DNA from: a virus
Length of the DNA stretch: 64,000 bases
Virus record (IMG/VR): IMGVR_UViG_3300002092_000035
Coordinates: 27,155-91,154 of that record
Reading direction: 5' to 3' (one strand)
Positions 1 to 64,000 of the stretch are shown one piece after another. Numbering within the stretch: the stretch's first letter is position 1; the number at the start of each line of letters is the position of its first letter. The position numbers and the translations under genes were made by a program. The notes beneath the pieces were generated by a model. That model saw nothing but the letters and a program-made list of their open reading frames with translations. It was not told where the DNA came from and did no database searches.

Positions 1-2
1 TT

Positions 3-443
3 AACGACAAAGTGAGAGAGACAAAATCCAAGAATGATTATTCGGGATGGAATCATTCTGATAAAACAAAAGAAACTCTTTCAATACTAGCTTGTTCTAG
101 GTTAGCAAAGCATTCAAAATATTCTAAGAATGTTGAGTATAAACCAGGTATAATATTAGAATCTTCTTATGAAGTGAGTGTTGCAGAAATTTTAGATGAA
201 TTGAACATAGTGTGGGAAAAAGTAAGGCAAGGATATGTATGGAATGATAACGGTAAACGCCGTAGATATATCCCAGATTTTTATATTCCAAAATACAATG
301 TGTTTCTAGACCCAAAAAATGATTACCTGATCAACAAAGATAAGGTCAAAATAGAAAGTGCAATGGCTATGAATAATATAGTGGTTCACGTTCTATCAGC
401 ATCTCAAATTAATCGCGAATACATATCAAGTTTATTTCTGTAG
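3..443 (+). CDS. PD-(D/E)XK-type endonuclease, probable free-standing homing endonuclease (5' partial)
   Basis: SSYE...RRYIPDFYIPKYNVFLDPK motif; frame is open to the window edge. Confidence 0.6.
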   Translation, partial: NDKVRETKSKNDYSGWNHSDKTKETLSILACSRLAKHSKYSKNVEYKPGIILESSYEVSVAEILDELNIVWEKVRQGYVWNDNGKRRRYIPDFYIPKYNVFLDPKNDYLINKDKVKIESAMAMNNIVVHVLSASQINREYISSLFL

Positions 444-461
444 TTTAACAGTAACGATTTT

Positions 462-553
462 GGACGGGCATCTGGTGGTGGCAAGGGTCTTATAATCCCT
501 TTGGTCAGCTGATTACTGATTTGCTGAGAGTTCGATCCTCTCCCTGTCTACCA
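462..553 (+). tRNA. tRNA-Ile(UAU)-like, atypical D arm, long extra arm
   Basis: Acceptor GGACGGG/CCTGTCT + A-CCA; anticodon arm AGGGT-CT TAT AA-TCCCT; T arm GAGAG-TTCGATC-CTCTC. Confidence 0.75.
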
Positions 554-557
554 ACAT

Positions 558-639
558 TCACGCTGCCCTGACTGCGAAGAGGGGAACTCGCTACCCGCAA
601 GGGAAAAGTTGGAACAAGACAGCGGGTCCAACAGCGTGA
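558..639 (+). ncRNA. Candidate small structured RNA
   Basis: Closing stem TCACGCTG/CAGCGTGA with internal CCCT/AGGG, CCC-GCAA-GGG and TTGGA/TCCAA helices. Confidence 0.4.
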
Positions 640-661
640 CACTATTTTAGAAAGAGGAAAA

Positions 662-892
662 ATGTCTAGAAAAGCTGATCTAAAGGATGATCTGAATAAG
701 CATACACTGACATATGTCAAGCATACAGTTGAAGAGATTAAAAGGTTGCGACACTGGTTTGCCGGATTCCAAGCAGCAGGTGGCACCCTTCCGGCATGTG
801 AACAGAGTTTTAGTGCGTTGCACAAAGCACACATTCTGTTAGACGACTATGCAAGTTTGATAGAAAAACACAGAAAGCTTGATAAAGACTAG
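662..892 (+). CDS. Hypothetical protein
   Basis: 76 aa ORF with GAGG SD. Confidence 0.65.
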   Translation: MSRKADLKDDLNKHTLTYVKHTVEEIKRLRHWFAGFQAAGGTLPACEQSFSALHKAHILLDDYASLIEKHRKLDKD

Positions 893-960
893 CCGATCAT
901 CGTTGATCGTGGCATAAATAGTGTCATAGGTTTTGCCTATAACACACAGAGAGTCACCCA

Positions 961-1329
961 ATGAAAAAAATATTCGTAGCACTAGCAGTGCTATTGTCCA
1001 TATGGACACCGTCTGTATCCTTTGCTAATCCTAATGAAGGAGTTGACAGATATGTTTTCTTACAAAAAACGATTGAACGCAAAGATGTTCGTATAATAGT
1101 AGTAACATACAAATCATACGGCGAACTTGAAGCAGCAGTAAGGTCGCACATCGGTGCTGACCCAAAATATAGTGCTATCAGGGCTCATAGAGTCCAAGCA
1201 TTCAGCGTCCTTCAGAAGCCCAACTACGATGTATGTACTATTCACATGATTGACCCTATCATCTCATATGAGCCTGAATATATAGGACACGAGTTGATGC
1301 ACTGTGTATACGGTGAATTTCACAAATAA
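961..1329 (+). CDS. Exported protein with HExxH zinc-binding motif
   Basis: Signal peptide MKKIFVALAVLL...; GHELMHC near C-terminus. Confidence 0.65.
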   Translation: MKKIFVALAVLLSIWTPSVSFANPNEGVDRYVFLQKTIERKDVRIIVVTYKSYGELEAAVRSHIGADPKYSAIRAHRVQAFSVLQKPNYDVCTIHMIDPIISYEPEYIGHELMHCVYGEFHK

Positions 1330-1333
1330 TTAC

Positions 1334-1628
1334 GCGCCGATAGCTCAATTGGTTAGAGCCGACCGCTTACTGTAATATGTGGGCCTCTATGATGGAAACA
1401 TTATAGATGTAAGTGATCAAATTCGGGGAACCCTTTCAAATGGCGATCCCGAGCCAAGCCCTGCAAAGGGAAGGTGTAGAGACTAGACGGTCACCATCTA
1501 AGTCGTAAGATATGATGAAGGTATAGTCCAGACCACAAATCGGTCGTCTTTTATATGACCGAGTAACGAAAGCTATAGTGGTAAGCATAACGGTCTGGTT
1601 GGGGGTTCGAGTCCCTCTCGGCGCACCA
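1334..1628 (+). tRNA. tRNA-Ile2(CAU), intron-containing (exons 1334-1367 and 1586-1628)
   Basis: Spliced: GCGCCGA...GACCG-CT^CAT-AA-CGGTC...TCGGCGC-A-CCA; C4-G69 and body resemble lysidine tRNA-Ile rather than Met. Confidence 0.85.
1368..1585 (+). ncRNA. Group I self-splicing intron (IC3, Azoarcus-like), no ORF
   Basis: P1 GCU/UAC..GUG GGC with U-G at the splice site; AAATTCGGGGAA, GATCCCGAGCCAAGCC, GTAGAGACTAGACGG, GAAGGTATAGTCCA core; terminal G. Confidence 0.92.
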
Positions 1629-1734
1629 AATATATATACATATGCATTTAAGCATAAGTATATATGGGATTTGCTTCCTAATAGGCACGAGATGGGTCAC
1701 GGTTAGCCCATCACCCTTTAAAAGGATAACAGTA

Positions 1735-1932
1735 ATGAAACAGATTGACAAAAGTTTTGGATACGGAATCTATCATAACCGAGTAGCGGTCATCCAAGAG
1801 AATGGTGACAAATATTTTGTTGATCTGTATCTAGATGAGATCCTTCATAGAACAGTTGATGTTTCTGATAGGTCGCTTCGGTATGCAGAAGATACTGCGG
1901 AAAATTGGACTACAGGAATAATCAAAGACTAG
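1735..1932 (+). CDS. Hypothetical protein
   Basis: Start re-placed at MKQIDK after AAAGGA SD. Confidence 0.65.
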   Translation: MKQIDKSFGYGIYHNRVAVIQENGDKYFVDLYLDEILHRTVDVSDRSLRYAEDTAENWTTGIIKD

Positions 1933-1953
1933 ACACAGAAAACAGGAGTAATC

Positions 1954-2517
1954 ATGCCCGTATTGGCTTTAGATATCTCAGGTATACCCCGGACTTGGGT
2001 TTCACACGATGACGCAATCACCTATCACGCGAAGAATTTAGTAGCTTGGTCTCTAGGCGATGTAGTTGCTAGATACCGGGGAGGAGTTCAAAAGAATGGT
2101 ACCCAGAGTTATCTTGAAACTCCGAGCATCATCGCTGTAAAAGGCATCGGTTTTGATTTCCGCAAACACAACAGGGTCATATTGACCAACAAGACGCTAT
2201 TTGCTAGAGATCGTAGCGTCTGTGCTTACTGTGGCAAACATCATTCTAATCACGCTGGATTGAGTCGCGATCATATCATACCTAGATATCATGGCGGCAC
2301 AGATGAGTGGATGAATGTTGTTACTTCGTGTAAGCCTTGTAATCAAAAGAAAGGATGTCTGACGCTGAAACAAGCGAAGATGGAACTGATCTATGTTCCA
2401 TACGAGCCTAATCACTACGAACATCTGCTCTTACAGAATAGACATGTTCTCGCTGATCAAATGGATTATCTGCTTGCAGGTGTGCCTAAGCACAGCAGAA
2501 TTATTTCTATGAACTAG
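1954..2517 (+). CDS. HNH endonuclease (McrA-like)
   Basis: RD..CAYCG, DHIIP..HGG, NVVTSCKPCN.KKG. Confidence 0.9.
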   Translation: MPVLALDISGIPRTWVSHDDAITYHAKNLVAWSLGDVVARYRGGVQKNGTQSYLETPSIIAVKGIGFDFRKHNRVILTNKTLFARDRSVCAYCGKHHSNHAGLSRDHIIPRYHGGTDEWMNVVTSCKPCNQKKGCLTLKQAKMELIYVPYEPNHYEHLLLQNRHVLADQMDYLLAGVPKHSRIISMN

Positions 2518-2542
2518 ATTACTTGATTAAATATCTCTATGA

Positions 2543-2617
2543 TGGACAATAGTTCAATGGTAGAATCCCGCACTGTTAATGCGGTTGTTGTAGGTTCGAG
2601 TCCTACTTGTCCAGCCA
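2543..2617 (+). tRNA. tRNA-Asn(GUU)
   Basis: Cloverleaf, CT GTT AA loop, G73-CCA. Confidence 0.95.
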
Positions 2618-2621
2618 ATTT

Positions 2622-2939
2622 TTACTTTCTGCTTTGTAGAAGTTTATGTATGTCGTTATGAAGGTCTTTGATTTCTGTTAATTCTTGCATGATCATCCGA
2701 TGATCTTCTTCTGCTCTTTTTTCAGATTTCTCACTATTCACTGATTGACCTACCATGATTATGCTTAGTAGAACTAGTTGTAAGAATGTCTGAGCTATCC
2801 ATGTGATGAGTGTTGCTACTCCCCCGTGGATAGCTGCAGGCAGACTTACCATCGCTAGTAGCGTAAATGCATAGGCACACCACATTGTTCCGACAATGTT
2901 GGTAACGATAGTAGCAAGTTTTTTATTGAAGTTTTCCAT
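2622..2939 (-). CDS. Small membrane protein (DUF1003-like)
   Basis: Two hydrophobic segments, FLQLVLLSIIMVGQ motif, coiled-coil tail. Confidence 0.65.
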   Translation of the reverse strand: MENFNKKLATIVTNIVGTMWCAYAFTLLAMVSLPAAIHGGVATLITWIAQTFLQLVLLSIIMVGQSVNSEKSEKRAEEDHRMIMQELTEIKDLHNDIHKLLQSRK

Positions 2940-2989
2940 ATGTATCTCACTTTTTAATATTTATCATGCAGTGAGATATATACTAGTAT

Positions 2990-3065
2990 GCCCGTATGGC
3001 ACAGCTGGTAGCGCGCCACACTTGTAATGTGGAGGTCCGGGGTTCGAACCCTCGTGCGGGCACCA
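2990..3065 (+). tRNA. tRNA-Thr(UGU)
   Basis: Cloverleaf, CT TGT AA, CCA. Confidence 0.95.
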
Positions 3066-3068
3066 TAC

Positions 3069-3144
3069 GTCTCCATAGCTCAGTGGATAGAGCAACAGCC
3101 TTCTAAGCTGTGGGTCGCAGGTTCGAATCCTGCTGGGGATGCCA
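3069..3144 (+). tRNA. tRNA-Arg(UCU)
   Basis: Cloverleaf, CT TCT AA, A20, CCA. Confidence 0.95.
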
Positions 3145-3195
3145 GTTTATATTTCGTGATGCTGTTGCATCGCTAAATATCTTGTAAAGTTTAAC

Positions 3196-3271
3196 GGGGA
3201 ATTAGCTCATTTGGTAGAGCGTCTGATTTGCATTCAGAAGGTGAGCGGTTCGATCCCGCTATTCTCCACCA
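3196..3271 (+). tRNA. tRNA-Ala(UGC)
   Basis: Cloverleaf, G3-U70, TT TGC AT, CCA. Confidence 0.95.
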
Positions 3272-3281
3272 AACATTATAT

Positions 3282-3359
3282 CGGGGATTAGCTCAGTCTG
3301 GCCAGAGCATTCCGTTTGGGACGGAAGGGTCGTAGGTTCGAATCCTACATTCCCGACCA
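3282..3359 (+). tRNA. tRNA-Pro(UGG)
   Basis: C1-G72, TT TGG GA, CCA. Confidence 0.95.
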
Positions 3360-3421
3360 TTTATTAGATACCGACCAAATTTAAGAATTAGCACACTGCT
3401 TGGATATAGTATAAATAAATC

Positions 3422-5350
3422 ATGCAAAAGAAAAAACTGACCTTTGTCAACCCTAATTTTCAACAAGGCCCAAGAGAATTTAATGCGTATTATCTTCCTT
3501 ATACGACCGGCGTGTTGTGGAGCTATGCGATACAATTTGAAAATATCAGAGATAATTACTCCTTAGGTGGGTTCATCTGGCGACGCGATGATATACAAAC
3601 TGTAATAGAATCTCTCATGGATAGCGATATTGTTGTGCTATCTACATACATATGGAATAGGTCTTACAATCATGTTGTCGGTAGAGAATTAAAAAAAGCC
3701 AATCCTAACGTGTTTATAATGGCAGGAGGTCCGGAACCGCCGGTATCCGATCCCAACTTCTTTGAGCGGTTTCCGTATATAGATGTCTGTGGGGTCCAGG
3801 AAGGGGAACGGTCTTTCACTGCGGTCCTAGAAGAACATCTTAAAGAGAATCCTGATTATACTCATATCAAAGGATTGTTGGTAAATGATAACGGCAAGAC
3901 GATCAACACTGGACCCGCTGTAAGAATAGAAAAGTTAGATGACATTCCTAGCCCGTACCTTACAGGAATTTTTGATGATCTTGTCAGAGAAAATCCAGAT
4001 ATCAACTGGAACGTTACTGTAGAAACGAATCGCGGATGTCCCTATATGTGCACCTTTTGTGACTGGGGAAGTCTGACCTATAGTAAAGTAAAGAAGTTTG
4101 ACATAGAACGGGTGTTTAAGGAACTAGATTGGGCGGGCCAACAGGAATGTGACTATTTACATTTTACTGATGCTAACTTCGGCATCTTTCCTGAACGTGA
4201 CATGTCTATTGCAAAGAAACTCGTAGCTGTTCAGAAAGAATACAATAATCCTAAGACATATGGCATGGCTTGGGCAAAAAACCAGAAGAAAGAAGTCGTT
4301 GATATCGTCAGAGTGTTGATGAATGAAGGCGGCAACAAGATTGGTCTCAATCTTTCAGTACAGACAATGGATGAGAACACCCTAGATATCATTAAACGAA
4401 AAAATCTGGGAATGAACCAAATTGAAGAAGTATTCCAACTGTGTGAAGAGAATGGTATTCCTTTATTTACTGAATTGATTTTGGGCCTGCCAGGGGAAAC
4501 ACTTGAAACTTGGAAGAATAACTTCTACGCATTGTATAAAGCAGGTAACCATACTGGTATTACTGTATATCAAGCACAGTTGCTTGAGAATGCAGAGATG
4601 AACCTTACCCAGAAGCAAGAGTATGATCTAAAGGGGCAAATTGTATATGATTATCTAGTAGGAACGTACAACGAACACGAACTGCGTGAAGGCGTTGAAG
4701 TAGTAGTATCTACTAGGGACCTTACTCCCGAGAAGATGAATCAAGCACAGGTTCATTCTTGGTATCAGAATACTTTTCATATTGACGGTATCACCAATTA
4801 CATCAGTCGTGCATTATATAAACTGTATGGAATAGAATACGCTGATTTCTATGAAGGACTATTTGAACATATCAAAACTGATTTCTGGCTAAATTCAGAA
4901 GTAGAACGTATCTCAAAGTATTTTCGAGGATGGGGAGAACAAGGTGCTATCAATCACCCTCCTATTCAAGGCATTGAGATTCACGGACACAACCTGATCT
5001 ATTCAACAATCATCAACATCAGTAGCCAAAATAAACATGACCACATCTTAGATGTAGTAGAGTCTTATCTTCGTAAAACTTTCGTCATTGAAGAATCGCT
5101 ATTACAAGATATGATGACCCTGCAACGAAACTATCTGATAGACCATGTTAATATCAAATCCTATCCTAAAATAATTAAGTTTAAACATGATATAGTAGGG
5201 TATGTACAAGGACAATGTGATATTGATACTCCTGCTGAATATGAATTTGATTTTCCAGAAGACAAAGACATGAATCTAAAAAGATTCTGTGAACAACTTT
5301 TCTTCGCTCGCCGCAGGAATTTTGGTAAAGCGTGGTTAACTAAGTTGTAA
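3422..5350 (+). CDS. B12-binding radical SAM protein
   Basis: N-terminal cobalamin-binding fold (STYIWN, GGPE, EGE); ETNRGCPYMCTFCDW CxxxCxxC. Confidence 0.9.
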   Translation: MQKKKLTFVNPNFQQGPREFNAYYLPYTTGVLWSYAIQFENIRDNYSLGGFIWRRDDIQTVIESLMDSDIVVLSTYIWNRSYNHVVGRELKKANPNVFIMAGGPEPPVSDPNFFERFPYIDVCGVQEGERSFTAVLEEHLKENPDYTHIKGLLVNDNGKTINTGPAVRIEKLDDIPSPYLTGIFDDLVRENPDINWNVTVETNRGCPYMCTFCDWGSLTYSKVKKFDIERVFKELDWAGQQECDYLHFTDANFGIFPERDMSIAKKLVAVQKEYNNPKTYGMAWAKNQKKEVVDIVRVLMNEGGNKIGLNLSVQTMDENTLDIIKRKNLGMNQIEEVFQLCEENGIPLFTELILGLPGETLETWKNNFYALYKAGNHTGITVYQAQLLENAEMNLTQKQEYDLKGQIVYDYLVGTYNEHELREGVEVVVSTRDLTPEKMNQAQVHSWYQNTFHIDGITNYISRALYKLYGIEYADFYEGLFEHIKTDFWLNSEVERISKYFRGWGEQGAINHPPIQGIEIHGHNLIYSTIINISSQNKHDHILDVVESYLRKTFVIEESLLQDMMTLQRNYLIDHVNIKSYPKIIKFKHDIVGYVQGQCDIDTPAEYEFDFPEDKDMNLKRFCEQLFFARRRNFGKAWLTKL

Positions 5351-5371
5351 GTAAAATATCTTCACCGGCAA

Positions 5372-5599
5372 ATGGCAATACAGATACGACAGCTTAAAGA
5401 ATGGAAAGGATACAATTCCTTTACCGTTCCCATTGTATTTGGAATTCCTATCCCTGACCAAAACGATGTAAATCTATTGAAATCTCAGTATCCAGGAAAC
5501 TATCATGTTCTGCTGACAACAATCGGAAATTCCTTTGAGAATTGTATCGTGTTTGATGATCCAACAGAAGAATCGTTTTTTATATTGAAGTATCTATAG
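5372..5599 (+). CDS. Small protein, distant member of the F.D..D..F.L.W family
   Basis: C-terminus VFDDPTEESFFILKYL. Confidence 0.55.
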   Translation: MAIQIRQLKEWKGYNSFTVPIVFGIPIPDQNDVNLLKSQYPGNYHVLLTTIGNSFENCIVFDDPTEESFFILKYL

Positions 5600-5614
5600 A
5601 CGATAAGTATTATC

Positions 5615-6601
5615 ATGACTAAAAGAATATTGGTATGCGGGGCCGGTGGATTTATCGGAACACATTTAGTAGAGAGCCTTAAGGCACAAGGTCACTATGT
5701 GGTAGGTGCAGATTTAAAAAAGCCACAATACACTACTTCATCAGCAGATAGATTTTATCAATCATGTGATCTCCGTGACAAGTATTATGTAGAGAAGCTG
5801 TTTATACAAGAATCTTTTGATGAGATTTATCAGTTGGCGGCAGATATGGGTGGCGCTGGATATGTTTTCACTGGAAAACATGATGCAGATATCATGCACA
5901 ACTCAGCGTCTATCAATCTAAACATCGTATCTGCGATGATAGCACACAATGTAAAGAAAGTGTTTTATAGCTCGTCTGCGTGTATTTATCCTGAATACAA
6001 ACAACTGGATCCAGATAATGTCTGCCTAGAAGAATCAGCAGCATACCCAGCAGCCCCGGACAGCGAATACGGTTGGGAGAAGTTATTCTCTGAGAGATTG
6101 TATATGAATTATGCTAAGAACTACGGCATAGATGCCCGTATAGCACGATTTCATAATGTATTTGGACCTAAAGGTTCTTGGAATAATGGCAAAGAGAAGT
6201 CTCCTGCTGCACTGTGCCGAAAGGTAGCAATGGCAAACGAAGGGGATGAAATAGAAGTCTGGGGTAACGGAACTCAGTCTAGATCATTCCTTTACATAGA
6301 CGAGTGTATTGAAGGCATACACAGAATTATGGAAAGCGACTATGCGTCGCCGCTAAATTTAGGAAGCGAACGCCAGGTATCTATCAATGAACTTGTGGGC
6401 ATAATATCTAGGGCAGCAAACAAAAAAGTAAAAATCAATAATGTTCCTGGACCGACGGGTGTCATGGGTAGAACATCAGACAATAATCTTCTGCGTAAAA
6501 CATTAGACTGGACCCCTGATGAAGATTTAGAAGGGGGCATATTAAAGACTTATCGTTGGATCGCCGAACAAATAGCACAAGGGAAATCAGATGAAAATTA
6601 A
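5615..6601 (+). CDS. NAD-dependent epimerase, GDP-mannose 3,5-epimerase-like
   Basis: GAGGFIG, LAADMGGAG, SSACIYP, YGWEK, EKSPAALCRK. Confidence 0.88.
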   Translation: MTKRILVCGAGGFIGTHLVESLKAQGHYVVGADLKKPQYTTSSADRFYQSCDLRDKYYVEKLFIQESFDEIYQLAADMGGAGYVFTGKHDADIMHNSASINLNIVSAMIAHNVKKVFYSSSACIYPEYKQLDPDNVCLEESAAYPAAPDSEYGWEKLFSERLYMNYAKNYGIDARIARFHNVFGPKGSWNNGKEKSPAALCRKVAMANEGDEIEVWGNGTQSRSFLYIDECIEGIHRIMESDYASPLNLGSERQVSINELVGIISRAANKKVKINNVPGPTGVMGRTSDNNLLRKTLDWTPDEDLEGGILKTYRWIAEQIAQGKSDEN

Positions 6602-7901
6602 AGTAGTTTACAACTGGATCGGTCCTGCTGGTCCCACTGATAACAACTATCTTCCTAATGTGCTGAGTTTTGCACAGGCATTTGATGAAAATAATCATAT
6701 TCCTCCTCAATGGAATGCAGATTGGACTTGGCAGCAGTTTTTCTCTCACGGGAATGAACATTTTGAGATTTGTCCTTCAGTAGCAATTAGTGAGAACGAT
6801 GATAGTCTGTTTGTTTTTCCAGTCGCATTGTCTTGGAGAAATATTATTCCAACTTATTATCTCAAAAATTTAGGCATCTTAGAGGCTTCGCGTATCCCAG
6901 CGAATATTTTAAACTGTATCAAACATCATAATGGTTATTTCGTTATTGATTTTTCAGGGGAAGGTCACGGAATACGGGATACAGACTTTGATCATATGCA
7001 TTCTTATTTTACTCATCTCAAAATCCCCTTGAGAAAAATTATATATATCACTGGATCATCAAACAGTGCAGATTTGTATGCCAAATACTGTTCAGGTAGA
7101 GGTATCTCTGCTACTGATAGGATGAACTTAGTGACTTATGTCAGGGGAACAGTGCATGTAGTCTCTAAAAGCATAAGTGAACCTGATTATGATAGTGAAA
7201 CCGTTCCTAAAAAACTTTTCTTGTCTTGGAACAAAAGAACAAGAAAGCATCGCTTTGATATAGCATTACTGTTAGAGAAGCATGATCTAGTGGATAGAAG
7301 CTATCTGAGTTTTCATAATGAAGAGACCGGAATAGGATTCAAAGAAACTTATCGTAATATAGGGGGAATTACCGATACGACTTTGGGCATAACACCTAAG
7401 GTAATAGATAGATTTGCTTCTAAATTGCCATTAGTGTTAGACGGTGAAACCAATCTCTATAAGATACTGTTTACTAATTTAGAGGTTACAACTAGACCGT
7501 TTTATCAAAATAGTCTGATCAGTCTTATAACAGAGACCCATTTCTACGAAGAACATACATGTTTAACCGAAAAGTCATTCAAACAAGCCAAAGAGAAACA
7601 CCCCTTTATTATCGTAGGCGGCGTAGGATCTCTCAAGTATCTGCGTGAATTAGGTTTTAAAACCTTTAGTGATTTCTGGGATGAATCTTATGATGATTGT
7701 AAGGATCCGGTAGAAAGAATGCAACGCATAGATTCTCTGATCAAAAATATCGGTGAATGGACTCCGGAACAACTTCTAGATTTCAGACGAAAGGTCAAAC
7801 CTATAGTAGAGCATAACTTCAAGGTGTTTGATACCGAAATGGTGAAAAATGCACTGAGGCTATCATTAAACAAAATCAATGATATAGTTACTGCTGTATA
7901 A
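6591..7901 (+). CDS. Putative glycosyltransferase-like protein
   Basis: SLITET...LTEKSFK...HPFII.G..GSL.YLRELGFKTF..FWDESYD motif of phage GT-like proteins; sugar operon context. Confidence 0.55.
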   Translation: MKIKVVYNWIGPAGPTDNNYLPNVLSFAQAFDENNHIPPQWNADWTWQQFFSHGNEHFEICPSVAISENDDSLFVFPVALSWRNIIPTYYLKNLGILEASRIPANILNCIKHHNGYFVIDFSGEGHGIRDTDFDHMHSYFTHLKIPLRKIIYITGSSNSADLYAKYCSGRGISATDRMNLVTYVRGTVHVVSKSISEPDYDSETVPKKLFLSWNKRTRKHRFDIALLLEKHDLVDRSYLSFHNEETGIGFKETYRNIGGITDTTLGITPKVIDRFASKLPLVLDGETNLYKILFTNLEVTTRPFYQNSLISLITETHFYEEHTCLTEKSFKQAKEKHPFIIVGGVGSLKYLRELGFKTFSDFWDESYDDCKDPVERMQRIDSLIKNIGEWTPEQLLDFRRKVKPIVEHNFKVFDTEMVKNALRLSLNKINDIVTAV

Positions 7902-7960
7902 AAATATATTGATCAGGCTGTTTGAGCGTAAATATCAATACAAACTTAATGAGAGGCTAA

Positions 7961-9145
7961 ATGAAAAAAATTGCGATGATTGGTGTTGGTAAGCTAGGCC
8001 AAGACTGTGCTGAAATGATGGCAGAGAAGCATGATGTAGTTGGGTACGATGTATCACCGAGAAATCCAACTTTTCCAATGAAGGATACCATTAGAGAAGC
8101 AGTGGAAGGTAGAGAATTAATCTTTATCGCAGCTCCTACTCCACACGATCCTGTCTATGGTGGCGAGACTCCTACGAGTCATCTTCCTAACAAGGACTTT
8201 GACTATACGATTGTTAGAGAGATTCTAGCCGAAGTCAACAAGTATGTTAACCCGACACAACTCGTCGTACTGATCAGCACTGTTCTTCCTGGAACAATTC
8301 GCAGAGAACTCCGCCCGGAAATCACCAACGCACGATTCATCTACAATCCTTATCTCATCGCAATGGGAACTATCAAGTGGGACATGGTGAATCCTGAAAT
8401 GGTAATTGTCGGTACTGATGACGGTTCTATCACAGGTGATGCGAAGGAACTGATTGACTTCTACAAGACATTCATGCAGAACGATCCAAGATACGAAGTT
8501 GGTACTTGGGATGAAGCAGAAGCTATCAAGATTTTTTATAACACCTTCATCTCTGCCAAAGTTGGTATCGTCAACATGATTCAAGATGTCGCTGAAAAGA
8601 ATGGCAACATGAATGTTGATGTTGTGACAGGAGCACTCGCTCGCTCAAATTACCGCATTACTGGTCCAGCATACATGCAAGCAGGTATGGGCGATGGCGG
8701 AGCCTGTCATCCGCGTGATAATATCGCGCTACGCTACATGGCAGAACAACTTGATCTAGGATATGACTTGTTTGATAGCATCATGCGAGCAAGAGAAGTT
8801 CAAGCTGAGAACATGGCCATGACTGTTCTTAACTATGGAAAGAACATTACAATTGTTGGCAAGGCTTATAAGCCCGGCGTGCATTACACGAATGGTTCTT
8901 CTTCTATGCTCGTAGCATATTACATTGAGGAACAAGGTGGAACCGTCAACTACTATGATGAACACACCGGTGACCTAGATTTTAAGAGTGACACTACTGA
9001 TGTCTATCTCATTGGCTACTGGGATGATTATGTGAAGGCACTGAACTTCCCTGCTAAGTCGGTCGTGATTGATCCTTGGCGAAAGATTGATGATACGCAG
9101 CATTCCGGTAAGATCGTTCATTACGGCAATACCCGATTGATGTAA
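7961..9145 (+). CDS. UDP-glucose/GDP-mannose dehydrogenase family
   Basis: GVGKLG, STVLPGT, AEAIK..YN, GDGGACHPRD catalytic Cys. Confidence 0.9.
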   Translation: MKKIAMIGVGKLGQDCAEMMAEKHDVVGYDVSPRNPTFPMKDTIREAVEGRELIFIAAPTPHDPVYGGETPTSHLPNKDFDYTIVREILAEVNKYVNPTQLVVLISTVLPGTIRRELRPEITNARFIYNPYLIAMGTIKWDMVNPEMVIVGTDDGSITGDAKELIDFYKTFMQNDPRYEVGTWDEAEAIKIFYNTFISAKVGIVNMIQDVAEKNGNMNVDVVTGALARSNYRITGPAYMQAGMGDGGACHPRDNIALRYMAEQLDLGYDLFDSIMRAREVQAENMAMTVLNYGKNITIVGKAYKPGVHYTNGSSSMLVAYYIEEQGGTVNYYDEHTGDLDFKSDTTDVYLIGYWDDYVKALNFPAKSVVIDPWRKIDDTQHSGKIVHYGNTRLM

Positions 9146-9153
9146 AATATTAT

Positions 9154-9228
9154 GCCCGGTTAGCGCAGCGGTAGAGCGTCTGGTTTACATCCAGAATGTC
9201 GGCGGTTCAATCCCGTCACCGGGTACCA
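9154..9228 (+). tRNA. tRNA-Val(UAC)
   Basis: Cloverleaf, TT TAC AT, CCA. Confidence 0.95.
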
Positions 9229-9277
9229 TTTCTTTTAATATTAGCATAAATATAATCTCTTACAGAAAGGTACTACA

Positions 9278-9670
9278 TTGGCTTTATTTCACAAACATCT
9301 CATCGTCCGTGCAGAAGTAAACGAACCAATCACGTGTCCTCAAACGGTATCTAAGATATGGATGCCAGCATTGATTGACCGTATTGGTATGAAGATTCTT
9401 ATGGGACCTTATGCTGTTTATAGTGAGATGGAGGGCAATCGTGGACTTACCTGTGCTACGATCATTGAAACTAGTCATATCGTGATGCACATCTGGGACG
9501 AGATTAGCCCTGCGACGGTTCAATTAGATGTCTATACTTGCGGTCCTTTAGACCCGTATGCTGTAGTAGAGTCACTCAAGGAAATGGACCCAGTCCACAT
9601 TGACATGAAGTATCTTGATCGTGAACATGACCTGATCGACCTGCCTGTTCCTGTTGAGTTTGAAGATTAA
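9278..9670 (+). CDS. speD: S-adenosylmethionine decarboxylase proenzyme
   Basis: IIETSHIVMHIWDE and LDVYTCG motifs; TTG start after AAAGG. Confidence 0.85.
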   Translation: MALFHKHLIVRAEVNEPITCPQTVSKIWMPALIDRIGMKILMGPYAVYSEMEGNRGLTCATIIETSHIVMHIWDEISPATVQLDVYTCGPLDPYAVVESLKEMDPVHIDMKYLDREHDLIDLPVPVEFED

Positions 9671-9682
9671 TTAAAAAAAGAC

Positions 9683-9744
9683 TTGACATCCATTATATAA
9701 TGTCGTAAGATGAGGACAGTTGAGAGATCAACTGTTCTTTGACA
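9683..9744 (+). promoter_or_regulatory. Sigma70 promoter followed by boxB hairpin and boxA-like site
   Basis: TTGACA-17-TAAGAT; ACAGTTGA-GAGA-TCAACTGT; TGTTCTTTGACA. Confidence 0.7.
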
Positions 9745-9807
9745 TCGTTAAATATTTTAACTGAAAAGTTTGTCTACCAAGCATAAATACATAATAGGAG
9801 AATTGTT

Positions 9808-10404
9808 ATGTATTGTGATTATGGCTGCGGACAGCCTTCTCAGTATCTGCTTAAGAATGGTAAAAAATGCTGTTCTAAACGACCTTCAGGTTGCCCAGAG
9901 ATAAAAAAGAAAAATTCTATTTCTACCAAAAAAGCATACGAAGTAGGGGCGAGACCATCTGCAAAAGATTCATACTTATTATTGAGTGAAAATGCTAAAG
10001 CTAGCATGAATTGGAATAAAGAAAATTATTCTTCAACTGAATTTGAATACGGTGGACCAGGGAGTCACAAAAAAGCCTTGATCAAGGAACGAGGTCATAA
10101 ATGTGAAGGTTGTGGATTGACCCGATGGCAGGAATCAATAATTCCTCTAGAATTAGAACACATCGACGGTGACAACAGAAATAACATAAAAGAAAACCTT
10201 AAGTTACTATGTTGTAATTGTCACGCTCTGACTTCTACCTGGCGAGGAAGAAATATTAATACAGGAAAAATTAAGGTCAGTGACGAAGAACTATTGACAG
10301 CATTAAAAGAGTGTAGTAGTATACGAAAGGCCCTACAAAAAGTAGGACTTACTCCTAAAGGAGGAAATTATATTAGAGCGAATAAGTTAAAGATGCGCCT
10401 GTAG
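9808..10404 (+). CDS. HNH homing endonuclease
   Basis: CDYGCG N-terminus; CEGC, LELEHIDGD..NN..ENL..LC.NCH; stop lies inside tRNA-Leu. Confidence 0.85.
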   Translation: MYCDYGCGQPSQYLLKNGKKCCSKRPSGCPEIKKKNSISTKKAYEVGARPSAKDSYLLLSENAKASMNWNKENYSSTEFEYGGPGSHKKALIKERGHKCEGCGLTRWQESIIPLELEHIDGDNRNNIKENLKLLCCNCHALTSTWRGRNINTGKIKVSDEELLTALKECSSIRKALQKVGLTPKGGNYIRANKLKMRL

Positions 10405-10471
10405 CCCAACCGGCAGAGGCCACAGACTTAAAATCTGTCAAGTATGAGTTCGAATCTCATCAGGCGCACCA
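10395..10471 (+). tRNA. tRNA-Leu(UAA), short variable loop
   Basis: CT TAA AA, A15-U48, A73, 5-nt variable region. Confidence 0.92.
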
Positions 10472-10512
10472 AACTTATTATACGACTTTGATCATTTAGA
10501 CGAAAGGAAAAA

Positions 10513-10752
10513 ATGTTCTATGAAAAATGTGCTGAATTACTCGGCACCACATATGAATGTAAACCTTTTCCCTACTGTCGACCTACTCGGTGGAACAATC
10601 GTTCTCCTGGGCAAGGTAGATATCCGGGCTTCGGTCAGATACGAAAATTTGGTAACGGATTCTATGTCTCACTCAGACATCCAATCTCGCATCAAAAATA
10701 CTATCGGCTAGAAGATGAAGTGTTTGCATTTCTCAGAGGTTTATCATTGTGA
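10513..10752 (+). CDS. Hypothetical protein
   Basis: 79 aa with AAAGGA SD. Confidence 0.7.
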   Translation: MFYEKCAELLGTTYECKPFPYCRPTRWNNRSPGQGRYPGFGQIRKFGNGFYVSLRHPISHQKYYRLEDEVFAFLRGLSL

Positions 10753-10845
10753 TAAACTTATTAGATGAATACACTTACTTATATTTTAACGGCCCTACAA
10801 GGCACGGGCGTATAAGAGCAGAGTGTATTCTTCTAACAAGTTTAT
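10752..10845 (+). ncRNA. Handle-stem small RNA, copy 1
   Basis: ATAAACTT-A-TTAGA-T-GAATACACT pairs with AGTGTATTC-T-TCTAA-C-AAGTTTAT. Confidence 0.6.
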
Positions 10846-10922
10846 GGTCCCTTAGATTACGCTGGCTAGATCGCTACCCTTTCAAGGTAGAGGAACGGGA
10901 TCGACACCCGTAGGGACTACCA
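10846..10922 (+). tRNA. tRNA-Glu(UUC)
   Basis: CT TTC AA; T loop ATCGACA; CCA. Confidence 0.92.
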
Positions 10923-10927
10923 ATAAC

Positions 10928-11011
10928 GGGGTAGAAGCATCAAGGTGATGCCGGGGACTGTAAATCCCCCGTCTTCGGACATGCCTGGTTCGATTCCAGG
11001 ATACCCCACCA
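10928..11011 (+). tRNA. tRNA-Tyr(GUA)
   Basis: CT GTA AA, long variable arm, CCA. Confidence 0.92.
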
Positions 11012-11016
11012 ATTAT

Positions 11017-11132
11017 GTGTCATCCTTAGGGAAGTGAATACGATGTCAAAAATCCTGGCCGGATCGGAAGTGGCGCCCCACTTGGGTCTTGACATTAAGT
11101 AGCTTTTGTGGTAACGCACAAATGACACACCA
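11017..11132 (+). ncRNA. tRNA-like RNA with acceptor stem, T-like arm and CCA but a branched middle domain
   Basis: GTGTCAT/ATGACAC-A-CCA; TTGTG/CACAA arm; ATGTCAA/TTGACAT enclosing two hairpins. Confidence 0.6.
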
Positions 11133-11145
11133 ATGATGCGATTTT

Positions 11146-11180
11146 GGACATGCCTGGTTCGATTCCAGGATACCCCACCA
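11146..11180 (+). repeat. 35-bp exact copy of the tRNA-Tyr 3' end (10977-11011)
   Basis: GGACATGCCTGGTTCGATTCCAGGATACCCCACCA occurs twice. Confidence 0.95.
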
Positions 11181-11221
11181 TTTTTTTAAGAGTAACAGTA
11201 ACAAAAACTAAATATCTATAT

Positions 11222-11311
11222 GGAGAGGTACTCAAGTGGTTTACGAGACTGGTCTTGAAAACCAGCGAGGATGAAAGTCCTCCGTGGGTTCGAATCCCAC
11301 CCTCTCCGCCA
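11222..11311 (+). tRNA. tRNA-Ser(UGA)
   Basis: CT TGA AA, long arm, G73-CCA. Confidence 0.95.
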
Positions 11312-11319
11312 ATGTTAAT

Positions 11320-11394
11320 GCGGGTATCGTATAGTGGTTATTACGTGGCCTTGCCAAGGCTAGGAGGAGGGTTCGATTCCCTCTACCCGCTCCA
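11320..11394 (+). tRNA. tRNA-Gly(GCC)
   Basis: TT GCC AA, U73-CCA. Confidence 0.95.
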
Positions 11395-11401
11395 ATTTTA
11401 T

Positions 11402-11493
11402 GGAGAGTTGCCAGAGTGGCCGAATGGGCTGGTTTGCTAAACCATTGTACCCCTCAAAGGGTACCGAGGGTTCGAATCCCTCACTCTCCGCCA
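11402..11493 (+). tRNA. tRNA-Ser(GCU)
   Basis: TT GCT AA, long arm, G73-CCA. Confidence 0.95.
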
Positions 11494-11510
11494 ATACACA
11501 GGTTGACATT

Positions 11511-11855
11511 ATGAACTTTGAGATAGATCCGGAATTTATAACATCCATCTCTGTAGTGACAGAGTATCATCGTGCTAAGGATCCTGCTAATCCAACCCCA
11601 GAAGAATTTATGGCCATCATAAAAGATGGACCCGTAAGAAGCACTTCTTACTCAACTGTAGATCATCCTGAATACGATAAGTTAAGGAATAATCTCGGAG
11701 ACCTCGGTTATATAAAGATTGAGCGTATGTGGTGGAACGGCGATCGGGTCCTAAAAAGATTTACATTGAATGGAATCCCGTTCAAAAAGGATGATCAATT
11801 TAGCTGTGCTAGCGCGATGAAGCATCATCTAGAATACAAGAGAAAATATAAATAG
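11511..11855 (+). CDS. Hypothetical protein
   Basis: Start re-placed at MNFEIDPEF, downstream of the tRNA. Confidence 0.7.
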   Translation: MNFEIDPEFITSISVVTEYHRAKDPANPTPEEFMAIIKDGPVRSTSYSTVDHPEYDKLRNNLGDLGYIKIERMWWNGDRVLKRFTLNGIPFKKDDQFSCASAMKHHLEYKRKYK

Positions 11856-11880
11856 ACACACTTACACAGAGGATACACAC

Positions 11881-12021
11881 ATGAATAAGTCACATTTACC
11901 AGCAATGCTGGCCACAAGTTTATTGCTATTCGTATTAGCATCAAACGCATATGTCATCTATATGACATACAAACATCCTGATTGGATGGTTCTCACTTAC
12001 ACATTGCCTCCCATCACTTAA
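11881..12021 (+). CDS. Small membrane protein (46 aa)
   Basis: GAGGA SD; MNKSHLPAMLATSLLLFVLAS... hydrophobic. Confidence 0.5.
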   Translation: MNKSHLPAMLATSLLLFVLASNAYVIYMTYKHPDWMVLTYTLPPIT

Positions 12022-12030
12022 TTTAAAAAA

Positions 12031-12072
12031 GGTCATTTTTCGGTTGACTTCGGGTATTCGGTTTGCTATATT
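12031..12072 (+). promoter_or_regulatory. Early sigma70-type promoter with upstream GGTCATTTTTCGG motif
   Basis: TTGACT-17-TATATT; the 18-mer recurs at 50404-50421 (-). Confidence 0.75.
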
Positions 12073-12109
12073 GAATCATAGACAGACACACACAAACGGA
12101 GTTACTCAG

Positions 12110-12457
12110 ATGGCTTATATGAATTCCGAAAAGAAGGCAATCATCGCTTCTAACTTGAAGCCTGTTCTTAAGAAGTTCGGTGTTAAAGGCAGCCTTTCAG
12201 TAGACCATCACTCAAGCATCGTGCTGACTCTCAAGTCCGGCAAGATTGAGTTTGGCTCTGATCGTCAGCAAGTGAATCCTTACTGGTTCCACGAGCATTA
12301 CGATGGTGTTGCTAAGGAGTTTCTGACCGAAGCATTTGCTGCTCTCAAGAGTGCAGGCTGGTACAACAATACTCGTTCAGAAATTGACTATTTTGACATC
12401 GCTTACTATGTTGACATCAACATCGGTAAGTGGAACAAGCCCTATCAATTTATTTAA
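12110..12457 (+). CDS. Conserved phage hypothetical protein
   Basis: MAYMNSEKK...DYFDIAYY.DINIGKWNKPY; GGAG SD. Confidence 0.8.
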   Translation: MAYMNSEKKAIIASNLKPVLKKFGVKGSLSVDHHSSIVLTLKSGKIEFGSDRQQVNPYWFHEHYDGVAKEFLTEAFAALKSAGWYNNTRSEIDYFDIAYYVDINIGKWNKPYQFI

Positions 12458-12472
12458 TTTAAGGAACATAAA

Positions 12473-12667
12473 ATGGGACTATCTACAGACTATCTCAATG
12501 CTGACCCTCTCTACAGACGGGCCCGGCAACTAGGTAACAGGCATGACCGGCCTTCTTTTGAAATTCAGCCGGGCGGAAGGATACATCCTCTTGTCACTGT
12601 TGCTATTTGGGCAGTGATCGTTCTAAGCACTGGTATCGGTGCCGCGATGTATGCCTCAAAACTTTAG
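12473..12667 (+). CDS. Hypothetical membrane protein
   Basis: AAGGA SD; C-terminal TM helix. Confidence 0.65.
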   Translation: MGLSTDYLNADPLYRRARQLGNRHDRPSFEIQPGGRIHPLVTVAIWAVIVLSTGIGAAMYASKL

Positions 12668-12673
12668 AATAAT

Positions 12674-12755
12674 GCGCCGGTGGCAGATCGGTAATGCGGT
12701 GGACTGCAAATCCACTCCGAAAGGGTAGTAGGTTCAATTCCTATCCGGCGCTCCA
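12674..12755 (+). tRNA. tRNA-Cys(GCA) with extended variable arm
   Basis: CT GCA AA, U73-CCA, variable TCC-GAAA-GGG. Confidence 0.92.
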
Positions 12756-12853
12756 ACTATATATCGGTACCGATTGAAGTCACCTGATGACATAGGGCGG
12801 ATCGGTTAAAAGAATGCATGTGTGACTGCCGATACCGTTGCATTGAAGATTAT

Positions 12854-12929
12854 ACCTGCGTAGCTCAGTGGTAGTAGCATCGTGCTGATAACACGAAGGT
12901 CGGTAGTTCAACTCTACCCGCAGGTACCA
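12854..12929 (+). tRNA. tRNA-Ile(GAU)
   Basis: CT GAT AA, A73-CCA. Confidence 0.95.
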
Positions 12930-13021
12930 ATTCTAAGGGTTATAGGCTCTCCGGCTGAGCATACGACTTTAAGTTAAATGCTCTAATAGGTATAAATATC
13001 AATGCACAACGGAGCATTGAT

Positions 13022-13597
13022 ATGGATAATAGAAAAAAACCCAAGACTGAAAAATGGCTTAAGGCTATGGCAGATCGAAGGGGCAATGGAGCTAATCAAT
13101 ATACTAAAGCCAAAGCATTAGGAAACCCAAAACCAGAATTGACTGCCGAACAAATACAAAAAAGAAAAAACAGTCATACAGGAAAAACTCATACAGAAGA
13201 AACTAAAGATAAAATAAGAATCAGTCGTTTAGCATTCCTGCAAGAAAACCCACACATGGTTCCTTATAAGCTGAATCACTACTCAAAAGGAAGATCATAT
13301 CCTGAAGAATACTGGAAAGCGGTGCTAGATTCAAACAACTTAATTTACGAAGAACAATATCAGATAGGAATATATCAACTAGATTTTGCCTTTGTTGATT
13401 TGAAAATAGATTTAGAGATTGATGGCGATCAGCATTATTTAGATCAACGGATAGCTGCTAGTGATATTAGAAGAACCAAATATCTTGAAGAATTGGGATG
13501 GAAAACGATAAGAGTAAGATGGTCAAACTATAAGAAACTAGCAGATAAAAAACAGTTTGTTGATGAAATTGTAAAAGCATTGAGTATGGGCTCGTAG
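13022..13597 (+). CDS. DUF559/Vsr-like endonuclease with NUMOD3-like repeat (homing endonuclease)
   Basis: GKTHTEETKDKI; EQYQIG.YQLDFAF...IDLEIDGDQH; stop inside tRNA-Lys. Confidence 0.82.
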   Translation: MDNRKKPKTEKWLKAMADRRGNGANQYTKAKALGNPKPELTAEQIQKRKNSHTGKTHTEETKDKIRISRLAFLQENPHMVPYKLNHYSKGRSYPEEYWKAVLDSNNLIYEEQYQIGIYQLDFAFVDLKIDLEIDGDQHYLDQRIAASDIRRTKYLEELGWKTIRVRWSNYKKLADKKQFVDEIVKALSMGS

Positions 13598-13672
13598 GAG
13601 AATTGGTAAACCCAGCAGACTTTTAATCTGCCGCGAGAGCATCTGTCGGTTCGAGTCCGACCGAGCCCACCA
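13588..13672 (+). tRNA. tRNA with UUU (Lys) anticodon on a class II, Leu-like body
   Basis: GGGCTCG/CGAGCCC-A-CCA; CT TTT AA; 13-nt variable region with GC-GAGA-GC. Confidence 0.9.
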
Positions 13673-13690
13673 AAAACTTAAAGGTGAACG

Positions 13691-14086
13691 ATGAAACATA
13701 AACTTTACTGTATTTTCGCAGACGAATCTGTTAAGAAAATGAACGGTATCAGGGGAAAAATGTGTACCCAGGCAGGCCACGCATATGTTCACTCAATATG
13801 GGATGCATTCGCACCAAGTTTCAACTTGATCAAAATGTTTCGTAAAATCAAACAGGCGTATGCTTATAAACACAGTGAACGTGCATACAAAATCACGCTG
13901 AGGATATCCACTGTGGATGAGCTTAAAGCTCTCCAGGAAAAGTACCGAGACATTTGTGGTACCAGTCTGGTAACGGATGCAGGTTTCACCGTGTTTGCTG
14001 AGCCGACTACTACTTGTCTTGGAATTGGTCCAATACGAGAAGATAAAATCGGTGACGATCTAAAGGCACTAAAAACGTTTACTTAA
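13691..14086 (+). CDS. Peptidyl-tRNA hydrolase type 2 (Pth2)
   Basis: GKMCTQAGHA, DAGFT, TCLGIGP motifs. Confidence 0.88.
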   Translation: MKHKLYCIFADESVKKMNGIRGKMCTQAGHAYVHSIWDAFAPSFNLIKMFRKIKQAYAYKHSERAYKITLRISTVDELKALQEKYRDICGTSLVTDAGFTVFAEPTTTCLGIGPIREDKIGDDLKALKTFT

Positions 14087-14087
14087 T

Positions 14088-14164
14088 GATGGGATAGCTC
14101 AGTTGGTCAGAGCGCAGGTCTCATACGCCTGATGTCGAAGGTTCAAATCCTTCTCCCATCACCA
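14088..14164 (+). tRNA. tRNA-Met(CAU), probably elongator
   Basis: CT CAT AC, paired 1-72, CCA. Confidence 0.88.
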
Positions 14165-14172
14165 AACTATAT

Positions 14173-14249
14173 GGCTCCTGGGTCTGCATGGTGAAGACAC
14201 CCGCCTGTCACGCGGGAGATGAGGGGATCGTTACCCCTAGGAGCCGCCA
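14173..14249 (+). tRNA. tRNA-Asp(GUC)
   Basis: CT GTC AC, G73-CCA; T loop ATCGTTA. Confidence 0.92.
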
Positions 14250-14323
14250 ATTTTAATACCCAAAACAGTTTACTCTCATGAGAGAGTGTACTATAATAAG
14301 AAAATCAGAGATAAGGAAATCAC

Positions 14324-14890
14324 ATGAAGATCACTCTACGCAAGGCCAACGCAATTCAAGTAGCTGTCAACGATGCTATCAAGGGTCTTGACTTTAATTC
14401 TGTTGTTCACATCAATGAGTTTCAGACTCCTGATGCAGAGATCAATGCACTTGCAACTAAGTTTGCAGATAATCTTGTTCGCCGGAATAGTTTGCTTGAC
14501 GCCCTTTACGAGATTCGTAAGGCAGTCGCATCGGCAAATGATAGCAACGGGATTGATGTTCGCCTAGCTGATGTCGCTCGTTTTGAGAAGGACTTACAGT
14601 TCTATAGCACCCACGCAAAGGGGTCTGTAATGACAGATTCTAATGTGATCGCTGGCAAGCTGGATAAGCTTCGTAACCGTAAGGAAGAATCTTATGGCTA
14701 CGGACGAGACGCTACAATTGACACTTCAATCTTTACAACAGCACTACTTGAATCCTTTAAGGGTATCGTCGTTGCTGCTAAGAAGGCAAAGCAGAAGTTA
14801 CAGGATGAACTCCTTGAGTTGAACGTCCGCACTGAGATTGAGTTCTCGGCTGCTACAGTCGCGACACTCACAAAGGAAGGCATCCTTTAA
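14324..14890 (+). CDS. Helical protein resembling the DIP1984 family
   Basis: MKITLRKA..Q start; I...N..NGI; C-terminal KQKLQDELLELNVRTEIE resembles the DIP1984 C-terminus (recalled, not searched). Confidence 0.55.
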   Translation: MKITLRKANAIQVAVNDAIKGLDFNSVVHINEFQTPDAEINALATKFADNLVRRNSLLDALYEIRKAVASANDSNGIDVRLADVARFEKDLQFYSTHAKGSVMTDSNVIAGKLDKLRNRKEESYGYGRDATIDTSIFTTALLESFKGIVVAAKKAKQKLQDELLELNVRTEIEFSAATVATLTKEGIL

Positions 14891-14930
14891 AGTTTGGTAG
14901 TTAGACCCCTCGCAGTGGGGGTAAATTGCC

Positions 14931-15164
14931 CGGAAGAGAAAAGAGAGATTAGAATAGACACCCGTTCCAATTAAATTGGAACCAGCATCCGAAGCTCTTG
15001 AAAAGCTTCTCGCTAGTATGATCTAACCGTATTTTGTTGCATATTGTGGTTGAGAAATACACTGGCTTATTGTAGATTGTTCTTTGTTGATTGTTTGGTA
15101 GGTTGTTCTTGTACGAGACACCGATGCAGTTTGCACAGTCTATCACTTGCTCTTTTCTTTTTCG
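14931..15164 (+). ncRNA. Candidate ~230-nt structured RNA with 7-nt periodic UUGU repeats
   Basis: 15-bp closing stem 14931-14945/15150-15164; inner ATAGAC/GTCTAT; TTGT at 15070, 15077, 15084, 15091. Confidence 0.6.
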
Positions 15165-15195
15165 TAATTATTTTTAAAAAAGTTGAAAATAGTTC

Positions 15196-15264
15196 TTGAC
15201 ATTGGTATGAGGACTATATATAATAAGAAAATAAGAGATGAGAAATCATCTTCGCTCTTTGAAA
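15196..15264 (+). promoter_or_regulatory. Consensus sigma70 promoter plus boxB/boxA-like site
   Basis: TTGACA-17-TATAAT; AGATGA-GAAA-TCATCT; CGCTCTTTGAAA. Confidence 0.75.
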
Positions 15265-15276
15265 TTGTAGAATTTA

Positions 15277-15368
15277 TATTCTCATTAGATGAATACACAG
15301 GACGGACATAGCCCCCGTAACACGGGGCAGAATGGTGGTGACGACAGTGTGTTCTTCTAATGAGAATA
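15277..15368 (+). ncRNA. Handle-stem small RNA, copy 2
   Basis: TATTCTCATTAGA-T-GAATACAC pairs with GTGTGTTC-T-TCTAATGAGAATA. Confidence 0.6.
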
Positions 15369-15457
15369 AGAATTGGGGGCATAGCCTCTTTAGGGTAGCA
15401 GGGAGTAATAAGTAGGTCGCAAGGCTAAAGGCATAAATACATTGAAGGAAACTTAAT

Positions 15458-16141
15458 ATGTATTATGTGTATATGCTTTTGGACCCACGTAAAGACAATA
15501 TCCCTTTCTATATCGGAAAAGGTATCGGTGATAGATGGAAAGACCATCTGAAAGAATCTGCTGATTCTACTATTAATGAGCGGAAGTTTTATACCATTCA
15601 AAAGATAGTTAAGTCGGGACTTGTAGTCGGCCACAAAATTGTCAACTGGTTTGATGATGAAGAACAGGCATATGCGTTTGAAGAACAGTTGATTACTAAG
15701 TATGGTAGGAAGGGTTACGACCCAAATGGCATACTGACTAATATCTGTTTAGATTCTAGGCCTCCTAGGTGGCAAGAGGGACCTAAGCGAGACGAAATAA
15801 TTCAAAAAATTAAAGCTACTAAAGCTAAAATGGATTTGTCTCACTCGCAACAGACCAAAGATGATATTGGAAATAAGTTGCGGGGCAAAAAAAAGCCGCC
15901 CCGATCAAAAGAACATTGTTTAGCGTTAAGTAACGCACTTAAAGGTAAACCGTTAACTAAGCCTTGCAAGGATGAAACAAGAAAGAAGCGTAGCGAGAAT
16001 CAGCTAGGAAAGAAAGCAACTGCTGAAACTTGTGAGGCAATATCCAAAGCATTGACAGGCAGAACATTGACGGAAGAGCATATAGAAAAAATACGAGCCG
16101 CAAGGCTTGCTGCTATTGCTCGTAAAAAAGAACAGGATTAG
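15458..16141 (+). CDS. GIY-YIG (LEM-3-like) homing endonuclease with NUMOD3 repeats
   Basis: YYVYML.DP....PFYIGKG.G.R; E..LI..YG; basic repeats. Confidence 0.85.
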   Translation: MYYVYMLLDPRKDNIPFYIGKGIGDRWKDHLKESADSTINERKFYTIQKIVKSGLVVGHKIVNWFDDEEQAYAFEEQLITKYGRKGYDPNGILTNICLDSRPPRWQEGPKRDEIIQKIKATKAKMDLSHSQQTKDDIGNKLRGKKKPPRSKEHCLALSNALKGKPLTKPCKDETRKKRSENQLGKKATAETCEAISKALTGRTLTEEHIEKIRAARLAAIARKKEQD

Positions 16142-16169
16142 TTTCAGAAAAGAAAGTATAAATAATATT

Positions 16170-16294
16170 AGACTAGTTTGATGAATGCACTATGACCACA
16201 TGAGCGGGGTAGCTCCCGGGAGAACTTAGCGGTTCTAAAACAAAAGTAGGAATGGATTGGTCTCTGTTCTGTAGTGCATTCTTCAAAATAGTTT
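16170..16294 (+). ncRNA. Handle-stem small RNA, copy 3
   Basis: AGACTA-G-TTTGA-T-GAATGCACTA pairs with TAGTGCATTC-T-TCAAA-A-TAGTTT. Confidence 0.6.
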
Positions 16295-16296
16295 AA

Positions 16297-16375
16297 AGCG
16301 GGATAGGGGAGTCGGGTCGTCCCCGCTGGTCTCATAAGCCGGAAATCGGTGGTTCAAATCCATCTCCTGCACCCA
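16297..16375 (+). tRNA. tRNA-Met(CAU), initiator-like
   Basis: A1/A72 mismatch, G11-C24, CT CAT AA, TTCAAAT loop. Confidence 0.85.
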
Positions 16376-16382
16376 ATTAGAT

Positions 16383-16456
16383 GCGGCTTTCGTATAATGG
16401 TATTATCACAGCCTTCCAAGCTGAGGACACGGGTTCAATTCCCGTAGGCCGCTCCA
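16383..16456 (+). tRNA. tRNA-Gly(UCC)
   Basis: CT TCC AA, U73-CCA. Confidence 0.95.
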
Positions 16457-16615
16457 AAGTTTAGACACACCATATGGAACATTCCGGGGCCGGCGTATGG
16501 TGTATATCTGATGAAAAGCTGACATTACGCAATCAATATTTAGTTTAAATCCATAGATGTCACATAAATAACTATGTAGATTATTAATCTATTAGAGACA
16601 TCAAAGGAGACATTC

Positions 16616-16834
16616 ATGTCAGCTATTATCACTTTTCTAACTGGAAAGAAGACATATATCGTAGCACTCGTCGCCGCCCTCTTAGCCGGCGCACAAGCAC
16701 TAGGTTATCATATTCCGGAATATGTGTATGTATTGCTTTCTGCTGCCGGCATCGGCTCATTCAGAGCAGCACTCAACACTATCAATGTTAGTGCCCCGGC
16801 TCCAACTGCCACAGCAACAAAGCCAAAGAAGTAA
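16616..16834 (+). CDS. Small two-TM protein, holin-like
   Basis: GKKTYI motif, two TM segments, basic tail; TAAATA upstream. Confidence 0.55.
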   Translation: MSAIITFLTGKKTYIVALVAALLAGAQALGYHIPEYVYVLLSAAGIGSFRAALNTINVSAPAPTATATKPKK

Positions 16835-16855
16835 CATTCTATCATATACAGTGAC

Positions 16856-16879
16856 TACAGGAGCCTAACGGCTCCTGTA
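16856..16879 (+). terminator. Stem-loop after the holin-like gene
   Basis: TACAGGAGCC-TAAC-GGCTCCTGTA; no clear U tract. Confidence 0.5.
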
Positions 16880-16917
16880 ACCATATGTAGATACCTTTTC
16901 CGGTAGATAAATACTAT

Positions 16918-17406
16918 ATGTTATTAATTTCATACCGCGGCATCTATCAAGGTCAGAACTACGAGGATGCAAATAGCCCTGCTCAATTAAGGGATGCACT
17001 AAATCATGGCTTCTCTGTGTCAGTAGATACATGGAGAATAGATGGTGCTACTTATCTAGGAAATGATCAACCATTATATCTGATTGATGACAAATTCATA
17101 CAAGGAAGCAGATTCTGGATTAATGCTAGGAATGCTGACATGGTAACTTTCCTCTCATCACAGCCACCTAAGCTTTATCCAAACTGGTTCTACTATGATG
17201 ATGATACTCCGCCCGCGTATGTGACGACTACGAGCGGTAAACTATGGACCTTCGGAACCGTGCCGATAGACAACACGAGTATAGTCGTTCTCCCGGAACT
17301 AGAAGATAGAGGGTTATTCAGCACCGTAAAACTGCGTTGCTATGGCATATGCAGCACCTACCTGACTTTCATCAGAAGGATGCGTAATGAAGGCGAGTGG
17401 TATTAA
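16918..17406 (+). CDS. GDPD/PLC-like phosphodiesterase homolog (possibly inactive)
   Basis: ISYRG...NSP..L..AL..GF.V.VD.W..DG..YLGND matches the ISHRG family with His replaced. Confidence 0.6.
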   Translation: MLLISYRGIYQGQNYEDANSPAQLRDALNHGFSVSVDTWRIDGATYLGNDQPLYLIDDKFIQGSRFWINARNADMVTFLSSQPPKLYPNWFYYDDDTPPAYVTTTSGKLWTFGTVPIDNTSIVVLPELEDRGLFSTVKLRCYGICSTYLTFIRRMRNEGEWY

Positions 17407-17438
17407 TTTTATCCTATACTCAATAGTTAAATAATGTA

Positions 17439-18230
17439 ATGAGCATTCTTGTAGCCATACTAACTAACCGTTTCCCCGATAAACTTGAACGGTGCATTGA
17501 TTCTGTGAAATCGCAGACATCTGATATTGTTGTGGTCTGCAACACGCTTGACGTAGATTTTATACCCCGAGCCAGATATATTGCTGAATCTAATGATATT
17601 TCTTTTGTCATCACTGAATCAAATGGCACCCCGGCTAAAGGCAAGAACTCAGTCCTAAATTATTTTACTAGAACCGACTATGAGTATCTATTCATCGTAG
17701 ACGGTGATGATTTTCTAGGGAACAACGCGATTAGCAAGTTATCCAAAGTCATTGACGAGAATCCATGTGATGTGCTTACACTGGTATATGGCGAACAAGC
17801 ATTAGTCGGTGATCAACGAATGTCAATCCTTGAATGGTCTACTACTGATGATTACAAACGAAAATTCACCACAAGAAAGACTGTTCGGAATATAAGACCG
17901 TTGTTGAAGATGAGAGAAGAATTGTATCGTATACTGCCATATAACAGATTCTTGCTCATATCTAAAAAAGCACTATCTTATTTTCAATTTGATGAGTCGT
18001 TGATTGGGTTGTCTGAGTATCACCTTTCTATAAAACTCTTGCACTATACCAAAGATATCGTTTACAAAGGCTTATCTGCTAGCGACATCTATATATACGA
18101 TGCTAATGATCCAGGCAACTATAGAAAGTTTATGGAAACGATTGACGGAGAAGAGTTCGTCGGAAATCTATTACGTTCTTTAGATGAATACGACACCTCA
18201 GGAGGAATTGATGTCATTTCAGTTGGTTGA
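17439..18230 (+). CDS. Glycosyltransferase family 2
   Basis: LERCIDSV, SNGTPAKGKN, VDGDDF. Confidence 0.8.
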   Translation: MSILVAILTNRFPDKLERCIDSVKSQTSDIVVVCNTLDVDFIPRARYIAESNDISFVITESNGTPAKGKNSVLNYFTRTDYEYLFIVDGDDFLGNNAISKLSKVIDENPCDVLTLVYGEQALVGDQRMSILEWSTTDDYKRKFTTRKTVRNIRPLLKMREELYRILPYNRFLLISKKALSYFQFDESLIGLSEYHLSIKLLHYTKDIVYKGLSASDIYIYDANDPGNYRKFMETIDGEEFVGNLLRSLDEYDTSGGIDVISVG

Positions 18231-18840
18231 TAGTAACGTAGCACTTGATTATATAGAACCGTTCTGCAAGGCAGCAGAGAATGATCCTTCCCCTGCTGCA
18301 CAGAACATGATCATACCTAATTGGAAAAATTCTCCAGGATCTTTCCTCTATAAACTCTACGTTGACAAGATATACGACAAGGAAAACAAAGGTGGCTATC
18401 TGCTTCAAATTAAGGATGGCCAGATAATATCTGGATCCGGATTCAGCAGATGGAATGTAGATGAGAATGTATGTCTTTTATATTCTAGGACATACGTGCT
18501 GACTGAGCATAGAAACAATGGTGCACAAAGAGTAGGCAGATATAGCTGGGAACAACTCAAATACATGAGAGCATACCAGTATAAAGCAGGAATGATCACT
18601 TTCAATGAATACAATGCCCGACTCGTAGAACTTTTGAACGGGTATAACTCTGCTGAACGGACCCACACTATAATAAACGGTGAATATTATAATCGTCACG
18701 GTAGAAAATTTGTACCTAGTATTACATACCCAAAAAAAGTAAACATAAATCACACGAACCAGATAGTGGTATATTACTGTGATGATGCAAGTTATAAAGA
18801 AACTTTGTTAAATACGCTTAAGCAACATGAGATAGATTAG
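18211..18840 (+). CDS. Hypothetical protein, possible GNAT-like fold
   Basis: GGAGG SD; IISGSG...SRTYVL.EHR. Confidence 0.55.
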   Translation: MSFQLVDSNVALDYIEPFCKAAENDPSPAAQNMIIPNWKNSPGSFLYKLYVDKIYDKENKGGYLLQIKDGQIISGSGFSRWNVDENVCLLYSRTYVLTEHRNNGAQRVGRYSWEQLKYMRAYQYKAGMITFNEYNARLVELLNGYNSAERTHTIINGEYYNRHGRKFVPSITYPKKVNINHTNQIVVYYCDDASYKETLLNTLKQHEID

Positions 18841-19545
18841 GTGCTGTATCTTTTTACAATTTTAGGATGGATTTCTGTAGTAGCATTTGTTCCGATGTTG
18901 ATGTATGCTACCTATTGGCAACTTGCTATCTGCGTATCAATGTATTTCATATACCAAACGTTCGGTGGAAACTTAGGTTATCATAGGCTTGCTAGTCATC
19001 GCTTATTCAACTGTCCTCGTTGGTTAGAACTCGTGTCAGTGACTATAGGAGGATTGATGTTAAAATCTCCTGCAATCTATTGGGTAGCCCAGCATAATGC
19101 ACATCACGCAAAGGCAGATACACTCGCTGATCCACACAGCATAGAGAGAAATGGATTCTTTAAAGCAGTCTTCATGATTCCAACCTGTTCAGATGGCATA
19201 CAGATCAAGTATTATGCCCATCTCCTGCGTGACAAGTTTTACCTTTTTCAACGAGACTTCTATTGGTATATCATTGCGATTTATGTTTTGGTCCTCTATC
19301 TTATTGATCCTTTCTCGTTGGTCTATGCGTGGCTCGCCCCTTGTGGGCTCGTGCATATCGCTATGACGATGGCAGCGACATATTCACACCGCGGGGGTAA
19401 ACCACACGATGACCCTATCTTTGCTCTATACAGCTTCGGTGAAGGTTGGCATAAGTTCCACCATGAGAACCCGAGAGAGTATAAGTTGCATCCCTCATTA
19501 GATATAACCGGAAACATTATTGATATGTTACGGGTCAAAAAATAA
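18841..19545 (+). CDS. Fatty acid (delta-9-like) desaturase
   Basis: His boxes HRLASH, HNAHH..AD...DPHS, GEGWHKFHH; TM segments. Confidence 0.9.
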   Translation: MLYLFTILGWISVVAFVPMLMYATYWQLAICVSMYFIYQTFGGNLGYHRLASHRLFNCPRWLELVSVTIGGLMLKSPAIYWVAQHNAHHAKADTLADPHSIERNGFFKAVFMIPTCSDGIQIKYYAHLLRDKFYLFQRDFYWYIIAIYVLVLYLIDPFSLVYAWLAPCGLVHIAMTMAATYSHRGGKPHDDPIFALYSFGEGWHKFHHENPREYKLHPSLDITGNIIDMLRVKK

Positions 19546-19579
19546 TTGATTCTGCCTACAAATACTGTATAATGTAAAA

Positions 19580-20008
19580 ATGTCGGATGCATCTATTCCA
19601 AAAACATTAATATGCGAGAGCGTTAGAGAAGCCACAGTAGTCAACTGTGAAAAGTGCAGTGGGCTCGGATCAATTGAGTTGGTAGTAGAGAAAGATTATC
19701 ATAAAAGATTATTTGAATCGGGTCGCTTTACCTGCGACACCTGTGAAGGTGACGGGCGGATGATATTGATTCAAGAACATTTCAAAATTGTTAGCATGCC
19801 TGAGCGGGAGTCAACAACAATTCCTTATCGTGGAAATGCATATACACGCATTGATCCATTTCTAAAAGAATCTTGTCAAGTTGCATATACGATAGATCGC
19901 AGAGATTATAGCCTAGAAAATAAACATCCCGATCTAAAAGCACTACCTTATGAAAATTATGATAAGCTAGCAGAGCAATACCGACTGGTAGGAATATTAA
20001 AGAAATAG
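19580..20008 (+). CDS. Protein with DnaJ-type zinc finger
   Basis: CEKCSGLG and CDTCEGDG. Confidence 0.7.
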   Translation: MSDASIPKTLICESVREATVVNCEKCSGLGSIELVVEKDYHKRLFESGRFTCDTCEGDGRMILIQEHFKIVSMPERESTTIPYRGNAYTRIDPFLKESCQVAYTIDRRDYSLENKHPDLKALPYENYDKLAEQYRLVGILKK

Positions 20009-20019
20009 CATAAAAAGGC

Positions 20020-20048
20020 TTGACATTGCACTAGATATTTTGTAATAT
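20020..20048 (+). promoter_or_regulatory. Sigma70 promoter
   Basis: TTGACA-17-TAATAT. Confidence 0.7.
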
Positions 20049-20069
20049 GATATTACAAAGGAGATCAAA

Positions 20070-20678
20070 ATGCCGTCAGTTTACCTCTATTCAGATCCGC
20101 ACTTTGGCCACGCTGGCATCTGCCGGTTCATGGGTAAGGATGGTGTGACGAAGCTGCGTCCTTGGGATGATACCCAAGAGATGGATGATGAACTGGTCAG
20201 GCGATTCAACGACACGGTCAAGCCGAACGATAAGGTATATTTCTTAGGAGATGTAGCTATCAATCGTAAGGCTCTGGCTACAGTGCTGCGTCTGAATGGT
20301 GACAAGGTTCTGGTCCGCGGTAATCATGATATCTTCAAGGATAAGGATTACACCGATGTTGGATTCCGATCACTGAGGTCTTATCATGTGATGAACGGCA
20401 TGATCCTGAGTCACATACCCATTCATGATGCGAGTATGGGTCGTTTCGGAACTAACATTCACGGCCATCTGCATGACGGTCGGGTGAAGAAGGCTACCGG
20501 TGTCAATGTTGATACAGGTCAGGTTCTGTACGGTGACGATATTGATCCGCGATACTTCTGTGTCTGCGTGGAGAATACCGACTTTGCCCCTATTCTGTTT
20601 GAAAATGCTATCAAGCGTATTGAAGCAGAAGGTGGAACAATCGGCTTTAAGAACGGCAACGGTCCATCAGCAATGTAA
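20070..20678 (+). CDS. Calcineurin-like metallophosphoesterase
   Basis: SDPHFGH, LGD, GNHD, HGHLH. Confidence 0.9.
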   Translation: MPSVYLYSDPHFGHAGICRFMGKDGVTKLRPWDDTQEMDDELVRRFNDTVKPNDKVYFLGDVAINRKALATVLRLNGDKVLVRGNHDIFKDKDYTDVGFRSLRSYHVMNGMILSHIPIHDASMGRFGTNIHGHLHDGRVKKATGVNVDTGQVLYGDDIDPRYFCVCVENTDFAPILFENAIKRIEAEGGTIGFKNGNGPSAM

Positions 20679-20689
20679 AGGGTTGAGTA

Positions 20690-21106
20690 ATGGAAGAAAT
20701 TCTAGACGCGGAATATATCCGCGATGAACTAAACAAATTCTTTGAATATATCAAACCGAGCAAAAACGACATGCATTATCCTCTCTCTAACTATGAACAA
20801 CTAAAACAACTAAGGTCAAAGACCGAAATCCTTGAAAAGGTTCTAGATTACGCGATCAGGGCCCTTGAAAAGGGCATTACCCTTGATCAGTTATTGGCGA
20901 AAAACAAGACGGTCAGGACCTGGTATGACGCAGATATCCAATCTCGTGCAGCACAATCAGAGGCCGCAATAAAAGAGGCTGCTCGTGCAGCTAAGTTTGC
21001 TGAAAAGAAGCGATTAGCAGAGGAAGCCCGTGCTGCTGTTATGGCAAAAATGACGCCGGAAGAAATTGAGGCATTTGGCCTAAACAAGAAGCGAGCAAAG
21101 AAGTGA
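20690..21106 (+). CDS. Hypothetical protein
   Basis: 138 aa, coupled to the next gene. Confidence 0.7.
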   Translation: MEEILDAEYIRDELNKFFEYIKPSKNDMHYPLSNYEQLKQLRSKTEILEKVLDYAIRALEKGITLDQLLAKNKTVRTWYDADIQSRAAQSEAAIKEAARAAKFAEKKRLAEEARAAVMAKMTPEEIEAFGLNKKRAKK

Positions 21107-21429
21107 GCGAAGAACTAAACATTGAACCTGAAGTTTACGCAGAAATCCTGCGTAACACTGACAAGAAGAACTATATGGCAGCAGTTGATCGTATCACCCG
21201 CAAGGTTATAGTTTCTTTGGTTAAGTCTGGCCATGCTTCCTTCTTATTCCTTGCGGATGATGAGGTTCGCGAGTACTGGGCAAAGCTGGCTAAGAATGCT
21301 GCTACTACAGTCGCACGGCGTAAGAAAGCACGAGAAATGTATGCTACCAAGATCAACGCTTGGAATCGCCTGAGCGAAGCGGATCGCAAGACTCTCGGTT
21401 TGCGAAAGCCGATCGCGCCTAGGGATTGA
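21103..21429 (+). CDS. Hypothetical protein, similar in architecture to the preceding gene
   Basis: V..W...helix...A..KL/RLS.E....LGL pattern shared. Confidence 0.65.
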   Translation: MSEELNIEPEVYAEILRNTDKKNYMAAVDRITRKVIVSLVKSGHASFLFLADDEVREYWAKLAKNAATTVARRKKAREMYATKINAWNRLSEADRKTLGLRKPIAPRD

Positions 21430-21466
21430 CGCATAGACCGAAAATCCTAGCACAGGTGGTAAATAC

Positions 21467-21721
21467 ATGGAAGAGATAGAGACATCCTTAGATGATTATT
21501 ACATCACTTCTGGAATGCAATTGGTCGCCGACCTGGTCGGTTGGATCAAAGTCGGCACCCATTTGCCTACTGGTGAGGTTTTGTATCTGCTTAGGCCTGA
21601 AATTGCAAGGTGGGTAGAAACACACCCGGCTCATCTTTGGTCTAAGCAGTCTAAACGTTTTATTGCACCATATACGATCAACGAAGAATTGTTATCTTGG
21701 ATGATTTTGAAATGGCGATAA
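21467..21721 (+). CDS. Paralogue array member 1
   Basis: Ends EELLSWMILKWR. Confidence 0.75.
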   Translation: MEEIETSLDDYYITSGMQLVADLVGWIKVGTHLPTGEVLYLLRPEIARWVETHPAHLWSKQSKRFIAPYTINEELLSWMILKWR

Positions 21722-21724
21722 CAG

Positions 21725-22003
21725 GTGAAAAATGCAAAAATAAGAAGAGTAATGATTATGGATAGGTATAGCGAACCAAAGCTAGAATTTAGACCAGCAT
21801 CTAATCACCCGTTGGCTTTGGAGTATGCACTAGCTTATTATCCGGGTTGTTTTACTCCTACTGGATTAAGCGACTATCATACAAAAGAAGTCAAACAATG
21901 GTGCAAAGACAATAATTGTGGGGCGGTTGATTATTCTTATCCATACACTATCACTTTTCGTGATGAAAAAGAATTGGTTTGGTTTCTGATGAGGTGGACA
22001 TGA
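21725..22003 (+). CDS. Paralogue array member 2
   Basis: WCKDN...FRDEKELVWFLMRWT. Confidence 0.75.
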   Translation: MKNAKIRRVMIMDRYSEPKLEFRPASNHPLALEYALAYYPGCFTPTGLSDYHTKEVKQWCKDNNCGAVDYSYPYTITFRDEKELVWFLMRWT

Positions 22004-22317
22004 GTATGACATTAAGTAGAAAGATTGCACTAAACTCTACCTTTGGTCGCTTGGCAGAACATGACGCACCAAAGTTTAGGTGGCGTGATGGACATCCTGC
22101 AGGATACACGGATGATCTTGGCATCATTGCGGACCGTAACCAATGGGTAGATGCAGTGTCTTCTGGGTGGGTTTCCAATATCCAGCTGCACCAGGTCGAA
22201 CCAATCCGAGAATGGTGTACACAGAATCTAAAGCACGGTTGCTGGCAGGTCGGCTTCTACTCTATATTTCTGAAAAATGAAAAAGATGTCGCTTGGTTTC
22301 TGTTGAGGTGGTCATGA
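22000..22317 (+). CDS. Paralogue array member 3, N-terminal PolB motif-B-like peptide
   Basis: RKIALNSTFG; WCTQN...KNEKDVAWFLLRWS. Confidence 0.75.
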   Translation: MSMTLSRKIALNSTFGRLAEHDAPKFRWRDGHPAGYTDDLGIIADRNQWVDAVSSGWVSNIQLHQVEPIREWCTQNLKHGCWQVGFYSIFLKNEKDVAWFLLRWS

Positions 22318-22523
22318 CAACCTTTAAGTCAAATGGATATATGATGACTGTTCCGGTGCTTCATCGGGCATATTATTCACCTAAGGAAGATTGGACCGCC
22401 GTTTATAGATGGTGTAAAGAAAACTGTAAAGGTAGGTGCTATACTAGTCCAAGTTGGGCCGGATACTTTGTTGAGTTTGAAGACGATGAAGACATGGTAT
22501 GGTTTGGATTGAGGTGGTCATGA
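22314..22523 (+). CDS. Paralogue array member 4
   Basis: WCKEN...FEDDEDMVWFGLRWS. Confidence 0.75.
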   Translation: MTTFKSNGYMMTVPVLHRAYYSPKEDWTAVYRWCKENCKGRCYTSPSWAGYFVEFEDDEDMVWFGLRWS

Positions 22524-22774
22524 CCACCCTAATCGCATACAACGACTCGTTTATTTTTGAACGCAAAAGGGTTCAACGCCGCAAAGGTGGTTGCAGGAAC
22601 ATGTATGTGATCTCACTCAAATCATTCAGCGTTGCATCTAGTGAAAGAGCAGAAATACGAAAGACCATAAAAACCTTAAAGGGAACATTCATACATTCAA
22701 TGTACTGGTCTGCTTCATTTCGCAAGCGAGAAGATGCTGAAAAGGCATGGGTGTATCTGGCTTTGAAGTGGTAA
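22520..22774 (+). CDS. Paralogue array member 5
   Basis: FRKREDAEKAWVYLALKW. Confidence 0.7.
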   Translation: MTTLIAYNDSFIFERKRVQRRKGGCRNMYVISLKSFSVASSERAEIRKTIKTLKGTFIHSMYWSASFRKREDAEKAWVYLALKW

Positions 22775-22992
22775 TGGTGAAAATTCGTATCAACCTGCGA
22801 GAACGAATGCCGGTATATCTAGAAAATTGGACACTCGCACACAATATCCATCACGCTAAGTGGAAATATGTGGTGAGCAAGTTCGCCGCAACCACAAATG
22901 GAAAAATAGAGGGGCCCTATGGTTCACCGATATATTATCTAGTTTTTGAGGACGATAAGGACGCAACCTGGTTTTTATTGAAATGGTCATGA
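22774..22992 (+). CDS. Paralogue array member 6
   Basis: FEDDKDATWFLLKWS. Confidence 0.75.
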   Translation: MVKIRINLRERMPVYLENWTLAHNIHHAKWKYVVSKFAATTNGKIEGPYGSPIYYLVFEDDKDATWFLLKWS

Positions 22993-23333
22993 ACACGAAC
23001 GCTAAAGTCATTATATCGTTAATCAAACGGACCAGTGCTGCATCGCTTGCAGCACAAATAGCAGGTGTGCAGCCCATGACTGGTCCAGTTGGGCAAATCT
23101 TTGGGCTAAGACCTAGTATCCGCCAGAGAATTAAACCAGAGTTTCTCTACAATTCATGTCCCCGTGCAGGATATTATTCTAAGGTTGATCCAGAAGACTT
23201 TGTGGGAATATACGATTGGTGCAATAAGAATTTTGAAAATGAATTTTGGAACACACTGATTGACGAACACGGATACGAGGTTTTCCTTCAGAACGAGAAG
23301 GATGTTACCTGGTTTCTGATGAGGTGGTTATGA
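22989..23333 (+). CDS. Paralogue array member 7, N-terminal major-capsid (gp23 Gol-region-like) peptide
   Basis: IISLIKR...AAQIAGVQPMTGPVGQIFGLR; WCNKN...QNEKDVTWFLMRWL. Confidence 0.78.
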   Translation: MNTNAKVIISLIKRTSAASLAAQIAGVQPMTGPVGQIFGLRPSIRQRIKPEFLYNSCPRAGYYSKVDPEDFVGIYDWCNKNFENEFWNTLIDEHGYEVFLQNEKDVTWFLMRWL

Positions 23334-23430
23334 GAATCATAGATGCGTTTATCAATTGGAATGATCGCTATAATCCATTCTGTATTGTCGTAAATTGGAT
23401 AACAAGAAAATTGTTATTGTAAAAACATAC

Positions 23431-23459
23431 TTGACATTATGTTAAAAGTAGTATATTAT
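23431..23459 (+). promoter_or_regulatory. Sigma70 promoter
   Basis: TTGACA-17-TATTAT. Confidence 0.65.
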
Positions 23460-23627
23460 TACGATAATGAGTAGAAACACTAAAGAAATTATACTACTAC
23501 TATGGTTTCTAACGTTCGCTTTTTTGTTGTGGATATTTTTTCTGACTGTGGTGCTTGTATCACGAATTCTATTCGCGATAGACAAAATGCTCATCACAAA
23601 CAGAAAACTATTTAAGAGGATCAGACG

Positions 23628-24080
23628 ATGGATACGACCTGGACATTGAGATTACAAGAAGATCCTGAGACCGGTGAGTCTATCGTAGAATTTCCTCCTG
23701 AACTACTAGAGAGCATGGGATGGAAAGAAGGCGACACCTTTGTCTGGGAGATAGGGGAAGAAGGAGAAATCATATTGAGCAAGACTGACGAAACCGAATG
23801 GGTTCTTGTTGAGACTCTTTCGCAGTTCAAGACTAGCTATCTAGTTGAAGTGCCTAAAGGCAAAACAGAATATGCACTTGATACAGTAACTATGGAAGAT
23901 GCTAAAGAGTTTAGTTCAGAGCACCTGCGACCTACTGATATCGTCATCAACCATCGTATCGTCACTAAAGAAGAAGCATTAGCATTGTGTGATGAACGCA
24001 ATCCATACGGTGCTTCTTGGGACGAAGAGACTAAGTTCAAGAACTTTTTCACAACTTGGAAAGAACAAAGCAATGACTGA
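23628..24080 (+). CDS. AbrB/SpoVT-like DNA-binding domain protein
   Basis: EDPETGE.IVEFP.ELL..MGWKEGD..W. Confidence 0.65.
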   Translation: MDTTWTLRLQEDPETGESIVEFPPELLESMGWKEGDTFVWEIGEEGEIILSKTDETEWVLVETLSQFKTSYLVEVPKGKTEYALDTVTMEDAKEFSSEHLRPTDIVINHRIVTKEEALALCDERNPYGASWDEETKFKNFFTTWKEQSND

Positions 24081-24384
24081 CGTAGCAGAATACGTTTATG
24101 ATGATATGACTGATGATGAGTTGAAGCACTTCGGTCCGTGGCTAAAAGAGATGCTAAAGATGGGATCGGTCACTGTTACCTTTACTAAGAAGGATGGCAC
24201 CGAGCGTGTTATGGAATGCACATTGCAGCCTGAACTATTGCCTCCTGTCGTAGTGACAGAAGACGTAGAGCCAAAGAGGCAGAAGGCTGCTAATGAAGAT
24301 GTCATGGCTGTATATGATTTGGAATCAAAAGGCTGGCGTAGCTTCACGGTTCGTTCAGTGAAGAGACTAGTTTTTGATCTTTAA
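24073..24384 (+). CDS. SH3/Sm-like beta-barrel protein (WYL_2-like)
   Basis: VTVTFTKKDGTERVM.CTL...YDLE.KGWRSF. Confidence 0.75.
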   Translation: MTDVAEYVYDDMTDDELKHFGPWLKEMLKMGSVTVTFTKKDGTERVMECTLQPELLPPVVVTEDVEPKRQKAANEDVMAVYDLESKGWRSFTVRSVKRLVFDL

Positions 24385-24666
24385 TATAAGTATTTAATAA
24401 CAAGTTCAATGAGATAAGTAATATGTTGGGCATGAGAAAACCCGACAAAAGAACCAATATTTCGCAAGTTATATTGATTCTTTAATTAGCTGACTTTCAG
24501 TTAATTGCCACTCGGCTACCTATAGAAAGGTATTTAAGCCGTATCCTAGATACGGCTTTACCATTTGTAGCAATCTGAGCGGAAGAGCTACTCTAAAGAT
24601 GGATAGGAGTTCTTCGGAACACTAACCCCCTATCAGATCGCAGGGCGGCCCAATTAAGGAAATAGG

Positions 24667-25218
24667 ATGGTTTCTCAACTATCGGCTGTTAATTCGGCCA
24701 AAACATGGAAAGTGCTGATTGCCGCACTTTTTGTGACACTACTATGGCAAACACCTACTAAAGCACAAGACACACAGACAGTAGAATATAGAAATGCTAA
24801 ATTTTTATCAATCATTGATATTGGTGAAAAAATTGAATACAATGAAAAAGACTTGATGTGTCTGGCGAAAAATATATACTATGAAGCCGGTGCTGAGGCT
24901 CTAACAGGCAGACTCGCAGTTGCCCAAGTCACACTAAATCGTACGGTACATCCAAAATTTAAAGGAACCATTTGTTCGGTTGTGATGGCACCGCATCAAT
25001 TCTCCTGGACAGCCGAAAAAAATAAACGACAACATGTTCCTACCGGCACCAAATGGGAGTTGAGCCTAGCCACTGCTCAACAATTTCTTAATGGCAGTAG
25101 AATCAACGGAATGGAAGAAGCTATCTATTTCCATGAAAAAAGGATAAATCCTAACTGGAAAAGATTAGTAAAAGTAGCACAGATAGGTGGTCACATCTTT
25201 TTTAAAGAAAATGGATAA
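24667..25218 (+). CDS. Cell wall hydrolase (SleB/Hydrolase_2 family)
   Basis: CLAKNIYYEA, AVAQVTLNR, QFSW, IGGHIF; signal peptide. Confidence 0.9.
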   Translation: MVSQLSAVNSAKTWKVLIAALFVTLLWQTPTKAQDTQTVEYRNAKFLSIIDIGEKIEYNEKDLMCLAKNIYYEAGAEALTGRLAVAQVTLNRTVHPKFKGTICSVVMAPHQFSWTAEKNKRQHVPTGTKWELSLATAQQFLNGSRINGMEEAIYFHEKRINPNWKRLVKVAQIGGHIFFKENG

Positions 25219-25224
25219 AAAAGG

Positions 25225-25253
25225 TTGACAACCATAACCCTATTTGCTATATT
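25225..25253 (+). promoter_or_regulatory. Sigma70 promoter
   Basis: TTGACA-17-TATATT. Confidence 0.7.
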
Positions 25254-25299
25254 AATAATAGAGCAAGAATTGTCTTAGCTCATTTTTCGAGGACTTACT

Positions 25300-25446
25300 A
25301 TGCACACTTGGTGGCTTTTGATTCGTAATGATTTTGGCTCTCCTATGCGTATTACTGTGCAAGCAGATAACGCATACCTAGCTTATCAACAAGCTAGGGC
25401 TATCTACGGTGATCGGTTGATCACTGAAAATGCAAATAAGTGCTAA
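25300..25446 (+). CDS. Small hypothetical protein (48 aa)
   Basis: GAGG SD; MHTWWLLIRNDFG...A.NAY.A...A.AIYG. Confidence 0.65.
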   Translation: MHTWWLLIRNDFGSPMRITVQADNAYLAYQQARAIYGDRLITENANKC

Positions 25447-25469
25447 TTGGCTCAAATTAAGGAAACTGG

Positions 25470-25826
25470 ATGACTACGCAAACTTTTACGGTTGTTGGTA
25501 TTACACTACATAACGGTAATTCTAAGGTCCGATTTACGGATGACATGGTCCGGCGTGTGAAGCAATTTGCTAAGGGTGGCGCTTCCCGGATTGATTTTAT
25601 CACCCTTCCGACAGCGATGACTAAGATTGATGCACTCAACTATATGACAACGCATCCTTCTTTCCAGTCTCCTGATGATCAAGCGACGATCAGTGAAACT
25701 CTTTACGAGAAGGAAAAGGAATCTCGTAAGGGTGAAGTGAAGGTTAAGCCTTCTCTTGCTGATATCGCTGCTCGTGCCCGTAAGGATGTCACCGTTAATG
25801 ATATTCTGGAAACCGTCAACAGCTAA
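25470..25826 (+). CDS. Hypothetical protein
   Basis: 118 aa with AAGGA SD. Confidence 0.75.
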   Translation: MTTQTFTVVGITLHNGNSKVRFTDDMVRRVKQFAKGGASRIDFITLPTAMTKIDALNYMTTHPSFQSPDDQATISETLYEKEKESRKGEVKVKPSLADIAARARKDVTVNDILETVNS

Positions 25827-25835
25827 GGATGATTA

Positions 25836-25863
25836 GAAAAGAGCCCCTTTTGGGGCTCTTTTC
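25836..25863. terminator. Bidirectional intrinsic terminator at the strand switch
   Basis: GAAAA-GAGCCCC-TTTT-GGGGCTC-TTTTC between convergent genes. Confidence 0.85.
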
Positions 25864-25867
25864 CATA

Positions 25868-26659
25868 TTAGGTCGGATTGCTGATTGTCTGGATTACCCA
25901 GAAGTCGCTACTCAGTTGTGGGTTTTGGATAATTCCATATGGCATATAAAAGTATCCGTTATCTCCCCAAGACGGACCCCAGCTGTTACGAACAATGAAT
26001 CTCTGCTTAGAGTCGTTGTATCCTACGATGCATACTGCGTGTCCGCCTAGTAGTTGTTCTCTATGCACATCGGGCATAGGCATGATTCCCATGCTAGAAA
26101 CGGCCGGGCTCTCAAAGCTGCTGTAGACGCTAAACCCGATAACAACAGGATATCCCGAAGCAAGTGCATCTTTCACCGCATTAAAATCGGCTGCATTTTG
26201 ATACTTAGTGATCTTTCTTTTAGCAGCATCTGCTAATGCTTCTGCTGAAGGAGCAGTTTTGAATTTGTTGATATGATATGGCCATAGCTTTTCTAGTGGT
26301 GCACCGTATGTATATCCTACTTTGATACCGTCACGAATCTGTGCTCCGGCATCTTTATTAACGGTTCCTTCCATCAATCTCTCGTAGTAATATATGAAGA
26401 GCCGGCTAATTTCCGTCTTTGTCTTGTAATTCTTGCGGTCCATTAGTTCAATCGCACCTGCGATTGCATTACCGGTGCAGGAACCTAAGCTACCTTGGTC
26501 ATCTACTGGACTAGCCCATTGACGGAGATCAACTACGGGAGGGAGTGGTTTACCGGCTAGTGTATACTTCAAGTCTCTCTTGTCTGGGGTGTCTTTTACC
26601 CAGTGATATTTTGGTCTCTTAAGCTCAACTAGCATATCTTCAGTTAGTTGTTCAATCAT
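25868..26659 (-). CDS. Papain-like cysteine peptidase (C1)
   Basis: QGSLGSCTGNA, GGHAV, RNSWG. Confidence 0.92.
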   Translation of the reverse strand: MIEQLTEDMLVELKRPKYHWVKDTPDKRDLKYTLAGKPLPPVVDLRQWASPVDDQGSLGSCTGNAIAGAIELMDRKNYKTKTEISRLFIYYYERLMEGTVNKDAGAQIRDGIKVGYTYGAPLEKLWPYHINKFKTAPSAEALADAAKRKITKYQNAADFNAVKDALASGYPVVIGFSVYSSFESPAVSSMGIMPMPDVHREQLLGGHAVCIVGYNDSKQRFIVRNSWGPSWGDNGYFYMPYGIIQNPQLSSDFWVIQTISNPT

Positions 26660-26764
26660 ATTATTTCTCCATTTTCTCGTTATTATTTATTGAGAAGGGG
26701 AAGACTAAAATATACGATTAGTATGGAAATGGTTGCATAGCTGAAATCATGATTTATTTTTTAA

Positions 26765-27418
26765 TCATAATGTACAGGCGTTGAAGCCGGTTGGTGTAGA
26801 ATATGTGTTCTGTGACAACTTTCTGAACATCCCGTTCAAACTACAGCCACCGCTTGAAGCAGACATCAATATAAATTGTAGCGACCCGGTACCTGGGATA
26901 GCAGTACCAGCAGAACTTACAGGATCCAGATACCAGTTAGAATTTCTTCCTAACCAAAATGTGTTAGCAGTTGCATCGTATGCAACTCGCATGATGTCGC
27001 CTGGCGCAAAGCCTCCGAGACTGGCTCCGCCAGTCATCCCACCATACCCGTCGCCATTAGCTAGGTAAATACTAGGAACATTTGCATATCCACCTGGACT
27101 ACTACTTCTGCACATTCCATATAATGTATACGGTAACCCGCCGCCTATGTATTCTACTTCAAAGTAAAAACTATTTCCTTCGGATAAAGCAATTGTTCTT
27201 GCACCGTCGCTGCCGCCTTGGATTCCACCATATACCATGTTCCATGCACCAGTTCCACCGTTCGTTATAGTAGTGTAATCGGTGCCGGTAGCCCAACCTT
27301 GCACTATATAGGCCGCGTCAGCGACAGGCACGATACCCGTTACTGCAGGGGTACCACTTTCAATTGATATTCCACCACCCGAAAAGTTTAGTCCGCCACC
27401 CGAGATTGTAATAGTCAT
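26765..27418 (-). CDS. SPRY-like beta-sandwich virion protein
   Basis: FYFEV, GDIMRVAYD...FWLGRN..W, PTGF. Confidence 0.6.
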   Translation of the reverse strand: MTITISGGGLNFSGGGISIESGTPAVTGIVPVADAAYIVQGWATGTDYTTITNGGTGAWNMVYGGIQGGSDGARTIALSEGNSFYFEVEYIGGGLPYTLYGMCRSSSPGGYANVPSIYLANGDGYGGMTGGASLGGFAPGDIMRVAYDATANTFWLGRNSNWYLDPVSSAGTAIPGTGSLQFILMSASSGGCSLNGMFRKLSQNTYSTPTGFNACTL

Positions 27419-27437
27419 GTTATTTCCTTTATATTAA

Positions 27438-28175
27438 TTATAGACCGAATCGTGCTTTATTGTTATTCCAGTTTGTTGTTACACCGGTTGATGATAAAGC
27501 ACCTTGGTATATTTGTATAATGGACAGGTTACCGCCCCAGTATTCTGCATTATCCCAACGCCTCATTAAGTTGATTCCACCTTGACTTGATATCGGTGCA
27601 CCTCCTACTGCTGTAGTCTGTCCAACCAATGTATTGTTGACATATAATTTAACTGTTGTGCCATCAAAGGTGCCTACGATTTGATACCAATTTCCTGCTG
27701 TTAATGTATATCCGCCGGGGGTTATTTGAAACCCTCCATTGAAGTATCCTGCTTCTAAATTAGTAGTACTACTATCTAAAGCACCCAAGAAGTAATTGAT
27801 TTCTCCGGTACTACCAGGATATAATTCAGTAACGATGCAAGGGCTTGCTCCGGTATTAGTACCAGTATAATAATGCCATGCTTCAACTGACCATGTACTT
27901 AAGCTAGCCAAACTAGAAGAACATTGTGCATATTGTCCTGCTCCGGGATCAAAAACCAAACTACCGCCGTTGCCACTATTATATGTTGGGCTGTTAACGA
28001 GAGTGAATGGCATTGAACCAATCGTGTCAGTCCATGTTGCACCTGATCCAGGATAGCTTGCAGGGTTTCCAGCATCTAAACTCAATACTAAGTTTGCAAT
28101 TGGTCCGCCGCCGGACCCTATGCCGATACCGGGTCCTATTTGTATTCCTGGTCCTATTGTTAGTGGTGCTACCAT
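27438..28175 (-). CDS. LamG/concanavalin A-like domain virion protein
   Basis: LSLDAGNPASYPGSG.TW.D; WYQIVGTFDG..VKLYVN; KARFGL. Confidence 0.8.
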   Translation of the reverse strand: MVAPLTIGPGIQIGPGIGIGSGGGPIANLVLSLDAGNPASYPGSGATWTDTIGSMPFTLVNSPTYNSGNGGSLVFDPGAGQYAQCSSSLASLSTWSVEAWHYYTGTNTGASPCIVTELYPGSTGEINYFLGALDSSTTNLEAGYFNGGFQITPGGYTLTAGNWYQIVGTFDGTTVKLYVNNTLVGQTTAVGGAPISSQGGINLMRRWDNAEYWGGNLSIIQIYQGALSSTGVTTNWNNNKARFGL

Positions 28176-28196
28176 GTTTTTATTCCTTAAAAATAA

Positions 28197-28955
28197 TTAT
28201 AGTCCGTATCTTGCTTTTACTGCAACAAAGTTTTGATTTATTTCAGCTGGGTTAAGGGCACGATTATATATTAACACTTGTCCTATATTGCCCCTTAAGT
28301 AATTTCCAAAGCCAGGAAAATCTACGCCAATAAGTACATCAGAATTATTACCTAAGTAACCTGTGCCTATTGTTTGACTAATCTGTTGTACTCCGTTATA
28401 CCAAATACTGCGAGTTGTAGTATCCCATTCAACTACTACGTTCATCCAGTTAGTGCTAGGACTGCTAGGGGTCCAAGATGTAGTAACTAAATCAGCAGGG
28501 TCACTAGGTTCACGAAACCAAGCATTAAACAAGTACCCTGTTGATGATGCACCAAATGCATTGAGGTTGCGATAAGTAGGAGTGCTTCCTATGTTTACCA
28601 TTGTAAGATTGTTGGCGCCGGGCCATCCTGTAGGAATTTGTACCCAAGTACTGATAGTATAAGGGTTAGAGCCAAAGGGAATATTTGTAGGGCTGGTTTT
28701 TTCAAAGTATCCAGTAGCCCCGGTGCTAAAGTAACCACCGCCTGAATTGGTATATGAAATATCACCTGAGTTCTGCATAGCAACATTATTGCCGTTGCCT
28801 GAAAGATCATACCAGGTAGTACCTGATCCAGAGTAACTAGCGGCATCCGCCGCGTCTAAGTATAATTGTAAATTAGTTGATACGATTGGCACTGCACCAA
28901 ATGTAATGCCACCGCCTATGTTGATTCCTGGTCCTATTGTTAATGGTGCTGCCAT
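28197..28955 (-). CDS. LamG/concanavalin A-like domain virion protein
   Basis: LYLDAA...SYSGSGTTW.DLSGNGN; IYNRAL...EI.QNF...KARYGL. Confidence 0.82.
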   Translation of the reverse strand: MAAPLTIGPGINIGGGITFGAVPIVSTNLQLYLDAADAASYSGSGTTWYDLSGNGNNVAMQNSGDISYTNSGGGYFSTGATGYFEKTSPTNIPFGSNPYTISTWVQIPTGWPGANNLTMVNIGSTPTYRNLNAFGASSTGYLFNAWFREPSDPADLVTTSWTPSSPSTNWMNVVVEWDTTTRSIWYNGVQQISQTIGTGYLGNNSDVLIGVDFPGFGNYLRGNIGQVLIYNRALNPAEINQNFVAVKARYGL

Positions 28956-28995
28956 ATTATATTTCCTTTATTTTATTTAGTCTATGATATAACTG

Positions 28996-31260
28996 TTAAA
29001 GTTTAGTATAGCCCCAGTTAACAACTGCTGCGTTACCGCTATTGTTAGTGATACCAAACGTAAATACATTAGCAGTTGTAGTTGAAACCACAGCATTACT
29101 AATATTGTTTACAGTTCCAACAAACTGCGTGGGTATCGATGTAAGTACTAATGCATTTCCGGCTGCGTAATACCAACCATAACTACTACCTAGTACTGGT
29201 ACGTTGTTGTTAGTCACAACTGCTGTAGCAGTATATGTAACAATACCATTTGGAATATTTCCTCTAACCCATATTGAGTAAGTACCGTTTAACGGTACTG
29301 AAAGATTTACGGTATTGGTTCCCGCCGCCAGTGTCCAGTTACCTGTCTCTTGCGTAGCAACACTAGTAAGTTGACTACCGTCACCGACAAAAGAATTTGC
29401 TGACACAACATTGGCATTGCTGATGTTGCCGCCACCAACAAGGTCAACGCTGCTACCTGCACGAGACAACTCTAATGCATTGTTGGCATCACTGATTCTA
29501 CCGAAAATGTTAGCAGTTAAGAATCCGCCGGTACCGAAGATGATGTCTTTAGTTGTACCTTCAATGCCTGTTGCTAGGACTAGATTTCCACCACCTGTAG
29601 CAGGTGCTTGCCCCGGAGGGTATGCTTGAGTTATTACGTAACCGTCTCCTGTACCTGTGATAGTATAATTAGGGTCATTAAAGAATGAACTCGTGAAGCC
29701 CAGATCAACCCAACCACCGTTGTCGTCTCCGTGATGTCCTTGTGCCACTACGTCCGCGGATCCGATATCTGATACATTGGTAATAACTGTCTGAATGAAA
29801 GTGTCACTGTTGCTACTTATTACAATAGTAGGATTACCGATATTGGCTGCTATTTCACTCGCGCCTGGTCCAAGAGTAATAACATTTCCATTAACGTCCA
29901 AATTGCCAGGAGCAGTTAAGTTGCCGCCACTGTCAAATTCCCAAGTCTTGCCACCAGTTTGAATGTTGACATAACCTTCATTTATTTGACCGTTAGCTGA
30001 ACCACCACCCCAAATATTGACATTGCCGCCACGGACGTTATAACCATAACCACCAGTGATGTTTGTGTCACCGCCTATAGTGTGTCCTTGGCCACCTCGT
30101 ATATCTACATATCCACCCGTGCCAAGATAATTAATACCGGCGTTGATATCAATATAACCCGGAGCACCACCGGTAGTTGCTGAATCACCTGCCTCAATGC
30201 GAATATAACCGCCGTCACCACCACTACCACCTGTAGTGTTAGCACCACCTTGACCACCACGAATCTTGATGTCGCCACCTGAGCCACTACCATCGCCACC
30301 TCGACCGGCCCATAGATAAATGTCACCACCTTCGCCGTAATCATAACCTTGCCCTGGATTGATTACTAGTCGTTGACTGTTTTCATTGCTAACAGTACCA
30401 TCAGGAGTGCTGATGATTGCTTCTTGCGAATTATCACCAAACAACAATGTTTGACCTGTGATTGTACCACTAGGATTGTCGCCACGCTGAACTGTTAATG
30501 TTGGGAATATTGTGCTACCATCACCATTAAATGTCCAAACACCACCTTGAGTATTAGTATTATTGTCCCAAGACTGTATATAAACATTGCCGTCCCAACT
30601 TGTCATTACATTAGATTGATTGTCTTTGCCTAATATAAGATTTGCATTGGCGCTAGCGACGAGGTGAAGGTCTGGTCCAGATGTTAAGAAGATATCTAAG
30701 TACGAACCACTATTAGCAGGATTTGGTTGTAAATGTAAGTTGCCTGTGCCAATGACATTGATATTATTGAATGTAACATTTCCTGTATTACTGCTGCCGG
30801 TAGCAGCGGTTATCCAAGTACCGTTTCCTGATAACACCTGATTGATGTTGCCATTAAGATTGATAGTAGCGATGTTGCCTAAGCCAGAGATATTTGCTAT
30901 ATTGAGATTAGTTAGAAAGTGTCCACTACCGTAGTAGAAGTTGGCATTGACGATGTTTCCACCATTAGTATTTCCAGCACTTATATTGCCTAGAACACTC
31001 AGTCTAGTGAGTGTGCCGACTGATGTGATGTTTGGTTGCGCAGCGTTAGTGACAGTCTGTGCGAGAAAAGCTTGTGCTACTGGAGGAAAATATGAACCAC
31101 CGGCTCCATTTAGGATTATATTGCCGATGATCTGCAAGTTAGCTTTATCCGTAGTAGGAGTGCCCTGCATACTTACTACTGGAAATAGTGTTGTATAAGA
31201 GATAGCGTTGCCGATGTCCGCTAATGCTGTGATCTTAATGCTTGATGGTGTCGCACTCAT
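28996..31260 (-). CDS. Gly/Asn-rich fibre or structural protein
   Basis: AQPNITSVGTL, GDGSQLT and GG.I.I.GG beta repeats. Confidence 0.7.
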   Translation of the reverse strand: MSATPSSIKITALADIGNAISYTTLFPVVSMQGTPTTDKANLQIIGNIILNGAGGSYFPPVAQAFLAQTVTNAAQPNITSVGTLTRLSVLGNISAGNTNGGNIVNANFYYGSGHFLTNLNIANISGLGNIATINLNGNINQVLSGNGTWITAATGSSNTGNVTFNNINVIGTGNLHLQPNPANSGSYLDIFLTSGPDLHLVASANANLILGKDNQSNVMTSWDGNVYIQSWDNNTNTQGGVWTFNGDGSTIFPTLTVQRGDNPSGTITGQTLLFGDNSQEAIISTPDGTVSNENSQRLVINPGQGYDYGEGGDIYLWAGRGGDGSGSGGDIKIRGGQGGANTTGGSGGDGGYIRIEAGDSATTGGAPGYIDINAGINYLGTGGYVDIRGGQGHTIGGDTNITGGYGYNVRGGNVNIWGGGSANGQINEGYVNIQTGGKTWEFDSGGNLTAPGNLDVNGNVITLGPGASEIAANIGNPTIVISSNSDTFIQTVITNVSDIGSADVVAQGHHGDDNGGWVDLGFTSSFFNDPNYTITGTGDGYVITQAYPPGQAPATGGGNLVLATGIEGTTKDIIFGTGGFLTANIFGRISDANNALELSRAGSSVDLVGGGNISNANVVSANSFVGDGSQLTSVATQETGNWTLAAGTNTVNLSVPLNGTYSIWVRGNIPNGIVTYTATAVVTNNNVPVLGSSYGWYYAAGNALVLTSIPTQFVGTVNNISNAVVSTTTANVFTFGITNNSGNAAVVNWGYTKL

Positions 31261-31349
31261 ATTATAGTTCCCGCTGGCTGTAATTTACCGGAGCATATAC
31301 TCCTTATGATGTATTTATCATATTGGGGGGAATTACAGAGTGTAGAGAG

Positions 31350-31679
31350 TTACTGGTCTTTGGGTTGGAAAGAGTCGCCGCAACCGCAAGATGACTTTGC
31401 ATTAGGGTTGCTTATGACAAACTTAGAACCAGTTAGATCCTCTTTGAAGTCAACGATTGAACCTTGAAGATACGGTAACGAGATCGCATCTACGAGAACA
31501 GTAGTTTCTCCTGCTGGAACCTGAATATCATCTTCTGCTATCTCGTCATCAATAGCGAAACCATATGTCATTCCGGCACAGCCTTTGCCAGACACGAACA
31601 TTCTCAACTTAGCCCCCGGACCCTCAGTGGAGAGTACCCTTATTATCTTGTCTTGTGCTTCTTTTGTGATCATCAACAT
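31350..31679 (-). CDS. A-type Fe-S carrier (ErpA/IscA/HesB)
   Basis: GCAGMTYGF and CGCGDSF. Confidence 0.92.
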   Translation of the reverse strand: MLMITKEAQDKIIRVLSTEGPGAKLRMFVSGKGCAGMTYGFAIDDEIAEDDIQVPAGETTVLVDAISLPYLQGSIVDFKEDLTGSKFVISNPNAKSSCGCGDSFQPKDQ

Positions 31680-31683
31680 GATA

Positions 31684-32430
31684 TTATTTAGTCCCTTCTG
31701 GTTCCCAGATCATATTTTTACTTTTGTTGAGTGGCTTGTAACCTTGTTTTCGGTAGAACTTGATTAGATTACCTTGCTTCACGGCACCCTTATCCCATGG
31801 ATATAGTGTTAGTGTGATGCCGTCTTCTCGTGCTAAGTCCTGTAGTATCTTCATGGCCTTGGTACCTGCACCTACTCGTAATGGATAGGCTTGAATCCAT
31901 TTAATTTCTACTGCACCGCGTTTGCTAAAGCTAGGAGTAAGTTCAAAAAGTGCAAACTGCTGATCATCACCGGTTCCGCCCAACGGCATGACATGATTGT
32001 TTTGAAACTGTTGCGGGAACATGTCATATACTTTTTTAATCCATGCTTTAGCTGCTGAGTTGTCAGATAGTTTGATTCTGATAGGTTCATCATTCTCATC
32101 AAGCGAGTCAGGTAACTTGCTCACTAGTTCTGCTAGAGGAATAGAGTCTACCACTTCATACCCATACTTCTCATACTTCTCTGGTGGAATAGATGAGATG
32201 ATGTTACCGTCATCTAGCACTGCATCACCGTGAACAATCATATTAGGCTTTCTGCCCCAGAAACGAATGGTAGCGTGTTCGGGATTGAGACGGGAGAGTT
32301 CCTGTCCTACATAAGAATAGCATGTGTTTTTTTCTGCGGAGCTACCGTGTAGGTATCCATCAATCATTTTGTTCAGGGCGTTATCTAAACTAGTGTTAGA
32401 CCCCTCAACGATGAACTCTCTAGCTCTCAT
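31684..32430 (-). CDS. Protein with C-terminal GNAT-like domain
   Basis: R.GAGTKAM..L...A; LIKFYRKQGY; N-terminus MRAREFIVE. Confidence 0.6.
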   Translation of the reverse strand: MRAREFIVEGSNTSLDNALNKMIDGYLHGSSAEKNTCYSYVGQELSRLNPEHATIRFWGRKPNMIVHGDAVLDDGNIISSIPPEKYEKYGYEVVDSIPLAELVSKLPDSLDENDEPIRIKLSDNSAAKAWIKKVYDMFPQQFQNNHVMPLGGTGDDQQFALFELTPSFSKRGAVEIKWIQAYPLRVGAGTKAMKILQDLAREDGITLTLYPWDKGAVKQGNLIKFYRKQGYKPLNKSKNMIWEPEGTK

Positions 32431-32981
32431 AGCGACTTACCCCACCTAGTGGAAATCACATTCCAGTTGATGATCTTCCAAAGTTCTCTGAGATACTTCT
32501 TCTTATCGGATCCATAATCCAACAAAAACGCATGTTCCCACCAATCAACAAGTAGCAGAATATCGTCACGAACCTCATGATTCTTGATAGTCTTGATCTT
32601 ACCATCGTATGCTAGATATACCCAGCCGGATCCTTCTATCTTCATAGCGATATCTTCTACGTCATCTTTGAAAGCGTCAAAACTACCGAAGTGTTTATTA
32701 ATGAATCCTACCATTGGACCATTTGGCTTGTTGTTATTTCTCACTTCTCTGAACTGAGGGAACCACATGTTGTGAAGAAAGGCTCCTGCAAAGTTAAACT
32801 CAAGGTCACCTTCTTTATCGTTATAGCGTTGAGCATAACCTTTGGCTAGCTTGTTGTAATGCAATTCTAGGGTATCCTTACCCATGATCGGGGAGACCTC
32901 TCGCTCAGTAAAGTTGAGCGGAATAATCTCAATGTCAGCAGGTTTTGACTTTGATTCTAGAAGATTTAGTAGATCACGCAT
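32427..32981 (-). CDS. Fe/Mn superoxide dismutase
   Basis: LELHY.K...Y, FLHNMWF, GSGWVYL, DWWEHAF..DY. Confidence 0.88.
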   Translation of the reverse strand: MRDLLNLLESKSKPADIEIIPLNFTEREVSPIMGKDTLELHYNKLAKGYAQRYNDKEGDLEFNFAGAFLHNMWFPQFREVRNNNKPNGPMVGFINKHFGSFDAFKDDVEDIAMKIEGSGWVYLAYDGKIKTIKNHEVRDDILLLVDWWEHAFLLDYGSDKKKYLRELWKIINWNVISTRWGKSL

Positions 32982-32996
32982 CATCTATTTATGCGT

Positions 32997-33212
32997 TTAC
33001 TTGCGGCGAATAATCCTACCGCGAGTTATATCATATGGGCTGATCTCTACCTCAACCTTATCGCCCATTAGAATGCGTATCTCATATTGCCGCATTTTGC
33101 CAGCGATATAACTTATTACTTCTATTCCATTATCAAGTTTGACCTTGAAGGTCGCATTTGGTAACACATCTACAACCTCTCCTTCAAACTTGACTATATC
33201 TTCTTTAGACAT
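32997..33212 (-). CDS. infA: Translation initiation factor IF-1
   Basis: MSKEDIV.FEG.V..VLPNATF.V.LDNG...GKMR...IRIL.GDKV.VEISPYD.TRGRII.R. Confidence 0.95.
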
Positions 33213-33214
33213 GC

Positions 33215-33694
33215 TTATTTCTTTAATAAGTCCCATACTGACTTCTTTTCAAGGACTTCTTCTGGGATGTTCTTCACCAGTTCGCGATAGCGATCCCCGA
33301 GTTCTTTGAGTTCTGTCCAGATTTCTTCAAGTTCCTCATTAGGATGAAGGATACCTAATCGCTGTTCAATCCTTTCAAGTGTATCTGTTAAACTCTTGCC
33401 CTTGATACTGATATCACCATCAAAAGTAGCGTCACCTTTAACACTAAATGGTTGAGGTGACGGTGTCACTGTTCCGGCCCAGGTCATTGAGTAATATGTC
33501 CCTCCGGCCGCACCTCCGACACCGCTTGACCCCACAGAGCCGCCATGGCTAATGTTAGTGCCGCTCCCGCCTCCTGAAAAAATCATGTTCACGGGCGCCG
33601 TAGTAGATATACTAGTTACTCTTGTCGGTATGTTTGTAACAGATAAGTTACCAAGACCTGTAATAGATACACCATGATAATCGTCGTCTATCAT
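33215..33694 (-). CDS. Hypothetical protein
   Basis: Gly/Ser/Thr-rich N-terminus, coiled-coil C-terminus. Confidence 0.65.
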
Positions 33695-33879
33695 TTATTT
33701 GCTTTCTTTAAATATAATTTGCCCTTGTCATCAATGCCGATCTCTACTTCATCGCCTTCTTTCCATCCTAGATCCTTTAACAGAGGAATAGGTATAGGAA
33801 TGATGATATCATCTGAATCTGGGTCTTCTTGTGTGATTACCTCATAGCGAACGCCATGTTGCTTTGCTTGTTTAGCCAT
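33691..33879 (-). CDS. AbrB-like small protein, paralogue of the 23628 N-terminus
   Basis: EDPDSDDIIIPIP..LL..LGWKEGD. Confidence 0.7.
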   Translation of the reverse strand: MAKQAKQHGVRYEVITQEDPDSDDIIIPIPIPLLKDLGWKEGDEVEIGIDDKGKLYLKKANK

Positions 33880-33882
33880 ATG

Positions 33883-34071
33883 CTATTCTATGCGACCTAA
33901 GCGGTGAAGCAGTAGACCAATATGATGCAGGTCAGGATGTGCGTCACGATCACTGTAACCTTCCATATCGTTACAGTATCTAAGATATACCTTCAAGGCT
34001 CGCTTGAGCAATGGGATATCCATCGGGGCCAAAACATTCTTTGCACCGGATCTGGTAACTGTTGTGTTCAT
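33883..34071 (-). CDS. Hypothetical protein
   Basis: 62 aa after TAAATA. Confidence 0.6.
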   Translation of the reverse strand: MNTTVTRSGAKNVLAPMDIPLLKRALKVYLRYCNDMEGYSDRDAHPDLHHIGLLLHRLGRIE

Positions 34072-34106
34072 ATTAGTATTTATTCACTGTCATGGTTGAT
34101 ATTTTT

Positions 34107-34628
34107 TTACCAAGACCTGCATGACCAGTAGTTGGCTTTCCAACGGGGTCCTGGATTGTCGCAGTGATGTCTGGCTCTATAAGACTTACGGCGAGCCGGA
34201 TTAGACTTCTTGATACGCATCGTCTTGTCTCCGAAGTTCACCTTAACGACCTTGCCGTTTGGTTTTCGGACATAGACTTTACTTTTTTTAACATCACCCT
34301 GCATCTTCTTACCGAGAGGAACTTTGCGACCGTGATACTCGGCTTCATCTACTGTTCCGCTTGAGGCAGCATCTCCGCCGCCACCGAGTTTCATATACTC
34401 TTCAAGGTCTTCCGACTCTACTAGAACACCATTGAAGTCAAGAAACTCTATAGCATCTTCATCAAGGTGAATGATGATGCCATCTTCCATAAAGCCGACT
34501 ACCCCTGTCTCAATGACAAAGTTCTCGCCGAGTTCTATTCCAAAACTATCATGTAGTTGGATATAATTCTCGTTGCAGTCATCTTCCATTGCTCTTACGA
34601 GTTTATACAGGTCTCTAGTGTCCATCAT
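34107..34628 (-). CDS. Conserved large-virus protein with basic C-terminal domain
   Basis: EAEYHGRKV.L...KVNFG...RRKSYRARH.C...A.YWSCR.W. Confidence 0.75.
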   Translation of the reverse strand: MMDTRDLYKLVRAMEDDCNENYIQLHDSFGIELGENFVIETGVVGFMEDGIIIHLDEDAIEFLDFNGVLVESEDLEEYMKLGGGGDAASSGTVDEAEYHGRKVPLGKKMQGDVKKSKVYVRKPNGKVVKVNFGDKTMRIKKSNPARRKSYRARHHCDNPGPRWKANYWSCRSW

Positions 34629-34644
34629 AGTCTCCGATATGCTT

Positions 34645-35190
34645 CTATTTATCTTTGAATACACGCTTTAGAGTGTTGATGACATCGCTGATCGGCTGTT
34701 CGTCAGCCTGATACTTGATTCCGATGCCACCTGCTTCTTGCCACTTCGTGATATTAGGAGTGTAATCGTCAATCAGGACATTAGGAGTGCCGTCTGGTTG
34801 GACAGCATACTTATACTTCTCGTGGTCAAATATCTCGCTGTCCGGCGATACATTCAGATGTTTCTTTAGCCACTCTCGCTTGCCCTTGATACTGCCCTCT
34901 TTATCAAAGTTTAGCGGGCTGCTAAGGATAGTGAATCCACCGGCAACCTTTTTGATCAATCTCGCGAGTTGGTTAGTTGAAGAGAAGGGACTGATGTCTC
35001 GGAAGAGTTCATACGCATTAGAGTCCTTGAAGAATGTTTCCCATTGCTCTGGGGTCATACTCTTGTAGTGATCTACATCATAGATTTCAGCAGCATAGTT
35101 GTATAGATCAGCAATTACCCCATCCATATCAAGGAAAACCTTGGGTTTACTCTTGGTCTCTACGCCTTCAAGGAGTTCTTCTATTCTCAT
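34645..35190 (-). CDS. 5'(3')-deoxyribonucleotidase (HAD)
   Basis: FLDMDGVIAD, ILSSP, K..WL, LIDD...NI..W..AGG.GI. Confidence 0.88.
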   Translation of the reverse strand: MRIEELLEGVETKSKPKVFLDMDGVIADLYNYAAEIYDVDHYKSMTPEQWETFFKDSNAYELFRDISPFSSTNQLARLIKKVAGGFTILSSPLNFDKEGSIKGKREWLKKHLNVSPDSEIFDHEKYKYAVQPDGTPNVLIDDYTPNITKWQEAGGIGIKYQADEQPISDVINTLKRVFKDK

Positions 35191-35211
35191 AATCTAATCA
35201 TAGCATGACTA

Positions 35212-35490
35212 CTATTCAATGTCAACTTGTTTATGTTTGGGCCTTCGTTCAGGTTCATAGTCACGGCCCGGAATTGGAGTAAGATCAGGCACGATATGGC
35301 TGAACTCTATGATATCGCTACCATAACGCAATGTAAACAGTGATGTGACCTTATCATCAGAGAACCCTAATAGGAGATGCTTCTGAAAAGCGACCTTGAA
35401 GCGAACCTTGTTGTTCTTCGCATCCTGTAGGATATCAGCAAACTTATTTGATTCGCGATTAAAGAGTAGATATTTCATCAAGTTTTCCAC
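35212..35490 (-). CDS. Hypothetical protein
   Basis: 92 aa in operon. Confidence 0.6.
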   Translation of the reverse strand: MENLMKYLLFNRESNKFADILQDAKNNKVRFKVAFQKHLLLGFSDDKVTSLFTLRYGSDIIEFSHIVPDLTPIPGRDYEPERRPKHKQVDIE

Positions 35491-35678
35491 AATAAAAAGT
35501 TAACATAATCTCTTTCAGTCTCAAAGAGGAACACAAAACTATTCCATTGATCACGATGATCTTCTGTGTATTTCCAGTCAGACTGGCAATTCCTCACGCA
35601 CCAATCTACGACAGATTGTAACTCACCATACTTCGTAGTGACAGTAGCCTTAAAGGCTGTCTGGGTATTGATGGACAT
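35478..35678 (-). CDS. Dispersed member of the WC..N / FE.E.D..F family
   Basis: DWCVRNC..DW...FLFETERDYVNFLLW. Confidence 0.7.
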   Translation of the reverse strand: MSINTQTAFKATVTTKYGELQSVVDWCVRNCQSDWKYTEDHRDQWNSFVFLFETERDYVNFLLWKT

Positions 35679-36168
35679 TAACTCCGCTTATCATCAAAAA
35701 CTTTATTCCAGCGTCATCACGATACTGGTTCTTATAGTATATAGTCGTGATTCCAGACTGAAAAATAAGTTTAGCACAGTCCATACAAGGAGCATGTGTG
35801 CAGAACATAGTAGCACCTTCGCTTGACTCTGTGCTTCTCGCGACCTTGAGAATGGCGTTGCTTTCGGAGTGGAGTACCTCTGGACGAGTTTTTAACGCAT
35901 ATTGTCTACCGTCACTTTCAATTAATGGAAATATTTCAGTCCATGGGCGGAAAGACATTGGGTCTATCTCTCCTCGAAAGCTGTCTAATTTATATTCTTT
36001 GTGTTCACAGTTGTTATCCCATCCGCTAGGCATTCCATTATATCCAGTAGCGATGATCTGACTATCACCTTTAACGATGACGGCTCCGACCTTCAATCGT
36101 TTGGCATAACTAAGGCTGGCCGTTAACTCAGCAAAGTCCATGAAGTATTTGATAAACTTAGGTTTCAT
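35650..36168 (-). CDS. dCMP deaminase
   Basis: VGAVIV, GYNG.PSG, HSESNA, PCMDCAK. Confidence 0.92.
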   Translation of the reverse strand: MKPKFIKYFMDFAELTASLSYAKRLKVGAVIVKGDSQIIATGYNGMPSGWDNNCEHKEYKLDSFRGEIDPMSFRPWTEIFPLIESDGRQYALKTRPEVLHSESNAILKVARSTESSEGATMFCTHAPCMDCAKLIFQSGITTIYYKNQYRDDAGIKFLMISGVNVHQYPDSL

Positions 36169-36195
36169 GGCTCATCTCCTTCGTAACATTTTCTA

Positions 36196-36528
36196 TCATA
36201 TCTTAATCCAATCACGATGAGGTGGAAGGAGTTTCGTCTCCTCAACATATTTAGCGTGCCATGATCCGCAGTTGTTGACTTCTTCAAGAGTTCCGTAGAC
36301 AAACTCGCTCATCTCGCCGCACAGACCATAGTATTGACTGTATCCATCATACTCTCCGAGAGCATAAGTGTAAACGCCATCTCGCCAAAAAACTAGACTA
36401 GCCCAATATCCACCGTCAGAATCTTGATTAGCTTCTGCATCAAGCTTCTTTTGAGCAAATTTCTCAAGATCAACATCATCGCCAATCTCAATCCATTCGT
36501 CCTCATACATAGTCCAATAAGTTGCCAT
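36196..36528 (-). CDS. Hypothetical protein
   Basis: 110 aa downstream of promoter. Confidence 0.7.
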   Translation of the reverse strand: MATYWTMYEDEWIEIGDDVDLEKFAQKKLDAEANQDSDGGYWASLVFWRDGVYTYALGEYDGYSQYYGLCGEMSEFVYGTLEEVNNCGSWHAKYVEETKLLPPHRDWIKI

Positions 36529-36556
36529 CTTTATCTATTTCCTGTGTCTATGACTC

Positions 36557-36585
36557 AGTATATCAAAACGGGTAACAGATGTCAA
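36557..36585 (-). promoter_or_regulatory. Sigma70 promoter
   Basis: TTGACA-17-TATACT, preceded by TTTTCGG. Confidence 0.7.
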
Positions 36586-36756
36586 CCGAAAAGGTCTCAC
36601 GATTCTTTTACTATCTTGGCCCAGTCTAAATACGAATCATCCTCACCAAAATCGGATTCTTCTTCTGCATGTTCTTGGCAAAACGGATGATTACCCGAAA
36701 ACTGAGTATACCTTATCCAGACTGCTGGTTCATCGCATATAATGCAAAGTTCATTT

Positions 36757-36972
36757 TCATCGTTCATTGCTCATCTCCCTCATTTGCTTTAGAATATTTT
36801 CCAATGGTTCCTGTAGCATAACTCTACTATTTTTATCCTTTATGTGTGCTTCACAATATCGCTGCCCATTCGTGGTTTTGTCACCAAGAAGAGTAACAAT
36901 CCAAATATCACCACTAGCGGTAACAATCTCATAAGAATCAATCTTATGAATTGGTCCTATTGACTCGCTCAT
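36757..36972 (-). CDS. Hypothetical protein
   Basis: 71 aa in operon. Confidence 0.55.
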   Translation of the reverse strand: MSESIGPIHKIDSYEIVTASGDIWIVTLLGDKTTNGQRYCEAHIKDKNSRVMLQEPLENILKQMREMSNER

Positions 36973-36996
36973 CTTTTTTCCAATAGGTTGGTTTTG

Positions 36997-37185
36997 TTAG
37001 GCTTCATACAACTTTTCTAACTCAATCTTGGCTCGCTGCAACGACTGAATCTCAACACCCATATCATGCAGACCATGTGCGTCTTTGTTTTCAAGGAACA
37101 CGCGAGCCATAGCCCAGCAAATTTCTTCTCTGGTCTCTATTGTCTTGATAGAGTTACGAATTGCTTTCATTTTAGTCTCCTTCAT
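36997..37185 (-). CDS. Hypothetical protein
   Basis: 62 aa ORF; true start may be the second Met. Confidence 0.55.
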
Positions 37186-37504
37186 CTAATAGGTTGATTT
37201 TATTAGGTTTGTCCTTCCATTCAGCAGCATCAGGAAGCGGTTCCTTAGCCTTAGTGATATTTGGCCACTTCGCAGATAATCTCGCATTGAGGTCCAACCA
37301 GAAAGGCATATCAGTCACTAACTTGTCATCATCTTGAACGATAGCATCAACCGGACATTCTGTAATACAGACGCCACAGTCAATACATTCATCCGGATTG
37401 ATCACTAGGAAGTTAGGACCTTCGTAGAAACAATCCACTGGACATACCGTCACACAGTCAGTGTGCTTACATTTAATACAACTATCTAATACCACATGTG
37501 TCAT
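37172..37504 (-). CDS. fdxA: 7Fe ferredoxin
   Basis: [26 protein letters not shown]...[15 protein letters not shown]. Confidence 0.92.
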
Positions 37505-37508
37505 TTTT

Positions 37509-38057
37509 TTAATCCCAAAGTGAGCGGAAATAACGGCCAAATAATACCAGCCCTTCTTGGATGCGATCTTCGTGTAGACGATGCCCGACAGAATCGTACC
37601 AGTGTTCACTGGGATTCTTGTCAATAATTTGATAAGTGCTTTCCATCTTTCCTGTAATAGGATCTGGATGCTGCTTATCTGTCTTCTCCCAACTGATATC
37701 TATCTTACCGTGATGATACTTTGAGTCATAATCTTCAATGACGAGTTGTTGAAAAGACCAGATTATCTTGTCTAATACAGTTTCCCAAGCAGCACAGCCC
37801 TTTTCAAACACTTCGTCCTTGTCTTCCTTCATGAAATCAAATACGCCTTGACTATTCCAATTTTCAGCAATGTCATCCACGAATTCTGAGGGGACACCAT
37901 GTTTAGTATGCTTGAGTTGGATGAGTGCAGGTAGGATTATAAGAGCAAGAGTGCTATCAAGGTTCCATGTATCATGCTGTTCAATCTGGATGTCTATCCG
38001 ACGTTCAGCACGGTCGTAAAACTTGCCTAGCTTAACCTTCATCTTTGCCCTCAACAT
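37509..38057 (-). CDS. Conserved phage hypothetical protein
   Basis: DTWNLD.TLA.II.P.L.QL...KHG.P; EG..LFG.YF..LWD. Confidence 0.75.
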
Positions 38058-38176
38058 AATAGACGCCGGAATTATTTAGATGCTCTGCTGCAAACTTTTC
38101 TGCTTCCTCACGGGTATGGAAGATGCCATAGACATCTTCGCTCCAGAGGTCAACTACCTTGATGATCTTTTTTGTT

Positions 38177-38626
38177 TCAGTATTCCGGTCCATGTGTCTT
38201 GTCCGTGCGTTTATAAAGTTGAAACCAATCTACCCCGTGTGCTGGGCAAACTAGCAGTGTTTCCGGAAGGTTATTTTCGTCTTTCTCACCGGCTTCACCA
38301 GTGATGAAATATGTACCAGGAAACTTATCAGGGAAAATAGACTTGATGATCTTCATAGAGGATTCGTAGCCCTTCTTATACATCTCAAGTTCTTCTGTCA
38401 CGGCCTCTCTCAACGCCTCTACCTCAGCCCGGAGAGCGTCTTCGCGGGAGGTAGAGCCAGCAAGGGCCTGCTTGTACGCCCAGACCGTCTGGCTCATCCG
38501 CATAGGGTCGCGGTTGCATTTGCATCCGCCGTTGGTGTGCTGGCCGGGTGGTTCGTAGACGATGCAATTCGCGTTTCCGCATCCGCCGATCTGCTCAAGC
38601 CTCGCGGCAAGTTCCTCACGGTTCAT
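38177..38626 (-). CDS. Chimeric hypothetical protein (GC-rich 5' half, AT-rich 3' half)
   Basis: Composition switch near 38400. Confidence 0.65.
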   Translation of the reverse strand: MNREELAARLEQIGGCGNANCIVYEPPGQHTNGGCKCNRDPMRMSQTVWAYKQALAGSTSREDALRAEVEALREAVTEELEMYKKGYESSMKIIKSIFPDKFPGTYFITGEAGEKDENNLPETLLVCPAHGVDWFQLYKRTDKTHGPEY

Positions 38627-39810
38627 CGTCCTTCACCCCCAGTAAGAGCGCGGTGGGCGGCTTGCGCCTTTAGCCGGTTTATCTCCCAGCCCTGCAAGGC
38701 GCTGATCACAGGCCACAGGATCAGCAGGAATGATCCGATCTTGAACAGGTGCGGCGGAAGGTTCCCCAGCCACAGAACAACCGCCCCAAATGCAGCGCCT
38801 GCAATTTCAAGAGCGGTAATAGATTTCAAAAAATCTTTCATTCCCCACCCCCAAACGTATCAGCAGCGTTAAAGGCAATTTCCCAAAGTTCGTGAAAGCA
38901 AAAAGCAGTTGGGTCGGGGACAAACGCGCCAATAGCTTCCCATTGGTTTTGTGTGCATGTCTTCCCCACGATCTTCTTTCCGTCCCCCTCAATGGCGCGG
39001 ATGGCTGCTAGGGCGGCTTCATTGCAAGCGTCGTCAAATTGGCGACGGATGTGAGGTAGCATCCGGTCACGAGGGTCGCCGGACATAACGGGTTGGTTAT
39101 TGCCGGACACGAGCGATGCGAAGGTGTGGCCTATCTCCCGCGACACGATCTCAACTAGGTCACTCATGCCCGGCGTGCCTTTCCCGTAACCAGAAGTAGG
39201 GCGATCTGGGCCTGTGTCGCAGCTTCGATGGCAAAACTTCGCCAACCGTTTGCGACGGGGCGCAAACACTTCCCGGCAAGTTCCAGTCCAAAATACACGC
39301 CAAAGAAAGGCGCGAGGAGCATAAGCGCCGGTGCAAGAAGGGTCCATTTGACCGTCCTGAACGTCGCAGCCATGACCCAACTAAATGCTGGCGAAGGGCG
39401 CGGGTCCAAACGCTTACCGGACCGAAGTTCGGCTATAGTGAGGCGTGTGTCATCACTCATGGCTTGCTCCTTTGATAGCGGCGTTGAAATGCGTGTCCAG
39501 CCGGACCATTTCGGCAAAAACCCTCGGCATCTTGTCAGCGAGATATGGCCTGATGACTCGCATAACCGATTGAGCATCTGCCAGCACCTCCCTCAACCTC
39601 TCCACCTCAGCCTGAAGAGCGTCTTCACGGTTGCGGGCCGTGATCAGTTCATCGGCTGCTTGGTGAAGGACGGATGCATGGTCGTGCAGTAGCATCGCGT
39701 ATTCCGCATCCATGCGGAGTGTGGTCTTGGCGACGAAGGTGTCGTGATCTGCAATTTTCCGCACCAGTTCATGTAGCGGTTCGGTCTCGACCAGTTCATC
39801 ATTCATGATC
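38400..39810 (-). other. GC-rich horizontally acquired patch with small coupled ORFs
   Basis: 37/60 GC in 38461-38520 versus 23/60 in 38341-38400; ORFs 38623-38841, 38838-39167, 39164-39460. Confidence 0.8.
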
Positions 39811-39839
39811 TCTTCGCTCTCTTTTAAAGTCTTATTCAT
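39453..39839 (-). CDS. Hypothetical protein at the edge of the GC-rich patch
   Basis: AADEL...L.AEVERLRE motif typical of small phage proteins. Confidence 0.65.
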   Translation of the reverse strand: MNKTLKESEEIMNDELVETEPLHELVRKIADHDTFVAKTTLRMDAEYAMLLHDHASVLHQAADELITARNREDALQAEVERLREVLADAQSVMRVIRPYLADKMPRVFAEMVRLDTHFNAAIKGASHE

Positions 39840-39877
39840 ATTATTACTATATAGCCTTTGAGATAAAATGCAATAGC

Positions 39878-40735
39878 CTATATGTCCAAATACTTCAATG
39901 TGAAATCTATGGCTTGCTGTTCATATCCTGCGTATCCCCTAGGGTTGCACACGACACGGGTAGCACCGATCATGTAGTCATGGGGTTGATGCATGTGACC
40001 ATGACACCATAGGGCTATCTGAGGGCGGTCTAGAATGGATTCACTGAGATCGCTATGATATCCCCCGTTCATGATGGTATCCTTCTTATACTGCTCGTGT
40101 ATGCTCATGTGAGACGGTGCATGATGCCCCACAACCACATACTTCTTCGCGGGATCAGCATCCACAGTCTTTAGGATATACTTCAATGCGTCACGATGAT
40201 CTGACACAGCATCCTCAGGAGAGAACCTACGATAGTTCTTCTGGCTATTACGGATGATACGGAAATCATTCATCATGCCGGCAATCAAGTGTAGGGTAGT
40301 TGGATCACCCTTATTCATATCAGTCCAGAGCGTAGCACCAACAAAGGTGATATCCCCGATCTCTACGGAATCCTTCTCTAGGAAATGAATGTTAGGAAAC
40401 TCGTCGCACTTAGTCTTCATCCAAGTATAAGCATCGGGATAGCTACCATGATATAGTTCGTGGTTGCCTGCGATCTGAACCACATGAGGAAACTGCTCAC
40501 TCACATGAGCGAGGAACTTATGATACTCATAAGCTTTCTTCTGATTGTCGCTCAATTTCCAGATGGCATCACTGCCCCGAAGGCTCGGGTCATGCTTGTA
40601 AATATCACCGTGGTCATGCAGGGCAATACCAGTCATGATATCACCTGCGAGAATCAACACATCGGCATTCTCTGTGTTGTTCAGTTCTATTGTGCGGATC
40701 TCCAAATGTAAATCCGATGCTAGGGCAATCTTCAT
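39878..40735 (-). CDS. Metallophosphoesterase
   Basis: SDLHLE, AGD, GNHE, HHAP, HGHMH, NPRGY. Confidence 0.92.
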   Translation of the reverse strand: MKIALASDLHLEIRTIELNNTENADVLILAGDIMTGIALHDHGDIYKHDPSLRGSDAIWKLSDNQKKAYEYHKFLAHVSEQFPHVVQIAGNHELYHGSYPDAYTWMKTKCDEFPNIHFLEKDSVEIGDITFVGATLWTDMNKGDPTTLHLIAGMMNDFRIIRNSQKNYRRFSPEDAVSDHRDALKYILKTVDADPAKKYVVVGHHAPSHMSIHEQYKKDTIMNGGYHSDLSESILDRPQIALWCHGHMHQPHDYMIGATRVVCNPRGYAGYEQQAIDFTLKYLDI

Positions 40736-40794
40736 ATACGATTCCTTTATTATACCTAACTATAACATATATAGGAGCAGAAGTCAAGCTAAAA

Positions 40795-40872
40795 GATAAA
40801 TAAGTGTGAGTCGCGGAAGACCAATTCCCACTCACTCTAACGCTTTATAGGAGCACCAGCATGACTATTTAC
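40795..40872 (+). promoter_or_regulatory. Conserved structured leader of homing endonuclease gene (copy 1)
   Basis: GATAAATAA, hairpin with CGC bulge, TCTAACGCT..AGGAGCA.CAGC ATGACTATTTA; shared with 51830-51909. Confidence 0.7.
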
Positions 40873-41508
40873 ACCACTGACCCCGTTCAATCACTTTATT
40901 GCGTATATTTAACTATATATCGCGGTAATAAACTGCCGCCGTTCTATATAGGTTCTACTAGCATATCTAAGATTAACTCCGGATATAAAGGTTCCGTTGC
41001 TAGCAAGGAATATAAAACCATCTGGAAACAAGAACTGGAAGAAAATCCTTCCCTGTTTAAGACCATAATCATTTCAAAGCACGAAACTCGCTCGGCAGCA
41101 TTTGATCACGAAGAATATTTACAAAAAGCAAGGAAAGTTGTACCTAACACCATGTATGTAAACCTTTCTTATGCGAATACACGATTCTCCAAACATCAAT
41201 CCGGTAAAGACAATCATATGTTCGGTAGAATCGGAAAACTACATCATCGTTACGGTTTGGGACACTCGGAAAAAACAAAGAAGCTCATAGCAGACAAACA
41301 TCATGATGTTTCCGGTGCAAACAATCCTAGAGCAAAACTCATCTACCTACACACTCCAACCGGTGAAATCATTCACTGTTGCGGTAACCTAAGAACTACT
41401 TGTAAAGAGTTGGGTATATCATTCGCTACAGTCTTTAAGACTTTAGGAACTAAGATACCAGTTGTTAGAGGAAGGACAAAAGGATACATCGCAAGGTATA
41501 GTGATTAG
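40861..41508 (+). CDS. GIY-YIG (Seg-like) homing endonuclease, inverted to neighbours
   Basis: YCVYLT......PFYIGS; Y.GS; NUMOD-like G..N.MFG, HSEKTK. Confidence 0.8.
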   Translation: MTIYTTDPVQSLYCVYLTIYRGNKLPPFYIGSTSISKINSGYKGSVASKEYKTIWKQELEENPSLFKTIIISKHETRSAAFDHEEYLQKARKVVPNTMYVNLSYANTRFSKHQSGKDNHMFGRIGKLHHRYGLGHSEKTKKLIADKHHDVSGANNPRAKLIYLHTPTGEIIHCCGNLRTTCKELGISFATVFKTLGTKIPVVRGRTKGYIARYSD

Positions 41509-41596
41509 TCCTCACCTGACCCGCCGCCACCATCGCGATATACGATAGCATCATCTGGTATATCGGAGAGCAGTTCCTTGAGTTCTTTTACAGTCA

Positions 41597-41962
41597 TCAC
41601 CCTCTCCGCATCCTTGCGATTTCAACCGCATCTTCTTTACTAAAAACTGGCACCAAACAACTCTTGTGTAATACGGCAATCCCGAGAAGTTTGTCACCTG
41701 TATACTTGTTCTCTTCCTTCTTGAACCCGTTACCAACAGTGTCAGAAGTAGGAACAGAACGACGAGCCTCATAGGTAAATGTGCTTTCTTCTACGACACG
41801 CTTCTTAGCCTTCTTAGCCTTAAGTTGATCACTATGCAGACCACGCTTACGCAACCATGCCTCATGTTCGGCTAATGCTCGCTTTTGCGGTGCAGTAAGT
41901 TTCTGCTTGATCTTACCCTGATTAATGGTGCTCACGAATACAGGTGCTAGGTGCATTGACAT
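41597..41962 (-). CDS. Conserved phage hypothetical protein
   Basis: YTG..LLGIA.LHKS.LVPVF..E.A.EIA.MRR. Confidence 0.75.
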   Translation of the reverse strand: MSMHLAPVFVSTINQGKIKQKLTAPQKRALAEHEAWLRKRGLHSDQLKAKKAKKRVVEESTFTYEARRSVPTSDTVGNGFKKEENKYTGDKLLGIAVLHKSCLVPVFSKEDAVEIARMRRG

Positions 41963-42129
41963 TGGTTAATCCTTACTTAAGACTTTACGATCGGCGAGGT
42001 TACAAGAACTACATCGGCGACTTTGAATAGTGAGTATGTGAGCATATCTGTCCTTAACCTTTTCAGTTTCAGGTCAACCTGCTGCTAGCGCATCTAGCCA
42101 GATGTCTAATTGTATTTAGTGATATCACC

Positions 42130-42522
42130 CTATTTTTTCACAGTCATATCACAAAACATGTGAGCAAGTTCACTATCATTTTTGTCGTTCAACAGAAACG
42201 ATTTGTCCATTTTTTTATAGGCGTAATGAACCATCATAGATGCAGTTTCTCGTCCACTATCGGTATATACATATTTCTCAACGCAGGTGTTAAGTTCAGC
42301 GTGATACTTTTTATCAGCCAGTTCTTCCTGATTTCTTTTTGCTTCTATAGCATGGTATTCTGGTGAATTACCAAATGTAATAAAACTTGTGATTGCCCAT
42401 CCATAAAATGATACAGTAAATACAGTTACTACCCAAAATCGCCAAGACCGAGGCTTTTTTGCCTTATTCAATGGTCGTTCACGAATCATATTCAATATAT
42501 TCTGTGACCTATTATTCATCAC
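42130..42522 (-). CDS. Hypothetical membrane protein
   Basis: Single TM helix. Confidence 0.6.
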   Translation of the reverse strand: MMNNRSQNILNMIRERPLNKAKKPRSWRFWVVTVFTVSFYGWAITSFITFGNSPEYHAIEAKRNQEELADKKYHAELNTCVEKYVYTDSGRETASMMVHYAYKKMDKSFLLNDKNDSELAHMFCDMTVKK

Positions 42523-42687
42523 GCTGCCTCCTCATCGCTCTGTTGTAGACGAGCCCAAACTAATTTCTTCTCAAACTTTTCATCGTCATTCAAAATATTG
42601 ATGATTTCAACAATTTCATCAGCAGTGATATCATGTTGCAAAGGCTCTTCTGTTAATCTTCTAAATGTGTTTTCTTTCTCATTCATG

Positions 42688-43074
42688 TTAGATAGAAAGT
42701 TCCCCTTCTACACGCAAAATACGAATAGCATCCGTGCGTTGTCCAGGAGCAACCTTGATCTTTATAGGACCATAATCAAGGGATTCCACTAGATCCTTGC
42801 ATTCCTTGAGACCAAGTCGCGGGTCAACCGTCCTGACGGCCTTGATCGCATTGATCTTTTTTGGGACCGATTGCATCGGAATACGGATAAACTCATCATG
42901 ATTACCAGTGATCATTGCAAAGAAAATAGAACCCTTTACATCAGGGTCAAGCGTCCCTGCGATATTATCCCACAACTTCATTCCCTCTTCACTGCCGTAG
43001 GCTTCGGTGATGGAGCGAAGAAAGTCTATGCCACTCTGAATGATGTCGTGTCTGTGTTCTGCTGGAATAGTCAT
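42688..43074 (-). CDS. Protein with ribosomal bL12 C-terminal-like domain
   Basis: KINAIKAVR....LGLKECKDLVES. Confidence 0.75.
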   Translation of the reverse strand: MTIPAEHRHDIIQSGIDFLRSITEAYGSEEGMKLWDNIAGTLDPDVKGSIFFAMITGNHDEFIRIPMQSVPKKINAIKAVRTVDPRLGLKECKDLVESLDYGPIKIKVAPGQRTDAIRILRVEGELSI

Positions 43075-43469
43075 GCTGCTAAAACCTCTTGAGAATGTTT
43101 ACAAGTCTTACGAAACGAGAAGCCCTGACATGTGCAAGTCGCCTTACCGTTTTCCTTCGTGACGATATATGTATCGCCTTTAGAACCTTTCACGACGATC
43201 TCAACACGCTCTGACTTGATCGGCGTGTAATCAACTGCGGTATCATTGACAGACACTACATCTGCACGACGAAGACGACGGATAGGATGATGAGGCTGAT
43301 CAGAGGTAATACCGACCTCATGCACGCCATACCACTTTTGGCGAACTATAGTGCCGGTGTAAATATGGAATTCAGGAATACGGACATTCACTGCATAACG
43401 ATCACGGAAAGGCCAGAGAACATTCTTGACCTTGATCGTAGCAACATTACCTTCTTTGAGCATATCCAT
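43071..43469 (-). CDS. SWIM zinc-finger protein
   Basis: GSKGDTY.V....CTC.GF.FR..CKH. Confidence 0.8.
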   Translation of the reverse strand: MDMLKEGNVATIKVKNVLWPFRDRYAVNVRIPEFHIYTGTIVRQKWYGVHEVGITSDQPHHPIRRLRRADVVSVNDTAVDYTPIKSERVEIVVKGSKGDTYIVTKENGKATCTCQGFSFRKTCKHSQEVLAA

Positions 43470-43534
43470 GAGTATGTCTCTCGTTGACTATAACTTACTT
43501 TACGCCCAAAGAAGGAGAATGTCAAGCCTTATTT

Positions 43535-44893
43535 TTAGACAGAAGCGTTTTTCCGGACTTCATCAAAGTTATATTCCTTGACGATCTTTCCGTTTTCAAA
43601 CACGAGTTCAAGTGCGTCAGGCGACCCGTTCTCAACACCGCTGACAAAACCAGCATCAGTCTTAAACAAAGTAACACGGCCCTTCTTGCTCTGCTTGCCT
43701 TGGTCAGTGATAGGATCCTTGAACACATCAATCCACACCCCGTCAACCAATCCGGAACTGCACTTCATCGCAAACTTCTGATCATCACGATTGACGATCT
43801 GTAGCAATGCACCGCCCTGACCGAATGCAACATTGTCAGCAGAGAAACCTTCACGAGTGATAGTTGCAAGAATTTCGTTGATGCTCTCGTGATTGATACC
43901 ATCGCCTTGGATGACACGAACATTGTTCAGGACCTTGAAGCCCTTTTCATTGATCGTTGACCCAAAGTGTTCATCAAGGATGCGAAGACATCCTGCCACT
44001 ACCGGAGCGGGTTCACCGGAATCCGGACGAATGACAACCGTAGCTCCGGAATTGATCACATCTTCCTTAAGGACTGTCCCCCACAGCTTACATGCATTGA
44101 AGATATCATAGCTGTCACTGACACATGCGAGGACTCCGCCTGGCTTCGCATTCTGCTTAAGCATGTTGCGATAGCTGTCAACTTCGTTTTCACGGCCCCA
44201 GCTAGTTACAGTGCTGTGTTCCATAGCAGGAATACTAAAACCGGCCATATCAGCATTGTAATAGCGGCGTGTGAAAAGAAGTGCTTCAACGGTGTCAGTT
44301 CCCATGAAATTGACCAGATGTGCTGCACCGCCGATTCCAGCACTCTCAAGACTAGATACGCCACGAGCACCGAAATCATGTAGCTTGAAATCAATAGTAG
44401 TTGGGTCACCAGTTTTCTCTAGGTAATAAAGAATAATCTTCTTGCTTTCGCGGCTGTTAGTAGCCACAGTAGTCGGATACCAGATCGCCCGAAGCAGGGC
44501 AGTCTCAAGGAACGAAGTCAGCCAGTAGCAGGCGGGGTCAGTGTTCTCAATCGTCGCGAGAACATTCTTTACAGGAACAACCGTACCTTCTGGAACTGCA
44601 CGAATACGCACAGGAAGATAACCGGCATGCTCTTGAAGAATGTATTCCCAGCCTGTACGATTGAAGGGTTCGCCGTGTGCAGTGATGATGAGTTCTGCCT
44701 CATCAATCATATCCTGTGTGATAGGTTCTAGAAGGTATTCCTTGACGAATGCCTGAAGACCGAAAAACACAGTCTCGTCATACTTGCCACCGCGGCTCTC
44801 AATGTAGCTGTAGATACCAGTGGTGTTAGCAGGGTATTGATTGAACTGCGAATACTTATACGAGTCCGAATTGAGAATGATATTATGTTTCAT
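43535..44893 (-). CDS. nadV: Nicotinamide phosphoribosyltransferase
   Basis: DSYK, HDFGARG, PAMEHS, SDSYD, RPDSG, IQGDG, KDPITD.GK.SKKG. Confidence 0.95.
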   Translation of the reverse strand: MKHNIILNSDSYKYSQFNQYPANTTGIYSYIESRGGKYDETVFFGLQAFVKEYLLEPITQDMIDEAELIITAHGEPFNRTGWEYILQEHAGYLPVRIRAVPEGTVVPVKNVLATIENTDPACYWLTSFLETALLRAIWYPTTVATNSRESKKIILYYLEKTGDPTTIDFKLHDFGARGVSSLESAGIGGAAHLVNFMGTDTVEALLFTRRYYNADMAGFSIPAMEHSTVTSWGRENEVDSYRNMLKQNAKPGGVLACVSDSYDIFNACKLWGTVLKEDVINSGATVVIRPDSGEPAPVVAGCLRILDEHFGSTINEKGFKVLNNVRVIQGDGINHESINEILATITREGFSADNVAFGQGGALLQIVNRDDQKFAMKCSSGLVDGVWIDVFKDPITDQGKQSKKGRVTLFKTDAGFVSGVENGSPDALELVFENGKIVKEYNFDEVRKNASV

Positions 44894-44983
44894 GATAAAC
44901 TCCTTATTCATGTTTTATGCTGACTGTCTATCAGTCAGACTTTTTCAGTTCTATTATTACAATAGCACCTCATTGTGCCATTG

Positions 44984-45484
44984 TCAACCGAATTCTACTA
45001 GTGTTACAGTGCTGCCAGCTTCGGTTACTCTGGTAGCAAAGTTTTCTAGCATAGCGATGATTCGTGTAGAGTCGCCGCCAGCCAATCCCATTCCGATGTA
45101 GGGGAATCCAAAACGCCTAGCTGGAAATTCAGTCGCCATCTTTTTAAGAATGAGACTAAACGAACCGTATTCAAACCGATCTAGGAATTCTTCATCCTTC
45201 TTGTTGTAGTCAAGCTGGGTATAAGCATTCACGATTGCAAAACTAGACCCAGACTTGCGGCCAAGAAAACCTACATGCAATGAATAGTTACCAAGAAGCT
45301 GTACTGGAAACTGCGTTCTGGAATGCATATTAGAATCAGCACGATAAGCAAGAGGATATCGTTCCTTAATCTCTTTAGCGATGCCAGAACCCATTGTATT
45401 TTGACAGTTGCAACCATGTACGATTACATCAAACTCACCCTGCTCTGCAAGGTCAATAAGATTTCCCTTAGTGTGCTTAAGCAT
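44984..45484 (-). CDS. Macro domain protein (ADP-ribose binding/hydrolase)
   Basis: HGCNC..TMGSGIA, NAYTQ, P.IG.GLAGG. Confidence 0.9.
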   Translation of the reverse strand: MLKHTKGNLIDLAEQGEFDVIVHGCNCQNTMGSGIAKEIKERYPLAYRADSNMHSRTQFPVQLLGNYSLHVGFLGRKSGSSFAIVNAYTQLDYNKKDEEFLDRFEYGSFSLILKKMATEFPARRFGFPYIGMGLAGGDSTRIIAMLENFATRVTEAGSTVTLVEFG

Positions 45485-45681
45485 TATCGTCTCCGATTCG
45501 TGAATACATTACCGTTGCATTGAGGGCATTTAATGCCATCATCATGTTCGCAATCACCGAGATAATCGCAACTGTGCCTGATAGATTTAACTTCACTCTG
45601 CGTGTATTCTAGTATAGCAGCACAGCTTAGGCAAGTAATACGCTTTACCGCAGTTTCGTCTTTTCCTACTACTTTGACCAT
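45484..45681 (-). CDS. Zn-ribbon protein
   Basis: CLSC...CPQC. Confidence 0.7.
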   Translation of the reverse strand: MVKVVGKDETAVKRITCLSCAAILEYTQSEVKSIRHSCDYLGDCEHDDGIKCPQCNGNVFTNRRR

Positions 45682-45683
45682 GA

Positions 45684-46742
45684 TTACAGCCCCAAGAAAT
45701 ATTGGATGATGTGATGGTGATCATCAAAGAAATCTTCTTCCTTGAGATCACTAAGAGGAACCCACATAGCCTTTTCAGCATCATCAGACCCCTTGACCTT
45801 AGGAAGTGCAACATCATCAGTCAGCTTGATGTGAAAGGCTTGGGTGATCACCCGACCGATAGTAGAGCGATAAGGGTCATCAAAGGTCTTAGAACCGTGA
45901 ATGCAACCACGAAGCACAGCTTGAGGAACCTTGATCTTCGTTTCTTCACGGAGTTCACGGATCATGCCATCTTCCATACGCTCAAACTCGTTGAGGTGGC
46001 CGCCCGGAAGTGCATACAAACCCTTACCAGGTTCTGAACGACGCTTCACGAGCAGGATATGTCCGCTCTGCTCAACTACAGCGTCAACTGCTACATGCTT
46101 GACAGGATAGGGAGCAACTTCCCACTGCTTCTTGTAGTTACGAGCGAAGATAAGTTCATTCTGTAACTGCTTGTAGATAGGATTATCAGCAAACTTTTCA
46201 TAAAGAAATTGAGCTACATTTTCAGGAACATCATCCTCAACCTCATTGCGATTGATGCCCTCAAGAAAATCCTCACGAATATTAGTTGCGTTGACTTCAA
46301 ACTCAATAGGAACATCAACGCTGTCATATTGGGGGAACATCTTTAGATAATAACTAGACTGATCCTTACTAGCACCGATCAGACCGACCTTAGCATCGGC
46401 ATGCCCTGCATTTGGGAAACCAAAATCATTAACTGCATCAATAGCATTGGTCCTGACAAGAGTCTGAACTTGGTTGATCCAAGCAGCATCATTGTATGTC
46501 TTGTCAAAGAGGGGCTTGATGATGATACGGTTGCGGTCAGATTCGTTATACGAACCAGCGATCATGTTTGTCCGTTCATCAAATGTGAAGGGATTGCGAA
46601 TGGTGCGAGATTTGCCGGATGACCCGACTAACACCAGAACGTATTTTGATTGCGTGAGAGCAACATCAATGATACGCTTATGTTCAAGATGGAAAGGCTG
46701 AAAACGCCCGATAAAGACCAAAAGGTCAAATTTCTTATTCAT
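45684..46742 (-). CDS. nadM: Bifunctional NMN adenylyltransferase / Nudix ADP-ribose pyrophosphatase
   Basis: IGRFQPFH..H, NATNIR, LPGG...E......RELREET, GSDDA. Confidence 0.93.
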   Translation of the reverse strand: MNKKFDLLVFIGRFQPFHLEHKRIIDVALTQSKYVLVLVGSSGKSRTIRNPFTFDERTNMIAGSYNESDRNRIIIKPLFDKTYNDAAWINQVQTLVRTNAIDAVNDFGFPNAGHADAKVGLIGASKDQSSYYLKMFPQYDSVDVPIEFEVNATNIREDFLEGINRNEVEDDVPENVAQFLYEKFADNPIYKQLQNELIFARNYKKQWEVAPYPVKHVAVDAVVEQSGHILLVKRRSEPGKGLYALPGGHLNEFERMEDGMIRELREETKIKVPQAVLRGCIHGSKTFDDPYRSTIGRVITQAFHIKLTDDVALPKVKGSDDAEKAMWVPLSDLKEEDFFDDHHHIIQYFLGL

Positions 46743-46848
46743 TGCTACAAACTCCTTGTTAGCGTTTTAAGTGTGAGTCTATCTCACATTCTTATTTATA
46801 CACGGTAAACAGGGTGAAGTCAATAACTTTCTTCACCCTGTTACCCAT

Positions 46849-47646
46849 TTAATGCACACCGTGACTCTGCGTTACAACCTTCTCAATGGGCGATGAGGAC
46901 TTGAGTGGTAGAAGTGGTCTCTTAGCACCTAATTCATCATTCATGTACTGAATGATTTTATTAGTAGCAACTAGCACAGTGTTGAATGCTGGTTCATAAT
47001 CATCTGATCTCGGATCACTAGGATTACCTTCATTGTAGTTTTTGGTTGAGGTCTCAAAAATCTCATCCTTATTGTTACCAGTAAGATCATATCTGTCGTG
47101 GATTACATGAACAGGAATATCTACGACCCAGACCTTTTTGTTAGTCCAATCAATATTACTGTTTACATTATAAACAAAACGATCTACGTGAGTATACAGA
47201 CTCACCGCTCCAACAATCTCATACCACTTACGCTTGATGATAGGGAAGATTGAGAACGGGTGCGTTAACATTCCTGCTACGATTGTCCTGAGCAAGGGCA
47301 TAGGATGAACATCATACTTATGAATAATAGTATCCCATCCCTGAGTCTGCATCAATGCATCATCATTCCAGACAAAGATCCAATGACCGCTGCTCAATCC
47401 AGCAAGGGTATTGACATACATGTTCAGTTTCTTGTATCCCATTCGCTTAAACTGATAGAGCGAGATGTTAGGATAATTGGGGATGATTTCCTTTTGAACA
47501 TATTCAATGTGTTCTAGGTCATCGTTGTCCATTCCTAATAGCAATTCAATCTGATCTGGATTATCTGCTAGATCATACAAACTCTTGATAGAATTTAAAA
47601 GGGGTTCTTTTCGTCCCCTACTCGGCAATAAGACACTGATTAACAT
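46849..47646 (-). CDS. Glycosyltransferase family 2-like
   Basis: ISVLLPSRGR, DNDD, WNDD. Confidence 0.75.
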   Translation of the reverse strand: MLISVLLPSRGRKEPLLNSIKSLYDLADNPDQIELLLGMDNDDLEHIEYVQKEIIPNYPNISLYQFKRMGYKKLNMYVNTLAGLSSGHWIFVWNDDALMQTQGWDTIIHKYDVHPMPLLRTIVAGMLTHPFSIFPIIKRKWYEIVGAVSLYTHVDRFVYNVNSNIDWTNKKVWVVDIPVHVIHDRYDLTGNNKDEIFETSTKNYNEGNPSDPRSDDYEPAFNTVLVATNKIIQYMNDELGAKRPLLPLKSSSPIEKVVTQSHGVH

Positions 47647-47698
47647 TTGCGTTCCTGTAAAGATGGTACGCCCCGAAGGGCGTACACTGTATTACTAC

Positions 47699-48205
47699 TT
47701 AGCTGTTGAGGGGGAACGGTGAAACAATTACATTTGGTTCAATGTAAATTGGCTTCACAGAATCCTTACCAGGAACTTTACAGAGAACCCAAGTCCCGCT
47801 AGCAGATGATGGGCTATATAGACCATTAGGATCAGCTTGTGGAAGAGTTATATTCCCGGTACCAGGAGTTTCAAACCCGCTAGCAATCCGTTCAGGATTA
47901 GTATACTGCGTAGAGTATGGAAGACCATACCCAACTGAGTCGCAAATCTTATGCAGACGACCACTCATATCCTGAGTATATGTATATGTCACGAGATTAG
48001 GCTGATCACGGAGTTCAATGATGTCCTTCATGATACGCTTCTCTTGAAAGTTCTTGATAGCAGGAAGACCCACAGATTCAACGCTTTGCCTTGAGATTTC
48101 CTCTTGCTTCTGATTTTGAATTTGATCAGAAGAAGGAGTGTATGAACATGCTGTCAGAGAAACAGCAGCGATAGAGAGTGCAACGATAGAGATAATCTTA
48201 TTCAT
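47699..48205 (-). CDS. Lipoprotein (paralogue A)
   Basis: Lipobox LTAC; CDS.GYGLPYSTQYT.P; LPQADPNGLYSP. Confidence 0.8.
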   Translation of the reverse strand: MNKIISIVALSIAAVSLTACSYTPSSDQIQNQKQEEISRQSVESVGLPAIKNFQEKRIMKDIIELRDQPNLVTYTYTQDMSGRLHKICDSVGYGLPYSTQYTNPERIASGFETPGTGNITLPQADPNGLYSPSSASGTWVLCKVPGKDSVKPIYIEPNVIVSPFPLNS

Positions 48206-48216
48206 TTGATTTTTCC

Positions 48217-48702
48217 TTAATTGGAGAGGGGGAAAGTAGTGACGAGAATATGCGGTTCAACGTATTGAGGTTCCGTCTTGTCTTTGCCAGGAACCTTACA
48301 GAGAATCCAAGTGCCGTCAGCAGAAGGAGGGCTATATAGCCCGTTAGGGTCGGCCTGAGGTAGTGAATACCCATAGCCGGACCCCTTCTCGGGAGAAGTA
48401 TACTGCGTAGAGTATGGAAGACCGTAGCCGATTGAATCGCAAAACTTATGATAGCGACCGTTCATGTCCTGTGTGTAGGTGAATGTAGTCAGCTTAGGAT
48501 TATCACGCATCTCAAGGATGTCCTTCATCAATCGCTTCTCTTGAAAGTTCTTGATAGCAGGAAGACCCACAGATTCAACGATTTGCCTTGAGATTTCCTC
48601 TTGCTTCTGATTTTGAATTTGATCAGAAGAAGGAGTATATTTGCCGCATCCAGCAAGAGTAAAAGTAGCAGCGAGTGCCGCAAAAATAGCAATCTTATTC
48701 AT
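48217..48702 (-). CDS. Lipoprotein (paralogue B)
   Basis: Lipobox LAGC; near-identical to paralogue A. Confidence 0.8.
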   Translation of the reverse strand: MNKIAIFAALAATFTLAGCGKYTPSSDQIQNQKQEEISRQIVESVGLPAIKNFQEKRLMKDILEMRDNPKLTTFTYTQDMNGRYHKFCDSIGYGLPYSTQYTSPEKGSGYGYSLPQADPNGLYSPPSADGTWILCKVPGKDKTEPQYVEPHILVTTFPLSN

Positions 48703-48716
48703 TTGATTTTCTTTTT

Positions 48717-49301
48717 TTATCTGTTATGTGGTATTAGAGTGAGGTTGTCTTTTACTTTTTTGAAGGCTATTTGATAGCCTTCCATAAAAACTTCACTAAG
48801 AAGAGTTATATTCATAAATGAGTCTATTCCTAATTTAGGACAATACCTAGGATCCGGAAACTTATCCCAGTTATAGTCATCAACTATCATTATACCGTTT
48901 ACTTTCAATACTCTTTCCGCGAGGATAAGATTTGCTACATTATCTCCGGCTGTTTTTCCGGCATCAATATACACAAAATCAAATTGCGAACGTTGTTCAT
49001 GCAACTTAGCAATCTCAACAAATGAAAGACCAACTAATGTGGTTAATTGATTATATTTTGGATGTGCAGACATATTTTTTATATATCTCTCTGCGATCTC
49101 TGGATTAATAAATCGGTCAATCGTAGTTAGATTTCCGTTGCCTACAAAACTATCTAGCAAGTATGATGCTGATCGTCCTTCATAAGAACCTACTTCTAAA
49201 CAATTTAAATCTTTTCCAAAAGTGGTATTTAAATATGCTAATACAATTTCCCAATTTGGTATATTACCAGTAAAATCATCTCTAGTATATACCGGATCCA
49301 T
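48717..49301 (-). CDS. Class I SAM-dependent methyltransferase (Methyltransf_24-like)
   Basis: LEVGSYEGRS, FDFVYIDA, G.MIVDDY.W. Confidence 0.85.
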   Translation of the reverse strand: MDPVYTRDDFTGNIPNWEIVLAYLNTTFGKDLNCLEVGSYEGRSASYLLDSFVGNGNLTTIDRFINPEIAERYIKNMSAHPKYNQLTTLVGLSFVEIAKLHEQRSQFDFVYIDAGKTAGDNVANLILAERVLKVNGIMIVDDYNWDKFPDPRYCPKLGIDSFMNITLLSEVFMEGYQIAFKKVKDNLTLIPHNR

Positions 49302-49618
49302 TACTTCACGGATTCGTAGAAGTCACGAAGATCAGCCGGCATCTTGTTTTCCGGATAAACTTCAAAGCGATGACGAATGATAGGACGCAGAGCAGCCTTA
49401 CCTGCTTCATCCGAAGTCACATACTGACGCTGGAGTTCAGTAAGATCACGGACCATACCCTCATTGTATTGTTCCGACTCATGAAACACCTTGCTGTCAA
49501 CATCACGATACTTCGGAGCGAAGTATGAATATCCCATATACGAGAGATATGATAGTCCGAATAGAAGTGCGATAGCAGCCAAAGCTGAACCTGCACCATA
49601 AAAAATCGTTTTAATCAT
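49301..49618 (-). CDS. Membrane-anchored helical protein
   Basis: N-terminal TM helix; VF.ES..YN.G. Confidence 0.7.
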   Translation of the reverse strand: MIKTIFYGAGSALAAIALLFGLSYLSYMGYSYFAPKYRDVDSKVFHESEQYNEGMVRDLTELQRQYVTSDEAGKAALRPIIRHRFEVYPENKMPADLRDFYESVK

Positions 49619-49631
49619 TAATTTTCCTTTC

Positions 49632-49889
49632 TTAATTAGAAGACGTAGAAGACGAACTCTTAAAGAGGAGTCCGCACAAAATCATGATGCCCCAAGCCTG
49701 CATCCAACCGATAGCCTTGATGCCAGGAATAGCAGCGATCAAGCAGTAGTTCCAGAGCAGCATCACAGGATAACTGAACATTAGTCCGCCAACAAGGACA
49801 ATCAATACCCATGTGATGACTAGGACAAAAGCCTTAGCAACTGTTTCCATTTTATTTTCCTTTTCTTTAGTGACAAAATATGAGAGCAT
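49632..49889 (-). CDS. Small membrane protein
   Basis: LWN...I.W.QAWG...L...LFKS. Confidence 0.7.
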   Translation of the reverse strand: MLSYFVTKEKENKMETVAKAFVLVITWVLIVLVGGLMFSYPVMLLWNYCLIAAIPGIKAIGWMQAWGIMILCGLLFKSSSSTSSN

Positions 49890-50072
49890 TTTTAGTTCTT
49901 CTGATCTAGGACTAACTTACATGCGGTGTTCTCGTCAGGCCAAAAATGCTGACATTCACCGTTCTTTTCGTATTTGACATACTCTTGGAGCACCTTCTCA
50001 GTAGAAGAATAACGTTCACGGGCCATCTTAGAGAGGATCTGGATTGCACGGAATTGATTCATCTCGCTCATC

Positions 50073-50345
50073 TCACATGCTCCAATATGCTTCTGAACTC
50101 GGATCACAGACCCGAGGAGTATCTTTCAGGATGACAACATCTTTGCCGGTCATCATATTCTTGACAGTCTTATACTTCTCATCAAACGAAATCTCATACT
50201 GACGCGAAGGATACAGATAACGGAGTTCATTGACTTCGCGAGCCATCGCTTCTGCATCAGGACGATTAAATTCGTAGGAACCAAAGAAACGCTTACCAGT
50301 CTTGTAACGCTTGTCAAGACGATAGATGATGAGTGAGTAGATCAT
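50073..50345 (-). CDS. Hypothetical protein
   Basis: VKN.MTGK......DTP..CDPSSE.YWSM. Confidence 0.75.
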   Translation of the reverse strand: MIYSLIIYRLDKRYKTGKRFFGSYEFNRPDAEAMAREVNELRYLYPSRQYEISFDEKYKTVKNMMTGKDVVILKDTPRVCDPSSEAYWSM

Positions 50346-50380
50346 TTGTTTTTCTCTCTCTGTGTTTCTGTCTATTATTC

Positions 50381-50421
50381 ATAATAACAGATTGCATACC
50401 GATGTCAACCGAAAAATGACC
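50381..50421 (-). promoter_or_regulatory. Early promoter with the same 18-mer as 12031
   Basis: GGTCATTTTTCGGTTGACA-16-TATTAT. Confidence 0.7.
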
Positions 50422-50434
50422 TCGGATGCAACTT

Positions 50435-50878
50435 TTACCAAGAAGAACGATACTCAAAATCCCATGCACTGCTCAAGGTCAGTGCCTTGTCAATGATATT
50501 GATCGTATTCTCAAGGTCGCTATAATACCATTCATTATATTCAGTCATACCAAAGAAGAAGCCGGAATGCGTTGGCAATTCTGTAGGAGCCAAAGAGTTG
50601 TCTGCTTTTACCCGCTGACACAGGTCACGAAGGTCTATCAGATTCTGACGAGAAACATAAAAGGATTCACACGTATCTTCATCTCCCTGAACATTTTGCA
50701 CAAACCAACGATGAATCTGATTAGCCTTACGCCAATAGCCTGCTACAACTTTAATAGACGCAATTTCAAGATCAGTGCTAATTAGTTCAGCAATCTCCGT
50801 ACAAATCCTTTGATCACCCTGGTCCTCTCGCCAGCTATAAAAGTTACGATTGGCATATAGATACATGTCAAGACCCAT
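50435..50878 (-). CDS. Conserved phage protein
   Basis: MGLDMYL, YWRKANQIH.WF, LPT.SGFFFG, Y.SSW. Confidence 0.82.
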   Translation of the reverse strand: MGLDMYLYANRNFYSWREDQGDQRICTEIAELISTDLEIASIKVVAGYWRKANQIHRWFVQNVQGDEDTCESFYVSRQNLIDLRDLCQRVKADNSLAPTELPTHSGFFFGMTEYNEWYYSDLENTINIIDKALTLSSAWDFEYRSSW

Positions 50879-50929
50879 AATATTTTCCTTATTTTACAAA
50901 AAACTTGAAGATTTTTTCCTAGCGATTTA

Positions 50930-51154
50930 TCAAATCCTAAGGATCGCCCCGCCTATATAGATCGCAAGCAAAACACCATTCACGATGCTCAGATTGATAT
51001 CCTTGACCCGTATGCTCCAAGTGAGATAGAGGGCGCATCCGGTGTTGAGAAGAAAGATGTTTGCAGGATCAAGCTTCAATACGGTGCAAAGTGCCCCTGT
51101 CAGGGTAAAGAACAATGCTGACCATTTGATGATGGTGTTCACGGATAATGACAC
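50930..51154 (-). CDS. Small three-TM membrane protein
   Basis: Hydrophobic 74 aa. Confidence 0.65.
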   Translation of the reverse strand: MSLSVNTIIKWSALFFTLTGALCTVLKLDPANIFLLNTGCALYLTWSIRVKDINLSIVNGVLLAIYIGGAILRI

Positions 51155-51176
51155 TACTATTCCCTCTTAATGCAAG

Positions 51177-51761
51177 TTATCGCTTGGCCATGACTTTATC
51201 AGCTAAACCAAACTCAACCGATGCCTCTGCATTAAGATAGTTGTCCCTTGACATTGCTGTCTTAAGTTCTTCTACGGTCTTGCCGGTATTATTAGCATAC
51301 ACCTCAGTGAGAAGATTGTTTAACCGAACCATTTCTTCCATTTGGATCTCCGCATCCCAAACTGTGCCACGTGATCCACCTGATACAGAATGTATCATAT
51401 GCCTTGCCCTAGGGAGAATGAACCGCTTGCCTTTGGTACCGGAACTAGCAAGAAGTGATCCCATTGAACAAACACTTCCGATTGCGATAGTGGACACATC
51501 ACATTTAATGAAGTCCATAGTATCAAGAATCGCTAGGCCAGCAGTCACAGAACCACCCGGAGAGTTAATATAGAGCGAGATATCATTCTCGGAATCTTCG
51601 GACTCAAGATAGAGTAGCTGGGCGACGATCAGATTGGCCATTGAATCGTGGACTTCGCCCTCAAGCAAAATAACACGATCTTTCAGTAGTCTACTATAGA
51701 TATCCATCGCTCTTTCACCGCGACTAGATTGTTCTACTACCATTGGTACTAAGTTGGACAT
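51177..51761 (-). CDS. clpP: ATP-dependent Clp protease proteolytic subunit
   Basis: [30 protein letters not shown]. Confidence 0.95.
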
Positions 51762-51829
51762 TAATATTTCCTTGTTGTTATTAATAAGATCACTATACTG
51801 CTATTTAGGACATAAGTCAATAACTTTGG

Positions 51830-51909
51830 GATAAATAAAGATGTAGTTCGCGAGATTGGCGTCTCCAACTACTCTAACGCTTGAAGGAGCATCAGCAATG
51901 ACTATTTAT
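51830..51909 (+). promoter_or_regulatory. Conserved structured leader of homing endonuclease gene (copy 2)
   Basis: Same layout as 40795-40872 with compensatory stem changes. Confidence 0.7.
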
Positions 51910-52605
51910 TTGTATAAGAAGACCCACAACAAAACCGGTCTCCAATATTTAGGAAAAACTATTAAAGATCCGCACAAATATAAGGGTTCCGGCACCCGAT
52001 GGGTTAACCATGTCAACAAACACGGACATGATGTCACTACTGAAATACTCAGAGAATGTAGTACCGACGCAGAGGTTAAAGAATGGGGACTTTATTACAG
52101 CAACTTATGGAATGTAGTTGATAATTCTGATTGGGCTAACTTGAAGCCGGAATCTGGAGATGGTGGATTCATAATAAGGCAATGGGAGGATCCTGTATAT
52201 AAAGAACGATTGAGAGTATCACTCGTCGCCGCCCAATCTAGGATAGACCATGTAGCCAAATCAAATGCTATAAAACGAGCGATGGCTACTCCAGAAATAA
52301 AACAGAGACATAAAACAAGCTGCCAGCTGGCTCAAGCGAATCCCGAAGTAATAGAAAATAACCGAATCAAACAAAAGGAGTTATGGAAAGATCCTGATAT
52401 TAGAAAGAGACGAATTGCGTCCATGGCTTCAGGATCCACTCATCCAGGATATGATCATGCACTTTATACTTTTATTCACAAATCGGGGATAATAGAAACT
52501 TGCACCCGAAATTCATTATTACAGAAATACAATCTACATAACGGCGCATTGTCCTGGTTATTATCAGGCAAGGTAAAAACGCATAAGGGATGGCGGCTAG
52601 ACTAG
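51898..52605 (+). CDS. GIY-YIG (Seg-like) homing endonuclease, inverted to neighbours
   Basis: MTIYLY.KTH..TGL.YLGKT...Y.GSG..W; WANL.PE.GDGG; AAGGAG SD. Confidence 0.82.
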   Translation: MTIYLYKKTHNKTGLQYLGKTIKDPHKYKGSGTRWVNHVNKHGHDVTTEILRECSTDAEVKEWGLYYSNLWNVVDNSDWANLKPESGDGGFIIRQWEDPVYKERLRVSLVAAQSRIDHVAKSNAIKRAMATPEIKQRHKTSCQLAQANPEVIENNRIKQKELWKDPDIRKRRIASMASGSTHPGYDHALYTFIHKSGIIETCTRNSLLQKYNLHNGALSWLLSGKVKTHKGWRLD

Positions 52606-52617
52606 CAAGCGGTTTAT

Positions 52618-53772
52618 TTACCGTTTCTTGCGGCCGACATTACCGCTTGTCGGCTCTTTCGGTTGTTCAGGTTTCTCTCTACCTAGAGCGATGTCAGCGG
52701 CTTTCTTTCTAAATTCAGCCTCAGTATCAGTACGCTTGTCACGACCAACAGTTGGCGAGAGCCCCGAATCGGAATTCACATCACCTAAATTAGCACGTAA
52801 TGATACCTTAGGCATTGCTTCGCCCTCAGGACCATACAGATATCCGCTATTAACATTGATGGACCCAATCATATCATCATAGGTTTGAAAATACTGAGCG
52901 GTACGACTACCCACATCCATCATTAGCATTCCGTCAAACTTAGAAAGTTTTTTATAATTTTCGTATCCTGTACGTAGCAGTTCGTCTTGAATTGCAAGAG
53001 TATCACCAGTCTCAAGAGCTTCTTCAAAGGTTGAGGTATCTACCGCAGTGAACAGTCCCTTAGCAATCGTCTTGCATACATCAGGCAGTGTCTTTTCTGG
53101 AATAGCAGGACGATAAGTGTCTACCCATGCGGAAATTCTTAAACGGTCAGGAACCGCGATTCCGGTTGCATTTTCTATTGCAGATTTGATTGCAGGCATA
53201 TTCATATTAGCCTTACGAGCATTGATCCATCGCCCGCCGGATTTAACACTAGTTTTCACTTCAATGTTTTTACCGTCTACGATGATATCCCCGCCTCCTG
53301 CTTCGCGTCCGCTCCATTTGATATCGGGGCTTAATACAGCGAGTGCAACTTCGCCCGGCCCAACACCTTGAGAAACCAAACTAGTTGATAATTGTGCGAA
53401 CAAATCAGCAGGGAAACCTTCTCCTACAATTTCATCAAAGCTATGTGGCGAACCATCTAGCAATAGTGAGGTATCTACGATTCCCTTTGGATACTTATCT
53501 AGAAATTTATTTTTCTCTTCTAGTGGTGCGTCACTCTGCACAATTGCATCAGTGATCTGTTTGATAAATCTCTCAGCGTCGGCATCTGTTTTCAGTAGAT
53601 CATGAATTCTTTCATCCAGATTCCCTGCTTTTAGAGTTTTCAGTACTTTGTGCAAGACAGGAGGTTCATCCGTTGTCTTTACTAGACCGATAATGGTCTT
53701 TTTGATATCGGAACCCGACTCGGTTTCTTCGGATTCTAGCATGGTAATGAAGTTGATAAGGTCTCTCATCAT
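52618..53772 (-). CDS. Hypothetical protein with PD-(D/E)XK-like motif
   Basis: GPGE.AL...GDIIVDG..IEVK; N-terminus MRDLI. Confidence 0.6.
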   Translation of the reverse strand: MMRDLINFITMLESEETESGSDIKKTIIGLVKTTDEPPVLHKVLKTLKAGNLDERIHDLLKTDADAERFIKQITDAIVQSDAPLEEKNKFLDKYPKGIVDTSLLLDGSPHSFDEIVGEGFPADLFAQLSTSLVSQGVGPGEVALAVLSPDIKWSGREAGGGDIIVDGKNIEVKTSVKSGGRWINARKANMNMPAIKSAIENATGIAVPDRLRISAWVDTYRPAIPEKTLPDVCKTIAKGLFTAVDTSTFEEALETGDTLAIQDELLRTGYENYKKLSKFDGMLMMDVGSRTAQYFQTYDDMIGSINVNSGYLYGPEGEAMPKVSLRANLGDVNSDSGLSPTVGRDKRTDTEAEFRKKAADIALGREKPEQPKEPTSGNVGRKKR

Positions 53773-53839
53773 TATATTTATTCTTTTTGGTAGGGCAAAG
53801 TCATAAATACTAATAGAAAGCCAAAATAAGGAGATTTTA

Positions 53840-54091
53840 ATGGCATATTTACTAGCAACTATTATAGTTGGTTTCTTAGCATGTGCTATCTGGGCATTCT
53901 ACGAGAACAAACGGACTACTCCTGTTGATGGCAAACCTATTATATCTTACTACAGTATTCCGGTGGAAGAAGCACCCGTAGAAGAAGCACCCGTAGAAGA
54001 AGCACCTGTTGTCAACAAGCCCCGTGTTAAAAAGGAAACGCCAGCAACTCCAAAAGGTCCTCGTAAGCCAAAGATGACTGTAGTGAAATAA
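53840..54091 (+). CDS. Membrane-anchored protein with (PVEEA)x3 repeat
   Basis: N-terminal TM helix; 15-bp tandem repeats; AAGGAG SD. Confidence 0.7.
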   Translation: MAYLLATIIVGFLACAIWAFYENKRTTPVDGKPIISYYSIPVEEAPVEEAPVEEAPVVNKPRVKKETPATPKGPRKPKMTVVK

Positions 54092-54097
54092 TCTTTC

Positions 54098-54796
54098 ATG
54101 CAAGATATTGGTTTTGATCTAATCAGCGATCTCAATCTGTCAGAAGATGACAGTTTTAATTGGGAAAATAAAGCAACAAGTTTGTATTGCCTTGTCGCAG
54201 GAAATGTAAGTTCTGATCTACGGACGATTGTTCAAACCCTAGCTCATCTTGGTAGATTATATCAGGGTGTATTCTATGTTCCGGGTCCTCTAGAATATGA
54301 AGGAACTGAGGATGTGCAAAGTAGGACTGATCAATTGTTTAATATAGTGAATGTTATCACTAACGTCAGAATGTTATACCGGCATGTGTTGATAGTAGAT
54401 GGGGTTGCCGTGATAGGAGTGAATGGATGGAATCATGTAGGTAACACTCTTACTCTGGAAAATCTAATGGAAGCAGCCGCTAGACATGATGATATAACAT
54501 ATCTTCATAAGTCTATCGGCAAGCTTCAAAAACACCTAGATGTAAAGAAAATCATTGTTATGACTAGCGGCGTCCCTAGTGAAGAGTTATATTTTGGAGA
54601 GACACCTGAAATAGTAGAAGATCAAATACCCTTATGTGCTGTCTTAGGAAGTGACACTGAACACAAAGTAACACATTGGGTATTTGGTACTTATGACAAA
54701 ACTGCCGATACCTATTTAAATAACATAAACTATGTCAACAATCCTTATATAAAAGGATCGCCCTATTGGGCAAAAAGACTCACTTTATCCGTTTGA
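54098..54796 (+). CDS. Degenerate metallophosphoesterase homolog
   Basis: SDLNL, AGN, PGPLEY, WVFGTY replace SDLHL, AGD, GNHEY, HGH. Confidence 0.7.
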   Translation: MQDIGFDLISDLNLSEDDSFNWENKATSLYCLVAGNVSSDLRTIVQTLAHLGRLYQGVFYVPGPLEYEGTEDVQSRTDQLFNIVNVITNVRMLYRHVLIVDGVAVIGVNGWNHVGNTLTLENLMEAAARHDDITYLHKSIGKLQKHLDVKKIIVMTSGVPSEELYFGETPEIVEDQIPLCAVLGSDTEHKVTHWVFGTYDKTADTYLNNINYVNNPYIKGSPYWAKRLTLSV

Positions 54797-55096
54797 TTCT
54801 GCTTCTACTTTAACTTGAAGAGGATATCCTTGCGCCCGGGCATCTAGCGTGACTTCAATTCCGCGTTGTTCAGCAATCTCAAATGGTAGAATCGCAACAA
54901 CAGCACTCCCGTTAAGATGGACATCATGAGTAATCTGAGTAGCAGTATCCGGATTATAATTGAAATACTCTACCAGAGAAGAGGTGACAAAGTCCATTGC
55001 AGTATGCTCATCATTCAGGTAAATTACCTTGAAGAGAGGTGGTTCTTTGAGGGCAATATTGGGCTTGATCTTATTAGTCGGTTCTGCATTTGACAT
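54785..55096 (-). CDS. clpS: Clp protease adaptor ClpS
   Basis: FKVI.LND..T.MDFV, VH..G.AVV...FEIAE, YPL. Confidence 0.92.
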   Translation of the reverse strand: MSNAEPTNKIKPNIALKEPPLFKVIYLNDEHTAMDFVTSSLVEYFNYNPDTATQITHDVHLNGSAVVAILPFEIAEQRGIEVTLDARAQGYPLQVKVEAESNG

Positions 55097-55115
55097 TGAA
55101 TTATTCCTTGATAAT

Positions 55116-55146
55116 TGTGCTTGTAGTCACCATGACTACAAGCACA
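55116..55146. other. Perfect 14-bp hairpin between hsp20 and clpS
   Basis: TGTGCTTGTAGTCA-CCA-TGACTACAAGCACA. Confidence 0.6.
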
Positions 55147-55158
55147 TTCTTATTTATA

Positions 55159-55605
55159 TCACTTAGTCTGCTTTATAGCAATCGTTTTGGGTCTTTGTTC
55201 AATAGGAATTTCACGAACTAGATAGATATTTAGTATACCTAATTCAAGGTTCGCTTCCTTGATCTCAACATGGTCAGCAAGCTGAAATTCCCTGCGGAAG
55301 TTTCGCTGACTCAATCCACGATGGATGAAGTTGGGCTCTACTTTACTGTCACTGACCGGCGCGGTTCCCGCAACGATCAGGAAGTTCTTATCCTTAGTCA
55401 CAGAGAGGTCATCTAGGTCAAACCCTGCAACGGCAAGCTGGACGCTGTATTCGTTGTCACTGATTTGAATTACATTGTAAGGGGGATAGTTGTCTCTTTG
55501 TTGAGTTGAGACTCGCTCAAGTTCATTGAAAATGTTGTCAAAACCGACACTGAACTTGTGAAGTGTTGGAATGTCAAAGGCACGTAGGGTTAGTTGATTA
55601 GTCAT
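55159..55605 (-). CDS. Small heat shock protein (IbpA-like Hsp20)
   Basis: GFD, NYPPYN, LAVAGF, HRG...R.F.R.F.LA, GIL.I.L.R.IP. Confidence 0.93.
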   Translation of the reverse strand: MTNQLTLRAFDIPTLHKFSVGFDNIFNELERVSTQQRDNYPPYNVIQISDNEYSVQLAVAGFDLDDLSVTKDKNFLIVAGTAPVSDSKVEPNFIHRGLSQRNFRREFQLADHVEIKEANLELGILNIYLVREIPIEQRPKTIAIKQTK

Positions 55606-55661
55606 TGTTTTATCTCCTTTTTAAGCAAGACTACTGTAGTAGACCTCAATGAGCATCTACA
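55606..55661 (-). promoter_or_regulatory. ROSE-like RNA thermometer
   Basis: Minus strand: hairpin GTAGATGCTC-ATT-GAGGTCTAC, then TCTTGCTT-AAAA-AAGGAGA pairing the SD with a bulged G. Confidence 0.65.
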
Positions 55662-55708
55662 ACAATATTTAGTATACATGATTGCGTAAAAAAATAAAGT
55701 ATTATGGG

Positions 55709-56908
55709 TTATAATATTGATTTTGGGTGATCGACCATATCAGAATCAATGATCAATTCTACTATGTCGTTTTCTTTATACTTTCTTATATGGAACATAT
55801 GGGACATCAATACCCGTTCTATCTCAGTGTGTAGGCCTCTAGCACCAGTATTCAAGTCTATGCAGTTCTGAGCAATCTTTCTGATAGCATCATCAGTGAA
55901 TGATAATTTTATGCCATCCAAATCAAACAGATATGCATACTGTGCGATGAAACTGTTTTTGACATCTGTCAATATGGAGACGAGTTCATCTAGTTTTAGG
56001 TCTGCAAGGGTGATCGTAGTCGTAAATCTGCCGATAAACTCAGGAATCATTCCGAATTTAGTCAAGTCATCCGGAACAACTGATGGTAGGTCGCTATTAT
56101 CATTCTTGTCCTTTATTTCAGCACCAAATCCAATAGATGATCCTCTAGTCCTGCTCTTGATTATGTTGTCAAGACCTACGAAGGCTCCTCCTGCAATGAA
56201 TAAGATATTCTTCGTGTCAACCTCAATCATATCCCCTTGAGGATGTTTTCTTTTCCCCGTAGCATTAACCCGACATCTAGTACCTTCTACTAACTTGAGC
56301 AACGCCTGCTGCACACCTTCTCCGGATACATCGCGGGTGATTGAACTACTCTCACTCTTTCGTGATATCTTATCTACTTCATCAATAAAGACGATTCCGT
56401 GTTCAGCGAGTTTAACATCATTGTTTGCCATAGATAATAGCATAGATATCATTCCTTCTACGTCTTCACCTACGTATCCTGCTTCGGTAAGGCTTGTGGC
56501 ATCTGCTACTACAAACGGCACATTAAGATACTTTGCTACTGATCTAGCAAGCAGAGTCTTTCCCGACCCAGTTGGACCTATAAGGAGCACATTTCCTTTT
56601 TGAATCTCTAGGTTTGGAGGAGGATTGTTGATACGCTTGTAGTGATTAGAAATTGCTACCGCTAAGACCTCTTTAGCATCGGTCTGTCCGATGACATGCT
56701 TGTCCAGGTGTTCCTTGATACTATATGCATCAAAATCCTTTAGATCAGGCTTGACAATCTGGTCAGTTTTCTTACCATCACCTATTAATTGGTTACACAA
56801 ATCCACACAGCCGCTACAGATTGCTACCTCTTCACTAACTATCAGCTTAGTTACTACATCCTTGTGATTTCCACAAAAAGAGCAATGCTGTAATGAAATG
56901 TCTACCAT
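55709..56908 (-). CDS. clpX: ATP-dependent Clp protease ATPase subunit
   Basis: CSFC..C..C zinc domain, GPTGSGKT, DEVDK, RDVSGEGVQ, RKH, IGF loop. Confidence 0.96.
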   Translation of the reverse strand: MVDISLQHCSFCGNHKDVVTKLIVSEEVAICSGCVDLCNQLIGDGKKTDQIVKPDLKDFDAYSIKEHLDKHVIGQTDAKEVLAVAISNHYKRINNPPPNLEIQKGNVLLIGPTGSGKTLLARSVAKYLNVPFVVADATSLTEAGYVGEDVEGMISMLLSMANNDVKLAEHGIVFIDEVDKISRKSESSSITRDVSGEGVQQALLKLVEGTRCRVNATGKRKHPQGDMIEVDTKNILFIAGGAFVGLDNIIKSRTRGSSIGFGAEIKDKNDNSDLPSVVPDDLTKFGMIPEFIGRFTTTITLADLKLDELVSILTDVKNSFIAQYAYLFDLDGIKLSFTDDAIRKIAQNCIDLNTGARGLHTEIERVLMSHMFHIRKYKENDIVELIIDSDMVDHPKSIL

Positions 56909-56917
56909 AATATTACC

Positions 56918-58384
56918 TTAAATACTGTTTTTACTTAAATAATTTTCTATCTGTGCTTTCTCGTTATCAGACAGCAATTCAACATCATATTCGCCGATCT
57001 CTATTTTCGTGACTAGATGTTTTATGTATTCTTCATCATATAGGTATGAATCAGAAACCTCTTTACTAATCTCAATCCACCTAGAACCGTCAAATTTGTA
57101 GACGCGATTAGGTAATACATCTACTCTTACAAAGATATCACCTTTAGCAGCAAATTGCGGGAAGGACGATCCAAAGTTAGTATTACTCGCAACTGTAGCA
57201 GGACGAGCCGCAAACATTTCCGGGTGCATCGTAGCGAGTGCTTGCTTACGCACCGACTTGCCATTAAACTCTACGTAGTCTTCACCGATCTGATTGAAGG
57301 TGACTCCTTCAGTTTTTATTGTTTCGTTTCTTTGTGCAGCCTGTTCTTGAGGCTGTTCCAATAATTTATTTGACTGATCTGCGTCGGAAGTATGTTCTTC
57401 ATATACATCTTCTCGACCTTCATCATCCAAGTCAATACCATCTGTCTGTATAATAGTAGCATCTTCCGTCTCCTCAGGTTGTTGCTCTTTAAAGGCTTTC
57501 GTGAAATCATTTTTTTCAAAATATTCAGACCATACCTGATTGTCATTCTCTTCATGTTCATCAGGGCGAGGTGCAGTGGTATCAGTAGTTTTTTCTGCTT
57601 TCTCGTCTTCCTCAAGCCACTTATAACTGCTCTGTGCTGCGAGCATGAGAGTCAGTGCAAGCGGGTCAAACACTAGCACAATAAGGATAATAACCCAGCG
57701 TACGGCTCGTTCTAATAGATCAGCACCAGGATTGTCACCGTAAATCAATGCAGCAATATATTTTATTGGTCCTACTTCTGCTTCAACCTTACGCACTTCC
57801 GCACGAACAGGAGCTGCTTCCTCGTTAGTCTTAGCGATCAACGACTGATCTGCTTGAATCTCTTGATCTAGTCTAGCGCGTTCACTGCGTTGTTGTCTAC
57901 GAACCGCCACTGCACGATTGGCACCTTTGTCATCAGTAGTACGACCGAGCAATTGATCAACCTGAGCATCCATCTGCTGTAATGCTTTGCGATTTGCGTC
58001 AATATTAGCGTTCGCGGTCGCGATCTTTTGATCAAACACTGCTACTCTAGCAGCAACATCACCGCTAACCAACGCTTGATCACTATGTGCCTTTGATAGG
58101 AATCCAAAGATACCCATGCTTGTTAGCAGTGCAAGAGAGATAACAGCGGGAATCAGATATACCCTCATCACCCAACTCGCACGATGCCAGTGTCTATGCA
58201 ACCAGACCGTAGTCACGACCTTAGCGAACTCAAGTGAGCCACCCATGATGATGATGGGGGACACTGCTGCGGCAAAGATCGCCATCAAGCCCTGGATAGA
58301 ATACCATGCCGCAACACTACTAAGCATAATCGCTACTAGCAGTGTTAACGTTGCAAAACTGAATATTTTTTTAAATAAATTCAT
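56918..58384 (-). CDS. Multi-pass membrane protein with coiled coil and acidic tail
   Basis: LE.AK, LTSMGIFGFLSKAH, EVGPIKY, VFDPLA. Confidence 0.75.
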   Translation of the reverse strand: MNLFKKIFSFATLTLLVAIMLSSVAAWYSIQGLMAIFAAAVSPIIIMGGSLEFAKVVTTVWLHRHWHRASWVMRVYLIPAVISLALLTSMGIFGFLSKAHSDQALVSGDVAARVAVFDQKIATANANIDANRKALQQMDAQVDQLLGRTTDDKGANRAVAVRRQQRSERARLDQEIQADQSLIAKTNEEAAPVRAEVRKVEAEVGPIKYIAALIYGDNPGADLLERAVRWVIILIVLVFDPLALTLMLAAQSSYKWLEEDEKAEKTTDTTAPRPDEHEENDNQVWSEYFEKNDFTKAFKEQQPEETEDATIIQTDGIDLDDEGREDVYEEHTSDADQSNKLLEQPQEQAAQRNETIKTEGVTFNQIGEDYVEFNGKSVRKQALATMHPEMFAARPATVASNTNFGSSFPQFAAKGDIFVRVDVLPNRVYKFDGSRWIEISKEVSDSYLYDEEYIKHLVTKIEIGEYDVELLSDNEKAQIENYLSKNSI

Positions 58385-58427
58385 CAAGTATTTAGCGATA
58401 CCTGTTCAGGTAAAACTATTATCTTAT

Positions 58428-58662
58428 CTAAAAAAGATGTCCATAAGTGATGGTAAATTCTTCCAACATCATGACAAGCTTTCTAGGAATGCCGGGACCC
58501 TGTGAGACATGATAGGTCACCCAAGGGCCACCGTCTCGCGACTTGATTTGAATTACTTCAATCATGTCGCCGTCTTCAAATACATACTTTTTCCCTACGA
58601 ATTTCTCAATCTCTTCAGGGGTAGCTTCGGGAAACGGTTCTCTCTCGTCATTATCGTCACTC
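58428..58662 (-). CDS. Hypothetical protein (start approximate)
   Basis: MSDDNDE...Y.FEDGD.IEV.QIK...PGIPRKL. Confidence 0.55.
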
Positions 58663-59032
58663 ATGCAGATAGTGTCCTCCATACTTCTTCTTTTCTGCCA
58701 AATATAAGGTCGCATCGTTCTAAAATCGCACGACGATTATATTCTGGAATCTCTGTCCATAGTTCAACTTTTTTATAGCTACCATATGCTTCCTCAGGCA
58801 TATGGTTTTGCATCCAACCACTCATCGCAGTCAAAGCCGAAATGGTGTTATTAGGGTGGCTCCGAAGCATAGCCCCCATGAAATCATTGGCTAATGCAGA
58901 ATGAAAGAACGACCCTGGATAGTATCCATATACGAGATAATTGTAAATGGGCCCGCGGAAATCTGGACTAACATACCAGTTGTCAAATGTGCTGAATAGC
59001 CGATCTTCGCTGACTTTTGCTAGTTTCATCAT
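58661..59032 (-). CDS. Conserved phage hypothetical protein
   Basis: Y..YG..PGSF..S.LAND...A. Confidence 0.7.
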   Translation of the reverse strand: MMKLAKVSEDRLFSTFDNWYVSPDFRGPIYNYLVYGYYPGSFFHSALANDFMGAMLRSHPNNTISALTAMSGWMQNHMPEEAYGSYKKVELWTEIPEYNRRAILERCDLIFGRKEEVWRTLSA

Positions 59033-59190
59033 AGTGCCATGACTAAATTAAATCCTGGTAATCCCAGATACCACAATGTTGGCATTTTAGATGTACTCGT
59101 GTACCTGTAGCTCCGGCGGCATTTTCTAATCTTCGGGTCTCAACCGTCTCCCACTTATGGATGTGGCCGATAAACAGAAATTGTAAAAGT

Positions 59191-59454
59191 CTAAGCATTA
59201 TCTTCGTCCTCCTCATCAACACTAAATGTGTCTTCGTATACATCATCGGGGAAATCATTAACTAAGCGAGTATGGTCCTCGGGATTATCAAATACAAACA
59301 TGTCCCAGGGCCAGTCCATACGGATAAATCGGTACGATGATTTTGGAACCCATTCATCATAGAACTTTGAATATCTTAGACCTATGCCTCTGCAAGCATA
59401 TTCTCTAATGCCCTCTTCGTTGATATACCAAACAAATCCTATAACATCATCCAT
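59191..59454 (-). CDS. Hypothetical protein
   Basis: 87 aa with GAGG SD. Confidence 0.6.
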   Translation of the reverse strand: MDDVIGFVWYINEEGIREYACRGIGLRYSKFYDEWVPKSSYRFIRMDWPWDMFVFDNPEDHTRLVNDFPDDVYEDTFSVDEEDEDNA

Positions 59455-59481
59455 TTTTTCCTCGCATGTTGTTTACGAAGA

Positions 59482-60834
59482 TCACTTATCGTACCTAAAT
59501 GACTTGAACCTAGGGAACCGCAAACTGTAGGATCCGCTCTGGTTGAGTGTTATCGCATCTGCCATCACTACGGCCGAACGCCCGATCACATCATTTCGGT
59601 TATCCCAATATTCTTGTCGCTCAACGTCTGTAAATCCGCTGCCTACATTAACTACGATGTGTTTCCCGTCATCAACTCCTTCGCAGACTAATGCTCCCAT
59701 TCTTCCCTTGTTCTTTCCAGTGCCAGGTTCAACTCCGATAACAACAAGATCGTAATCATGTACTGGTTTATACTTCATCCAGGCAGTGCTACGCTTGCAC
59801 TCATACGGAGAATCCAGATCCTTGATCAGGATGCCCTCAAATCCTGCATTAACCTGGTCCTTAGCATAACGCTCAAGCTGGTTCTTACCTTCATAGGTAT
59901 CAAGATCAACCATCAGATGGGGCAACAGTTCAACATTAGGCATCGTCTCTACGACTGATCGCAGGGACTCTAGGATATCTATTCGCTTACCCAACGGATG
60001 ATTCCACTTGCCATTCTTAAAGTCGCTCAACGGAATGACATCAAAGATATTGAATACCGAATCAGTAGCCTGCACATCTTCCTTACGACGAGTCTGACGC
60101 ATGAGTTCTTGGAAAGTGTTGCCGATCACTTCGCCATCAAAGACGCAGCCGTCAGTCATGAAACGGCCCTGATCAACTGTAGACGCAGCCTGACACATCG
60201 CTTCAAACGCTTCTAGCACTTGATCTTCAATGTGAGTGAAGTTCTCAAAAACTTTTCCGTTACGGCTATAACAGACTGCCGTCCCCACTAGTGGACCTGA
60301 AGTAGAGGTGACAGTGAGCAGCACACGGACACCGTCCAACTTTGGTTCAAGCCGCTTTGTGCCCTTCATCTCTGGGCGACCTTCAGAGTTAGTCGCAAGC
60401 TGACAACCGAACATCGGAATCTCATATACAGTCTTTTTGCAAACCTTGTTGATAGTCTTATCGCTGATGCCAGAACGCATGTCACGACGAAGAATAGGGG
60501 CAAGGAATGTGTTCCATTCGTCGCTATCAAATCGTTCTGCCATACTTTGCAACGCATCACGAGCAGCGTGACCAGTCAAGGTGCGACTAGACAACTGATT
60601 AGTCACCGATGTGAACTCATCCCAAGGATTCTCAGCGTCAACAATTCCAACGGTGACAGGAATCTGCTTAACTCCGTAAGTAATATACGGGTTATAGCAA
60701 AGCCAAAGCCCGAGCAGAAATCGCTTAGAAATCTCATTACCTAGATTTGCAGCAGTCAATGCTTGAAGAATAACATCTTCTTTGTAGAGCCTACTGTCAC
60801 TCTCATTCAACTTATTAATCCAAGATGCACTCAT
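59482..60834 (-). CDS. ATP-dependent DNA ligase
   Basis: EPKLDGVR, FDGE, FD, EGILIK, KR...W.K.K, VGSGF, SLRFPRF..R.DK. Confidence 0.95.
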   Translation of the reverse strand: MSASWINKLNESDSRLYKEDVILQALTAANLGNEISKRFLLGLWLCYNPYITYGVKQIPVTVGIVDAENPWDEFTSVTNQLSSRTLTGHAARDALQSMAERFDSDEWNTFLAPILRRDMRSGISDKTINKVCKKTVYEIPMFGCQLATNSEGRPEMKGTKRLEPKLDGVRVLLTVTSTSGPLVGTAVCYSRNGKVFENFTHIEDQVLEAFEAMCQAASTVDQGRFMTDGCVFDGEVIGNTFQELMRQTRRKEDVQATDSVFNIFDVIPLSDFKNGKWNHPLGKRIDILESLRSVVETMPNVELLPHLMVDLDTYEGKNQLERYAKDQVNAGFEGILIKDLDSPYECKRSTAWMKYKPVHDYDLVVIGVEPGTGKNKGRMGALVCEGVDDGKHIVVNVGSGFTDVERQEYWDNRNDVIGRSAVVMADAITLNQSGSYSLRFPRFKSFRYDK

Positions 60835-61049
60835 TGTCCAACTCCGAAATGATTTAGCAAATCTTCCGGTTCAGGATGCCAAGCATTGTTAGAGTCATCA
60901 TAACCAGAATTTTCGTCAATAAACTTAGCACATTCCCGCACAATCAACTCTGCAAACTTCTCACAGAAAGAATCTGGAATCTCATAAGCACCTTGAGGAA
61001 TGCTAGCAATCGCCTTTTCAACAAGTTCTTCAATCATTTGCTTGTTCAT
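60831..61049 (-). CDS. Hypothetical protein
   Basis: EKFAELIVREC motif; coupled start/stop. Confidence 0.7.
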   Translation of the reverse strand: MNKQMIEELVEKAIASIPQGAYEIPDSFCEKFAELIVRECAKFIDENSGYDDSNNAWHPEPEDLLNHFGVGQ

Positions 61050-61393
61050 TTTGTATCCACTTTCTCATTCTTCAACAGCCGGACCAACTGACGATTACGC
61101 TCATCTTGCTCTTTGCGAGAACGCTTCTTATTGTCACTTAGTCTTAGTAATATATCATACTCCCTGGCCCATGTCAAGCCTTGAAGCCAAATCCGTGTGT
61201 CTTCAATCGTGCCCACGAACATCACAGCATTCCGGGCATAGGTCGGAAGACTATCCGCATCCTTAGGAATCAATGCTATCGCATCGTGAGTATTAGACCA
61301 CATTCTGCCCTCAGCAGCCACGATCTTGAGACCAATCTTATCAAGTGCTTCTTCAAGCTTACGGATTTCTTGAATTGTATTCCAACCAGTCAT
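61046..61393 (-). CDS. Hypothetical protein
   Basis: 115 aa in operon. Confidence 0.7.
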   Translation of the reverse strand: MTGWNTIQEIRKLEEALDKIGLKIVAAEGRMWSNTHDAIALIPKDADSLPTYARNAVMFVGTIEDTRIWLQGLTWAREYDILLRLSDNKKRSRKEQDERNRQLVRLLKNEKVDTK

Positions 61394-61394
61394 T

Positions 61395-61682
61395 TTACAC
61401 CTTTAACATTGCCCAAAGTTTAGTCTTCTCAAGATCAGACTGAAACTCAGGATACACCTCATCAAGTTCATATTTCTGAACTTCCTTGTATCCTTTACGC
61501 AGCTTAGAACTGATCAAGGTAACTATATCCCAATTGCTACTTTCAACAATCTTAGACTGTAGCTTCGCCCCGCGGCGTCCCCAAAAAGTAACATAGGACT
61601 GTGAATGAAGGTAAATAACAACCCAGACCTTATCGTGGGAGTCTTCTCTACACCAACCGATGAATTTATAATTCATGATCAA
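61395..61682 (-). CDS. WGR-like domain protein
   Basis: DKVW...FWGRRG...K..KGY. Confidence 0.65.
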   Translation of the reverse strand: MIMNYKFIGWCREDSHDKVWVVIYLHSQSYVTFWGRRGAKLQSKIVESSNWDIVTLISSKLRKGYKEVQKYELDEVYPEFQSDLEKTKLWAMLKV

Positions 61683-61688
61683 CCTCTA

Positions 61689-62030
61689 TTAAAACGGAAT
61701 TTCTTCTTCTTCGGTGTAATCTGCTTTAACATCGTCAACATAGATCCAATCTCGGACCTCACCGCCTGTTAACACAACTTGCTCGTTGATCCAAACCAAT
61801 ACTTCATTGTAATGATAACGACTGAATGGAGCCCGCCCTTGCCAGATCAACTTACCATAGTGAGTTTCTTCGGTATAATCCACATATATTTCATGCTTTT
61901 GAGGGTCATAGATTCCTGTCCATAATCCGTTAATTACCTCAAAAGCGATGCGGCCGTCTGATAACACGCTGCATTGTTCGCACCAGAGAGTTGCGTTACC
62001 TTTTTCATCACCTATTGCAAATTGCATCAC
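61689..62030 (-). CDS. Hypothetical protein
   Basis: Acidic tail ending EEEEIPF. Confidence 0.65.
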   Translation of the reverse strand: MMQFAIGDEKGNATLWCEQCSVLSDGRIAFEVINGLWTGIYDPQKHEIYVDYTEETHYGKLIWQGRAPFSRYHYNEVLVWINEQVVLTGGEVRDWIYVDDVKADYTEEEEIPF

Positions 62031-62146
62031 ATAATACTTAAAAAATACAAGAAGCGAACAAGCCAGTACACCTAGGGAATTTACAACCCATTTAAGGGAG
62101 ACCCAATTTACGAAATACCACCCGGGACTTGTCCGCTTCTCGTAAC

Positions 62147-62809
62147 TTAAAACACCTTCACATAGTTAAGCTGGGTGCTATCTTCATACTGATCGCGATG
62201 AGATTTGACCTTGCCAGTGCCATTAATGTTGGCACCGACTTCCAACCGATTACGATGAGCAAAGAAGACCACTTTATCGTCAGGGGTGATAGCGGTAACG
62301 AAGTAAGTATTCCAATTCTCTGAATAGTTGCAACGAAGAACCTCAAGAGTAAAATCAATCTTGTCGCCAACCTGACCAACAAACCCAAGAGCATTCTTGA
62401 TACGAGCGTCAGTGATTAGGCGATCAGTTGCACGGATATATGTAGCAGGAAGCGAAGATATGATAGCAATATCATAGTTGCTGTCAATCGTTTCCTTCTG
62501 AACAATACTAAGCATGGACTTTTCAAAGGCAGAAAGTTTGCGATCAGAAAGCATCTTGAAAGTCAGGCTCTTGCAAAACTGAATGACCTTCTCACTAAAT
62601 TCGCGATCCTCGTCACGAATGTCAAATGAACCAGCAAGAAACTGAAGAACGAGAGTCTTGTTAGGAAGACGAATGACATTACCCTCATCATCGGTATTAC
62701 CGATCTTGAGATAACCGCAATTGGCACGATGTGCAGCACACGCAGCAGCAAAAACATCAGCAGTCTTGTATGAGGTTCGGGTGTACGAGCTTCGACCATA
62801 ACGAGACAT
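62147..62809 (-). CDS. Hypothetical protein with C-terminal OB-like fold
   Basis: G.VGDK...G.VK.H...TQLNYVK; GAAGGA SD. Confidence 0.7.
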   Translation of the reverse strand: MSRYGRSSYTRTSYKTADVFAAACAAHRANCGYLKIGNTDDEGNVIRLPNKTLVLQFLAGSFDIRDEDREFSEKVIQFCKSLTFKMLSDRKLSAFEKSMLSIVQKETIDSNYDIAIISSLPATYIRATDRLITDARIKNALGFVGQVGDKIDFTLEVLRCNYSENWNTYFVTAITPDDKVVFFAHRNRLEVGANINGTGKVKSHRDQYEDSTQLNYVKVF

Positions 62810-62841
62810 TTGCGAATTCCTTCGTTTCAAACTATGATCTT

Positions 62842-62870
62842 AATATACTACTTCTTTACGCGACTGTCAA
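62842..62870 (-). promoter_or_regulatory. Sigma70 promoter
   Basis: TTGACA-17-TATATT. Confidence 0.7.
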
Positions 62871-62998
62871 GCCTAAAAATACGATTTTTTAGGAGACGGA
62901 ACAAGCGTTGCGGCATACCGAATCTATAAGCCCAAGCGAAGTCCATAACAACGAGACCGGCCAGGAAAGGGAGAATGATGTTCAACATGTGATATTCC

Positions 62999-63319
62999 TT
63001 AATCTATAATTTCAGTTGCGGTCGTTGTAGTAGTGAACCTCACCACACCAATCTTGCTCTCATTAGTATTGACACTTTTAGTCAACCAGGCCCCCCTAGC
63101 ATACTTAGCCTGCGATTCTGCTTCTTCTTGAGTAGTGAATTCGTATCCGAAGTAGTTATGTCGCATAGGTTCCCAGTAATAGGGATTGCAACCAGATGCA
63201 CTATGGTCATAGCATACAACCATGATGCATTCTTCACCTTCACGATTGATTCCGGGGGCATACGGAAAATAACCGACCCGCTCTTTATTCTGATTTTGAT
63301 TAGTAAGATTGAAAACCAT
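62999..63319 (-). CDS. Hypothetical protein
   Basis: 106 aa with AAGGA SD. Confidence 0.65.
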   Translation of the reverse strand: MVFNLTNQNQNKERVGYFPYAPGINREGEECIMVVCYDHSASGCNPYYWEPMRHNYFGYEFTTQEEAESQAKYARGAWLTKSVNTNESKIGVVRFTTTTTATEIID

Positions 63320-63331
63320 ATTATGTTTTCC

Positions 63332-63457
63332 TTAATCGCAGGGTTTGAGTTTCTTACGAGAATACGCCTTCTTGGAGGAGATCACACGCATCTTATACTT
63401 AGGTGTGCGAAGGTCCTTAGCGATTGCGTTATGTTTAGCAAGACCGTTTTTAGACAT
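63332..63457 (-). CDS. ArfA-like small basic protein (41 aa, below the ORF track cutoff)
   Basis: MSKNGLAKHNAIAKDLRTPKYKMRVISSKKAYSRKKLKPCD; AGGAG SD. Confidence 0.6.
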   Translation of the reverse strand: MSKNGLAKHNAIAKDLRTPKYKMRVISSKKAYSRKKLKPCD

Positions 63458-63483
63458 CTTCTTTCTCCTGACAAGCAATGTAT

Positions 63484-63690
63484 TTATTTGAATTGAACGA
63501 GCCAACCAGCTGCAAAATCTTGAATAACTTCATCTGCTTCAAGATATCGGGCCTTGTCACGGATCGCATCTTGAACATCAAGGACATCATCTTCAACCAG
63601 ACCAAAGCGACGAAGATCGTCTAGGTATCCGGAAAGACCATCATCACTCAGAGTCTTTTTAGAAAAATCAACTTCAATAACTTGTCCCAT
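63484..63690 (-). CDS. Hypothetical protein
   Basis: AAGGAG SD; promoter TTGACA-17-TATTAT at 63721-63749. Confidence 0.7.
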   Translation of the reverse strand: MGQVIEVDFSKKTLSDDGLSGYLDDLRRFGLVEDDVLDVQDAIRDKARYLEADEVIQDFAAGWLVQFK

Positions 63691-63755
63691 GTCCGACTCC
63701 TTGAACTCATCTTATAATTCATAATAGCAGGGTAGGTTGCCGATGTCAACCGGTA

Positions 63756-64000
63756 TTATGCCATCTGTCTTTCTTTTGTAGTTACCCAATGGACGAGTTG
63801 ATCTACTGGTTTGTCGTTCAGGAACCAAACTTTGGTGCCATCTGCATGTTCAAATGCCGGACCATCTTCTCGGTGAGTTTTGCCGTTCAGATACCAAATT
63901 TTGGTGCCATTTGCATCTTCAAATGCCGGACCATCTTCTCGGTGAGTTTTGCCGTTCAGGTACCATACTTTGGTGCCATCTGCATATTCAATTGCCGGGC
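63756..64000 (-). CDS. Repeat protein with 22-aa WYLNGK.HREDGPA units (5' partial)
   Basis: 66-bp tandem repeats; open frame ends ...TKERQMA-stop. Confidence 0.8.
   Translation of the reverse strand, partial: PAIEYADGTKVWYLNGKTHREDGPAFEDANGTKIWYLNGKTHREDGPAFEHADGTKVWFLNDKPVDQLVHWVTTKERQMA

Follow-up and report, generated by a model that had tools for sequence, protein, structure and literature searches.

The analysed DNA, hereafter the window, is a 64,000-nt stretch from an uncultured freshwater giant phage (IMGVR_UViG_3300002092_000035), in which three hairpins, c1, c2 and c3, lie among tRNA genes and a GIY-YIG homing-endonuclease gene (Table 1). Each hairpin is closed by a terminal stem of 22–23 bp with the core GAUGAAU(A/G)CAC/GUG(U/C)(A/G)UUCUUC, in which a U-U mismatch occupies stem position 15. 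The pattern is far beyond chance; the folding z-scores of c1, c2 and c3 are −7.3, −6.6 and −4.4 respectively, with none of 200 shuffles folding as well, and the three hairpins are the top three inverted repeats by length among those spanning up to 200 nt in positions 1–20000. These data bear out the sequence-only reading, which had described three stems of more than 20 bp with a common core and a U-U mismatch, the first and third abutting tRNAs. It had also credited each hairpin with a different structured insert, and here only the difference stood: the interiors are mutually unrelated, but folded alone and compared with shuffled sequence they are not unusually structured (z = −1.4, −0.4 and +0.3; family mean −0.44). 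A predicted promoter would start a transcript approx. 45 nt upstream of c2, placing c2 in its leader. A search of the + strand revealed no terminator-like sites between the elements, a search for RNA runs containing the locus returned none, and no tRNA-model match (RF00005; Rfam threshold 29 bits) overlaps c1–c3.

Table 1. Hairpins and neighbouring features in the window (bits: covariance-model score)
Feature	Positions	Strand	Remarks
c1	10752–10845	+	23-position stem, mismatched at positions 9 (A-C) and 15 (U-U); 48-nt interior; 68.8 bits; 5′ end at the stop codon of ORF 10513–10752, 3′ end at the base before tRNA-Glu
tRNA-Glu(UUC)	10846–10922	+	5′ end (RNase P site) sets the c1 3′ end
Sigma-70-type promoter match	15196–15224	+	TTGACA-17-TATAAT, 12/12; consensus match only
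c2	15276–15369	+	Besides U-U, the stem has a single U-G pair; GC-rich 48-nt interior; 68.7 bits
Remnant block	15366–15409	+	95% identical between the window and contig L062
GIY-YIG homing-endonuclease gene	15458–16141	+	Between c2 and c3
c3	16168–16296	+	Besides U-U, the stem has a single G-U pair and a G-A mismatch; 83-nt interior; 76.8 bits; 3′ end at the base before tRNA-Met
tRNA-Met(CAU)	16297–16375	+	5′ end sets the c3 3′ end; tRNA-Gly(UCC) comes next

A covariance model of the terminal stem (the handle) was built from nine copies and then searched against related phage contigs, a search of phage genomes that the sequence-only reading had proposed. It returned 50 distinct copies in approx. 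30 uncultured phage contigs, every one of them in the sense orientation, that is, co-oriented with the tRNAs. The family is therefore real and, as no Rfam family matches the hairpins, apparently undescribed so far; membership of an existing Rfam family had been named beforehand as an outcome that would overturn the idea. In an alignment of 40 copies, 92.7% of stem cells are paired in a layout of 14 bp, the U-U mismatch and a further 8 bp (22 pairs and one mismatch). The compensatory changes noticed in the three window stems extend to the family as a whole, since 18 of the 22 pairs have changed on both sides, with a covariation score of 0.44 compared with 0.165 for shuffles (0/500 reached 0.44) and no more than 0.10 for slid controls. 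In the stems, G-U pairs (66) are far more frequent than A-C mismatches (14), which, together with the uniform orientation of the copies, argues for selection at the RNA level on the tRNA strand. Eight stem positions are nearly invariant, including 10, 11, 13, 14, the U-U at 15 (retained in 37/40 copies), 16 and 17, among phages in which a neighbouring 188-aa protein is only 44–57% identical.

The elements sit between tRNAs, GOLLD RNA and ORFs, as non-tRNA RNA inside a phage tRNA cluster and on the tRNA strand. Half of the copies (25/50) end 0–3 nt before a tRNA 5′ end, where RNase P would therefore cut, and 7/40 start on or within the CCA of the preceding tRNA; in addition, tandem copies with overlapping arms occur in L055 (7398–7478 and 7281–7406, overlapping by 9 nt) and in G004 (13 nt). 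The same arrays contain many adjoining tRNAs spaced 1–10 nt apart with no hairpin, indicating that the stem is not required for tRNA processing as such. The c3 site is syntenic in every relative examined. In ten related contigs, GOLLD RNA is bracketed by c2- and c3-type copies, with a c2-type element directly 5′ of an approx. 850-nt conserved RNA block, of which GOLLD is the 3′ domain and the 15366–15409 sequence the first part; in eight of these ten contigs the second element begins 19–24 nt past GOLLD and ends at tRNA-Met. In the window, the GIY-YIG gene holds the place of GOLLD and only the remnant block is left.

From these positions and sequences, we propose that the family most likely marks cut sites of a long precursor RNA. 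The explanation that we consider best, and hold tentatively at close to but short of an even chance, is that the hairpins are stalks that serve the processing and stability of polycistronic non-coding transcripts and carry an exchangeable cargo. They would then act as punctuation of long non-coding operons of tRNAs, tRNA-like RNAs and GOLLD in a clade of approx. 330–360-kb freshwater phages, each element taking up all of the sequence from one mature RNA to the next, with a 5′ arm that starts on the upstream tRNA's CCA or approx. 24 nt past GOLLD and a 3′ arm that stops 0–3 nt before the next tRNA. Cleavage of the downstream tRNA by RNase P would generate the 3′ end of the element, and a double-strand-specific cut in the stalk of about two turns, most obviously by host RNase III, would free the other side; 3′ maturation of the upstream RNA may be an alternative or added route. 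A minimal RNase III substrate is about two helical turns long, and the stem here is 22–23 bp. Neither of two hairpin-bearing genomes, the complete 360-kb G005 and the 92%-complete 333-kb G001, has a phage gene for RNase III, a dsRBD (double-stranded-RNA-binding domain), TROVE or DUF2828 protein, and a host enzyme would therefore suffice. The stalk would be the conserved functional part, giving clean excision and blunt-ended protection to the tip, which would be a cassette exchanged between phages, often tRNA-like, with an acceptor stem supplied by the inner 8 bp. Covariation, placement at tRNA ends, copies with minimal 21-nt loops, the bracketing of GOLLD, the promoter match and the lack of terminators all speak for a processing stalk, and the tRNA spacers with no hairpin, the near-invariant core and the conserved cargo families speak against it. 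The near-invariance of the eight positions exceeds the known sequence needs of RNase III and points to a specific reader.

Another proposal is that the hairpins are passive insulators or stabilizers that prevent mispairing in the precursor or block exonucleases, with no specific cleavage of the stem and no function for a released RNA. The spacers are indeed occupied exactly, and the interiors vary with little constraint and lack unusual structure; c1 and c3, moreover, each lie 3′ of an ORF, whose mRNA could be shielded by the end hairpin that RNase P leaves behind. However, most family copies do not follow an ORF, eight invariant positions and a conserved U-U mismatch would be unneeded, and where the 5′ arm includes the preceding CCA the duplex must open or be cut for that tRNA to mature. 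We consider a purely passive role quite improbable.

The sequence-only reading had also envisaged a constant handle with swappable interiors, and comparison of related phages upholds this. Arms and flanks are 85–95% identical and ordinary non-coding DNA is approx. 74% alignable, whereas the interiors cannot be aligned, and they have thus been replaced rather than drifted; before the syntenic tRNA-Met, all relatives have kept the stem around a replaced interior. The shortest interiors, in three copies, consist of a 21-nt loop on a full stem, which shows that the functional constant is the stem rather than the interior. A T-arm is present in 14/50 interiors, compared with 1.0 expected from shuffles, and in eight of these 14 it abuts the 3′ arm, so that the terminal stem stands in the place of an acceptor stem; the T-arm cargos are often so positioned that the stem's inner 8 bp could serve as one. 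In L062, the cargo of the c2 orthologue is called as a tRNA by ARAGORN but scores only 20.4 bits with the tRNA model, whose Rfam threshold is 29 bits. In addition, certain cargo families are common to distant phages and show compensatory change, indicating that the cargo is not mere filler.

Replacement of cargo between stable arms might instead reflect selfish or recombinational DNA cassettes, either miniature inverted-repeat elements or units carried around by the homing endonucleases that are abundant in these tRNA arrays, the RNA hairpin being a tolerated by-product and the arms portable homology or recognition sites, as in the Correia elements of Neisseria. The c2 element is a discrete unit that is filled in the window, L062, L068 and L070 and empty in the otherwise collinear L086 and L071. 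Further points in favour are the tandem copies with overlapping arms, the flanking of the GIY-YIG gene by c2 and c3 with more endonuclease genes nearby, and a DNA contig from run X5 that joins 15252 to 16153, skipping c2 and the endonuclease gene, although other sequence may intervene. Correia elements are multi-copy units of approx. 100–150 bp bounded by inverted repeats of approx. 25 bp that are present or absent between strains, and their transcripts form hairpins that are bound by RNase III and either cut or protected (PMC2649163). The hairpins here share with these miniature elements the multi-copy, inverted-repeat-bounded design and, for c2, the presence/absence polymorphism. However, they are strictly oriented with transcription, have unrelated interiors and are locked to tRNA ends, and neither a clean target-site duplication at the empty compared with the filled c2 site nor a transposase could be identified. 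The excess of G-U pairs over A-C mismatches is unexpected for inverted repeats maintained at the DNA level, and T stands opposite T in nearly all copies, a difference between the arms for which a shared protein-binding repeat gives no reason. We therefore regard a DNA-level origin as improbable, and do not place the hairpins among MITEs or Correia elements, given the lack of target duplication and the single orientation of all 50 copies where either would be expected.

The processing-stalk reading leaves room for a protein that recognizes the core, and the sequence-only reading had gone further, likening the hairpins to Y RNAs and their Ro60 partner. We searched for TROVE genes in the window's record and seven related records (G000–G006 and G008 together, including G005 and G001) and found none, and a DUF2828 gene is present in G003 alone, approx. 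18 kb from the hairpins. Nor did any YrlA or Y_RNA match overlap a copy, at E≤10 across window positions 10600–16500 and at E≤1 in L055 and L057, and no element reached the 69-bit Rfam gathering threshold of YrlA (RF02553). The bacterial Y RNA YrlA is encoded beside a Ro60/TROVE gene on the same strand, and in its tRNA-like domain the anticodon stem is replaced by the terminal stem, the T and D arms lying 5′ and 3′, respectively (PMC4201824). The hairpins, in contrast, have no Ro60 gene adjoining or anywhere in the records searched, and their handle amounts to a lengthened acceptor stem, the T arm lying on the 3′ side. GAUGAAU does resemble the Ro60 motif GNCGAAN0–1G, but the likeness is superficial: in the YrlA model consensus, GNCGA is Watson–Crick paired and followed by an internal loop, whereas the U that corresponds to the motif C lies in the U-U mismatch within a continuous helix, with C at this position in 1/40 copies. 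Membership of the Ro60/Y-RNA particle is thus not supported.

A broader version of the same idea, in which the stem is a sequence-specific handle for host Ro60/Rsr or for an unrecognized phage or host protein and the released RNAs are Y-RNA-like modular RNPs presenting tRNA-like decoys or adaptors, is rather unlikely in our estimation. It would account for the core (UU-N-GA-U-GA/UC-U-UC-N-AA) and its fixed mismatch, near-invariant despite deep phage divergence, for the enrichment of T-arms and for the cargo families conserved across phages. A long stem with a tRNA-like domain is also the general layout of bacterial Y RNAs, the terminal stem of Deinococcus radiodurans Yrn1 being in the acceptor position (PMC4201824); a tRNA-like domain is found in a sizeable minority of the hairpins, both kinds of RNA occur in phages, and one copy (L055 7398–7478) reads GACGAAUG, which fits GNCGAAN0–1G. 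Set against this are the absence of TROVE, DUF2828 and dsRBD genes from G005 and G001, the differing motif pairing and T-arm side, three copies with no cargo beyond a 21-nt loop, and interiors that as a group are no more structured than shuffles. The sequence-only interpretation is thus partly supported overall, and, as the searches turned up no protein partner, its modular RNP remains conjecture. Phage tRNA arrays have come to be regarded as counter-defence loci. In the most far-reaching version, which is again rather doubtful, a dedicated protein would recognize a universal 23-bp handle with the U-U core, or the handle would be made resistant to host RNase III; the handle would present interchangeable cargos, many of them tRNA mimics with the handle as an extended acceptor stem, that serve as decoys or adaptors against tRNA-targeting host defences. 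Recombination in the arms of the handle would let co-infecting phages trade these cargos as cassettes, and the handles would also set the ends of the GOLLD nanocage RNA.

To our knowledge, non-tRNA RNAs embedded in phage tRNA arrays are almost unstudied, and the strongly covarying handle offers a marker for them, in a family that couples cassette-like exchange of interiors to tRNA mimicry. As two hairpins bracket full GOLLD in relatives, they also provide a testable hypothesis for the excision of GOLLD and its neighbours from a precursor. If the U-U core does have a specific reader, this would be a new RNP; if the stems are only RNase III punctuation, the family would be a tidy but modest addition.

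Among known systems, the RNase III stalks (the 16S and 23S rRNA stems, the T7 sites R1.1–R5 and rRNA intervening sequences) are likewise duplexes of about two turns formed by flanking sequences in a polycistronic transcript, with a fixed internal irregularity, a variable or dispensable apex and no need for a phage nuclease; the flanking duplex of at least approx. 20 bp that marks such stalks is present here as 22 pairs and one mismatch. The hairpins differ in that their core is far more conserved than known sites need, they adjoin tRNAs that RNase P could free alone, and their tips are exchangeable, partly tRNA-like cassettes; cleavage here is predicted. The T4 RNAs rnaC and rnaD (species 1 and 2), annotated in the T4 record simply as small stable RNAs, without a function, are single-copy, lack the 23-bp handle and U-U core and have other folds. 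The handle model, run with filters off against the T4 tRNA region, matched neither, its best match there (15 bits) being on the opposite strand inside segB. These T4 RNAs are nonetheless alike in being non-tRNA small RNAs on the tRNA strand of a phage tRNA cluster, beside a GIY-YIG gene (segB), and the T arm of rnaC lies next to its 3′ end, as in eight of the cargos described here.

We found the sequence-only reading correct in the positions that it gave for three hairpins with a common terminal stem, c1, c2 and c3. In each of these the terminal stem, here called the handle, comprises 14 bp, a U-U mismatch and 8 bp, and the whole elements fold with z-scores of -7.3, -6.6 and -4.4 respectively; among inverted repeats spanning up to 200 nt, these three are also the longest in the window's first 20 kb. 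As had been proposed, c1 and c3 adjoin tRNAs, c1 ending on the base preceding tRNA-Glu and c3 on the base preceding tRNA-Met. c2 lies approximately 45 nt 3′ of a perfect match to the consensus TTGACA-17-TATAAT and 5′ of a GIY-YIG gene. Rfam gave no match for any of the three at gathering thresholds, nor at E≤10, and literature searches returned no published description of such handles. A mini-ORF from the AUG of GAUGAA was rejected, as the frame ends differ among c1, c2 and c3, and UGAUGA was likewise discarded as a C/D box or kink-turn, there being no CUGA partner and position 12 often being A.

Pattern scans of IMG/VR returned true relatives mixed with chance matches, which made up most of the yield of loose patterns, and loose matches were retained only if supported by extended pairing or by a covariance model made from nine copies. 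Searching with this model, which covered whole related records, 52 loci retrieved via the neighbouring 188-aa protein and further loci, yielded at least 50 distinct sense copies in at least about 30 contigs. In the 91-kb parent record the model returned no fourth copy at E≤1. Every copy scored higher on the tRNA strand, and opposite-strand tRNAs occur in none of these loci. In a 40-copy alignment, 92.7% of the cells at stem positions were paired, 18 of the 22 pairs showed changes on both sides, and the covariation score was 0.44, compared with 0.165 in shuffles (reached in none of 500) and at most 0.10 with slid partners. The stems contain 66 G-U pairs versus 14 A-C mismatches, an excess that would not be expected of DNA-level inverted repeats and therefore indicates selection on the transcript. 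The U-U mismatch (position 15 of the 23) is retained in 37 of the 40 copies, and positions 10, 11, 13, 14, 16 and 17 are almost invariant, despite the neighbouring 188-aa protein being 44-73% identical to that of the window. Variant handles were also seen, with a common inner stem, (R)AAYACAC/GUGURUU, other outer stems and a pyrimidine-pyrimidine mismatch (C-U, U-U or C-C), and the family is probably wider than our model detects. Among 185,579 prokaryote genomes there was one true handle match, a 1195-bp contig (L236) binned in a Rickettsiales MAG, on which two hairpins in tandem precede tRNA-Met, tRNA-Gly and tRNA-Gly; this is probably phage DNA binned into the MAG, and at 1.2 kb the contig is too short to point to a host. 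No host RNA similar to the handle was found in the prokaryote genome contigs scanned.

The parent IMG/VR record is 91 kb long with a CheckV completeness of 25%, and the source phage should therefore be approximately 350 kb. DNA runs containing the window sequence are mostly freshwater and lake metagenomes, whose contigs yielded only variants and joints when aligned to the hairpin region, and no RNA run was found to contain 10700-16460. No cultured-phage relative was found by megablast of the hairpin region or tblastn of the 188-aa protein, the gene for which shares synteny with the tRNA array across 52 IMG/VR contigs. This array occupies 2.5-16.5 kb of the window and holds 19 tRNAs, on the + strand throughout, with small ORFs for a PTH2 peptidyl-tRNA hydrolase, a DUF559/NUMOD3 endonuclease and a GIY-YIG endonuclease dispersed among them. 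In addition, we observed group I intron matches in the window and in the relative L086, an exact duplication of the final ~35 nt of tRNA-Tyr around a ~135-nt insert with its own 17-bp inverted repeat, and a separate stem family in which a 19-nt inverted repeat (84% complementary) encloses a real tRNA, tRNA-Ile(GAU), and ~58 nt. Near-identical leaders (TATAATAAGAAAAT.AGAGAT.AG.AAATCA) come after two promoter-like sites, located ahead of the 188-aa ORF and of c2, respectively.

Coordinates of hairpins and neighbouring features in the window and in related loci (L) and larger records (G)
Sequence	Feature	Coordinates	Remarks
Window	Hairpin c1	10752-10845	
Window	Part of c1 interior shared with run X4 contig	10778-10817	Variant handle around it in X4
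Window	Hairpin c2	15276-15369	
Window	Hairpin c3	16168-16296	
Window	188-aa protein gene	14324-14890	Function not assigned; phrog_25230 sole match, E 1e-6
Window	Promoter-like site	14269-14325, leader included	
Window	Promoter-like site	15196-15255, leader included	
Window	GOLLD block remnant	15366-15409	First ~44 nt
Window	GIY-YIG homing-endonuclease gene	15458-16141	
Window	GOLLD block remnant	16159-16167	Last ~9 nt
Window	Group I intron match	1359-1544	RF00028, 61.4 bits, over threshold
L086	Group I intron match	1549-1742	
Window	tRNA-Tyr end, duplicated	10978-11011 and 11147-11181	
Window	Inverted repeat of insert	11007-11023 / 11122-11138	
Window	Inverted repeat, tRNA-Ile(GAU)	12839-12857 / 12988-13006	
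L062	GOLLD region	11707-12600	Rfam match 12091-12554
G005	GOLLD	253168-253631	
L062	GOLLD-embedded tRNA	12155-12226	
L068	GOLLD-embedded tRNA	5443-5514	
L066	GOLLD-embedded tRNA	9440-9511	
L086	GOLLD-embedded tRNA	11992-12063	
L071	GOLLD-embedded tRNA	11362-11433	
L073	GOLLD-embedded tRNA	3032-3103	
L059	GOLLD-embedded tRNA	8427-8499	
L127	GOLLD-embedded tRNA	5466-5537	
L070	GOLLD-embedded tRNA	3508-3579	
G005	Handles		3 copies; complete 360-kb genome with terminal repeats
G001	Handles		5 copies; 333-kb genome, 92%-complete
L057	Variant handle	7316-7381	
L102	Variant handle	13691-13827	Also L103-L105
G003 (L057)	YrlA-like match	9985-10057	43.8 bits
G003 (L057)	YrlA-like match	4642-4715	35.2 bits
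G003	DUF2828 ORF	38835-39578	476-aa protein

The 3′ end of the element lies 0-3 nt upstream of a tRNA 5′ end in half of the copies (25 of 50: 19 of the first 40 and six more), the 5′ end falls on or within the CCA of the preceding tRNA in seven, where the CCA is partly paired with the 3′ arm, and several copies are tandem with overlapping arms. The elements were ruled out as general stabilizers of mRNA 3′ ends, as the majority of copies have no ORF immediately upstream. Since the stalk is constant and under selection, extends over about two helical turns, fills whole spacers and persists even where cargo is lacking, our tentatively favoured reading is that the handle serves polycistronic non-coding transcripts as a stalk for processing and stability. 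The 3′ end of the stalk would come from RNase P cutting at the downstream tRNA; the remainder would be released either by cleavage specific for double strands (host RNase III) or by 3′ maturation upstream. That the handle is a purely passive insulator seems to us improbable. A domain search found no phage-encoded RNase III (PF14622 and PF00636) or dsRBD (PF00035), and a host protein may be a partner of the handle.

The interiors, or cargo, had been described as both structured and unrelated to one another. They indeed have no mutual similarity except in near-identical phages, but are no more structured than shuffled sequence (group mean z of -0.44, one of 35 below -2); they vary in length between 21 and 121 nt, three copies having a mere 21-nt loop. 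No exact match to the c1 cargo was found elsewhere in IMG/VR, and one abundant contig from run X4 has only part of that interior in common with c1, flanked by another stem variant, which as a single contig is weak evidence. A T-arm-like hairpin occurs in 14 of 50 interiors against 1.0 expected (at most four in 200 shuffles), and two cargo types recur in more than one phage, differing in outer stem and site between occurrences, and one of the two shows a compensatory change. The cargo is thus not all filler. In eight of the 14 T-arm interiors the T arm adjoins the 3′ arm, such that the inner 8 bp of the handle take the place of an acceptor stem and the U-U mismatch sits at the leader/discriminator boundary, and the c2-orthologue cargo in L062 and L066 is a tRNA by ARAGORN, yet scores 20.4 bits in Rfam. 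These tRNA-like cargos, together with the extent of core sequence conservation, leave room for a specific reader of the handle within an RNP, a model that we consider unlikely.

Comparison of the window with L062, L066, L068, L070, L086 and L071 showed arms and flanks to be 85-95% identical, and L062, L066 and L068, the closer relatives, remain 72-75% alignable over the non-coding stretch 14890-15236, whereas the c2 and c3 interiors give no alignment at all, indicating that interiors were replaced and did not drift. In L086 and L071, c2 is absent as a discrete unit, and a target duplication is not definable there. In ten related contigs (G005 and the nine loci with tabulated embedded tRNAs), GOLLD RNA (RF02032, 189-213 bits) lies between c2-type and c3-type elements, and in eight of these the downstream element starts 19-24 nt past GOLLD, its 3′ end lying at tRNA-Met. 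From the c2-type 3′ arm up to the following element's 5′ arm, conservation is unbroken; this block of ~890 nt shows 82-97% identity between phages, in agreement with a length of over 800 nt for complete GOLLD (PMC12286853). The tRNA embedded in it has a conserved body and an anticodon that varies among phages (TAT, TAG, CTT, ATG, TCT and GAT), differing even between L062 and L068, in which the block is 97% identical. In the window only the two ends of the block survive, with the GIY-YIG gene in place of the rest, which makes c2 and c3 the hairpins on either side of a GOLLD locus lost by this phage. Discrete gain and loss of elements, exchange of cargo and the many homing endonucleases nearby would all suit mobile cassettes, an explanation to which we give a rather low probability; the single orientation and G-U bias indicate that the RNA is under selection whatever mobilizes the elements.

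With respect to known systems, the Y-RNA and Ro60 logic suggested by the sequence-only reading was not borne out: no TROVE gene is present in the window's record or in seven relatives, including G001 and G005, and none of the elements is overlapped by a match to YrlA or Y_RNA. The T arm of the YrlA consensus is on the 5′ side, and its GNCGA forms Watson-Crick pairs with an internal loop after them (PMC4201824), a topology opposite to that of our hairpins. DUF2828 was found only in the larger record G003, far from the hairpins, and the same record has two sub-threshold YrlA-like matches, to the tRNA-like part only; G003 could possibly hold a Ro-like system separate from the hairpins. The T4 RNAs rnaC and rnaD lie inside the T4 tRNA cluster, adjoining segB, and rnaC has its T arm close to the 3′ end. 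Homology was ruled out, as the handle model matches neither RNA, and we regard rnaC and rnaD as analogues of the hairpins rather than as relatives.

What the first reader, a model, noticed from the sequence alone, without database searches (positions are those of the whole stretch)
14324..15164. DIP1984-like helical protein followed by a closed RNA with exact 7-nt periodic UUGU repeats
Seen: after the stop, a hairpin (14895-14930) and then a ~230-nt unit closed by a 15-bp stem and an inner ATAGAC/GTCTAT helix. It contains hairpins GTTCCAAT/ATTGGAAC and GAAGCT/AGCTTC and a U/G-rich tract with TTGT at 15070, 15077, 15084 and 15091 (more at 15103 and 15109; TTG at 15037 and 15044). No credible ORF. 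Known: oligomeric RNA binders such as TRAP read short motifs at fixed spacing, and type III antitoxins are repeat RNAs next to their protein gene. Inference: a two-part protein-plus-RNA system in which an oligomer or filament binds one heptad per subunit. The DIP1984 resemblance is from recalled motifs only.
Basis: partly seen in the sequence, partly recalled or inferred. Interest (0 to 1): 0.75.

Follow-up and report, generated by a model that had tools for sequence, protein, structure and literature searches.

The report
Phage protein paired with UG-heptad RNA
A large tRNA-rich phage carries a small helical protein gene that, in the 78 informative of 80 related viral contigs and in five cultured Caulobacter and Brevundimonas phages, sits next to an uncatalogued ~270-nt structured RNA displaying invariant UG dinucleotides exactly 7 nt apart, which looks like a new phage protein-RNA particle of unknown function.

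Summary

**RNA.** Window 14891-15164 is a real structured RNA. It folds with z = -4.0. On 54 distinct homologues, 94.7% of cells are paired, 31 of 38 pairs show compensatory changes, and 0 of 500 shuffles reach this.

**UG motifs.** The RNA carries eight invariant UG motifs, arranged 2 + 4 + 2, at exactly 7-nt spacing. In lineages that lack one hairpin, the last six merge into one unbroken run of heptads.

**Linkage.** The RNA lies beside the 188-aa gene, on the same strand, in 78 of 80 viral loci: upstream in 36 and downstream in 42. It has its own boundaries: a promoter or a tRNA 3' end on one side and a U-run on the other. It is therefore a separate RNA gene, not a UTR.

**Cultured phages.** The pair recurs in the cultured phages CcrColossus, CcrPW and three Brevundimonas phages, where the protein is about 25% identical.

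**Protein.** It matches no Pfam family. Its best solved-structure match by two methods is 3KDQ, and it is predicted to form a homodimer.

**Databases.** No Rfam family and no paper was found.

**Not shown.** Protein-RNA binding and the function of the module are inferred, not demonstrated. The type III toxin-antitoxin reading is not supported.

The parts
14269..14297 (+). sigma70-like promoter (TTTACT-17-TATAAT) for the protein gene and, in this phage, probably the RNA too
   Evidence: no promoter or terminator lies between the gene and the RNA in the window
14324..14890 (+). 188-aa helical protein gene. It has no Pfam family and matches phrog_25230 (unknown function). The fold is 3KDQ-like, and a homodimer is predicted.
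14891..14897 (+). conserved RNA 5' boundary, (A/G)UUUUGG
   Evidence: In other phages the same motif follows a mature tRNA 3'-CCA or lies about 7 nt after a -10 box.
14896..14930 (+). P0 hairpin (GGUAGUU paired with AAUUGCC around an inner GC hairpin)
   Evidence: helix 1: 6 of 7 pairs have compensatory changes
14931..14959 (+). 5' arm of the closing stem, an internal loop with an invariant AG, and the AUAGAC helix
   Evidence: helices 2-4
14964..14982 (+). P2 hairpin; sequence varies between lineages
14991..15009 (+). P3 hairpin whose loop displays CUUGAAA in most lineages
15012..15066 (+). P4 long hairpin. Its loop carries the first UG-N5-UG unit, with G at 15039 and 15046.
   Evidence: helices 5 and 6; spacing 7 in 52 of 54
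15070..15093 (+). single-stranded track of four UUG heptads, with G at 15072, 15079, 15086 and 15093
   Evidence: spacing 7 in 54 of 54 at each of three intervals
15101..15122 (+). P5 hairpin, variable in sequence and absent in 9 of 54 homologues
   Evidence: where it is absent the flanking UGs are exactly 7 nt apart
15125..15133 (+). last UG-N5-UG unit (UGCAGUUUG)
   Evidence: spacing 7 in 54 of 54
15138..15164 (+). GUCUAU helix, an invariant CU, and the 3' arm of the closing stem
15165..15175 (+). U-rich tail after the closing stem; the likely 3' end or terminator
   Evidence: Read from the sequence. U-runs follow the RNA in many homologues. The terminator scan did not call it.

Best explanation
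Window 14891-15164 encodes a discrete, stable, structured non-coding RNA of about 270 nt that belongs to an undescribed phage RNA family. Together with the adjacent 188-aa gene it forms a conserved two-gene module.

**Most likely mechanism (inferred).** The protein is a symmetric homodimer that docks on the RNA's phased, single-stranded UG-N5-UG units. There is one unit in the P4 loop, two in the central track and one after P5. This would give a ribonucleoprotein of fixed stoichiometry, held in shape by the long closing stem.

**Timing and processing (inferred).** The module is made early, from sigma70-type promoters, together with the phage tRNAs. In many phages the RNA is released by tRNA-operon processing.

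**Shown here.** The RNA structure, the motif phasing, the genetic linkage and the separate RNA boundaries.

**Inferred here.** Protein-RNA binding, stoichiometry and role. My leading guess for the role is a trans-acting particle that acts on host or phage RNA or on translation. It is a weak guess.

**Confidence.** The figure of 0.5 is for the binding model. That this is a real RNA family genetically coupled to the protein family I hold at about 0.95.
For: **RNA is real.** The fold has z = -4.0. On 54 distinct homologues, 94.7% of cells are paired, 31 of 38 pairs show changes on both sides, and 0 of 500 shuffles reach this. Slid controls pair only 36-52%. G-U pairs make the structure strand-specific.

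**Phasing.** Eight UG are invariant. Spacing is exactly 7 in 54 of 54 sequences for four intervals and in 52 of 54 for the fifth. Nine homologues without P5 have six contiguous heptads. P5 always inserts between UG4 and UG5, that is, between pairs.

**Linkage.** The RNA is on the same strand next to the gene in 78 of 80 viral loci, 36 upstream and 42 downstream. The other two loci may simply be cut short.

**Cultured phages.** CcrColossus, CcrPW, Kikimora, Domovoi and Kabachok each have one homologue (hhalign 97.9%, E 3e-13; per-genome E 1e-13 to 1e-15). Each is followed by an unannotated 285-310-nt gap with the same architecture: a covarying closing stem and 5-6 UG heptads, with z = -5.3 and -3.7.

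**Separate RNA gene.** The RNA has its own TTGACA/-10 promoter in L041 and L056. It abuts a tRNA CCA end in L051, L080 and L010. A tRNA lies between gene and RNA in L015-L027 and L055. A U-run follows it, and then a separate promoter for the gene.

**Protein oligomer.** The homodimer model scores 0.72, and the best of 3 controls scores 0.00. In calibration this mark was reached by 20 of 30 proteins solved as pairs of one chain and by 1 of 23 solved as single chains. The runs agree in at least 96% of contacts, and the partner's pLDDT is at least 90.

**Conserved residues.** R6, K7, N9, Q12 and the K153-K158 stretch are invariant or nearly invariant and are not among the residues named in the modelled interface.
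Against: - No direct evidence shows that the protein binds RNA.
- The family's pI is near neutral, with a median of 6.5.
- The fold is a generic helical bundle, and its only clear relative, 3KDQ, has no known function.
- A two-fold symmetric dimer does not obviously fit direct repeats 7 nt apart on one strand.
- The RNA in the Caulobacter phages is matched by architecture and position only. The covariance model gives E = 1.4-2.2 and nhmmer gives E of 0.6 or worse.
- The reverse question, how often the RNA occurs without the gene, did not complete.
Confidence: 0.5

Rival explanations
1. The RNA works through a host factor, or on its own. The phased UG units would bind or titrate a conserved bacterial RNA-binding protein or nuclease. 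The neighbouring protein would be linked for another reason, such as stabilising, processing or regulating the RNA.
For: - The UG units are identical across phages whose proteins share only about 25% identity and whose hosts differ. This would fit a conserved host target.
- The protein is not basic.
- The module sits among early host-takeover and tRNA genes.
Against: - Strict one-to-one linkage in both gene orders, and in unrelated genomic contexts, is what cognate partners show.
- The number of motifs is fixed rather than variable, unlike sponge RNAs.
- No candidate host factor is identified.
Confidence: 0.25
2. The pair is antagonistic, in the style of a type III toxin-antitoxin or CsrA/CsrB system. 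The RNA would sequester and neutralise the protein, which would be a toxin or a translational repressor that recognises UG-N5-UG sites in mRNAs.
For: - An adjacent RNA and protein gene, and multiple short motifs on one RNA, both fit this model.
Against: - There are no tandem 30-40-nt repeat units, only a weak period-7 call.
- The motif number is fixed at eight.
- The protein is an all-helical bundle, not a Kid/MazF-like or other nuclease fold.
- Runs of three or more TTG heptads are not enriched elsewhere in the window: 3 matches against 0.9 expected, and 2 of them are in the RNA itself.
- In some phages the RNA lies downstream of the gene, or is separated from it by a tRNA.
Confidence: 0.1
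3. The RNA is a cis-acting untranslated region, a leader or 3' UTR that controls expression of the adjacent gene.
For: - In the window the RNA directly follows the stop codon with no promoter in between.
- In L041 the RNA runs into the gene without an obvious terminator.
Against: - The RNA can be upstream or downstream of the gene, up to about 450 nt away. In one locus it is about 1.6 kb away.
- A tRNA or another ORF can lie between them.
- The RNA can have its own promoter and U-run, followed by a separate promoter for the gene.
Confidence: 0.05

Closest known systems
TRAP / trp leader and HutP / hut leader of Bacillus (oligomeric proteins that read phased trinucleotides; described from my own knowledge)
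   Same: Short invariant motifs sit at a fixed spacing on single-stranded RNA, with free spacer sequence. HutP sites are UAG-N4 repeats, which also have a 7-nt period.
   Different: - Those RNAs are cis-acting leaders that control termination.
- Their proteins are beta-rich rings or alpha/beta hexamers.
- Here the RNA is a closed, stand-alone molecule. The motif is UG, and the neighbouring protein is a helical dimer with no relation to TRAP or HutP.
CsrB/RsmZ-type protein-titrating sRNAs
   Same: One structured RNA presents many copies of a short motif that could hold several dimers.
   Different: - Those motifs are GGA in hairpin loops, their number varies, and the RNA genes are not linked to csrA.
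- Here the UG motifs lie in phased single-stranded tracks, their number is fixed, and the RNA is strictly linked to the gene.
Type III toxin-antitoxin systems (ToxIN, CptIN, TenpIN)
   Same: A protein gene lies next to a non-coding RNA with repeats; these systems are phage-related.
   Different: - The antitoxin is a tandem array of about 34-36-nt units cut by the toxin, and it lies upstream with a terminator.
- The toxin is an endoribonuclease fold.
- None of these features is met here.
T4 rnaC/rnaD (species 1 and 2) and other small stable RNAs in phage tRNA clusters
   Same: The RNA is non-coding, lies inside a phage tRNA operon, abuts tRNAs and has no known function.
   Different: - There is no sequence or structure similarity.
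- T4 has no homologue of the protein.
- The T4 RNAs have no dedicated protein gene or heptad track.
- In Caulobacter phages the module is not in a tRNA cluster.
PDB 3KDQ, an uncharacterised Corynebacterium diphtheriae protein (DIP1984, from memory), and Pfam DUF6847
   Same: 3KDQ is the best solved-structure match by two methods: Foldseek probability 0.99, E 0.013; VIA Z 10.6 with 141 of 152 residues aligned. Language-model neighbours include mainly viral clusters in which 16-19% of members carry DUF6847.
   Different: - The DUF6847 and NCBIfam HMMs do not match, even at per-genome E-values.
- TM-scores are low (0.34-0.40) and rmsd is 7.5 A.
- The protein here is about 40 aa longer.
- The function of 3KDQ is unknown, so the match explains nothing.

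Membership tests
Any Rfam family (release 15) | covariance-model match at or near the gathering score | tested here: not met
   Nothing overlaps the RNA at gathering thresholds. At E up to 10, only two far-sub-threshold rows clip its last bases: hveRNA at 16.7 bits against a 90-bit threshold, and mir-651 at 17.4 bits against 106. The Caulobacter and Brevundimonas phage loci gave no match on the RNA at E up to 1.
Type III toxin-antitoxin | antitoxin is a tandem array of about 30-40-nt direct repeats | tested here: not met
   only a period-7 row with 3.9 copies and score 33. The RNA is one closed multi-helix fold.
Type III toxin-antitoxin | toxin has an endoribonuclease (Kid/MazF-like) fold | tested here: inconclusive
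   The model is all-helical with pLDDT 90.8. No nuclease appears among the fold matches. A missing match does not exclude the fold.
Type III toxin-antitoxin | RNA lies upstream of the toxin gene in one operon | tested here: not met
   The RNA is downstream in 42 loci and upstream in 36. It is sometimes separated from the gene by a tRNA or has its own promoter.
Pfam DUF6847 / NCBIfam DIP1984 family | match to the family HMM | tested here: not met
   0 of 30 members; own genome at E up to 10; four Caulobacterales phages.
Pfam DUF6847 / NCBIfam DIP1984 family | fold like PDB 3KDQ | tested here: inconclusive
   3KDQ is the top hit by Foldseek (probability 0.99, E 0.013, TM 0.34-0.40) and by VIA-align (Z 10.6, rmsd 7.5 A, 141 aligned). 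For helical bundles, Z below about 13 can reflect only a common arrangement.
TRAP/HutP-type phased-motif regulatory RNA | short motifs at fixed spacing with free spacers | tested here: met
   UG spacing is 7 in 52-54 of 54 sequences at five intervals, and the spacers vary.
TRAP/HutP-type phased-motif regulatory RNA | cis-acting 5' leader overlapping a terminator/antiterminator | tested here: not met
   The RNA is a stand-alone unit on either side of the gene.
T4 rnaC/rnaD stable RNAs | sequence or structure similarity | tested here: not met
   by eye; nhmmer; model R1. None gave a match in the T4 tRNA region.
T4 rnaC/rnaD stable RNAs | encoded inside a phage tRNA operon, abutting tRNAs | tested here: met
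   for the window's clade. This is not met in CcrColossus or Domovoi.
Y RNA / Ro RNP | Ro (TROVE) protein partner and a Y-RNA model match | tested here: not met
   There is no Rfam Y-RNA match. The linked protein is a 188-aa helical protein, not a TROVE protein. Only the closing stem formed by the 5' and 3' ends is shared.

The most novel reading that the evidence does not exclude
This would be a new class of phage ribonucleoprotein. A closed ~270-nt RNA would present four UG-N5-UG docking units for dimers of a DIP1984-fold protein, giving a particle of fixed stoichiometry that acts on host or phage RNA or on translation early in infection. The module would be ancient: it is shared by uncultured tRNA-rich jumbo phages and by phiCbK-like siphophages. 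It could give a first functional handle on the DUF6847/DIP1984 superfamily, including look-alikes in giant viruses.
Probability: 0.35. Interest if true: 0.88.

Novelty: categorically new. Interest (0 to 1): 0.8.

Why it matters
Few phage-encoded non-coding RNAs have a dedicated protein partner, and phage tRNA islands have held unexplained stable RNAs since the 1970s.

This RNA family has covariation support of the kind expected of a curated RNA family. Its phased UG signature is exact. It is tightly linked to a protein family of at least 1,461 clusters at 50% identity.

The pair survives across phages whose proteins are only about 25% identical, which argues for an important shared function.

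It also occurs in cultured phages of Caulobacter crescentus and Brevundimonas. Pull-downs, gel shifts, knock-outs and cryo-EM can therefore be done straight away.

If the protein does bind the heptads, this would be a new way of reading RNA and the first function for a DIP1984-like fold.

Tried and rejected
- **Rfam.** Gathering and permissive searches gave no family.
- **BLAST against the phage collection.** blastn and tblastn with the window's own sequences found nothing. Hits appeared only with divergent family members as queries.
- **T4 rnaC/rnaD.** Not similar, and T4 lacks the protein.
- **Model R1 of the 3' domain.** It aligns the CcrPW and CcrColossus RNAs at the right place. The E-values of 1.4 and 2.2 are no better than chance hits, so RNA homology with the Caulobacter phages rests on architecture and context.
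- **Unbiased scan of viral contigs for six TTG heptads.** Only L099 carried the protein, so the frequency of the RNA without the gene stays unknown.
- **DUF6847 and NCBIfam models.** No match.
- **Literature.** Searches for DIP1984, DUF6847, 3KDQ, CcrColossus RNAs and phage tRNA-cluster stable RNAs turned up nothing relevant.
- **Rejected readings.**
  - Coding ORFs in the RNA: indels and compensatory changes argue against them.
  - A DNA-level iteron or origin: the pairs are strand-specific and include G-U pairs.
  - A retron: no reverse transcriptase is present.
  - A group I intron, 6S RNA, tmRNA, SRP RNA or RNase P RNA: there are no model matches.
- **mRNA targets.** A search for runs of three or more TTG heptads found no enrichment outside the RNA.

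Full report
**Setting.** The window comes from a 91-kb IMG/VR phage fragment that CheckV rates as about 25% complete. It holds 19 tRNA genes, a group I intron, homing endonucleases, a PTH2 peptidyl-tRNA hydrolase, NAD-salvage genes and a DNA ligase. An earlier scan note calls the phage T4-like. I did not verify that. The finding lies inside the tRNA island, between tRNA-Asp (14173-14249) and a GIY-YIG endonuclease gene (15458-16141).

**Observation.**
- The ORF is 14324-14890.
- Hairpin P0 is 14896-14930.
- The 15-bp closing stem pairs 14931-14945 with 15150-15164.
- The inner helix pairs ATAGAC with GTCTAT.
- The two small hairpins P2 and P3 are present.
- TTG occurs at 15070, 15077, 15084 and 15091, and at 15037 and 15044.

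Four TTG in 7-nt register occur once in 64 kb, against 0.02 expected. The + strand folds with z = -4.0 and the - strand with z = -2.8.

**The protein family.** The 188-aa product has no Pfam or NCBIfam family and only a weak match to phrog_25230, of unknown function.
- It has more than 1,200 close relatives, some on contigs of up to about 350 kb. A profile search finds 1,461 clusters at 50% identity.
- The AlphaFold model is confident (pLDDT 90.8) and almost all helical.
- The best solved-structure match by both Foldseek (probability 0.99, E 0.013) and VIA-align (Z 10.6, 141 residues, rmsd 7.5 A) is 3KDQ, an uncharacterised C. diphtheriae protein. From memory this is DIP1984; I could not verify that here.
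- Language-model neighbours include mainly viral clusters in which 16-19% of members carry DUF6847. The DUF6847 HMM itself does not match, even at per-genome E-values.
- Predicted viral structures with the same fold include proteins of CcrColossus, an Erwinia phage, a Vibrio phage and two giant viruses.
- A two-copy model scored 0.72, against 0.00 for the best of three controls. In calibration this mark was reached by 20 of 30 proteins solved as pairs of one chain and by 1 of 23 solved as single chains. The runs agree in at least 96% of contacts, and the partner's pLDDT is at least 90.
- The family's pI is near neutral, with a median of 6.5.

**The RNA family.** I fetched 80 viral loci that encode relatives of the protein.
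- A profile of the downstream element finds it in 78 of them, always on the gene's strand. The two loci without it have only about 250-320 nt after the gene, and nothing was found upstream.
- The element is downstream of the gene in 42 loci and upstream in 36. It is usually within 0-90 nt, sometimes 120-450 nt, and once about 1.6 kb (L064).
- On 54 distinct sequences, the six alignable helices pair in 94.7% of cells. Thirty-one of 38 pairs show changes on both sides, and 0 of 500 shuffles reach any of the five measures. Sliding the partners drops pairing to 36-52%.
- P5 could not be aligned by MAFFT. A hairpin of unrelated sequence is predicted at its position in 45 of 54 sequences and is absent in 9. 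P2 looks equally variable by eye in the alignment.

**The phased motif.** Across the 54 sequences, eight UG dinucleotides are invariant.
- They form a pair in the P4 loop, a run of four, and a pair after P5.
- G-to-G spacing is exactly 7 in 54 of 54 sequences for four intervals and in 52 of 54 for the P4-loop pair.
- The spacers vary freely.
- In the nine sequences without P5, UG4 and UG5 are also exactly 7 nt apart, which gives six contiguous heptads.
- P5 is therefore an insertion between two pairs. Together with the isolated pairs, this suggests that UG-N5-UG is the unit. In its commonest form the unit reads UGYRNNUUG.
- The number of motifs is fixed, unlike in sponge RNAs.
- A further UUG sits at the 5' end and in the P3 loop of most lineages.

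**A separate RNA gene.** The 5' boundary (A/G)UUUUGG is the same in three contexts.
- It comes right after the stop codon in the window.
- It comes 0-2 nt after a mature tRNA CCA end in L051, L080, L010 and L015-L027.
- It lies a few bases after the -10 box of a full TTGACA/-10 promoter in L041 and L056.

At the 3' side, the closing stem is followed by a U-run. In upstream arrangements, a separate -10 element for the protein gene comes next. In L063 a tRNA starts 4 nt later. A tRNA lies between gene and RNA in several lineages. This rules out a simple UTR and fits an RNA released by tRNA-operon processing.

**Cultured phages.** tblastn with divergent family members finds one homologue each in CcrColossus, CcrPW and four Brevundimonas phages. 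I examined five of these: CcrColossus, CcrPW, Kikimora, Domovoi and Kabachok.
- The protein homology is solid: hhalign 97.9%, E 3e-13, and per-genome E-values of 1e-13 to 1e-15.
- In all five, the gene is followed by an unannotated gap of 285-310 nt.
- The gap folds into the same plan: a P0 hairpin after CUUGG, a long closing stem with clear compensatory changes between phages, a P4-like hairpin, and 5-6 UG at 7-nt spacing. The folds have z = -5.3 and -3.7.
- In the two loci examined with wide flanks (CcrColossus, Domovoi) no tRNA gene is annotated within 3 kb, so there the pair travels without tRNA neighbours.
- Sequence and covariance models do not reach significance on these GC-rich RNAs. 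RNA homology here is an inference from architecture and position.

**Interpretation.** The following is shown:
- a new, strongly covarying RNA family with an exact heptad-phased UG signature;
- tight genetic coupling of that RNA to one protein family, in both gene orders and in unrelated contexts.

My preferred reading (about 0.5) is a ribonucleoprotein of fixed stoichiometry, in which dimers of the protein dock on the UG-N5-UG units. Several things weigh against it:
- the neutral pI;
- the generic helical fold;
- the awkward fit between two-fold symmetry and direct repeats;
- the lack of any binding or expression data.

The main rival (about 0.25) is that the UG units address a conserved host factor. 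An antagonistic pair, in the style of a toxin-antitoxin or CsrA/CsrB system, is possible (about 0.1). The absence of tandem repeat units, the fixed motif number and the lack of UG-heptad targets elsewhere in the window argue against it. A cis-acting UTR is unlikely (about 0.05).

**Novelty.** No Rfam model, no Pfam family and no paper in the held library covers either partner. The nearest analogies are functional ones: TRAP, HutP, CsrB, and the T4 tRNA-cluster stable RNAs. I tested one or more defining features of each except CsrB; at least one was not met in each case tested. I therefore rate the module as new at the level of kind. It can be tested directly in Caulobacter phages.

Noticed in passing
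L015, L019-L027, L052, L055, L058, L064-L066, L069, L070; window 16297-16375: A tRNA-Met(CAU) with the initiator hallmark, a C1 x A72 mismatch (CGCGGG...CCCGCAACCA), lies next to or inside the module in at least 10 of 56 distinct modules. tRNA-Met is the commonest tRNA within 150 nt (13 of 56), and tRNA-Asp is next (12 of 56). The association is weak and unexplained.
   Followed up: partly
L011, L015-L027, L041, L056, L078 (3' end of the RNA): In several lineages the closing stem is followed directly by A-CCC(C/U), which looks like an acceptor-end tail. Other lineages have a U-run instead. It is not universal, and its meaning is unknown.
   Followed up: no
L088-L127 (IMG/VR contigs of 4-14 kb): A scan for six TTG heptads mainly returned a different, abundant class: long (TTGNNGC)n heptanucleotide arrays, often several per small viral contig. 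These are unrelated to this module.
   Followed up: no
window 15196-15457: A perfect TTGACA-17-TATAAT promoter is followed by a ~210-nt structured leader, with a CTCATTAGA/TCTAATGAG stem at about 15281-15368, ahead of the GIY-YIG endonuclease gene. Other scan notes describe this as one of a family of constant-stem RNAs.
   Followed up: no
L056:5813; L072 and L073:1181: ARAGORN calls a tRNA-Pyl (CUA anticodon, a possible amber suppressor) in one related phage and a tRNA of undetermined identity in two others.
   Followed up: no
window 1359-1544: Rfam group I intron match (61.4 bits, above the gathering score) upstream of the tRNA island.
   Followed up: no
window 13691-14086: A PTH2-type peptidyl-tRNA hydrolase gene is embedded in the tRNA island, just upstream of the tRNA-Met/tRNA-Asp pair that precedes the module.
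   Followed up: no
L001, L003, L005-L007 (about 3562-3985): In the window's closest relatives, about 420 nt, apparently ending in a small ORF, are inserted between the protein gene and the RNA. L004 keeps only a remnant of this insert. This shows that the junction between the two genes can be broken.
   Followed up: no
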